Shown here: positions 1 to 29,452 of the stretch, one piece after another
Layout of the letters: the number at the start of each line of letters is the position of its first letter
How positions within the stretch are numbered: the stretch's first letter is position 1
Origin: a virus
Taxonomy: Duplodnaviria > Caudoviricetes
IMG/VR virus record: IMGVR_UViG_3300046009_001082
Span: 1-29,452 of that record
Length of the DNA: 29,452 nt
Direction: 5' to 3' (one strand)
Translations under genes and position numbers: made by a program
The notes under the pieces: generated by a model
Databases searched by the model: none
What the model was told of the DNA's origin: nothing
Seen by the model: the letters and a program-made list of their open reading frames with translations, nothing else

Positions 1-1125
1 GGATCTTTTTCTTAAATCAGGAGCTGTTTCAAAATCATTATTCATTGTCCAACCATAACCTTGTGGAGATTGTTCATCGCCTGCAAGAAATCTAGTATCT
101 CTTAAAATAGCTTTAGATTTTTCTGGGTTCCAATCTTGAAAATTTGTATTATAAATATCTTGGTCACCTATAAATTCTCCCATCTCTCCTGTATCAGGAT
201 TGTTCCAATAGGTTCTACTAGCATCGTTTTCTCCACTAAATAAACTAGCTCTTGCTTCTTCTGGGCTATTATACATAGTAGCATTTATAGCACTTGCAGG
301 ATATTGGTATCGTCTGTCACTAGTATCTTGTATATTATTAGGATTAGTAACTTGAAAAGAAAACTGAGGTTCATCACCAGGACCTCCGTAAGCCATCATG
401 TTACCACCGTTAGCATACATCATACCTCCATTACGCATCATACCCATTTGTTGCATCATAGCTGCATCTCCAGTAGCTGCACCTTGTTGCTCCATAGCTT
501 GTTGCTCCATCATTGCCATTTCTTCAGGACTCATTTGTTCAGGAGTACCTTGAGCCATATTAGGGTCCATAGGTGGTTGCATAGGTGGTTGGCCTTCTTG
601 ACCTTGTCCCATCATACTAGCTAAAGCATTTGGGTCTAGAGCCATAATCTCATCAATCTTTTTTTGTACTTCTTGTTGTTTATGAAACTCTTGAGCTTCT
701 TTTAACTTAGCTAAGCTACGTTCTGTGTCAGCCATTTCAATAGTATCATTCTCTCTTCTAGAATTTGGTTTATCCATTTTCTTAGAAGCCTCTGCAAAAG
801 TTTTACCAACAAAAGATTTAGGCAAGTTAAACTGAGCTACTGTTACAGCATCTACTTTTAACTGGTCAGAAAAGATATAATTTTCTTTATTTAATTTAGT
901 TTCACCTTGTTCTACTAGATTAGTTTGTCCATTAGGACTAGTACCTTGAGGAATGCCTCCTATTGGATTTTCTTCGTGAGAACCTCCTTCAGTAAACTCT
1001 GTAAGTTGATCCATCACTCCTCCACCTGCATAGATATTTCCTCCGTATTTCATTTGAGAAATAATTTTAGATTGTACACTTTGAGGTAGTGCTCTAAATC
1101 CTGGATTGTTAATTCCTTTATTCAT
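1..1125 (-). CDS. crAss-type cargo/internal virion protein, 3' end runs off the window (not in ORF track)
   Basis: Hand translation from ATG at 1125 stays open to position 1 (375 codons): MNKGINNPGFRALPQSVQSKIISQMKYGGNIYAGGGVMDQLTEFTEGGSHEENPIGGIPQG...LVEQGETK...YIFSDQL...GKTFAEASKK. The GGSHEENP/VExGET/YIFSD/KTFAEASK block resembles the conserved protein encoded downstream of the tail stabilisation gene in crAss-like phages. An M/Q/P-rich low-complexity region follows. Confidence 0.8.
   Translation of the reverse strand, partial: MNKGINNPGFRALPQSVQSKIISQMKYGGNIYAGGGVMDQLTEFTEGGSHEENPIGGIPQGTSPNGQTNLVEQGETKLNKENYIFSDQLKVDAVTVAQFNLPKSFVGKTFAEASKKMDKPNSRRENDTIEMADTERSLAKLKEAQEFHKQQEVQKKIDEIMALDPNALASMMGQGQEGQPPMQPPMDPNMAQGTPEQMSPEEMAMMEQQAMEQQGAATGDAAMMQQMGMMRNGGMMYANGGNMMAYGGPGDEPQFSFQVTNPNNIQDTSDRRYQYPASAINATMYNSPEEARASLFSGENDASRTYWNNPDTGEMGEFIGDQDIYNTNFQDWNPEKSKAILRDTRFLAGDEQSPQGYGWTMNNDFETAPDLRKRS
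382..438 (-). repeat. Three in-frame xxxGG units with an exact 21-nt (7-aa) period: MRNGG-MM-YANGG-NM-MAYGG
   Basis: Units at 424-438, 403-417 and 382-396. Confidence 0.75.
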
Positions 1126-1167
1126 GGTAAAATTTTTATAAAATTATAATTTTTTATTCAATTAATC

Positions 1168-2025
1168 TTATTTATTTCCAAAGAACATTGATTTTCCTGA
1201 ACCAAACCAACCTTTAGGTGCAGTCATCTTTTCAGGAGTAATTATCGCCTCTGTTAGTTGGTCTTCAATTCCTTGTTGTTGCTTAGATAGTTTTAAATCA
1301 TCCATACCTACCATACTACTACTTTGGTAAGGAGCTTTGTTTATTTCAGGATAAATGTTTAGTTTGCTGTAAGCATTGAAAGGTAATACAGACGGTTGTT
1401 GTATTTCTTCAGGTGTTACTTGTTGCATTCCCATAGTAGATTTTTGAGCAGTCCATTGTGCTAATAATTCAGGATTACTTTTTTTAAGTCTGTTGGGAAT
1501 ACTTTCAACCATCTTCATCGTATTAGCAACATAGTTAGATTCGTTACCTGCGTAACCTGCTCTAGCAACTGCTTCTAAATGTTCTTTAGCATTTGTTGCT
1601 TTAAACACACCGTTTTTTCTGTACCTAGAGTTTTCTATATAAAAGTTTACTTGTGCGTCTAGTCCTTCTTCAGGAGTGTCGTAGACACGCCACAAAGCTG
1701 CTTTACCATCTCCAGCAGTCATCGTAGTACTTTTACCTTTCCAAGTACCTCCAGCTTTTAGTCCTCCAAAATTATTATATTTAGAACTTAAACCTGAAGT
1801 AAGATTGCCACTCTCAAACATTATTTGAGCAGTAATTCCTAAAGCATCTAAGTTTTCTCCAGGAGCTAGTGCACCAGATTCTTTTGCTTTTGCTATACTT
1901 TTAGAAACATAATCGTAAACTAGTTTAGTACGGTCTTCTACACTTAACCCTTTTATACCATCATTAGGTGGGTCTTGCATTTGCAACTCTTGCAATTTGT
2001 TTGCGTATAATTCAGCTAGTCTCAT
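1168..2025 (-). CDS. Virion-associated peptidoglycan hydrolase, GH73 (glucosaminidase/FlgJ-like)
   Basis: AQIMFESG (catalytic Glu), NNFGGLKA, WRVYDTPEEG and AGYAGN (variant of GYATD). The C-terminal tail is Q/P-rich and probably disordered. Confidence 0.85.
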   Translation of the reverse strand: MRLAELYANKLQELQMQDPPNDGIKGLSVEDRTKLVYDYVSKSIAKAKESGALAPGENLDALGITAQIMFESGNLTSGLSSKYNNFGGLKAGGTWKGKSTTMTAGDGKAALWRVYDTPEEGLDAQVNFYIENSRYRKNGVFKATNAKEHLEAVARAGYAGNESNYVANTMKMVESIPNRLKKSNPELLAQWTAQKSTMGMQQVTPEEIQQPSVLPFNAYSKLNIYPEINKAPYQSSSMVGMDDLKLSKQQQGIEDQLTEAIITPEKMTAPKGWFGSGKSMFFGNK

Positions 2026-2029
2026 AGTC

Positions 2030-5000
2030 TTAGTATTCTTGAATGTTAGAAGGATAGAATCTAGTTAAAGGACCTCCGTATTTCTTTTGGCTAATTTTAC
2101 CTTGTGCCAGCATTTCTTCAGTAGGAGCCTTACCTGAACCTTTGTTAGCTCTAATGTTGTCCCATAATCCACGTTGAGAATAAGAACCGTCTGCACGTTT
2201 AATCATTTGTCCTCCGTTACCGTAGTAAGTACCGTTTTCAAATACATCGTACATGCTGTAATCCATGTGTCCACCGTTAGCGTAGTACTCATCTAAACTA
2301 GAACCGTAACCACTTGCTAAGAATCCTCCACCTGCTTTTTCTATTGTAGTTGGAACAATTGGGGCAGGTTGCATTTGTTCTAACTGTTTATTGTAAGCTC
2401 TTCTGTTAAAAATATCTTGTATAGAACTGTAACCTTTTTGGAACTCTACAGGTCTTCCTTCTTCTTTTGCTCTTTCTAATTCTCCTTGTACTAAATTACC
2501 TTCTTCGTCAAAAGTATTTTCGTAGTAGTTAGGATTGTAGCCAGTAACACCTTGTACTATTTTAGCTATAGGACTAGGATATTGAGTAGCATCTATATCA
2601 CTGATTACAGGAAATGCTAACTGCGTACTTTTACCTTTTTTAAACATAGGTTGATAACCCCATCTAGAAGGCTTGTTCATCTTAGGCAAGTTAAAACTTT
2701 TAGAACGAGCCATATCAAAATCTACATCTATACCTGGCCATTGTGGATACTCAGGACTGTAACTAGGATATTGAACTCCTTCTTGTTCCATACTACCTTC
2801 ATCAATAGTAATAGGGTAAGAAGGATTTTCTTGGCTAGCTACACTACTATTGTTTTCAATGTTTGCAGTATTATTTATTGTATTAGCTAGTATAGAGTTG
2901 TTAATTGCAATTTTTTGATTCAACTGCTCATTAGTTAATAACTTACCAGGAGTATCTTGAATTAAAGGAACTGCAGGAACTATAGGTTGTTGTACAATTG
3001 GTGGTATATTAACAGGTTGTACAGGTTGTACAGGCATTGCTGGTTGCATAGGTGCTTGAGCAACTACAGGCGGTTGTACAGGTGCGTAAGAACTAACAAA
3101 TGTTTGTAGTTTAGCAGGGTCAGCTTTCTTTATTCTATTAGGAATAGAGTTAGCCATCTGCATTACTTGTCTTGCATACTTCTTTTCATTGCCAGCATAG
3201 CCAGCATTTTGTACTAGTTGAGCATGTTCTTGAGCACTCTTTGCATTAAGTACTCCTGCTTTTCTATATCTAGGATTGTCTAAGTAAAAATTAATTTGGT
3301 CTCTTAACCCTTCTTCAGGTGTATCGTAAACTCTCCATTTAGATTTTACAGTCTCACCAGAAGCATTCATTCCTACGTATTTACCTCCTCGTTTAATATA
3401 AGAGTCATTTGCTTTTAACCCACCAAAGTTATTATACTTTTGAGTTAAACCTGATTTACCGTTTCCTGATTCTAATAGTATCTGAGCGGTTACACCCATT
3501 GCATTTAAATCTTCTCCTTCTCTAATCTTACCTGATGCTTTAGCTTCTTCTATTAGTTTAACAACTGTGTCATAGATGTACGCAGTCATATCATTAGTAC
3601 TTAACTTAGGTAGCTTAGGTTTAACTGGCATTGGGTCGCCTGCTCCATCTAAATCTCCTCCTGTAGCAAAGGGTAAAGCTGTAGTATCTCTGTAAATAGG
3701 AGTACCTTGAGATTGATAATAAGTAGGTATGTTTGGTGCTAGACTTCCTCCGTATTTTTTTTCTTGACTTAATGCTCCTACTCCTAATCCAACTGGTACA
3801 GCATAAGGTAATACACTTTTATAAATATTAGGATTAGTCATATCAAACATTCCGTTGTTACCTACAGCTGATTTAAGTTTTCTATTTGTAGGAAAAACTA
3901 ATTCATCTGCTTGATTCCAAGGACTAACTCTTTCTATTCCCCGTGTTTGGTTTCTAATAGCTACATCGTAATCTAACATTTGCTCTTCTAAAGGAACATC
4001 ACCTCGCCAATCCTTTTGTCTATGAAAGTTAAATAAATCATATTCTTTTTTCTGATTAATCAAATCTTCAGCACTTATAGGATTATTACCCTGACCATAT
4101 AATTCGTAAACAGTGGGTTCATAATTACCGTCTTTATGAATACTTTTTGAAGACAAAGAATAACTACTTGCTTTATTTTTATTAGGTGTTGTGTATATAC
4201 CTCTACCTGAATATCCACTATCGCCTAATTGAAATTTAGATTCATCAAAAGTATCAAACTTTTTAGCAGAACCATGATATTGAATAGTAGGACTACCATC
4301 AGGATTTACTAATTTAGAATTACCAAAAGCATTTTTAAAGTTTTGACTATTTTGTTGTACAAATTGTTCAGGTGTTCCTTGAAAAGCAGAACCGTCAGGA
4401 TTTTTCATCCATGTACCATTAGCTTTAGTTTGTTGTTCTATAGCATTGTATTCTTGCATCAATGGTGCATTTTCAGGAATTTCTTTATTCCAGCTAGCCC
4501 AATCTATTTCTGATTTAAAAGAATCTACAGAGCTTTTAGATTTTTTTCCAATAGGTTTTACAATAATATTTTCAAAACCTCCTTCATTACTTTTACCTAT
4601 TACTTTGTATCCTTCAGGTACATTACCAAATATTTCTCTTTCTACTCTCCTATTTATATTATCTGTAACTAATCTTGGGTCTGTGTAATCAATTGCGTGA
4701 AACCCTTCTGCTTCTTTAACGTATTTACTAGGTATAATAACTCTTTGCTTTCCTCTATTTTCAAATCCTATTGTAGCACCGTCACCTAAACTCCAAGACC
4801 TTTGGCTAGGATATGTAATTTTTTGACCATACTTTGTAGGTAATTTAGGATTTGCTCCTGGTGATACATAATAATTATTAATTCTTGTTAAAGGCTGATT
4901 AGCTTGACTTAAATCAGCAGAACTTGTTTGAGTAATATTATCAAGTATTTTACGATACTCTTGATTACTGTTAACAGAGTAAGGAGTGTTTAAATACTTT

Positions 5001-7012
5001 TTTAGTACTTCTGCTTCTTGATCTGTTAATGCTCTTGAATTTTTAATAGCTTCTGCATCAGCTAAAGATTTTTCTACTTTCCAAGCAATAGGTAACGCAC
5101 TATTTCCTGTTGCAACTTGATTGTAACCTTTTTGTAAATACTTACCTGCATCTACTACATCATCTAAAACATTAGTTCCAACTAAAGGAATAGGTGCTAA
5201 ATCTAAAGCAGCCATTCCTAAATTCCCAGCCATATCTGCATATTGACCTTGTTGATAATTTCTATAAGCAGCAGGAAGAGTATTAGTAGCTGCATCATAA
5301 ACACCATAGCCAGTTAGTCCTGCTTGTACAAGAGGATTTGCTAAAACTGCTGGAGCAAATGGAGCTAGTGGTGCGGCTACAGCAACACCTTGAGCTACTT
5401 TAGCTACATTAAGAGGATTGTCCATCCATCTACCGTCTCCATACCAAGACTTTGTTAAATTCTGTTGGTCTTCTGCAGTTGTTTTTGTTGCTTCTCTATC
5501 ATAAAATTTTCCATAGTTATCATAGAAATCTTTAAAACTTGCATCTGATATTTTACCTTGACTGTATAAATCTCTTAAAGCATCTACTCCTTGAGCAGAC
5601 ATTACATCTTTTACTTTAGCATCTTTCCAATTTTCTGAGTCTTTTTTCTTTAATACATTTAAAGCTTTTTGTGCTCGGTCAAAAGATTTTTTTTCTTTTT
5701 CTAACTCTTGTTTGTAAGATATTACTTGTTGCGTTAAAGATGGAATAGAACTTGTACCTTCTAAAGATTGTCTTTGACGTTCTAATCCTAAACTAGTTCT
5801 GTAATTATTATAAGCATTTTTAGCTTGTTCTACTTTTTGAAATAAGTTACCTTGAAGTTTTCTTTTACCTTCATCACCATAAACTGATTGTTCAGGTAAA
5901 TTAACATCTTTTATACAATTTTTACCATCCCAAACATATCCTTCAGGGCAGCCACTACCGCCTTCAGCCATTGTTCTTATAGTACCTCCTAAAGCAAAAC
6001 CATCATAACTATCTTCCGTAGGAATGTAAGATTTATTTTGCCAAGGAAATTCTTGTAGTTCGTCCGCACGTATATCTTGATTAATAAATCTAGGGTCAAC
6101 TTTTAAAATAGGTTTACCCCATTCATCTCTTCTAGCTTTAAACTCTTCTACAGTCTCATCGTAAGTACCTAATAAACTTTTACCTCCTGGAGATAGTTCA
6201 GGTAATCTTTGTGCATAAGTGGTGTCTCCTTGTAAAGGTAGTGGGTTTTCAGGATAAGGTATAGGGTTACGTTTAAAAGAGGGTAAGTTATCTTTTATTC
6301 TATGTAAAGGCATTTTTACTCCTAAGTGTGCTCCAAAAGTAGGCTTGAATTTTAAATTTTCTGAAGAGTTGTCTTTAATAGTACCTGGTGCTATAGGAGA
6401 GTTTATGCTTGATACAGCACCTTCTTCGTAAACAGTAGCTGTATCTTCTACTTCTTTTGCTTTACCAGTAGCAGGTGCGAAGTTTAAATTAGCTCCACCA
6501 AATACAGTAAACGGTGCTTTGTTGCCAAACTTAGGTCTCCATTCAAAATCTCCCCTAGCACCATACATCAAGAAGTCTTCAGCATTACCACCAGCATAAG
6601 GCATTAAACTGCCTGCAAATTTTCCAGGTTTTATTTCTCCTTTACGTCTGTTCTTAGCTCCAAAGTGAAATTGATAACCTGCATCCCAACCTAATACAGC
6701 ACCTTTTAATCTTTTAGCATCACTATTATATCCAGCACCTAAATTTACAACAGCATTTGCTGTGTGTTTTGGATTAGCCATTCCTCTATAACTTGCATCT
6801 AGTCCACCTGTCAAAGCAGTTCTTCCTGCAGGTGCGTTATAATTATAACCAATGTGAGGTTTTAAAGTCCATTCTTTCTTTTTACCATAGGTTCCTTCTA
6901 AACCTAATTCCATACTTGTTGTATTAAAACCTAACCCTGTAGTAGGATTAGTGTAAAGAGGTTGTAAGGTTAGGAAAGGATTTTTAGGCTTAAGTTTTTT
7001 AGGTATATCCAT
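2030..7012 (-). CDS. Large multidomain cargo/ejection protein: beta-barrel-like N-terminus, hydrophobic hairpin, R-S-E ART-like domain, ART-PolyVal-like domain, GH73 muramidase
   Basis: 1660 aa, directly after the muzzle gene. GH73 motifs AQILLESG/NNFGGLKA/AGYAGN at ~3130-3600. YHGS...GRGIYTT...LKSAVGNNGMFD at ~3815-4510. PLTR...RSWS...VEREI at ~4550-5030. Alternating Gly/aromatic strands at ~6310-6975. Confidence 0.75.
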   Translation of the reverse strand: MDIPKKLKPKNPFLTLQPLYTNPTTGLGFNTTSMELGLEGTYGKKKEWTLKPHIGYNYNAPAGRTALTGGLDASYRGMANPKHTANAVVNLGAGYNSDAKRLKGAVLGWDAGYQFHFGAKNRRKGEIKPGKFAGSLMPYAGGNAEDFLMYGARGDFEWRPKFGNKAPFTVFGGANLNFAPATGKAKEVEDTATVYEEGAVSSINSPIAPGTIKDNSSENLKFKPTFGAHLGVKMPLHRIKDNLPSFKRNPIPYPENPLPLQGDTTYAQRLPELSPGGKSLLGTYDETVEEFKARRDEWGKPILKVDPRFINQDIRADELQEFPWQNKSYIPTEDSYDGFALGGTIRTMAEGGSGCPEGYVWDGKNCIKDVNLPEQSVYGDEGKRKLQGNLFQKVEQAKNAYNNYRTSLGLERQRQSLEGTSSIPSLTQQVISYKQELEKEKKSFDRAQKALNVLKKKDSENWKDAKVKDVMSAQGVDALRDLYSQGKISDASFKDFYDNYGKFYDREATKTTAEDQQNLTKSWYGDGRWMDNPLNVAKVAQGVAVAAPLAPFAPAVLANPLVQAGLTGYGVYDAATNTLPAAYRNYQQGQYADMAGNLGMAALDLAPIPLVGTNVLDDVVDAGKYLQKGYNQVATGNSALPIAWKVEKSLADAEAIKNSRALTDQEAEVLKKYLNTPYSVNSNQEYRKILDNITQTSSADLSQANQPLTRINNYYVSPGANPKLPTKYGQKITYPSQRSWSLGDGATIGFENRGKQRVIIPSKYVKEAEGFHAIDYTDPRLVTDNINRRVEREIFGNVPEGYKVIGKSNEGGFENIIVKPIGKKSKSSVDSFKSEIDWASWNKEIPENAPLMQEYNAIEQQTKANGTWMKNPDGSAFQGTPEQFVQQNSQNFKNAFGNSKLVNPDGSPTIQYHGSAKKFDTFDESKFQLGDSGYSGRGIYTTPNKNKASSYSLSSKSIHKDGNYEPTVYELYGQGNNPISAEDLINQKKEYDLFNFHRQKDWRGDVPLEEQMLDYDVAIRNQTRGIERVSPWNQADELVFPTNRKLKSAVGNNGMFDMTNPNIYKSVLPYAVPVGLGVGALSQEKKYGGSLAPNIPTYYQSQGTPIYRDTTALPFATGGDLDGAGDPMPVKPKLPKLSTNDMTAYIYDTVVKLIEEAKASGKIREGEDLNAMGVTAQILLESGNGKSGLTQKYNNFGGLKANDSYIKRGGKYVGMNASGETVKSKWRVYDTPEEGLRDQINFYLDNPRYRKAGVLNAKSAQEHAQLVQNAGYAGNEKKYARQVMQMANSIPNRIKKADPAKLQTFVSSYAPVQPPVVAQAPMQPAMPVQPVQPVNIPPIVQQPIVPAVPLIQDTPGKLLTNEQLNQKIAINNSILANTINNTANIENNSSVASQENPSYPITIDEGSMEQEGVQYPSYSPEYPQWPGIDVDFDMARSKSFNLPKMNKPSRWGYQPMFKKGKSTQLAFPVISDIDATQYPSPIAKIVQGVTGYNPNYYENTFDEEGNLVQGELERAKEEGRPVEFQKGYSSIQDIFNRRAYNKQLEQMQPAPIVPTTIEKAGGGFLASGYGSSLDEYYANGGHMDYSMYDVFENGTYYGNGGQMIKRADGSYSQRGLWDNIRANKGSGKAPTEEMLAQGKISQKKYGGPLTRFYPSNIQEY

Positions 7013-7014
7013 TG

Positions 7015-10000
7015 TTAAAATATTTGAACATCAAAGTAAGAAATCAATCTATTCATTATCAATTCTTTGTTATAAGAATTATCAAAGTATAAATTTACAA
7101 TAAAATAAGAACTACGCAAACGAGCACGTTGATTGTTAGTGTCTCTAGGAATCTTAACTCTCCACTTATCAAATCTTCTTTTAATTCGATTAACTGAGTA
7201 AGGAACTTTTCCTGTATCTTGGTATTCATTGTAGATTCTAAAAGCAGTGATTGTTTGAGTCCTATCAACTACTTTATTATTATCTCTTACTATTGAATTG
7301 TATTCTAATGTTCTTAATATTTTATTTAAATCTGCTTCAGGGTTTACAACTAGTGAAATAAAACATTCTTCTACTTCATTGTAAAACTCTCCATAGTTTC
7401 CTATGTTGTGGACAAATCCTCTTTCAGCATTATTAACTTTCTTAGTTGTTATTAATGTATCTCCGTTCTCAATCCATATTGGAGGAGTTTGAGAAAGTCT
7501 TGTAGAAAAAGAAGCACTTAGTTCATCGTAGACTAAAGAGAAGTCTGTAACTTGTTTTAAGTCTGCTAAAAAGTCTGCATGTTCTAGAACTTCTAGAATA
7601 AGTTCGCTAGGACTTCCATCACTAGTAGTAAAGGTAGAAGTGATTACTACATAGTAATTAGTAGTTCCAGTAATCAACACAATATCAGAAACTTCGTAAG
7701 TAGTTTCTCTTGCTACTGTTTTAATCATTCCACTTGTAAGGAAAGTAAAAATAATCTCGTTGTTAATTAAATCTTTTCCTATGTGTACTCCTTTACCTAA
7801 AATAGGATTATCTCCTCCGTATTCTTTTCTTAAGAAGTTTCCTGCACCTAAGTTTTGTAAGAAAGAGTGCATTCCTTTTATTTCAGATAGTGGAGAATTA
7901 CCTTCTCCCATTAAGAATATCTTTCTATGAATAGCATCAAAGAAATAGATACCTGAATCAGTTTGTTTTACAGCCCATTGATGAATAGAACCGTGTTCTT
8001 TAGTATAGTATTGGTGTTTACCAAATCCTAAACCTGTACCTAATTGTGTAGGTACTCCGTCAGTTGCTGTAGTAATAGCAGCTCTGTTAATAGCATAAAT
8101 ACCTACAGCTCTATCTTGAATAAAAAAGATATTGTCTTTAAAATTAATTACTCTGTTAATAGGTCCGTAATCATCTATATCGTAATAGTTGTTTACACCA
8201 AACTTTGTCCAAGAATCTATTTGTTCGTTATTTATTTTAACATCAGATAAATAGCCTCTAACATCATTGATAACACATCCACTACTAGTTGAAGTAGGTT
8301 CTACAAAAAATGCTACATCTATGTTTTCTCTAGAGTTAACTAAGTTGTAAGCATACATATTACTTACGTCTTTAGCAGTAGGAGCTTTTGTATTATTATT
8401 TTCTTGTCTTAGTACTGGAGATTCATCTCCGTCAAAAGTATATTCTACTAATGTACGTAAGGTTGCTCCGTAAGCAAGGTCTTGATTGATTTGAGACTCT
8501 GTTACAAATACTTGTGTGTATGAATAAGTTTGAGCAAACCAAGGTTTTAAACCTGTTTTATATAACGCAGTGTCAAAGTCTACCATCTTTATTTGTAAAG
8601 TAGACATATTCATAAATATATCTCCACCAAACACAATAGGCGTAGTTTCAGAAGTATTAATGATAGGCGAGCATTGTATAAAAGCGTTTACTTCTAAAGT
8701 AGATTGTGAATAGCCTCCATATATTTCTGCTTTTGGTGCTATTAAATCTACTATTGGATAAGAAACATCAGAAGCTATTCCTATCGTTGTGACACCGCCT
8801 GATGCTTCGTTTTTAAAGTATTCAGTAGTTGGCACAGTAGGAACTGGTTGCTGTGTAATAGGGTCTACATCATAAGATTTTGTGTATCCTAATATGTTGC
8901 TACCACTTTTAGAAAAACTACTATCTGCAGGACTAGCATGGTCAGGGTCATTAAGATTATTTCCTGCATTATAAGCAAAATAATTACGTATCGTATAACC
9001 TCCCCAAATAGGTGTAATTTTATCTTGATATGTCGAATCATCGGGCATATTAAAATACTCTTTTTGGTCCCAAGCTTTTATATTTTCTATGCTATTAAAA
9101 GTAACTGCATTATAATTTTTTAATTTTACTCTTATATCTATAGTGTGCTCGGGCAAATCAATAGGACGTTTATCTGAAATAGTTGTAGATATGTCTGTAA
9201 AAGCATCGTTAATACTATACCCACCTGTTATTAGTAAACCAGTACTGCCGCCTAATGCATTATTTACTGTATTTTTATAATTAAAAGATATTTCAGGAGA
9301 GTAGAAACCTAAGTATTTATTTACAGCTAAAGCTGGACCTACAGGATTTTTAGTGCCTAAACTATCAAACGTACTGTTTCCTCCATTTTCGTCTAAATGT
9401 ATTACTTGCTGACTTCCATTAGCACTCAAATCAAAGTCACTGGATGCACTCTGTATTCTAAAATATTGGCATGTTCGTATTATACCTTGAGTCAATCTAC
9501 GTTTATCTGCATCAGTTCTTTGCACTCTTACTATTTGATAACCAGTAACATTAGAAAGTAAAATAGGGCAAGTTGAAAAGTCTAGACTAAATTGAATACC
9601 TAAGTTGTAGGCAATAGTAAATTGAGGTGTGACAGAGTCAGCTTGAGATAAAGGAAAGTAAGGAGTACCTGAAAGGTTGTTAACGCCATCTTCTTCTGAA
9701 ATATCAGGAAACTTAATATCTCCTATGTATTCTACAAAAGTAGCTTCTCCTTTTGTGGTATAAAAGATAATACCAAATCTATAAGTTTCTCCTCGTTTGT
9801 ATCCTCTTAACAAGCCTGATATAAATGGAGAGGCAGCATTAGGATAAGTAGAATTAAATCTTACTCCGTAACCATCATCTAAATCGTGGGAATCTCTAGG
9901 AAAGCCAAAAGGAACAGGTGCTAAAGACGCAATACCTGCTTGTACATCTCCATCAACAGTCATCGGTTCTAAGTGAAAAGTATAACTGATGTTGGGTCCT

Positions 10001-11262
10001 TCTCCTCCTAATCTAGCTCCGTCAGACTGGTATCTATATTGTTGATTAGTTTGCCAATTAGAATCCCAATGAGCGTCTTTATTTAGGGCAAGATTAAAAG
10101 CGTTTTGTAAATCGTTATCATCGTTACCTGAGCCTGGAGTAAACGGAGGTGTTATAGTTCCTCCTACGTTTCTATATCGTCTAGTTTTAGCATAAAAAGT
10201 TTCGTTAGGACCTAATAAACTAGCAAGATTAACTTGAGAGCCTTTAATATTAGAAACTATTAAACTATTATCTTTTTGAGTAAAAGTCTTAGGAGTTTTA
10301 AATGCAAAGTTTTTAGTAGCAAACGTGAATAACTCTTCAGTAGTTTGGCTTCCTTCAGCACCTGTGTAGGTAAACACTATTGAAGTGTTTGCTCCAATAC
10401 TTATTGTTTCAACACTTTTAACAGATGGAGTAGCTATACCATTTTCATAGTAAAGAACTAAAAATTCAATCTTGTTAAAGATGTTATAATTAGTAGTGTC
10501 TACAGTAACAGCAAATGATTTTCCTGTATTTATTGCAACAGGGTCTCCGTTATAATCAGCTGAGTTAGTTAGTTCAGAGTCTGATACAACGTGTATTAAG
10601 TTAGAGGGTGGAGAAACTAGTGTTTCTTTTCCGTCAAAAGTAATAAGCCTATAAGCAACTTGATACTCACCTGACATTAAAGAGCCTCCTCCTGCAATAG
10701 TAGTTAGTAAGGGTTGAGTAAATTCTACATTAGGATAGATGTCTACTAGTCCTGGGGCTAACGTAATTAGATTAGGGTCTTCTAAATTAATAGCTCTAAA
10801 GAAGTTATTATAATCTGTCCAATAAACTCTTTGTGTACAATCAGACTCATATCGTCCTAATGCTTCTATAGGCCAATCTTTACTAAAGTTAAGTAGAGGA
10901 CTATAGTATTTTAATGCAGGAAAGCCACTAAGTATTTCTCTAGTAGCTGTGTTATATTGTATATCGTAAATCCAACTCTTAGTATTGCTATCATCTGCTA
11001 CAAACACTATAATTCGATTTCTAATAGTAGTGTAGCCTATAATTTTAGGGTTAGATGCAGACCAAGATGAGCCGTTAAAAGTTCCCGAAGTGGGAATACT
11101 AAAAGATTCTACGTTGCCTTTCATATTAGTAAAGGCTCCTGTAGATTCACCTGAAGTAGTAGTAATTCTAATATCCAGTGCGTCAATATACAAATTAGGA
11201 GCTATACTATCGTAAGCAGTATCTTGATTAAGTCCTGTATAAGTATTAACATGTGGATTCAT
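7015..11262 (-). CDS. Tail stabilisation / muzzle protein (crAss-type, P22 gp10-like)
   Basis: 1415 aa, beta-rich. N-terminal GLNQD...DALDIRI, plus VYWTDYNN, GYKRGETYRFGIIFY and FGGDIF, and a C-terminal RRFDKWR...RLRSSY. It follows the tail tubular gene, as in crAss-like genomes. Confidence 0.8.
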   Translation of the reverse strand: MNPHVNTYTGLNQDTAYDSIAPNLYIDALDIRITTTSGESTGAFTNMKGNVESFSIPTSGTFNGSSWSASNPKIIGYTTIRNRIIVFVADDSNTKSWIYDIQYNTATREILSGFPALKYYSPLLNFSKDWPIEALGRYESDCTQRVYWTDYNNFFRAINLEDPNLITLAPGLVDIYPNVEFTQPLLTTIAGGGSLMSGEYQVAYRLITFDGKETLVSPPSNLIHVVSDSELTNSADYNGDPVAINTGKSFAVTVDTTNYNIFNKIEFLVLYYENGIATPSVKSVETISIGANTSIVFTYTGAEGSQTTEELFTFATKNFAFKTPKTFTQKDNSLIVSNIKGSQVNLASLLGPNETFYAKTRRYRNVGGTITPPFTPGSGNDDNDLQNAFNLALNKDAHWDSNWQTNQQYRYQSDGARLGGEGPNISYTFHLEPMTVDGDVQAGIASLAPVPFGFPRDSHDLDDGYGVRFNSTYPNAASPFISGLLRGYKRGETYRFGIIFYTTKGEATFVEYIGDIKFPDISEEDGVNNLSGTPYFPLSQADSVTPQFTIAYNLGIQFSLDFSTCPILLSNVTGYQIVRVQRTDADKRRLTQGIIRTCQYFRIQSASSDFDLSANGSQQVIHLDENGGNSTFDSLGTKNPVGPALAVNKYLGFYSPEISFNYKNTVNNALGGSTGLLITGGYSINDAFTDISTTISDKRPIDLPEHTIDIRVKLKNYNAVTFNSIENIKAWDQKEYFNMPDDSTYQDKITPIWGGYTIRNYFAYNAGNNLNDPDHASPADSSFSKSGSNILGYTKSYDVDPITQQPVPTVPTTEYFKNEASGGVTTIGIASDVSYPIVDLIAPKAEIYGGYSQSTLEVNAFIQCSPIINTSETTPIVFGGDIFMNMSTLQIKMVDFDTALYKTGLKPWFAQTYSYTQVFVTESQINQDLAYGATLRTLVEYTFDGDESPVLRQENNNTKAPTAKDVSNMYAYNLVNSRENIDVAFFVEPTSTSSGCVINDVRGYLSDVKINNEQIDSWTKFGVNNYYDIDDYGPINRVINFKDNIFFIQDRAVGIYAINRAAITTATDGVPTQLGTGLGFGKHQYYTKEHGSIHQWAVKQTDSGIYFFDAIHRKIFLMGEGNSPLSEIKGMHSFLQNLGAGNFLRKEYGGDNPILGKGVHIGKDLINNEIIFTFLTSGMIKTVARETTYEVSDIVLITGTTNYYVVITSTFTTSDGSPSELILEVLEHADFLADLKQVTDFSLVYDELSASFSTRLSQTPPIWIENGDTLITTKKVNNAERGFVHNIGNYGEFYNEVEECFISLVVNPEADLNKILRTLEYNSIVRDNNKVVDRTQTITAFRIYNEYQDTGKVPYSVNRIKRRFDKWRVKIPRDTNNQRARLRSSYFIVNLYFDNSYNKELIMNRLISYFDVQIF

Positions 11263-12083
11263 TATATTGCTGGATTAGGTCCTTGTACATTCGCACTAAT
11301 AGTATTTATAGTAGATACTAAAGCACTACCTGCTTTAGGTCTAAACTTACGTTGTTCAGGTAACTGCATATTAGCAAAGAAAGATGCATGTGCTTGTATA
11401 TCAGGTATTGTTCTGATGGTAGCATTTTTAACTGATTCAGCTTCGTCAACACCGTTCCATTGTTTAGCGTGATTAACTGCTTGAGCAAAATACCAATCTC
11501 TATCTGTTTCTATTTTTTGGAATATAGCATCTCTTAGTTGTCCCATATACCAAAGCTTTCTAGCAATCTTGTGTCCAATATAAAAAGCACTTGCTTCTAA
11601 CCATTGTTGTTCAGCTGGTACTACTGGGTAACCACAATCATCTGTTGGGATAGCTACATAGCTCATCATTATAAATCCTTTGCTAAAGCTAGGAAAGATA
11701 TAATTATTTTCTACAGTGTAAGTTTCTCTTGACTCAGTAGTATAATCTCTATCGTCTTTGTGGTATCTTTTGTGGAAGTTGTCCGTAGCCCAACGCATTG
11801 GGAAAGGTCTTCCATGGCCGCATTCAGCTTCTTCGATAGTTTCAACTCCTTCTAGGTAAGCTGTTTGATTAATTTTGTGCAAGTCAAAAGGAAGTTCTCC
11901 TAAGCCATCACAAATCTCAATGTAAGCAATGCTGTTAGTCATAACCATACCTACGTTAGTGTGAGCCATAAACTCAGCTAACCACTCTAAACCTTCTTCT
12001 TCTTTAAGGTCGTAATTAAAGGCAAAGTCTCTTAGTACTTTGTCTATAATAGTTTTGTACGATACGGTTTTTCCTGCAAACAT
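11262..12083 (-). CDS. Tail tubular / first ring protein (P22 gp4-like)
   Basis: 273 aa with YTVENNYIFPSFSKGFIMMSYVAIPTDDCGYPVVP and WYFAQA. It lies immediately before the muzzle gene with a 1-nt stop/start overlap. Confidence 0.75.
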   Translation of the reverse strand: MFAGKTVSYKTIIDKVLRDFAFNYDLKEEEGLEWLAEFMAHTNVGMVMTNSIAYIEICDGLGELPFDLHKINQTAYLEGVETIEEAECGHGRPFPMRWATDNFHKRYHKDDRDYTTESRETYTVENNYIFPSFSKGFIMMSYVAIPTDDCGYPVVPAEQQWLEASAFYIGHKIARKLWYMGQLRDAIFQKIETDRDWYFAQAVNHAKQWNGVDEAESVKNATIRTIPDIQAHASFFANMQLPEQRKFRPKAGSALVSTINTISANVQGPNPAI

Positions 12084-12358
12084 TACATCAAGTTTTTAAA
12101 TATTGATTCTAAACGATTGGCGATACCTTCGGTAGATTTGTCCATAGTAGGGTCTTCGGTACTTACAGACTTATCTGTTTTCCATTCCCATTCTCCTTTA
12201 TCGTTTTTGCATCGACATTCTTTAGTAATAATGTATCCTCCTTCAACTTGTTCTACACGAGTTTCTTCTGAGGAACCATCTTCAAATTCTTTACGAGTAA
12301 TTTTAACAGTTGACTCAACTGATTTACTACTTTCTGATTTCATTGGCATATCATCCAT
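12083..12358 (-). CDS. Small acidic hypothetical protein (91 aa)
   Basis: Overlaps both neighbours in the minus-strand operon. No recognisable family. Confidence 0.7.
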   Translation of the reverse strand: MDDMPMKSESSKSVESTVKITRKEFEDGSSEETRVEQVEGGYIITKECRCKNDKGEWEWKTDKSVSTEDPTMDKSTEGIANRLESIFKNLM

Positions 12359-12878
12359 AATAAAATGTTTTACGGTTAGGGTCTTTTACAACTTTAGCAA
12401 TCAGTCTTGAATATTGTCTTGATGCTTTAAAGCCAAAAAAGGTTTTATATTTTAAATTACTAGTATTGTTATCCCAATAGTGTTCGTAAAACTCTCCCGA
12501 TGTGTGATCGTTCTCGTGATACAATATTGGTTTATTTGGTACTTGTTTTAATTCTGCTAATGTCTGGTCTGGATATTTTACCTTCCAATACTCTAAGGTA
12601 GCTTTCCAATTAGGCCTAACACTCTTGGCTCTTTTGCCTTCTTTGTTAAAGTAGTTAAGCTTCTTACTTCTAACTCTTATTTTACCTATTCCAATTAGTT
12701 TTAGCTCTAATCCTTTTTCTACTATTGCTGTACTAAACTTATCAAGTAATACTTTTAAGAACTTGTTATAAACACTTTGACTTACTTCTCTTTCTTGTCT
12801 ATGTTCTTTATAATAGTTGTAAAAGTCTTTCTTTTTTATCTCACCTACTTTTCTTTCTTTCTTACTATTGTCCTGCAT
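12351..12878 (-). CDS. IHF/HU-like basic DNA-binding protein (crAss-type)
   Basis: Very basic. The helix-helix-ELKLIGIGKIRVRSKK...FKASR pattern fits an HU/IHF fold with a long arm (PNWKAT...YHENDHTSG). Its position before the tail tubular gene matches crAss-like IHF homologues. Confidence 0.65.
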   Translation of the reverse strand: MQDNSKKERKVGEIKKKDFYNYYKEHRQEREVSQSVYNKFLKVLLDKFSTAIVEKGLELKLIGIGKIRVRSKKLNYFNKEGKRAKSVRPNWKATLEYWKVKYPDQTLAELKQVPNKPILYHENDHTSGEFYEHYWDNNTSNLKYKTFFGFKASRQYSRLIAKVVKDPNRKTFYYG

Positions 12879-13578
12879 TGCTTGCCGTTATTGTTTCTGT
12901 TTTACCGTCTTCTGCATTGTTAGAGTCATCTTGTTGATTAGCTCCTTTTTGCATTAGCTGATTAAGTATTTGTGGCTTCATATACTCCCACATCCATAAG
13001 TTTAATGGGTAAGGTTCAGAACTAGAATAACAAGGTTTACCATTAACACAACTTACAAATTGTTTTAATGAAGTAGGGTCTTCAAATATTCCTCTAACAG
13101 TGATGTACTTAGTCATGCTGACAGTAGGATTTTTACTAGTTATATACAAGTAGTTGTTGTAAAGAAATGCATACACAGCTCTTTGAGTAGTTCTTCCGTG
13201 TCCTACGTAAGGAACTCTAGAATAGTCTATTAGAACGTATCTAGGCATCATTATATCAGCAGGACCAATTGTTGCAATACCTTTAGTAAAGTAAAACTCT
13301 ATAGTGTTAGGTATTTGTACTTTAGTTCTTAGTACTTGGCATTTTGCAGGAACATCTATACAGCAATCAATAGGGTTAACTAGCTCTAATTCTAAACAAG
13401 ATAAATCTTGTAGTACGTAAGGGTCAATACTTCTATTTTTGTTATATTCATTACGCAACCATAGAGCACGTTGACCATTAATTAAATCAGTAAAAAGTTC
13501 ATACGAGAATGAAGATTCTATAGAATTAATTGCTAAGGATTCATCTAGCTGTGCGTGAAGGTCGTCTAATGATAACAT
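12865..13578 (-). CDS. Putative tail ring / structural protein
   Basis: 237 aa with QRALWLRN, QDLSCLELELV, C-x-VLRTK-x-x-IP and VRGIFEDP...YPL. Resembles the crAss-like conserved ring protein found before the IHF gene. Confidence 0.65.
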   Translation of the reverse strand: MLSLDDLHAQLDESLAINSIESSFSYELFTDLINGQRALWLRNEYNKNRSIDPYVLQDLSCLELELVNPIDCCIDVPAKCQVLRTKVQIPNTIEFYFTKGIATIGPADIMMPRYVLIDYSRVPYVGHGRTTQRAVYAFLYNNYLYITSKNPTVSMTKYITVRGIFEDPTSLKQFVSCVNGKPCYSSSEPYPLNLWMWEYMKPQILNQLMQKGANQQDDSNNAEDGKTETITASNAGQ

Positions 13579-13582
13579 ATAG

Positions 13583-13590
13583 CAAATATA
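13583..13590 (-). promoter_or_regulatory. Candidate Bacteroidota sigma70 -7 element (TATATTTG)
   Basis: Matches TAnnTTTG, intergenic, 4 nt upstream of the ATG at 13578. No clear -33 element. Confidence 0.4.
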
Positions 13591-13606
13591 TAAGTTTATT
13601 TTTAAA

Positions 13607-13744
13607 TTATTTACCTTGTCCTCTATATAACTTCTTATATTTTTTAGAAGTCTTTAATTTAGAAGTTTTTGTTTTTGAGTGTACTCCAGGTCTAGATACT
13701 TTTATTCTCTCTTTAACTCCGCCTGTTGTCTGTAACTTTGCCAT
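13607..13744 (-). CDS. 45-aa highly basic protein ending YRGQGK (not in ORF track)
   Basis: MAKLQTTGGVKERIKVSRPGVHSKTKTSKLKTSKKYKKLYRGQGK*. ATG at 13744, TAA at 13607-13609. It fills the operon gap. Confidence 0.8.
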   Translation of the reverse strand: MAKLQTTGGVKERIKVSRPGVHSKTKTSKLKTSKKYKKLYRGQGK

Positions 13745-13746
13745 AG

Positions 13747-13905
13747 CTATCTGTTTTTAAAAGTAAAGTTTAAAATAGTAAACATATAAAATTCTCTTGA
13801 TACATCTATTTCAATAGTAAGAAGGTCTAAAGCAGAAATTCTTACTCTAATAGCTATCTTATCCCATTGTCTTCGATAGCCTTTCCAGTTGTTTCTAAAC
13901 TTCAT
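13747..13905 (-). CDS. 52-aa hypothetical protein (not in ORF track)
   Basis: MKFRNNWKGYRRQWDKIAIRVRISALDLLTIEIDVSREFYMFTILNFTFKNR*. The ATG overlaps the endolysin stop (TAATG). Confidence 0.75.
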   Translation of the reverse strand: MKFRNNWKGYRRQWDKIAIRVRISALDLLTIEIDVSREFYMFTILNFTFKNR

Positions 13906-14372
13906 TATTCTTTAATTTCAAAGTGCATCCAATCGTAATTCTTTTCTTTACCCAAACTAATAAAACCGTGTTTGTAAAAAATATCAATCATCGGTTTGTA
14001 TTCAGGTCTAGCAAATCTTGCTGTTCTGCTTGTTTCTTTTAGTGTGTTTCTTGCAGGGTCTAAATCAATAGCAATTCCCCAAGAATGTTTAGACCAAGCT
14101 GATCCACCTCTCATTTTACGAAAGGTAAAACAACCTCCAAATAAATCAATACCTAATCGTCTGATTTCTTCTAATCCATAAACCTCAAGTAATTCTTTAA
14201 AGACTGCTTCAAATTTAGTAGCTACTAGCTTATGGCATCTTAATCTAGTTACACTAGTATCTAAATCCCAAGCTAGTTTCATTGGATAAGGTAACTGAAC
14301 AGTTACTAAATAACCTGCACCTGTTTCATTAGGTGTTCCGTATTTTTTAATAGTTTGTGCTGTAGTTAACAT
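13905..14372 (-). CDS. Endolysin, peptidase M15 family (L-Ala-D-Glu/D,D-peptidase-like)
   Basis: SKHSWGIAIDLD (SxHxxGxAxD), upstream Arg in FRKMR, and DWMHFE as the third Zn ligand. Lies near the holin-like genes. Confidence 0.9.
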   Translation of the reverse strand: MLTTAQTIKKYGTPNETGAGYLVTVQLPYPMKLAWDLDTSVTRLRCHKLVATKFEAVFKELLEVYGLEEIRRLGIDLFGGCFTFRKMRGGSAWSKHSWGIAIDLDPARNTLKETSRTARFARPEYKPMIDIFYKHGFISLGKEKNYDWMHFEIKE

Positions 14373-14659
14373 TATTTCTTTTTTACAAAAAGTTTAGTAA
14401 TAAAAGTAGCTATTTTTTTAAGAACGTGACTTTCTGAATCTACTACTACTTCTGTGCGTCCTTCAACGTTTTTAACGTTTACATCAACTTTTTTACCATC
14501 GTAGTTAAACTCTTTGTTCTCACCTTCTTTAGTAAATTTTACATCTACATTGGGAGTATCTACTTCTACTTTTAAGTCTTTTCCTTTTTTCTCTACTTTA
14601 ACGTCTACTTTGTCTGTGTCTACATCTACGTTAAAATCTTTAATTTTTTTCTTAGCCAT
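14372..14659 (-). CDS. K/V/D-rich repetitive beta-strand protein (~95 aa, likely start MAKKKIKDF)
   Basis: Repeats such as VDTDKVDVKVEK, VDTPNVDVKFTK and DGKKVDVNVK, with an amphipathic C-terminal helix. ATG at 14659 has an A-rich leader and avoids overlap with the upstream gene. Confidence 0.7.
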   Translation of the reverse strand: MAKKKIKDFNVDVDTDKVDVKVEKKGKDLKVEVDTPNVDVKFTKEGENKEFNYDGKKVDVNVKNVEGRTEVVVDSESHVLKKIATFITKLFVKKK

Positions 14660-14669
14660 TTTAATTAAT

Positions 14670-14900
14670 TTAAGGGTTTGTGGTTTCTTCTTTATCACTA
14701 ACTGTTAATTGAGCAGTTGTTGCTATTGTAGCACTAACAGTTGCTAAATAAGTGGCAGTTGTGATGAGAGCTGTTGGTAAAGATACTGGAGCTGTGATGA
14801 TGATTCCTGCTATTGCTCCTGTTACTATTGCCCAACGTTGTACTCGTTTCCAAAATTTAGGTGTTTTTTCATTCCACCTTTCTTTAAAGTTCTTTTCCAT
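14670..14900 (-). CDS. Small membrane protein, putative holin/antiholin
   Basis: Basic N-terminus (ERWNEKTPKFWKRV) followed by two hydrophobic segments, within the lysis cassette. Confidence 0.6.
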   Translation of the reverse strand: MEKNFKERWNEKTPKFWKRVQRWAIVTGAIAGIIITAPVSLPTALITTATYLATVSATIATTAQLTVSDKEETTNP

Positions 14901-15426
14901 TATTATCTATTTTAGGTTCGTCTTTTACGTGTTTAGCTAATGCTTTTAACAAAGGTACGTATTCTGTCCAACCTAATCTTTTAAAGTTTTCTAAATTAGA
15001 TAATATTAAGTTGAGTAACACGTAGTTATAAAACATTCCATGTAACCATTCGTATATATTAAATTCGTATCCTATTAGATTAAAGCCTTTAATATTATTA
15101 GCTAATGCATTGGAAGAACCAATCATTATCATATAGACTAATAACTTTAACCAACCTTTTCCAAATAGTTCTGAGTCAAATTTTAAACCTTCTTTTTTAG
15201 AAGCCTTTAATCCTGTGTAAAATTCTAAGATAAAAAGTATAAGAATAATAATACCTACAATAGCTTTAATACCAAATATTAAATCAAAGTAATAACCAAA
15301 GGTTGCTGTGCAACTACTAATAGTTACTAAAGGTAAAGTAAGTTTAAGATGAAAAGCACTGTTTAAAAAATGAGTTAAACTATTGTATCCTGCGGTTGTT
15401 ACTAATTTAGTTAAAAATGTTTTCAT
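14884..15426 (-). CDS. Phage holin family protein (Phage_holin_4-like)
   Basis: 3-4 hydrophobic segments, EFYTGLKAS...FDS...GWLKLLVY and a C-terminal SNLENFKRLG. Confidence 0.7.
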   Translation of the reverse strand: MKTFLTKLVTTAGYNSLTHFLNSAFHLKLTLPLVTISSCTATFGYYFDLIFGIKAIVGIIILILFILEFYTGLKASKKEGLKFDSELFGKGWLKLLVYMIMIGSSNALANNIKGFNLIGYEFNIYEWLHGMFYNYVLLNLILSNLENFKRLGWTEYVPLLKALAKHVKDEPKIDNNGKEL

Positions 15427-15447
15427 CTCTTATATTTATTTTTTTAT

Positions 15448-15690
15448 TTACAAAATTTCTTCTATCTCAAATATTACATCAAAGATAGTAGGTTCTCCTA
15501 ATATTTCTCTTATACTTTCATCAAAAATAATGTACCAAAAGATAGGAACATCGTGGTATGAAGTTTCATAATTTACCCAATACTTTGTCACATCTTCTTC
15601 ATTGATTGGTAAACCATAATAATCAGCACACTGTTTACGTGCATCAATAGCATCTTGTTCTACTATATATTTATATCCAATTACTTCCAT
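15448..15690 (-). CDS. Small acidic protein after the fibre gene, possible fibre-assembly partner (likely start MEVIGY)
   Basis: ATG at 15690 overlaps the upstream TAA (TAATG). 80 aa. Function inferred from position only. Confidence 0.6.
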   Translation of the reverse strand: MEVIGYKYIVEQDAIDARKQCADYYGLPINEEDVTKYWVNYETSYHDVPIFWYIIFDESIREILGEPTIFDVIFEIEEIL

Positions 15691-17096
15691 TAATATATTG
15701 TCCAATAAGTGTTAATATTTGTTTCAATAGCTACTCTATTAGCAGATTGTTCAGAGTTCCAATAAATATATTCTTGATATTGACAAGTTGTTGGATTAGA
15801 ATTTGGGAATCCCCAAATAGCCATATTATTTCCTGCTCCAGGTGCTTCCGTAAAAGTTACTGCTAAAGCACTTCCATTAAGGTATGCTGTTCTTAAGTTA
15901 CTTGCATTTTTTTCTGAAGTCATTATAAAATTACCTGTACTAGTATTAGTACCGTGAGTAACTATTGTAGGCATATCACTTCTTATTGCACCTGTTGTAG
16001 GTGACCAATATAAAGGTTCTTGTCCGTTTAATCCACCAATACTTGATGCTACTCCTAATTGTGCTATTCCACCAGCATTAGAAGTTCTATTAACAACACC
16101 TACTGATAAATATTTAGTATTTGGATTTATTCCTGGCGACAAATCATATCTATCACTTGTCCAAGTAGTAGTTGTTTTATTTGTAATAGCATTTAAGTTA
16201 GGGAATCCATTTGTAAAAATTGCAGCTTGATTTAAAACTGCGTCTTGAGTTGCATTATTACTATTTCCGCTTTGGTCATACCATCTTCTCACAAATGCAT
16301 CCGCTGCTCTTACTGTTGTTGTTTTAAAGTAAGGAACAACAGAACTACCACCACTAATTTGTGCTCCCCACACATAGCATCCCGAGCCTGCTGTTCCAAG
16401 ATAAGTCTGAGTAGTTCCATTAGTCAATCTAACTTGAAAACCAGTTGTTACTGATGTAAGAGCTGATGTTACAAATAACTCAACTTTCCACCAACCGCTT
16501 CCAACAGATGTTATAGTAGGTGAATTAGCAAAATTATTTTGAACAACAGCACCAGTGGTTAAATTAACTCTTAATACTTGAGAAGAACCTGCAATTCCAC
16601 TTACAATATCAACTATAGTTCTTTCTGCTGATTTTAAATAAACTGATAAAAAATAACTAGAGCTATTATTAATAGTTCCAGATGATTGTGTAACTTGATG
16701 ATTTGAATTTACAGCAGTTTCTTCTAATTTATCAGCATTACCTCCTCCAACAGGAGCAGCAATAACACCAGTAGATACTGTGCTTCCTACCTTTAACCAG
16801 GTAGTATTGAAATTCTCTGATTGAAGTAATAAATTGTTACCAAAAAATGACTCAATACCAGCGATGTCTAAATCACCGTTTGTATCAAATCCAAAATCTT
16901 GTTCTGTATTATCAACAAATCTTCTTACTCTTATTGCACTTCCTGAATAAGCATTTCTTAATTTACGTAAAGAATAGGCTACAGCCGCATTAGGGTAAGT
17001 ATCTAGCAATAAGGGGGTAACAGTATTTGAAGCTAATGCTATATTACACCCTTTACTTACGCCAAGAACTTTATTAAAATTAATATTAGTGCCCAT
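15690..17096 (-). CDS. Fibre/spike protein: LamG/AbfB-catalytic-like fold with an inserted carbohydrate-binding-like domain
   Basis: AAVAYSLRKLRNAYSGSAIRVRR...EQDFGF and FVRRWYDQSGNSNNATQ flank an NLLLQSENF...SVYLK...GWWKV...YVWGAQ module. T/S/N/G-rich. Confidence 0.65.
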   Translation of the reverse strand: MGTNINFNKVLGVSKGCNIALASNTVTPLLLDTYPNAAVAYSLRKLRNAYSGSAIRVRRFVDNTEQDFGFDTNGDLDIAGIESFFGNNLLLQSENFNTTWLKVGSTVSTGVIAAPVGGGNADKLEETAVNSNHQVTQSSGTINNSSSYFLSVYLKSAERTIVDIVSGIAGSSQVLRVNLTTGAVVQNNFANSPTITSVGSGWWKVELFVTSALTSVTTGFQVRLTNGTTQTYLGTAGSGCYVWGAQISGGSSVVPYFKTTTVRAADAFVRRWYDQSGNSNNATQDAVLNQAAIFTNGFPNLNAITNKTTTTWTSDRYDLSPGINPNTKYLSVGVVNRTSNAGGIAQLGVASSIGGLNGQEPLYWSPTTGAIRSDMPTIVTHGTNTSTGNFIMTSEKNASNLRTAYLNGSALAVTFTEAPGAGNNMAIWGFPNSNPTTCQYQEYIYWNSEQSANRVAIETNINTYWTIY

Positions 17097-17653
17097 TAAT
17101 AAGTTTTAGTTAAGGTAAATATTTCTGAATAAATTGAATTATTTGTGTCTGCTGTACCCCACCTAGCTACAATAATTAATTCATTATCAATAGTTGTATC
17201 AAAAGTTGTATCGTTTACAATACTAAAATTAACTCCTTCAAAATTAAGACCTCCATTTTTAGTGTAAGCAAACAAACCTCCTGATGCAATAGATGCTTCA
17301 GTAGCTATTCCTAATGCTCTTACTGTAAAATCTATATTTATATTCCAATGCTTATTTGTAGTAGGGCTAAGAGTCATATTATTAGTATCAGCCAATAAAA
17401 TTCCATCAACTGTTTTAATTATTATTTTTAAAGTAGCCGAACCTGAACAAGATATATGACCAGCTAAAGAGGCTCTAAAACTATCTCCTACTTTAAATCC
17501 ATTAGCAGGTACAAATAAACTTCCTACTCCTCCATTTATTAATGGAAGCTCGTCTGTAGTATCGGTAATAGGAGTACTATTTGCTGTTTGAGCAAATAAA
17601 CCTCCTGTTTTAGTATAAGGATTTAAGTAAGATAAATCTATATGAGTGCTCAC
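17096..17653 (-). CDS. Putative structural/fibre-associated beta-sandwich protein
   Basis: 185 aa. GTG start overlaps the upstream tandem stop codons. T/G/N-rich beta pattern (GGLFAQT...VGDSF...FDTTIDN). Confidence 0.6.
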   Translation of the reverse strand: MSTHIDLSYLNPYTKTGGLFAQTANSTPITDTTDELPLINGGVGSLFVPANGFKVGDSFRASLAGHISCSGSATLKIIIKTVDGILLADTNNMTLSPTTNKHWNINIDFTVRALGIATEASIASGGLFAYTKNGGLNFEGVNFSIVNDTTFDTTIDNELIIVARWGTADTNNSIYSEIFTLTKTY

Positions 17654-17655
17654 TA

Positions 17656-18108
17656 CTAGGTAAGTGTAATAATCAATAATTCAGCTCCTGAAGCAGAAGA
17701 ATCATAAGAAATAGATGCTAATGTATTGTCAATACCTCCTGCATCAAAATTAATTGTTTCTCCTACTTTTAATGTAACACCTCCAACAGTAGCGTCAACA
17801 GTTCCTACACTAGCAAAAGATACTGAATAAGCTCCTGCGGCTACAGAGGAATTAGAAGAAGTTCTTAAAATTGTAGGAGTTCTTTCAATAGCATTACTAT
17901 CTACTGTAATAATATTACCACCATCTTGGATATTAACAGCAGCTGCTCCAGCAGGATTTTGAACCGTTACGTTTTCTAATGCTGTTAATGTTGCAGGACT
18001 TAAATCAACAGGTCCTATTGTATTTACTTTTACTAACAGTTCTTCTTGTCCTGTTACTTGTGCTCTAGTATTATTTTTGCCTACAATGGCTACTTCTCTT
18101 TGTGACAT
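17656..18108 (-). CDS. Putative structural protein
   Basis: 150 aa, V/T/A/S-rich, containing VNIQDGGNIITVD and LKVGETINFDAG. Ends TAG TAG TGA. Confidence 0.6.
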   Translation of the reverse strand: MSQREVAIVGKNNTRAQVTGQEELLVKVNTIGPVDLSPATLTALENVTVQNPAGAAAVNIQDGGNIITVDSNAIERTPTILRTSSNSSVAAGAYSVSFASVGTVDATVGGVTLKVGETINFDAGGIDNTLASISYDSSASGAELLIITLT

Positions 18109-18123
18109 TGTTATATTTTTAAG

Positions 18124-18375
18124 TTATTTATTTAATAGTTTTTTTATTGTGCTGTATGTAATAGTGTTGTAATTAGTAGTGTTATTAGCTATATCTCTCG
18201 GGTCGTAACAATTTAGTATTTCTAATACTCTTCTTTGTTCTTTTAAAGACTCTTGAAGTTTACATACTTCTACTCCAAAAATTAGATTATTTACATACTC
18301 TAGTACACATTTAGAATATTCACATTGTTTATTCCAAACTTCTAGTTTATAACATTGTATTGCTTCAGTAGACAT
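18124..18375 (-). CDS. Small Cys-containing helical protein, possible tail hub component
   Basis: 83 aa with 5 Cys, in the hub/fibre cluster. Confidence 0.55.
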   Translation of the reverse strand: MSTEAIQCYKLEVWNKQCEYSKCVLEYVNNLIFGVEVCKLQESLKEQRRVLEILNCYDPRDIANNTTNYNTITYSTIKKLLNK

Positions 18376-18385
18376 TTTTTTATTG

Positions 18386-18904
18386 TTAAGCTATGACAAC
18401 TACTCTTACTACTACACTTAAAGCAGAGCCTGCAAAAGTACAAGTAATATCACCTGTTACATTACTTATAGTAACTGATAGTCCACTATTAGTATCGTTT
18501 GCTAATGTCCATAAATTAACAAAAGGTCCTGAAGAAGGTCTATACCAAACTTGTACTTGTAAATTATTAAAACCTGCGGCAACACTACCAAACAAACAAC
18601 CGTTAGGTACAGCAGTGCAAGATGTTAATTCTGTTCTTGTAATAGCACAAGTACCACTTTCTAAATTAGAAGTAAAATCTTTAACAAATTTAAAAGCATT
18701 TGTGCCGTTAGTACCATTAGTACCTGCTGAACCTGTAGCACCTGTTGCTCCAGTTGGGCCAGTTAAATCAGGCGAAGTATAACTAGTGCCATCAGTATAA
18801 TAGATAGTAAAAGTACCGTCTTCATTGTTTACTGTTGAGCTTACTCCTACTCCGTTTGTTCCTTTAAAAAGAGTTACTTCATTGCAATTATTACAAGTAC
18901 ACAT
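18386..18904 (-). CDS. Short collagen-repeat fibre protein
   Basis: N-terminal MCTCNNC, then NNEDGTFTIYYTDGTSYTSPDL and a Gly-X-Y run GPTGATGATGSAGTNGTNGTN, then a C-terminal beta domain. Confidence 0.7.
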   Translation of the reverse strand: MCTCNNCNEVTLFKGTNGVGVSSTVNNEDGTFTIYYTDGTSYTSPDLTGPTGATGATGSAGTNGTNGTNAFKFVKDFTSNLESGTCAITRTELTSCTAVPNGCLFGSVAAGFNNLQVQVWYRPSSGPFVNLWTLANDTNSGLSVTISNVTGDITCTFAGSALSVVVRVVVIA

Positions 18905-18924
18905 AGTTAGTTGTTATTTATTTA

Positions 18925-19767
18925 TTAGCAATTACCTGAACACCCACAACTTGTGCAACCTACAATAGTCTCACAAAAAGTTGAAGCAGCGTTTAGTATG
19001 TTATCAGCAGTATCAAAGTCAGCACAAGCAAAAGCACTTTTGATTCCATAGATAAATATTTCCATTTGGTCAACCTGCTCCTTTAACTTGTTTACTGCTG
19101 GCGTATCACAAGCATTAATTAACTTTAATACTAATGCATCTTTACAATTACATAGATTGCATATAAACAATACATGTTGAGTTTCATTAGTATATATCTC
19201 ATCTTCAGGTCCTATAACTGTATAAACTAGTTGGTAAATCCCATCAGGGTTATTCCAAGTAGCTTCAGTTAAAATAGGAAAACTCCCAGGTACGGGAGCA
19301 GAGACTACATTTGCATATAAATCAATGCCTGCAGTATTGTCTTTTAGTATGTATTGAGAAGTTACAGAAACTCCGTTAATTACAGTTAAAGAAATAGGTT
19401 GAGAAATATTAACTTGGTAAGTACCTCCGTTGTTAGTTCCGTTACCTGTAAGGAATGCTGTGATTACTGTTCCAGGAGCAATTCCTGGAGCTATTAGTGC
19501 TTGACCAATAGCAAAAGTTCCTGATAAATGCGTTACATCTGTAAAAACGTTACCAACAATGGTTCCGTTTCCTGATGCTAATATTGCAGGAGTCTGTTCT
19601 AAGTTATAGAACGCTACGCTTGCGTATTGTACTTCGTCTGTATCTATGTTAGGCGAACCCCAGCCTCCTGTATTAGTAGTTATTACGTAAGGATTAGTTT
19701 GCTCTGTAAAAGAAATTAGATTGCATTTACCTGATAAACTACTAGATATTTTAGGGAGTAGAGCCAT
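18925..19767 (-). CDS. Putative tail hub/fibre-attachment protein with Cys-rich C-terminus
   Basis: NTGGWGSPN, PDGIYQLVYTV, CNLCNC and a terminal CTSCGCSGNC. It follows the auxiliary capsid-like gene, as crAss hub genes do. Confidence 0.6.
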   Translation of the reverse strand: MALLPKISSSLSGKCNLISFTEQTNPYVITTNTGGWGSPNIDTDEVQYASVAFYNLEQTPAILASGNGTIVGNVFTDVTHLSGTFAIGQALIAPGIAPGTVITAFLTGNGTNNGGTYQVNISQPISLTVINGVSVTSQYILKDNTAGIDLYANVVSAPVPGSFPILTEATWNNPDGIYQLVYTVIGPEDEIYTNETQHVLFICNLCNCKDALVLKLINACDTPAVNKLKEQVDQMEIFIYGIKSAFACADFDTADNILNAASTFCETIVGCTSCGCSGNC

Positions 19768-19783
19768 AACAATTTTATATATT

Positions 19784-19791
19784 CAAAAGTA
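19784..19791 (-). promoter_or_regulatory. Candidate Bacteroidota sigma70 -7 element (TACTTTTG)
   Basis: TAnnTTTG match immediately after the terminator U-tract, 16 nt upstream of the ATG at 19767. Confidence 0.45.
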
Positions 19792-19849
19792 AACAAAAAA
19801 ATAGTAGTGCCCACCACATAGACAGCAAAATTTCTGTGGTGGGACTACT
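19791..19849 (-). terminator. Rho-independent terminator after the 431-aa gene, with a large 16-nt loop
   Basis: Arms agtagt-g-cccaccaca (19803-19818) and tgtggtggg-actact (19835-19849). On the minus strand the stem is followed by ATTTTTTTGTTT. Confidence 0.75.
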
Positions 19850-19862
19850 GGGGGTGGAGAAT

Positions 19863-21158
19863 TTACTCGTCAAAATCTGCTGCAGTAAGACCTAAAGCTA
19901 CTACAAATGTTTCACCATTGTTAGCTGTAGATGTGTCTAAGTCTCCTGAAGAATCTAAATTAAGATATACTACTACGTTACCTCTTGCAGTTGAAGCTGA
20001 AACTAATCCGCCAATATTCTCTTCCCAAGCAATGTTAAGAGCAGAGTATTTAGAAGTAGCAGCAGTGTTACCACCTACTCCTGGGATTTTAACAACTTGG
20101 TCACGAGGTATAGAAGGAGTAGCCAATTGGTTATTTTCTCCTTCAAAACCGTAGTTCATATATTCGTCCATAGCAACTTGTTGCCATACACCATTACCAT
20201 TACGAGCACCAGTAAGCAAAGTAACTAAAGTAGACGTATCTGAGAAAGTTACATTGAAACGGTTAGCGTAGTAATCTCTAAATGTGTTAACATTAAATGG
20301 AGCAGCAACACCTGTTAAACGTACACCGTAGTCACCAGGAGTTCCTACAATACCTACTTGAGAAGCTGCTGTAGTACCACCTGCTACTAAACCTGTATCA
20401 CCTTGGTAAGCATAGTTTAAAGTAACAGACGTAGTAGAAGAAGCTGTAATTTTATAAGCTACTCCTAATGAACGTAAGATACCACCTACAGTTGGAGCTG
20501 TAGCTGTAGAAGCTGCACCTGCACTGTCAGTAAACAAAGCTACTTTAGAGCCTTTAGTAAAAGATAAGTGTGTAGCAGTTCCTACCCAGTCAGCTTGAGT
20601 TCCAGCAACTAATGCTTCAAACTTCAAGTAACCATTAGCAGGCTCTTGTGCAAAGTTTTTCAAACCATTTGCAACTAATGCAAAAGCCAATTCTTCTTGA
20701 GTACCTGTAGCACTAGTTTTAACAGGTCCAGCAAATAAACTCATAGGTTGAGAACGGTTAGCTGCATCGTTATCGTGCTTACGAACTTTGATAAAGAAAT
20801 CAGAGTTGTTAGCTACAGGAAGAGCTCCAGTTGTACCATTATAACCAACAGTAGTAACTTGCTGAACAGCAGGTTTGTGTTTAGCAATAGTAAACTTAGT
20901 AGTTCCTTTAGTAATAACTGGTGATTTCATTAATGGCTCATTAGCTCCTTTACCTTGTACTACAAAGTATTGGTCACCATTAGCTAACGCTGCATATTCA
21001 GTGTTAGACATTCTACGTAACCCTAAGTCACATAATACTACTGCACCTGCAGGTAAATTTGCATTAGTGATAACTGTACCTACAGACGGCAATGCTGTAG
21101 TAGCTACATTCACGTCGTTTAGCACTACGCTAAACACATTGTTTGCTTTTCTTAACAT
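19863..21158 (-). CDS. Auxiliary capsid / decoration-type protein (crAss conserved structural gene)
   Basis: 431 aa, A/T/G/V-rich. Third gene after the MCP and followed by a strong terminator, consistent with a high-copy virion protein. Confidence 0.6.
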   Translation of the reverse strand: MLRKANNVFSVVLNDVNVATTALPSVGTVITNANLPAGAVVLCDLGLRRMSNTEYAALANGDQYFVVQGKGANEPLMKSPVITKGTTKFTIAKHKPAVQQVTTVGYNGTTGALPVANNSDFFIKVRKHDNDAANRSQPMSLFAGPVKTSATGTQEELAFALVANGLKNFAQEPANGYLKFEALVAGTQADWVGTATHLSFTKGSKVALFTDSAGAASTATAPTVGGILRSLGVAYKITASSTTSVTLNYAYQGDTGLVAGGTTAASQVGIVGTPGDYGVRLTGVAAPFNVNTFRDYYANRFNVTFSDTSTLVTLLTGARNGNGVWQQVAMDEYMNYGFEGENNQLATPSIPRDQVVKIPGVGGNTAATSKYSALNIAWEENIGGLVSASTARGNVVVYLNLDSSGDLDTSTANNGETFVVALGLTAADFDE

Positions 21159-21187
21159 TTTATTTTATTTTAAATTATTAATCTTTT

Positions 21188-21952
21188 TTATTCTAAATCT
21201 TTGAATCCTTCTATTAAAGGAACTTTTTGCTCTTTAACTCTTTGTAGTAATAAGTCTGCTGCAATATCTACTATAACTACGTGAGTTGAAGTATCTAATT
21301 CACAGTTTCTTTGATTAGCAGAAGTATCTCTATCTACTACTATATCTAGTGGGTTTTTAACATATCTAATATGATAATTAGTAATGTTAAAAGTCTTATC
21401 AGTAAACAATTCGTGACGTTTAGCAGTTGCAGTAGCACTAGGTAAAATACCAGAAGTACTTCTTGAAAACTCAGAACGCCAAACTCTACAATCTCCCGTA
21501 GTGTTGTAAAACGGTTTTTTGTATTTGCTCCAATTAAATCTTTGCATTTCATTGTGAGCAATTGTTACTATGTACCCAATAATAAACTCCTCTGTTCCAC
21601 ATATCTTTTTGTCTATAGTACATTCTTCGTAAATAGTGTACATGTGGTCGAGCGGTAAATCAAAGAACTTTCCTATAACATAATTATTCGTAATAACACC
21701 TGTTTGAGAAGCAGAAGCTACCAAGTTGTTGCCGTCTTTAACTAGTGCAGCTAATCCTTGGTTTCTTATTTCAATTTCTTCAAAGCCTTTGCCTTTTCTA
21801 TTGTTTACTTCATCAAAAAACTTTTTAACGTATAGCTGTTGTGCTTCGGATAATACAGAAGTGTAATCAAAATCTTCATATCCAGGGGAACCAAAACTAG
21901 ATACTCTATCTACTTTTTCGTCCAGCAAGTTAGCCATTTCGTTAGCCGTCAT
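21188..21952 (-). CDS. Ring/adaptor structural protein (crAss conserved gene)
   Basis: MTANEM...SPGYED...SVLSEAQ...GFEEIE...LAALVK, YHIRYVKNP and CELDTSTHVVIVDIA, typical of the crAss gene two positions after the MCP. Confidence 0.7.
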   Translation of the reverse strand: MTANEMANLLDEKVDRVSSFGSPGYEDFDYTSVLSEAQQLYVKKFFDEVNNRKGKGFEEIEIRNQGLAALVKDGNNLVASASQTGVITNNYVIGKFFDLPLDHMYTIYEECTIDKKICGTEEFIIGYIVTIAHNEMQRFNWSKYKKPFYNTTGDCRVWRSEFSRSTSGILPSATATAKRHELFTDKTFNITNYHIRYVKNPLDIVVDRDTSANQRNCELDTSTHVVIVDIAADLLLQRVKEQKVPLIEGFKDLE

Positions 21953-22890
21953 TATTTACGTTTTAATAATTCAATTTTTCCTTTTATTCTCATTTTAGAT
22001 TCTTGGTTATCAGGATTTAAAAGATAATTGATAGTATCATTTAAATCTCCTAATTCAGCACCGTTATCTAAAACATATCTTTTTTCTCCTTTACGAATTA
22101 TTGCACCAGCTTCAATAGCTTCTTGTACAAAAATACGCTCGTCATACTGCGGATGATTAACTACTTCTAAGAAATATTTAGGGCTGTTATCAACAACATT
22201 TAATACTTCTCCTTTTAGCCATTCATCAGTAGCAGTAGCAGGAATAGTTCTACCTAGTGATTTAATAAATCCTATGATAGAAGAACGACTGTTTGTAACC
22301 TCAGCAAACTTAATATAAGCTTGAGATTTTACGTTAGCTTCTTCAAGTTTTTGAGATGTAACTTTGCTTTCATCTACAATCATAAACTCGTAAGTAGCTT
22401 TTAATGTTCTTTCATCGTAAGATGGAGAGATAAGCATTCTATTAGAAATCAATATTAGATACTTTAACATATCTAGTGAATGATTTAAATTTAATGTCAT
22501 CCCTTCTTTAGTAATAACTACTCTACCTCTACGATCACTTCTCCAGAAGTTTTTATCTGCTTCTAGTGTAGGGTTTAAGTCTACTCCTAACTCTTTTTCA
22601 AAGAACTCTTTTTGGGTCATTCCGTTAGGAAATGATTCCATATACTTTTGGATTTTGACTCTTTTTTGGTCGTCCAAAATAACTTTTACTCCTCCTCCTT
22701 TTAATTCACTATTAAGTGGTACTTGATAGCTTCTTTTTACTTTGTTATACATAAAAGGGTCTTTTTGTTTTTCTTGACCTTTTACTAATAACGTGCTCCA
22801 TTTTCCTGAAGACTCTACTGCTTTTACTGAAACTAATCTATTTTGTAGAAAAGTACCGTAAACAGTTTTTTGTTTTTCTGCTGTTTCCAT
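21952..22890 (-). CDS. Conserved crAss-like protein encoded immediately after the MCP
   Basis: 312 aa with FFEKELGVDL...NFW...LNLNHSLDMLKYLIL...ATYEFMIVDE and EAIEAGAIIRKG...YLLNPDNQE. Confidence 0.7.
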   Translation of the reverse strand: METAEKQKTVYGTFLQNRLVSVKAVESSGKWSTLLVKGQEKQKDPFMYNKVKRSYQVPLNSELKGGGVKVILDDQKRVKIQKYMESFPNGMTQKEFFEKELGVDLNPTLEADKNFWRSDRRGRVVITKEGMTLNLNHSLDMLKYLILISNRMLISPSYDERTLKATYEFMIVDESKVTSQKLEEANVKSQAYIKFAEVTNSRSSIIGFIKSLGRTIPATATDEWLKGEVLNVVDNSPKYFLEVVNHPQYDERIFVQEAIEAGAIIRKGEKRYVLDNGAELGDLNDTINYLLNPDNQESKMRIKGKIELLKRK

Positions 22891-22892
22891 TT

Positions 22893-22905
22893 TTTGCTGT
22901 CTTAA
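22893..22905 (-). promoter_or_regulatory. Shared leader motif TTAAGACAGCAAA before the 312-aa gene
   Basis: mRNA reads UUAAGACAGCAAAAA-AUG. An identical 13-mer is at 25666-25678. Confidence 0.6.
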
Positions 22906-22930
22906 ATTATTGTATTAAATTCTCCGTTTT

Positions 22931-22964
22931 AAAAAAGTCCTCCTCTTTTTAGGGAGGAGAACTT
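22931..22964 (-). terminator. Rho-independent terminator after the MCP gene
   Basis: Minus strand AAGTTCTCCTC-CCTAAAAA-GAGGAGGACTT-TTTT: an 11-bp stem with one G-U pair, ending in a 6-U run. Confidence 0.7.
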
Positions 22965-22977
22965 ATTTAAATTATTA

Positions 22978-24489
22978 TCATCTTTCAACTACTAAGCGTA
23001 AGTCTACAACTTTAGTTGGGTCTTCAATCATCATACCACCCCATTTCTGGAAATGTACTGAGTAACCGTCAACTGGTGAAGCTACCATTTTAGGTGAACC
23101 TTTACCTGCAGGAGAGAATGGGTCTCTCATACCTGGGATATAAGCCCAATTGTAATCAGGAACTCCTTTAGGTTTAATACGGTAGATACCTGCATTATCT
23201 CCATAATCCAAAGCAAGGATTCTGTGTGATTCTACGATACCTTTTCCGTCAGGGTGACGTTGTGGGAAGTAAACATCATCATCGAAGAAATCAACGATTT
23301 CAACCATAATAGTAACTCCATTGTACCATTCGTAAACATTCCATTGTGGCTCCATTAAACCTTTAGTGTTTTTACCACCTAAGTTTCCTGGGTTAGTGTT
23401 AGAAGTTAAGAATTTGTCAGAGATTACTGTAAATTTACCACCTGCTGATTTAGCATTAATTTGTTTAGAGATTTCGATAGCACCAAACTCACCTGTTAAC
23501 AAGTGGATAGTACGTTTTCCACGCTCTAATTTACCAACACCCATGTCTAACAACATTTCTAAATGCCAGTCAAGGTCATAAGTATTATAGTAATGAACGT
23601 TAGATGGAGCGATTTGCTCAAAGAAACCTGCACCTGATTCGATAGCATATTTCGTTTTGTCATCTTTGTTCAAGTATTTATGGTCAGCAGTCCAGTTTTT
23701 CTTTCCGTACATCAACATACGTGCGAACATTTCTTCGCATTGGTGATGTGCTACTAAATCTTGGTAGTTAATCCATACAGACTCAGATTGTCCTTTGTAG
23801 TTAAAACCAAATTCTAATGGCTCATTTTTACCTTTATTAATAGTGTTACCAGCTACTTCATATTCCATTCTCATTGTTGTAGGACGGTTTTCCATTCTCC
23901 AAGGAGATGTGAAGTAAGGTTTAGCACCTTGATAAGATAATGTAGAAGGACTTAATGAATAGTATTTAGACCAACGAGTTCCAATTGCTAATTCCTCAGA
24001 AGGAACAGTTTTGTTTGGATTGTCAGTTACTAATTCAACTTCAACTTTGTAACGAGAACCAGCATCCATAGCTTTTTTAACTAGTAAGTGGTAATCATCA
24101 ACTTCTCCTCTTAACACGTTTGTTTCTTCAAACAACGGTTCGTCAAAGATTAAGTAGAAACGCTCTCCGTTTGCACCTACGTTAGCAGGGAAAGTTCCAG
24201 CAGAAATAGTAAGACCATTGATTGTTTCAGCGTCTACTAAAGGCAAGTTTTTATCTTGTTGTCCTTGTAGCATCCAGTTGTAAAAACCATTTTCTTGTTC
24301 TACTTCTTTAACAGGAAATCTGTCAACGAACTCACGTAATTTACCTTGTAAATTAGTTTTGTAAATCTCTTTGATAACATTGCTAATTAACTGAGGCTTT
24401 TGTTGGTATAAAGAATAGAAGTGGTTATCTGTTACCAGACCATTGTAATCTTTCGCTTCATACCTTTGTAATGGAAGTAATTGAGCCAT
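22978..24489 (-). CDS. Major capsid protein (crAss-like, HK97 fold)
   Basis: 503 aa after portal and scaffold. Contains GLVTDNH, YNWMLQG, IESGAGFFEQI, TGEFGAIE, HPDGKG..ESHR, YIPGMRDPFSP and VDGYSVH...GMMIEDPT. Confidence 0.9.
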   Translation of the reverse strand: MAQLLPLQRYEAKDYNGLVTDNHFYSLYQQKPQLISNVIKEIYKTNLQGKLREFVDRFPVKEVEQENGFYNWMLQGQQDKNLPLVDAETINGLTISAGTFPANVGANGERFYLIFDEPLFEETNVLRGEVDDYHLLVKKAMDAGSRYKVEVELVTDNPNKTVPSEELAIGTRWSKYYSLSPSTLSYQGAKPYFTSPWRMENRPTTMRMEYEVAGNTINKGKNEPLEFGFNYKGQSESVWINYQDLVAHHQCEEMFARMLMYGKKNWTADHKYLNKDDKTKYAIESGAGFFEQIAPSNVHYYNTYDLDWHLEMLLDMGVGKLERGKRTIHLLTGEFGAIEISKQINAKSAGGKFTVISDKFLTSNTNPGNLGGKNTKGLMEPQWNVYEWYNGVTIMVEIVDFFDDDVYFPQRHPDGKGIVESHRILALDYGDNAGIYRIKPKGVPDYNWAYIPGMRDPFSPAGKGSPKMVASPVDGYSVHFQKWGGMMIEDPTKVVDLRLVVER

Positions 24490-24524
24490 TTTGTTTTTTT
24501 TAAATTGTTAACGGTATATATTTA

Positions 24525-25664
24525 TTATTTCTTATTAAAAGCACTTTCTAGCATACTTAGTAATCCTTCAGTTTTCTGTGATGTTTCTACTGATGTGTTA
24601 CGTCCTACGCCTCTTTGTTCCTCTGAGGAAATGATTTTATCTAATTCATTTACCGCAGCTGTTTTTGCTACACTTTTTAATTTAGTAATGTCAGGTTTAA
24701 ACTTACCTTGCTTATCTAAATTAAATAACCCAATTGTATCGTAGTAGTTGATTAGCATTTCAAATTCTACTGGGTTTCTTTTTTGCTTATACATTAAACT
24801 ATTATACTCTTGACCTGAGTCGTCTTTGAATACAGGGTTTAATATGTTAGCTTTCAATCTATCTTTTGATACTTTATTTAGGTTTAACCCATCAATAAAA
24901 GCATCTCTAGCATCTATGTTAGTAATCAAATTCTCAAAAGCTTTATTTTGAGCTTCGATTTCTGCTTTAGTTCTCTCTTCTTTAAAAGCCTTAGCTTCTT
25001 TTACAAAGCCTTGTGCTTGATTCTTTAATTCAGGAATAGCTTTTGCTGCTTTGTCTGCTAGCTTACCTACAGACTCTGCATCTTCTATTGCTTCTAAAGC
25101 ATCTTGGTCAGAGAACTTTTTAGACTTTAGTAAATCAAAGTAAATCTGTTTTTGCAGGTTTACGTCTTTTTCTAAAGCTTCATCATCAATACTATCAAAG
25201 AACTCTAATCTTTGGGCCATTACGATAGCTTGGTCAGTTTCGTCAAATGCATCTTCGATTTCTAAAAATCTTTTCTTTACACTTGGCATACTTTTTTTCC
25301 AATTCTCTTCTGCCTTTTTAAAATTAGTTTTTACTGTTTTATCGACTAACGATTTAATCGAATCTAAAGTTCCTGGTAACTCATCTAGTTTCTCAACATC
25401 TTCTGCTGTTAAAATACCTGCGTTAACAAGTTCTTTCATTAATCCTTTGTAAACTGCTTCAGTTTTACTGATAGCTTCTGCTGAGGATTCTGTACTTTCA
25501 ACTTTAGTAGTTTTCTCTACAGGAGTTATTACTTCCTGTGGGTCTGTTACTTCAATATCTTCTTCTCCAGTTTCTTCTTTGTTAGATTCAGCTACTGCTG
25601 AATTTAATTCTGAGGGAGTCATTATTTGTAGTCCTTCAAATAACTCTTCGTTCTCTGTACTCAT
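24525..25664 (-). CDS. Putative scaffolding protein
   Basis: 379 aa, acidic N-terminus, helical/coiled-coil composition, located between portal and MCP. Confidence 0.65.
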   Translation of the reverse strand: MSTENEELFEGLQIMTPSELNSAVAESNKEETGEEDIEVTDPQEVITPVEKTTKVESTESSAEAISKTEAVYKGLMKELVNAGILTAEDVEKLDELPGTLDSIKSLVDKTVKTNFKKAEENWKKSMPSVKKRFLEIEDAFDETDQAIVMAQRLEFFDSIDDEALEKDVNLQKQIYFDLLKSKKFSDQDALEAIEDAESVGKLADKAAKAIPELKNQAQGFVKEAKAFKEERTKAEIEAQNKAFENLITNIDARDAFIDGLNLNKVSKDRLKANILNPVFKDDSGQEYNSLMYKQKRNPVEFEMLINYYDTIGLFNLDKQGKFKPDITKLKSVAKTAAVNELDKIISSEEQRGVGRNTSVETSQKTEGLLSMLESAFNKK

Positions 25665-25665
25665 A

Positions 25666-25678
25666 TTTGCTGTCTTAA
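25666..25678 (-). promoter_or_regulatory. Shared leader motif TTAAGACAGCAAA before the scaffold gene
   Basis: mRNA reads UUAAGACAGCAAAU-AUG. Confidence 0.6.
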
Positions 25679-25752
25679 TTGGTTACAATATTAAAATTAT
25701 TTTTATAAAGTGGTAGTACTAATTGTTATAAAACTCTTATAGTCTTATAGCT

Positions 25753-28197
25753 CTATTTTGCTCCACTAGCTCTTTTAGCTTGTGCAGCAATAGCTTTTTT
25801 CTGTAATTCTTCTTTAGCTCTATTAGCTCTAGCTGTTTCGTCTAACTGTTGTTGCTTTAAATTAAGTTGTTCTTGTTTGTAATTTTCATCAACTTCAGTA
25901 CGACGTAAGTCTAATAAATCTCCTACACCGTTGTTATCAGTGTCTGTGTTATTAGTACTATTTCTATAGTTGTTGTTCTCCTCTTTAATACTTGCAATAA
26001 GTATACTAGATTCTATTCGTTCTCTTTCTACTGCAATTTCGTCGTCGTGTTTTTTAATCTCCCATTCTCTTTGAACTTGCTTATCTTGCATTGCTAACTT
26101 ATTAGCTTCATCTTGTTGAGCTAATTGTTGTTGTTGCATTGCATCATTTTGTTCTTTAATTTTCTTAGCAGATTCTTCTAATTTTCTAGCAACATCTTGT
26201 ACAGATTCCGATTGGCTGATAGCAATTAAATCTGATATAGTAGCTTGACCATTTTGAATAGCTGCTTGAGATAATGCTTTAAGGTCGTTAAACAATTGTT
26301 GGTCATTAGAAGAGTTGGACAAGTGTAAGTCATACTCAGTAGCACAAAATTCGTCAAAGTGAGTTATAAGTTGTTGCCCCATATCATCTAATAAGTATTG
26401 TCCTTTTTTAGGATTAGTCTTATAAGCATACTTACAACACTCTAAGAATTTTGTAAGAACACGTTTACGGAAGTTGTTATCAATAGCAAACCATTTTTCT
26501 GTAATGTGAGAAGTCTGTGCTACCTCACGTTCTACATTATTAACAGCTTCTCTATTTTGTATTTGTCCTTCTCTTGCTCCAGTTACACCTGCTAGTTTAC
26601 CTAGTGTGTTTTCTATGTCTAACATTAAGTTAGTGTACATTCCAATTTCGTTAGGATCACCTACTTGTATTTGTTGAGCTGTTAGTGTATTGAAAGCTCC
26701 TGCAGATTTTCCTTGAGAAGGCCCTTTAAGAATTTCATTAGTAGGGTCTAACCAAGCAAATTTGTTGATAGTTACATATCTCATCCACTCTTTAGGGTCC
26801 CAACCTGATGGTACTAAGGAACTATTAAGTGCTGTGAAAGAACCTTTGTAGGTAGCAATAGCTAGTTCACGCTTGTAATAAGCGATGTCGTAAGAATAAG
26901 CTAACGGCTTCATCACATCCATTAAGGATTGAACCTTGTAATCATTGGTTGAATTTACACTACCTACATAAGGTGGAGTACCTTTTGATTTATTAACTAA
27001 GGATTTAGAAGCATAAGGCACAGGTCTCATCAATGTATATACGTGGTCAGCTATCTTAGTACCTTCCATCCATTCATTAACCCATATCCATTTTACAGAT
27101 TCTCCTAATGTTTTGTTTGCTTTATAATCTTCAGGAACATAGTCTTTTTGCTCGTTACCGTCTTCATCAAAGTATGTAAGTTCTCCTATTTTTCTTCTAG
27201 ACCTCCAACATACTTTTAAGACTCTCACGTTACCGTAAGTATCAAAAGCACCTGCAAATGTACGAGTACCCATTTCGTTAGGATGAAAGATATTAAGAGC
27301 ACCTTGTTCTCCGTAGTAGTCATATACAGAAATATCTCTGTTTAATCCTATACCACCACCTGAACCAAGTGATGCATCTACTTTACCTCTTTCTAAGAAA
27401 TCAATATCTTCTGGTCGTAGTACGTCCCAATAATCATCTATTATTTGTCCTATTGACTTATAACCATATTCTACAATAATGTCTGCATCTTCGATGTACA
27501 TTGAGTTTCCTCCCATTGTGTACAAGTTCATCGGGTTTACTCTCCTCATTACAGGATTGCCTCCTAATACTCCACAATACATTATCTCTTCTCCAGAAGT
27601 AAGTAGGTCTTCAAAGGTTCTCAGGAAAGTAAAATCAAAATCACCTTCTTTGTATTCTTTTTTTAGAATCTTGTTAGCAGTAATCTCTGCAATATCTTGG
27701 AATTGGTAAGTCTTGTACTTTTCTAATTGTAGCAGTCTTTTCTGTATCTCTTCGTCACTAATAGAAGTAGTTTGTATAATGTTATCTAGTTCTGCTTTTA
27801 TAGTATCAGTTAACGTTTGCTCTTTACGAGAGATACTTTCAGAATCATTAGAAGATATGTAGGCTTTAAAGTCTTTCTTTCTTTTAGCGTATTCTCCTAA
27901 CAATAGATTAATCTTAGTGTTTTCTATTCCTATATGTTGGAAAGAAGCAGGTAAAGATTCTAAGTCTAAGTTATCAGGATTGATAAACTTTTCAAAATCT
28001 TTAGAGCTAATGATGTTAACTCGTAGATTGTAGTTGCTTTTTTTATTTTTAAAGTTAGAACGTAGGTTAACGTCCGAGGTTAATAAGTGCTCTGCAAAGT
28101 CTATATTCTTTTTATACCAGTGGTCTGTTTTTTCTGCATCAGATAGTTTTTGTCTTGGAAAACTAATATAACCTTGGATTTTTACAGGAGAGCTCAT
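25753..28197 (-). CDS. Portal protein (crAss-like)
   Basis: 814 aa directly after TerL. FPRQKL, KINLLLGE, WVNEWMEGTKI, SLMDVMKP, GVTGAREGQI and a Q-rich coiled-coil C-terminus. Confidence 0.9.
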   Translation of the reverse strand: MSSPVKIQGYISFPRQKLSDAEKTDHWYKKNIDFAEHLLTSDVNLRSNFKNKKSNYNLRVNIISSKDFEKFINPDNLDLESLPASFQHIGIENTKINLLLGEYAKRKKDFKAYISSNDSESISRKEQTLTDTIKAELDNIIQTTSISDEEIQKRLLQLEKYKTYQFQDIAEITANKILKKEYKEGDFDFTFLRTFEDLLTSGEEIMYCGVLGGNPVMRRVNPMNLYTMGGNSMYIEDADIIVEYGYKSIGQIIDDYWDVLRPEDIDFLERGKVDASLGSGGGIGLNRDISVYDYYGEQGALNIFHPNEMGTRTFAGAFDTYGNVRVLKVCWRSRRKIGELTYFDEDGNEQKDYVPEDYKANKTLGESVKWIWVNEWMEGTKIADHVYTLMRPVPYASKSLVNKSKGTPPYVGSVNSTNDYKVQSLMDVMKPLAYSYDIAYYKRELAIATYKGSFTALNSSLVPSGWDPKEWMRYVTINKFAWLDPTNEILKGPSQGKSAGAFNTLTAQQIQVGDPNEIGMYTNLMLDIENTLGKLAGVTGAREGQIQNREAVNNVEREVAQTSHITEKWFAIDNNFRKRVLTKFLECCKYAYKTNPKKGQYLLDDMGQQLITHFDEFCATEYDLHLSNSSNDQQLFNDLKALSQAAIQNGQATISDLIAISQSESVQDVARKLEESAKKIKEQNDAMQQQQLAQQDEANKLAMQDKQVQREWEIKKHDDEIAVERERIESSILIASIKEENNNYRNSTNNTDTDNNGVGDLLDLRRTEVDENYKQEQLNLKQQQLDETARANRAKEELQKKAIAAQAKRASGAK

Positions 28198-28218
28198 AGT
28201 AAAATTTTATTTAAAATA

Positions 28219-28226
28219 CAAATCTA
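28219..28226 (-). promoter_or_regulatory. Candidate Bacteroidota sigma70 -7 element (TAGATTTG) before portal
   Basis: TAnnTTTG match that includes the TerL stop codon, 21 nt upstream of the portal ATG. Confidence 0.35.
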
Positions 28227-29450
28227 TGAATAATAATTTGAATTAAAAGTCTCTATTGGTTTCTTTTTTAGTACTCCCATTTTTTCAAAATAAGGATTAT
28301 CTAAGAATGTTTTTACTTGCTCTACTTTTTGTGTTACCTCTTTGTACATAGTACTATCTAACCACATTAACATAATTAATGCTGACACTCTATCAAAGTT
28401 ACCATCAGGATTCCACATCACTAACTCTGTTAACATTGCTGAAGAATAAATAGTTTCATATACTCTAGTCTCTGATACTGTTGATATTCTTTCTTGTAAC
28501 CAAGACTTAACCATATTACGTCCCTCAGAGTTAATAGAGCCAGATGCATTAATACCTTTAGAAGTATTAGTACCTGCTTTGTAAGTATCAGTTGAACGTA
28601 GTTGGTAAGGAGTTTCTGCTAAGAGATACGTGCACTTGTTTTGGTCAAAATAGTTGTATAAACCAATAAGGTTTTTCTCATACATTCCCATAGCATTGTA
28701 ATACATTAGTAGCTTACGACAGATTTCATAAAAATCTTTAGCTTCACCTGTACGACCTGTGTATTCTGCTACTATTTGTCTAGTGAATCTATTCATTACT
28801 ACTATACAAGGTAGTGAGTCAGTAGTAGCCTTGTCCTTATCAACAACGTCTATTCCTGCAATGTACACTCCTCTGTTGATAGTACCGTCGGGATTTCTTT
28901 GGGGCTTAGCCCATACTTCTACACATCCTTTTTTATCATCATTCTTGTTTAATGGAAACTTTCTAATAGGCTTCTCATCTTGTATTGTTTCAAAGTCAAC
29001 AGTGCCATCTTGTGTAAAGATTAGTCTACCTTTAAAAGAAGCATCTGTGTATTTCTTGTATTTACCTCCTTCAACTTCAGCTAGTTGTTCTTTCAGTAGT
29101 AGTGTTGGAAAGAAAGCTCCTTCTAATACAAGGAAAGCTTCTGAAGGAACCATTGGTCCATTGATAATTTCTGTTTGATATACGGTAGGATCAGGTGACT
29201 TCTTAGCATCTTTACGTCTATTTTCAATATACATATTAGCTAATAACTCGTCAGTTACTTTGTTTTCTCCAGTCTTAAACTCATTGAGTGTTTTAGAATA
29301 GGGCACAAAATAGCCTATTTGTCCTCGGTGTTCCCATACATCTTCAAAGTCTATACAATTGTAATCTTGAGGATTACGAAATATAGATTCTGCATATAAT
29401 GCAGCTCTACCTGATACTAAACCACCTGTACCTAATGCCCATATTACTAT
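28224..29450 (-). CDS. terL: Terminase large subunit, C-terminal part (5' end outside window)
   Basis: The frame stays open beyond the called GTG to the window edge (IVIWALGTGGLVSGRAALYAESIFRNPQDYNC...GYFVPY). RNase H-like nuclease motifs YIAGIDVVD, IVAEYTGR, MYEKN and GNFDRVSAL. Confidence 0.92.
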   Translation of the reverse strand: MVIWALGTGGLVSGRAALYAESIFRNPQDYNCIDFEDVWEHRGQIGYFVPYSKTLNEFKTGENKVTDELLANMYIENRRKDAKKSPDPTVYQTEIINGPMVPSEAFLVLEGAFFPTLLLKEQLAEVEGGKYKKYTDASFKGRLIFTQDGTVDFETIQDEKPIRKFPLNKNDDKKGCVEVWAKPQRNPDGTINRGVYIAGIDVVDKDKATTDSLPCIVVMNRFTRQIVAEYTGRTGEAKDFYEICRKLLMYYNAMGMYEKNLIGLYNYFDQNKCTYLLAETPYQLRSTDTYKAGTNTSKGINASGSINSEGRNMVKSWLQERISTVSETRVYETIYSSAMLTELVMWNPDGNFDRVSALIMLMWLDSTMYKEVTQKVEQVKTFLDNPYFEKMGVLKKKPIETFNSNYYS

Positions 29451-29452
29451 CC

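What the first reader, a model, noticed from the sequence alone, without database searches (positions are those of the whole stretch)
4550..5030. Cryptic second ART of the R-S-E (VIP2/T4 Alt-like) class, in tandem with the first
Seen: LTDQEAEVLKKY...YSVN helices, then PLTR (~4885), G-x-x-I...RSWS (~4795) and VEREI (~4640) followed by YKV. The order and spacing match the R, S-x-S and E-x-E signature of cholera-toxin-like ARTs. Established: ExE enzymes typically modify Arg, and T4 Alt is a virion-packaged, injected ART of this class. Inference: one cargo protein carries two mechanistically different ART classes back to back, an arrangement I do not recognise from described crAss-like virions. 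The domain is divergent, so the call is tentative.
Basis: partly seen in the sequence, partly recalled or inferred. Interest (0 to 1): 0.8.

Follow-up and report, generated by a model that had tools for sequence, protein, structure and literature searches.

The report
Hidden NAD enzyme in crAss-like cargo
A crAss-like phage gene encodes a large modular protein in which a previously unannotated domain, predicted to fold like T4 Alt/VIP2-type ADP-ribosyltransferases, sits next to a second, different-class ADP-ribosyltransferase domain; the two slots vary independently among relatives, and the protein is likely packed into the virus particle and injected to modify host proteins.

Summary
Confirmed. 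Window 4541-5125 (- strand; aa 630-824 of a 1660-aa ORF) is an R-S-E (Alt/VIP2/C3-type) ADP-ribosyltransferase (ART) domain that Pfam and PHROGs miss. The AF2 model (pLDDT 80.5) matches only such ARTs: 15 of 15 Foldseek PDB hits at E<=1e-3; VIA Z up to 10.9, against 2.8 for the first unrelated fold. In 123 family domains, R710 is R or K in 123, the S-x-S is [STA]-[WF]-[STA] in 123, E791 is E in 118 and E793 in 121. The next domain is Pfam ART-PolyVal (H-Y-E). The gene lies between the muzzle and cargo-1 genes of a crAss-like phage.

Correction: the tandem is one state of a swappable cassette, seen in 8 of 122 proteins. The two slots reassort independently, and one orthologue lacks the whole cassette exactly between two GG motifs.

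Packaging, injection, activity and Arg specificity are inferred. Head-packaged Alt/VIP2 ARTs are known, but Iyer 2017 states that they are absent from polyvalent proteins; this family looks like an exception. New variant of a known kind; interest 0.58.

The parts
2030..7012 (-). 1660-aa modular (polyvalent-type) protein, first gene after the muzzle
4541..5125 (-). R-S-E (Alt/VIP2/C3-type) ART domain, aa 630-824, including the conserved N-terminal ATGNS..AWK anchor (5078-5125)
4883..4885 (-). R710, strand-1 Arg (R112/K11 of 123)
4790..4798 (-). S739-W740-S741, equivalent of the S-T-S motif
4634..4642 (-). E791-R792-E793, the E-x-E motif (E in 118 and 121 of 123)
4328..4516 (-). conserved linker (KSEIDW...NPDGS...QFVQQNS) between the two ART slots; also matches a crAss RNAP-associated protein upstream of its ART-PolyVal
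3845..4300 (-). ART-PolyVal (PF18760), aa 905-1056, H913 (4274-4276), Y940 (4193-4195), E1037 (3902-3904)
3815..3871 (-). conserved tail anchor (SAVGNNGMFD...) closing the second slot
5153..5398 (-). two hydrophobic segments (from aa 539 and aa 598) upstream of the R-S-E domain; possible membrane-crossing element
5957..5998 (-). GG motifs (FALGG, MAEGG) at the N-terminal border of the dispensable cassette
3746..3760 (-). KKYGG at the C-terminal border of the cassette
3146..3520 (-). glucosaminidase domain PF01832, aa 1165-1289 (E 8e-21)
6293..7012 (-). N-terminal predicted 10-stranded beta-barrel (pLDDT 62; membrane or soluble is open)
7015..11262 (-). crassvirus muzzle gene (upstream neighbour)
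   Evidence: PF25731 E 1.6e-135
1168..2025 (-). stand-alone glucosaminidase gene (downstream neighbour)
1..1125 (-). crassvirus cargo protein 1 (runs off the window)
   Evidence: PF25725 E 4.4e-27

Best explanation
The 4541-5125 segment encodes a divergent domain with the predicted R-S-E (Alt/VIP2/C3-type) ADP-ribosyltransferase fold and a conserved R/K, S-x-S, E-x-E set; it is likely an active NAD-dependent enzyme that would be packed in the crAss-like virion as part of a modular cargo protein and would be ejected into the host to mono-ADP-ribosylate host proteins, probably on arginine. Shown: the fold match, the motif conservation, the gene position between muzzle and cargo-1, the adjacent H-Y-E ART-PolyVal domain, independent exchange of the two slots among relatives, and absence of the whole cassette between two GG motifs in one orthologue. 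Inferred: packaging and ejection; use of the upstream hydrophobic segments to reach the NAD-containing cytoplasm; separation from the peptidoglycan-cutting glucosaminidase part, perhaps by cleavage near the GG motifs; Arg as acceptor (E-x-E rule, recalled); and a T4 Alt-like purpose of taking over host machinery or disabling early defences. The two ARTs are best read as two independent payloads, not as a two-step enzyme.
For: Fold: AF2 on a 27-row alignment, pLDDT 80.5, pTM 0.80. 15 of 15 Foldseek PDB matches at E<=1e-3 are ExoS, C2-I, VIP2, Plx2a, C3, CDTa or iota. In the Foldseek-independent search, ranks 1-23 (Z 10.9 to 4.5; best rmsd 3.0 over 148) are by title or from recall VIP2/C3-type ART domains; the first unrelated fold is Z 2.8 and DarT/Tpt1 score 2.1-2.5. 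BFVD top named hits are phage VIP2 and MuF-ART proteins. Register: a profile alignment to six T4-like Alt domains pairs R710 with Alt's Y-R, S-W-S with S-T-S and E-R-E with E-M-E. Conservation across three subfamilies down to 25-34% identity. Context: muzzle upstream in the window and in 3 of 4 related contigs by Pfam; the fourth has ring-1 and then a 2315-aa gene in that place, not confirmed as muzzle. In phi14:2 the genes g070-g066 after the muzzle are annotated from virion MS/MS; crAss001 cargo is stored and ejected (PMC10172136 passages). A [YFM]xxGG motif is shared with cargo-1 (6 against 0.56 expected) and enriched in family proteins (228 against 72.1 in 76 proteins found after the motif was chosen), but not in structural proteins (5 against 8.6). 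Hydrophobic segment within 130 aa upstream: 31 of 46 and 43 of 70 domains, against 22 of 313 and 32 of 556 other blocks. Partner domains by Pfam: kinase, GNAT, SLT, lysozyme, amidase, YkuD, glucosaminidase, metallopeptidase (some below Pfam's cut-off); PMC5512222 lists kinases, GNATs, lysozymes and peptidases for injected polyvalent proteins. Independence of slots: against P0003 the R-S-E domain is 94% and ART-PolyVal 35% identical; against P0089, 30% and 65%; DNA against L005 is 91.5%, 86% and 92% in the anchors and unalignable over most of both slots.
Against: No activity, target or virion proteomics exists for this family. The profile match to Alt is not significant on its own (probability 2.3%, P 0.021, reversed control 0.45; global mode gave nothing), and the first try with single-sequence Alt matched only a helix. 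TM-scores are modest (0.41-0.51 among the top PDB hits). An ART fold can be inactive: anthrax LF domain II scores Z 9.0 (its inactivity is recalled). The strand-1 Arg is Lys in 11 of 123 rows, the middle residue of S-x-S is W/F rather than T, and 3 of 123 have Ser for E791. The cassette is dispensable in P0125. No crAss_CARG1 match was returned for the protein itself. GG motifs were absent from the L006 protein and from phi14:2 g067 and g068. Convergence of the three motifs in one cleft was not measured.
Confidence: 0.62

Rival explanations
1. The domain is an active R-S-E enzyme but its acceptor is not a protein arginine: it hydrolyses NAD, transfers NAD-capped RNA as ModB does, or modifies nucleic acid, for example to blunt NAD-based defence signalling.
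For: PMC9503650 sections 13 and 27 note that R-S-E and H-Y-E ARTs include NADases and that ModB RNAylates. The W/F in S-x-S and the invariant R757 (123 of 123) could reflect an unusual acceptor site.
Against: E-x-E is kept in 118 of 123 rows, the pattern usual for Arg-specific enzymes (recalled). The helical N-part and best fold matches are protein-modifying ARTs; DNA-modifying DarT scores only Z 2.2-2.5.
Confidence: 0.17
2. The enzyme is real but the protein is not injected cargo; it is made late and acts in the infected cell, for example in superinfection exclusion or in tuning assembly and lysis.
For: No direct virion evidence for this family; the N-terminal barrel could be an outer-membrane protein; PMC9503650 section 27 allows that such ARTs counter immunity aimed at the packaging apparatus.
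Against: Position between muzzle and cargo-1, virion MS/MS annotation of the same block in phi14:2, the GG motif shared with cargo-1, and a fused peptidoglycan hydrolase.
Confidence: 0.1
3. The two ARTs work as a coupled pair (one primes and one extends, or both act on one target complex), and the tandem is selected as a unit.
For: The tandem occurs in all three subfamilies, with a conserved 62-74 aa linker; the label needs 3 changes on a 47-row tree.
Against: Only 8 of 122 proteins have it (9 have the linker). Partners reassort (94%/35% and 30%/65%). 36 domain copies with a long tail fall into 22 downstream clusters and 11 of 47 end the protein. In 2 of the 8 (P0003, P0124) the His does not appear in the aligned column. 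The label is not clustered on the tree (216 of 500 shuffles as low).
Confidence: 0.06
4. The domain is a catalytically dead ART fold used for binding or as a scaffold.
For: Low identity to active ARTs (11-18% among the top hits); an inactive ART-fold domain (LF, inactivity recalled) matches at Z 9.0.
Against: E793 is E in all 121 ungapped rows and position 710 is basic in 123 of 123 across subfamilies 25-34% identical.
Confidence: 0.05

Closest known systems
T4 Alt and phage Alt/VIP2 ARTs, including MuF-VIP2 head fusions (PF03496; PMC5512222 section 9, PMC9503650 section 27)
   Same: R-S-E fold and motif register; encoded in the virion module; proposed delivery with the DNA.
   Different: No PF03496 or PHROG ART match for 27 of 27 aligned members at E<=1, whereas T4 Alt scores 5.8e-36. 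The motif is S-[WF]-S. No MuF match was returned. It is an internal swappable module of multi-domain proteins (median 1222 aa) in a podovirus-type crAss-like phage.
Phage polyvalent proteins with ART-PolyVal (Iyer et al. 2017, PMC5512222)
   Same: Multi-domain protein joining disparate activities; ART-PolyVal, kinase, GNAT, lysozyme and peptidase partners across the family. ART-PolyVal is already present in a crAss RNAP-associated protein.
   Different: [quoted passage not shown] Here an R-S-E family is the constant element and ART-PolyVal the occasional neighbour (8 of 122).
Crassvirus cargo proteins C1, C2 and virion RNAP subunits (Bayfield et al. 2023, PMC10172136)
   Same: Same gene block after the muzzle; shared GG motif with C1.
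   Different: An extra gene between muzzle and C1; the passages read name gp45-gp50 as cargo and mention no ART (ADP-ribosylation terms were not searched in that paper).
VIP2, C2-I, iota, C3, ExoS, Certhrax and the Listeria ART-ARH effector (PDB 1qs1, 2j3z, 3bw8, 6gn0, 4fk7, 8za7)
   Same: Best structural matches, Z 10-11, rmsd about 3 A over about 150 residues.
   Different: 11-18% identity; phage virion-module context points to a bacterial target; no toxin binding or delivery component was found in the window's Pfam and PHROG scans.

Membership tests
R-S-E (cholera-toxin-like) ART clade | ART fold with split beta-sheet | tested here: met
   15 of 15 Foldseek hits at E<=1e-3; Z 10.9-11.2, rmsd about 3.0 over 148-155
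R-S-E (cholera-toxin-like) ART clade | Arg on strand 1 | tested here: met
   R710 on model strand 79-82; R112/K11 of 123; pairs with Alt Y-R (weak)
R-S-E (cholera-toxin-like) ART clade | S-T-S-like motif on strand 2 | tested here: met
   S739-W740-S741 on strand 109-113; [STA]-[WF]-[STA] in 123 of 123; middle residue differs from T
R-S-E (cholera-toxin-like) ART clade | catalytic Glu in E-x-E at the start of strand 5 | tested here: met
   E793 begins strand 164-167; E in 121 of 123, 2 gaps; E791 in 118; pairs with Alt E-M-E (weak)
R-S-E (cholera-toxin-like) ART clade | R, S and E converge in one NAD cleft | tested here: inconclusive
   implied by strand placement and fold match; distances not measured, no model file on the script machine
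R-S-E (cholera-toxin-like) ART clade | NAD-dependent transfer, Arg acceptor | not testable with these tools
   needs assay
Alt/VIP2 family (PF03496 ADPrib_exo_Tox) | match to the family profile | tested here: not met
   0 of 27 members at E<=1; none in the full-length scans; control T4 Alt 5.8e-36
Alt/VIP2 family (PF03496 ADPrib_exo_Tox) | helical N-terminal part plus VIP2/C3-type core | tested here: met
   helices 35-67 before strand 1; alignments span model residues about 8-193
Polyvalent proteins (Iyer 2017) | two or more biochemically disparate domains in one chain | tested here: met
   R-S-E ART, ART-PolyVal and glucosaminidase
Polyvalent proteins (Iyer 2017) | gene in the virion/packaging module | tested here: met
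Polyvalent proteins (Iyer 2017) | architectures vary among relatives | tested here: met
Polyvalent proteins (Iyer 2017) | zincin-like processing peptidase (common, not universal) | tested here: inconclusive
   no HExxH in the window protein; 17 of 46 family proteins hold an HExxH string, no chance control run; one DUF6782 metallopeptidase hit
Crassvirus virion cargo | encoded in the post-muzzle block | tested here: met
   window and 3 of 4 contigs by Pfam; the fourth by position only
Crassvirus virion cargo | present in virions and ejected | not testable with these tools
   no isolate of this family: tblastn of the domain against 50,697 phage records found nothing at E<=1
ART-PolyVal (second domain) | PF18760 above cut-off with H-Y-[DE] | tested here: met
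   47.5 bits against 31.2; H913, Y940, E1037

The most novel reading that the evidence does not exclude
CrAss-like phages run a polymorphic effector system inside their first post-muzzle cargo protein: a cassette bounded by GG motifs, which serve as processing or packaging marks, carries a membrane-crossing hairpin and two slots that are refilled by recombination at conserved anchors with R-S-E ARTs of three subfamilies, H-Y-E/D ARTs, kinase-like or other enzymes, and is injected so that two chemically different ADP-ribosylation attacks reach the host before any phage gene is expressed.
Probability: 0.3. Interest if true: 0.78.

Novelty: new variant of a known kind. Interest (0 to 1): 0.58.

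Why it matters
It assigns a fold and likely chemistry to a family of at least 122 unannotated phage proteins that standard profiles miss, and it is an apparent exception to the published statement that Alt/VIP2-type ARTs do not occur in polyvalent proteins. If active, crAss-like phages would inject host-modifying enzymes as T4 does, with a rapidly exchanged payload that points to an arms race. The natural series (with both ARTs, one ART, another domain in the slot, or no cassette) makes the roles of the slots and of the GG motifs testable.

Tried and rejected
Sequence searches that gave nothing for the domain: Pfam and PHROGs, PDB sequences with one sequence and with the profile (best E 0.22, sialidase, taken as chance), ESM Atlas, tblastn against annotated phages, the first viral-contig scan and the metagenome-contig scan. 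Profile comparison with single-sequence T4 Alt matched one helix only; with six Alt rows it stayed below significance. The motif alone was rejected as evidence. R738 as a family-wide residue was rejected once the third subfamily was added. An obligate ART pair was rejected. The kinase reading of the domain that replaces the slot in P0126 was not confirmed by Pfam, PHROGs, PDB sequences or hhalign; it rests on motifs read by eye. Homology breakpoints near GG motifs: 75 of 427 against a random mean of 47.4 (max 72), but the ends are not independent, so this is a lead only. T4 Alt, ModA and ModB were not listed in the PDB fold searches; one BFVD row is a Shigella phage SP18 NAD-arginine ART (rank 31). 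Literature searches that listed no paper whose title or abstract start concerns ARTs in crAss-like virions; most listed papers were not opened. Yutin 2021 main text has no occurrence of the six terms searched. Four look-ups in earlier scan findings returned nothing.

Full report
Setting. The window is a 29,452-base virus record, estimated 23% complete. All long ORFs are on the minus strand. Pfam and PHROGs give terminase, portal, crassvirus capsid, tail rings, muzzle (7015-11262), the 1660-aa ORF (2030-7012), a stand-alone glucosaminidase (1168-2025) and cargo protein 1 (1-1125). This is the virion block of a crAss-like phage. A Bacteroidota host is inferred from the order (abstract start of PMC10136315) and was not tested.

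Observation. The pattern alone is not above chance (1 match; 1.73 expected per shuffle of 23 ORFs). The next domain is ART-PolyVal (aa 905-1056, E 3.9e-12) with H913, Y940 and E1037, and a glucosaminidase follows (aa 1165-1289).

Family. One-sequence search gave 8 proteins, a 6-row profile 42, and a 27-row profile, chosen from those 42 at under 85% identity, 103 representatives among 1.84 billion. Pooling 42 + 4 contig proteins + 81 new ones gave 127 proteins; 126 had a domain hit, and the 123 rows longer than 150 aa (from 122 proteins; near-duplicates not removed, fragments dropped) were tallied: 710 R112/K11; 739 S84/T33/A6; 740 W65/F58; 741 S109/T13/A1; 757 R123; 791 E118/S3/gap2; 793 E121/gap2. 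R738 is not family-wide. At least three subfamilies exist, 25-44% identical to each other. Host proteins have a median of 1222 aa; 99 of 122 are 700 aa or longer and 7 under 400. None of 27 members matches an ART profile in Pfam or PHROGs at E<=1, while T4 Alt matches PF03496 at 5.8e-36. Full-length Pfam scans covered the 42 first hits and 77 of the 81 new proteins (three fragments and one over-long protein left out) without a PF03496 hit.

Fold. AF2 of aa 630-824: pLDDT 80.5, pTM 0.80; helices 35-67, then strands 79-82 (R710), 109-113 (S-W-S), 126-131, 142-144, 164-167 (E793), 173-181, 184-191. All 15 Foldseek PDB matches at E<=1e-3 are R-S-E ARTs. Among 48,161 representative chains, ranks 1-23 are VIP2/C3-type ART domains by title or from recall (Z 10.9, rmsd 3.0, 148 aligned at the top); the first unrelated fold scores 2.8 and DarT/Tpt1 2.1-2.5. 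A second look gave C3 at Z 11.2. BFVD lists phage VIP2 and MuF-ART proteins. A weak profile alignment to six Alt domains (probability 2.3%, P 0.021; reversed control 0.45) pairs R with R, S-W-S with S-T-S and E-R-E with E-M-E. Distances in the cleft were not measured (no model file). I put the R-S-E fold at about 0.95 and a catalytically active enzyme at about 0.85.

The tandem is one state of a cassette. A full ART-PolyVal-like domain follows the R-S-E domain in 8 of 122 proteins (P0002, P0003, P0032, P0036, L005, P0078, P0089, P0124; L005 and P0036 are identical there), in all three subfamilies; 6 of the 8 keep H-Y-[ED] as read from the alignment; a ninth has the same linker. Pfam passes its cut-off for three of them. 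The slots vary independently: against P0003 94% and 35%; against P0089 30% and 65%. L005, whose ring proteins are 96-97% identical to the window's, is 92% identical just upstream and 94% in the glucosaminidase but 38% in the R-S-E domain and 35% in ART-PolyVal; at DNA level the anchors align at 91.5%, 86% and 92%, and aa 638-789 and 904-1046 do not align. P0004, P0038, P0040 and P0041 have the R-S-E domain without ART-PolyVal. P0126 has another domain in the first slot, kinase-like by eye and unconfirmed. P0125 (85% and 81% identical on either side) lacks aa ~352-1087 exactly between two GG motifs. P0025 has two R-S-E domains of different subfamilies. Of 47 domain copies, 11 end the protein (some may be fragments) and 36 lead into 22 different downstream clusters.

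Cargo status (inferred). The gene follows a Pfam-confirmed muzzle in the window and in 3 of 4 related contigs; the fourth fits by position only. In phi14:2 the five genes after the muzzle are annotated from virion MS/MS, and crAss001 stores and ejects its post-muzzle products (PMC10172136, passages). A [YFM]xxGG motif, chosen after seeing the window protein, is enriched in cargo-1 (6 against 0.56), in 46 family proteins (149 against 41.5) and in 76 proteins found later (228 against 72.1), but not in structural proteins (5 against 8.6); it is absent from some post-muzzle proteins. Hydrophobic segments precede the domain in 31 of 46 and 43 of 70 cases, against 22 of 313 and 32 of 556 other blocks. 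The linker before ART-PolyVal also matches a crAss RNAP-associated protein that carries ART-PolyVal.

Mechanism. Most likely the protein is packed with the cargo and ejected at infection; the glucosaminidase part would open the peptidoglycan, and the cassette, led by its hydrophobic segments and perhaps cut free near the GG motifs, would reach the cytoplasm, where the R-S-E domain would mono-ADP-ribosylate host proteins (Arg by the E-x-E rule, recalled) and the H-Y-E domain would hit a different target. Every step after the fold and the gene context is inferred. Rivals: NADase, RNAylation or nucleic-acid acceptor (0.17); not injected (0.10); coupled two-step pair (0.06); dead fold (0.05).

Comparison with what is known. 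[quoted passage not shown] PMC9503650 (abstract, sections 13 and 27, passages) reports many Alt/VIP2 and N4-like ARTs fused to MuF and packed in heads, ARTs in only 3% of sipho- and podoviruses, and has no 'crAss' in its main text; its supplement was held cut, and the crAss rows seen were genome lists. PMC7886860 has none of six terms in its main text (supplements not seen). PMC7824862 was seen as passages. Eight library searches listed no paper on this by title or abstract start; subscription papers and the authors' FTP architecture lists of PMC5512222 were not available and could hold such a case. So head-packaged R-S-E ARTs are known; this domain works like them but fails the PF03496 profile test and forms its own family, placed in a polyvalent-type crAss-like protein, sometimes beside an H-Y-E ART.

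Verdict. Observation confirmed, interpretation supported with the correction that the pair is a variable state. New variant of a known kind; interest 0.58. Most novel reading, a GG-bounded polymorphic injected-effector cassette: probability 0.3, interest 0.78.

Noticed in passing
window 6293-7012 (-): The N-terminal 240 aa of the same protein fold as a 10-stranded beta-barrel (pLDDT 62, 8-row alignment); best match a designed transmembrane barrel (Z 14.5, rmsd 2.5, 143 aligned), then soluble nitrobindin-like and outer-membrane barrels (Z 10-12). Membrane or soluble is open. Only 10 proteins were found for it.
   Followed up: partly
window 5957-5998, 3746-3760 and 1-1125 (-): [YFM]xxGG motifs are enriched in cargo-1 and in the family proteins, not in structural proteins, and flank the cassette that P0125 lacks; possible processing, packaging or recombination marks.
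   Followed up: partly
P0126 aa 660-926; P0042, P0043, P0064: A domain with kinase-like motifs by eye replaces the R-S-E slot in P0126 and lies downstream of the R-S-E domain in three others; not confirmed by any library.
   Followed up: partly
P0004 aa 876-1096; P0126, P0073, P0047: An unidentified domain of about 220 aa fills the second slot in place of ART-PolyVal.
   Followed up: no
P0025 aa 425-647 and 1284-1493: One protein carries two R-S-E domains of different subfamilies.
   Followed up: partly
window 1168-2025 and 3146-3520 (-): Two related glucosaminidases in neighbouring genes, one fused and one stand-alone; L005 has the same pair.
   Followed up: no
L008 1245-8843 (MH552500.1, crAssphage ctcc615): A protein annotated as RNAP-associated and fused to a zincin carries the same linker and an ART-PolyVal near its C-terminus that the record does not name.
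   Followed up: partly
P0003 and P0124 second slot; P0080: ART-PolyVal-like variants without His in the aligned column, with a Y-R-G string nearby, suggest a changed or decayed active site.
   Followed up: no
window 13905-15426 (-): A lysis module (M15 peptidase endolysin and holin-like gene) sits inside the tail gene block.
   Followed up: no

Follow-up and report, generated by a model that had tools for sequence, protein, structure and literature searches.

A conserved terminator-type hairpin whose loop is complementary to two start regions in the capsid gene module of a crAss-like phage

The DNA analysed here is a stretch of 29,452 bases from a tailed phage (IMG/VR record IMGVR_UViG_3300046009_001082; hereafter the window), the long genes of which all lie on the minus strand. 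A PHROGs search identified the terminase, the portal and the major capsid protein, and homologs of the terminase, portal, capsid, ring and auxiliary capsid proteins follow each other in crassvirus order. The window represents the structural module of a crAss-like phage, the relatives of which form a freshwater group. Two of the genes, referred to as targets, carry a short tag, GACAGC, at their start. In the direction of transcription the relevant genes are:

24525–25664, minus strand: 379-aa gene, homolog of phi14:2 g092 (E = 2e-09), occupying the position of crAss001 gp31; target 2
22978–24489, minus strand: major capsid protein gene, the start of which has no tag (GACAGC in 0/41)
21952–22890, minus strand: 312-aa gene, homolog of crAss001 gp33 and phi14:2 g090 (~30% identity); target 1
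21188–21952, minus strand: 254-aa tail ring protein gene (PF25710, E = 3e-19), its start overlapping the stop of the 312-aa gene
19863–21158, minus strand: 431-aa auxiliary capsid protein gene, crAss001 gp36-like (structure model against 7qof_a, E = 8.5e-09), source of the 3′ element

Sequence comparison of the 431-aa protein gave no match and its likeness comes from predicted structure alone; the model matches a 333-residue crAss001 capsid chain, and gp36 has that length. A Pfam search assigned no family to the 312-aa or the 379-aa protein. From its position and character we infer that the 379-aa protein is the scaffold. The 312-aa protein harbors a C-terminal RecA-CTD-like domain (structure comparison Z = 9.7, rmsd 1.6, 60 aligned), and its homologs bear the label 'dsDNA binding domain'. 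RecA-CTD-like domains bind DNA without sequence preference. Virion proteomics notes in the phi14:2 record cover g093, g091, g089 and g088 but neither g092 nor g090, and the available main text of the crAss001 structure paper does not name gp31 or gp33; on this indirect evidence the scaffold-like and gp33-like proteins both appear to be non-virion proteins. The same text gives nine copies each of the capsid and auxiliary proteins per asymmetric unit and describes the rings as dodecamers. The ring gene start lies −1 to 11 nt from the 312-aa stop in 79/80 loci. Elsewhere in the module, a 1660-aa protein (2030–7012, minus strand) and a 285-aa protein (1168–2025, minus strand) contain the same endolysin-family domain, in each case likely a muralytic domain of virion cargo, and a short CTATA-n-CTATAG repeat or palindrome lies 3′ of the portal stop (window ~25735–25752, minus strand; 39/47 distinct regions).

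The elements around the hairpin and the two tagged starts are:

25686–25693, minus strand: promoter-like element TAATATTG, recognised by motif, upstream of the scaffold leader
25666–25675, minus strand: target site AGACAGCAAA before the scaffold AUG, core 25669–25674
22931–22962, minus strand: terminator-type hairpin 3′ of the major capsid gene, presumably subject to read-through
22916–22925, minus strand: second target site, GGAGAAUUUA, in the 312-aa leader; GAGAA in 48/54 distinct leaders
22892–22902, minus strand: target site AGACAGCAAAA directly before the 312-aa AUG, core 22896–22901
22881–22886, minus strand: degenerate in-frame copy of the tag at 312-aa codons 2–4, with one mismatch in the window; perfect GACAGC in 38/54 distinct starts
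19856–19865, minus strand: seed 2, UAAAUUCUCC, which overlaps the 431-aa gene's stop codon; TTCTCC in 41/42
19803–19849, minus strand: terminator-type hairpin 3′ of the auxiliary capsid gene, 15-bp stem and 16-nt loop
19821–19826, minus strand: seed 1, GCUGUC in the loop, inside an 11-nt match (19820–19830) in the window genome
19795–19802, minus strand: U-tract 3′ of the stem
19784–19791, minus strand: TAnnTTTG promoter-like element before the next, 280-aa gene; at most 90 nt from the seed in 20/42 distinct loci

The hairpin was described in an initial annotation of the window, and refolding reproduced its dimensions with a folding energy of −28 kcal/mol (z = −5.0). On the mRNA strand the stem pairs 19849–19835 with 19818–19803 with one bulge, and the loop spans 19834–19819. 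A GC-rich stem on the transcribed strand is followed by a U-tract, as in intrinsic terminators; the hairpin is missing from a terminator scan because its 16-nt loop exceeds the 8-nt limit of the scanner. In the minimum free energy (MFE) fold the loop contains two weak internal pairs, and in the local ensemble the unpaired probability of two seed bases is only ~40%. At gathering score Rfam gave no match at the hairpin and two chance-level matches elsewhere in 18000–29452. Four public RNA runs yielded only scattered, fragmentary contigs, without information on ends or strand.

The complementarity reported in the annotation, 11 bp with the 312-aa start and 10 bp with the scaffold start, was recovered as well. 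Counted on both strands, AGACAGCAAA occurs exactly three times in the window, at 19820–19829 (plus), 22893–22902 (minus) and 25666–25675 (minus), and GACAGC in the same three places only, which is rarer than the 7.3 expected. When the loop was shuffled, 25 of 100,000 shuffles gave a complement of at least 10 nt at two or more of the 26 start regions in the window. A further match had been overlooked: seed 2, UAAAUUCUCC at 19856–19865, pairs perfectly over 10 bp with GGAGAAUUUA at 22916–22925. A third copy, at 171–180, falls within coding sequence. The target sites fall within the ribosome footprint, either 2–14 nt 5′ of the AUG or in the first codons.

Among close relatives, counted as distinct sequences (312-aa protein 74–100% identical in one of the locus searches), GACAGC is present at 36/36 scaffold-like starts and 54/54 312-aa starts, where it lies in the leader in 52 and in the first codons in 38. 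It was found at none of 198 starts of capsid, portal, ring, auxiliary capsid and 280-aa genes. The complement GCTGTC stands 3′ of the auxiliary capsid gene in 42/42 distinct sequences and 3′ of the capsid gene in 0/60. In 31 aligned elements GCUGUC is invariant while loop lengths vary, and MFE folds of the 42 elements leave all six seed bases unpaired in 29, five in 3 and four in 10. The 13 consensus stem pairs are held in 99.5% of 403 cells, and seven of them changed on both sides in a compensatory manner. G·U occurs in 31 of the 403 cells and A·C in none, which argues that the stem folds on the mRNA strand. Codon choice is also constrained: Thr-Ala near the 312-aa start is encoded as ACA GCA in 49/49 and the Met-Thr-Ala start of the ring gene uses ACA in 0/45, each against a background of 37% ACA, with both counts sharing ancestry among sequences. 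At the ring gene start (21944–21952, minus strand), an ACG variant of codon 2 (8/46 distinct starts) would pair with the seed via one G·U at −9.8 kcal/mol and is a possible weak third target. For helix 2, formed by seed 2, a one-base indel across 47 rows matches between element and leader as 3A/3T in 11 and 2A/2T in 29, with one row discordant and six without the site; on a quick tree this represents one or two events.

The part of the pairing that is conserved is its 6-nt core. Flanking complementarity showed no covariation (p = 0.05–0.72), the core comprises 6 bp with little more in members L013, L014, L070 and L125, and the shortest helices have 6–7 bp. When up to 7 kb per locus was scanned without bias for the sequence that best complements the two starts jointly, the terminator loop ranked first in 29/33 loci of the window's clade. 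Seed 1 is invariant inside this clade; a hairpin pattern scan permitting any loop (120 loci, 26/64 collection parts) detected no homolog with another seed, and no anti-tag was found within the scaffold coding sequence of clade members. GACAGC is not avoided in coding DNA genome-wide (47 seen and 34 expected on the capsid strand). In eight near-complete relatives the tag lies at −25 to −1 of 16/680 called genes, and these genomes, read as separate stretches, contained no further conserved targets. Sporadic copies precede other genes at G005:11686, G007:79092 and G001:21989, the homologs of which have no tag or do not exist; they are possibly recruited targets or chance occurrences.

The capsid gene itself has conserved features of its own. 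Its leader contains a CGT(Y)TAA(C/T)A motif (window 24505–24514, minus strand) in 38/41 distinct A-rich capsid leaders, a possible processing or enhancer site; no consistent complement to it was found in eight relatives. Capsid terminator loops (L013, L025 and L048, for example) display an apical motif, GAGUUGAACGCC, GAGUUGAUAGCC and variants, in 54/60 distinct cases. This motif is absent in the window's lineage (22931–22962) and is a candidate protein site controlling read-through.

GACAGC is lacking in phi14:2 and crAss001. With the phi14:2 capsid protein as query 80 loci were found; 62 of these and five named phages gave 67 usable records, of which 53 distinct ones were kept. IAS virus was left out of the counts owing to ambiguous bases, and p-crAssphage and the Intestiviridae are outside the set. 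Relatives were sampled at ~30% and at 74–100% identity, and intermediate clades are missing from the set. In these Steigviridae-like loci (including crAss001, phi14:2 and DAC15), the scaffold and gp33 homologs share the tags GGAGA, GGAAGA or GGAAC, and the tag complement is located 200–290 nt inside the scaffold coding sequence, its class switching together with the tags. In a genome search, five of six genomes had the complement ~230–275 nt into the scaffold gene. Loci with a UCUCCC element have GGAGA at both starts (31/31). With UCUUCC, GGAGA is absent (0/17) and the non-coding gp33 leader has GGAAGA in 16/17; part of the GGAAGA matches arise for protein reasons, from Ser-Ser codons and Met-Glu starts. 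AGUUCC (phi14:2, L297) is accompanied by GGAAC at both starts (2/2), and three other elements outside these classes match their own gp33 leaders over 8–11 nt. Within the element proline is encoded by CCC in 31/36, compared with a background of 2.5% and with 0/127 for CCC after TCT elsewhere. The mean duplex energies with the two targets are −15.0 and −16.2 kcal/mol, versus −4.8 to −7.7 kcal/mol with four control starts. A joint-complement scan within 7 kb found the in-gene element best in 49/53 distant loci, with DAC15 among the misses.

In phi14:2, crAss001 and loci related to them, no conserved complement occurs in the terminator loops that follow the auxiliary gene, and inspection of cr53 and Fpv2 by eye revealed no evident element of this kind. 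On a capsid tree of 51 rows the element classes need three changes, to which the window's clade adds a further case, so the evidence amounts to a handful of coordinated events and not to 53. The annotation had named loop–leader covariation as a check; between clades seed and tags do change together, in few events. The phi14:2 relative L297 carries a tRNA-Met(CAT) gene (L297:4997–5070) between its capsid gene and gp33 homolog, and in L085, L086, L327, L328 and L351 endonuclease-bearing insertions split the capsid genes or an extra ORF separates capsid and gp33 homolog.

The arrangement of promoter-like elements bears on how the module is transcribed. We take TAnnTTTG to be the promoter consensus. 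Upstream of g092 homologs, promoter motifs are reported. The distance from the scaffold tag to the promoter-like element is fixed at 16–17 nt in 35/36, and no TAnnTTTG or TAnnATTG element occurs within 40 nt in any 312-aa leader (0/54). Read-through from the scaffold promoter is therefore more likely, and the separate 22.9–19.8 kb transcript envisaged in the annotation finds no support. For a discrete 3′-UTR-derived sRNA with its own internal promoter, the 75 nt upstream of the element were inspected by eye and showed no conserved TAnnTTTG.

How these matches act is the point on which explanations differ. Chance, a short core with A/U-rich flanks in an ordinary terminator discovered post hoc, is the least credible, given the invariant seed in loops of variable length, the target specificity and the shuffling result. 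We consider it scarcely more plausible that an RNA from the opposite strand displays GACAGC in its loop as a decoy for a leader-binding protein. The complement of the hairpin does also fold as a hairpin in the window, but the 31 G·U cells become A·C mismatches on that strand and none arise the other way; moreover, the opposite side has no U-tract and the in-gene form has no such hairpin. That the leader tags are phage-specific recruitment signals for ribosomes or proteins, akin to the SD-like GGAG of gut phages, with the complements being secondary, is improbable. GGGAGAA does sit at Shine-Dalgarno (SD) distance in many Steigviridae-like leaders; however, tags also occur 3′ of the AUG, vary in spelling (GACAGC, GGAAC, GGAAGA) and track a complement containing a rare codon, and Bacteroidia ribosomes are reported, in the accessible text of two papers, to be blind to SD sequences (PMC7797042, PMC9976891).

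Two further explanations deserve more weight, though each is unlikely. The tag could be an orientation-independent DNA site, as the annotation had also offered, bound by a phage protein such as the 312-aa protein and controlling two promoters, that of the scaffold and the one 3′ of the hairpin, as well as the protein's own gene. The RecA-CTD-like domain and the label of its homologs suit this idea, as does the operator-like spacing in the scaffold leader; an altered protein specificity would make sites covary too, and the wobble counts in seed–target helices (G·U to A·C of 9:6, 8:7, 6:4 and 0:2) do not separate RNA from DNA. Fixed placement relative to a promoter is confined to the scaffold leader, however: the 312-aa leaders have no promoter-like element, and the seed lies 31–61 nt from the next one, which is absent in 22/42. 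At the starts the tag invariably reads in sense orientation, and the remaining copy, which has two unrelated locations, invariably in antisense. That copy sits in a loop whose hairpin forms at the RNA level, and each of the four or five tag spellings would require a new protein specificity. Orientation, RNA hairpin and missing promoters thus weaken the DNA-site idea, the scaffold spacing still speaking for it. To about the same small degree we entertain RNA pairing with the other outcome, activation or processing, in which the message is stabilised, a nuclease guided or ribosomes delivered to non-SD starts. Complementarity and covariation fit pairing of either sign, and a kissing helix of 6 bp may lack the strength to stop a ribosome. 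On the other side, the sites cover the A-rich stretch and first codons on which Bacteroidia ribosomes rely, according to the available part of one study (PMC13000457), and the targets are genes expected to need less product.

The element is conserved, and the comparative evidence strongly supports masking of start sites by RNA pairing as its likely function. The annotation's central proposal, that the loop pairs with two start regions, is supported by target-specific conservation, the mRNA-strand hairpin, the scan of the window's clade and the distant seed changes, and is narrowed to the 6-nt core. We judge it probable that RNA–RNA pairing masks the two starts and lowers the output of the scaffold, the gp33-like protein and the coupled ring protein relative to the high-copy capsid proteins. 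A single late capsid transcript would begin at the scaffold promoter, be stopped in part after the capsid gene and have its 3′ end at the predicted hairpin. GCUGUC in the loop and UUCUCC at the auxiliary stop codon would then pair with the scaffold-like and gp33-like start regions, across the A-rich stretch and first codons, and so block ribosome loading at the two tagged starts; pairing could join parts of one transcript or two separate transcripts, or a processed 3′ fragment of ~70 nt could carry it out. The output of the ring gene would follow that of the 312-aa gene, whose stop its start abuts, and the capsid and auxiliary genes would be left free of masking. The purpose would be stoichiometry, capsid and auxiliary proteins being needed in equal, high copy from the message that also encodes both targets; masking two starts could achieve this because the targets appear to be non-virion proteins and the gene for the 12-mer ring is coupled to the 312-aa stop. 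Seed 2 starts no more than ~10 nt from the auxiliary stop codon in 42/42, so terminating ribosomes could gate it.

Masking of start sites by RNA pairing is a known kind of control, of which a terminator-loop seed with two phage targets appears from the sequences to be a new variant. In Staphylococcus aureus icaR mRNA, a short 3′-UTR motif pairs with the initiation region of its own mRNA and blocks initiation (PMC3868564, in part). Both cases place a complement of the initiation region in a 3′ element of the mRNA, and here as there the complementarity is to specific targets. The icaR target, however, is the Shine-Dalgarno region of a single gene and involves RNase III cleavage, whereas the phage operon is polycistronic, has two non-SD tags 3 and 5.8 kb upstream and combines a loop seed with a second seed, all known here from sequence alone. 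The Min Jou interaction of MS2, in which a 7-nt coding stretch pairs with an initiation region ~300 nt away until passing ribosomes open it (PMC11339067, in part), resembles the in-gene form of the Steigviridae-like phages; seed 2, at the stop codon, is possibly a further parallel. MS2 is an RNA phage in which Min Jou shuts the downstream gene only; in these DNA phages the in-gene element matches the start of its own gene and one 2.5 kb downstream. The terminator loops of the sRNAs SdsR, RseX and ArrS act on fepA through regulatory sequence in the loop, which the accessible text calls unusual, likely without base pairing and with a need for Hfq and RNase E (PMC11979758). They share with the phage hairpin a terminator loop bearing regulatory sequence, but the loop described here is a perfect, conserved complement. 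CpxQ and DapZ are 3′-UTR-derived base-pairing sRNAs. CisR, which acts on the CTXphi cep mRNA, is another (PMC13250501, in part). Like these the phage seed lies near a shared terminator and is aimed at initiation regions; unlike them it is phage-encoded, directed at its own operon and seen as sequence, not as a discrete RNA. The scaffold protein of P22 is subject to translational autoregulation by protein-mediated feedback. That too is a post-transcriptional limit on scaffold synthesis, operating through a protein where the crassviruses have a covarying antisense seed and a second target; our literature search found no paper on the P22 autoregulation. Compensatory change of seed and target is present between clades, in few events, and in the helix 2 indel, and not in the flanks.

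The search likewise found no RNA regulator of crassvirus late genes, and the part of the crAss001 paper available mentions neither antisense RNA nor gp31. It is poorly mapped how a tailed phage obtains hundreds of capsid subunits yet few assembly and ring proteins from a single message, and a base-pairing terminator loop would differ from the published terminator-loop regulators, which are likely non-pairing. Because the in-gene form is found in cultured phages (crAss001, phi14:2, DAC15) and a key base lies at a synonymous codon position, the idea is directly testable. More tentatively, and at somewhat less than even chance, crassviruses may have in common an antisense module of changeable location by which the stoichiometry of the capsid operon is set. 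The two non-virion genes would in each clade bear a start tag specific to that clade, the complement having moved between the scaffold coding sequence (crAss001, phi14:2, DAC15 and relatives) and the auxiliary capsid terminator loop (the window's clade) and the old UUCUCC/GGAGAA pair having been kept as the second helix. The capsid protein of the window's clade is only ~30% identical to that of the Steigviridae, so a common origin of the two placements is a hypothesis. The in-gene form, opened by elongating ribosomes, would be a ribosome-gated switch competing between two starts. If true, such a module would give phages of hosts without Shine-Dalgarno pairing a chaperone-independent translational control, encoded partly by codon choice.
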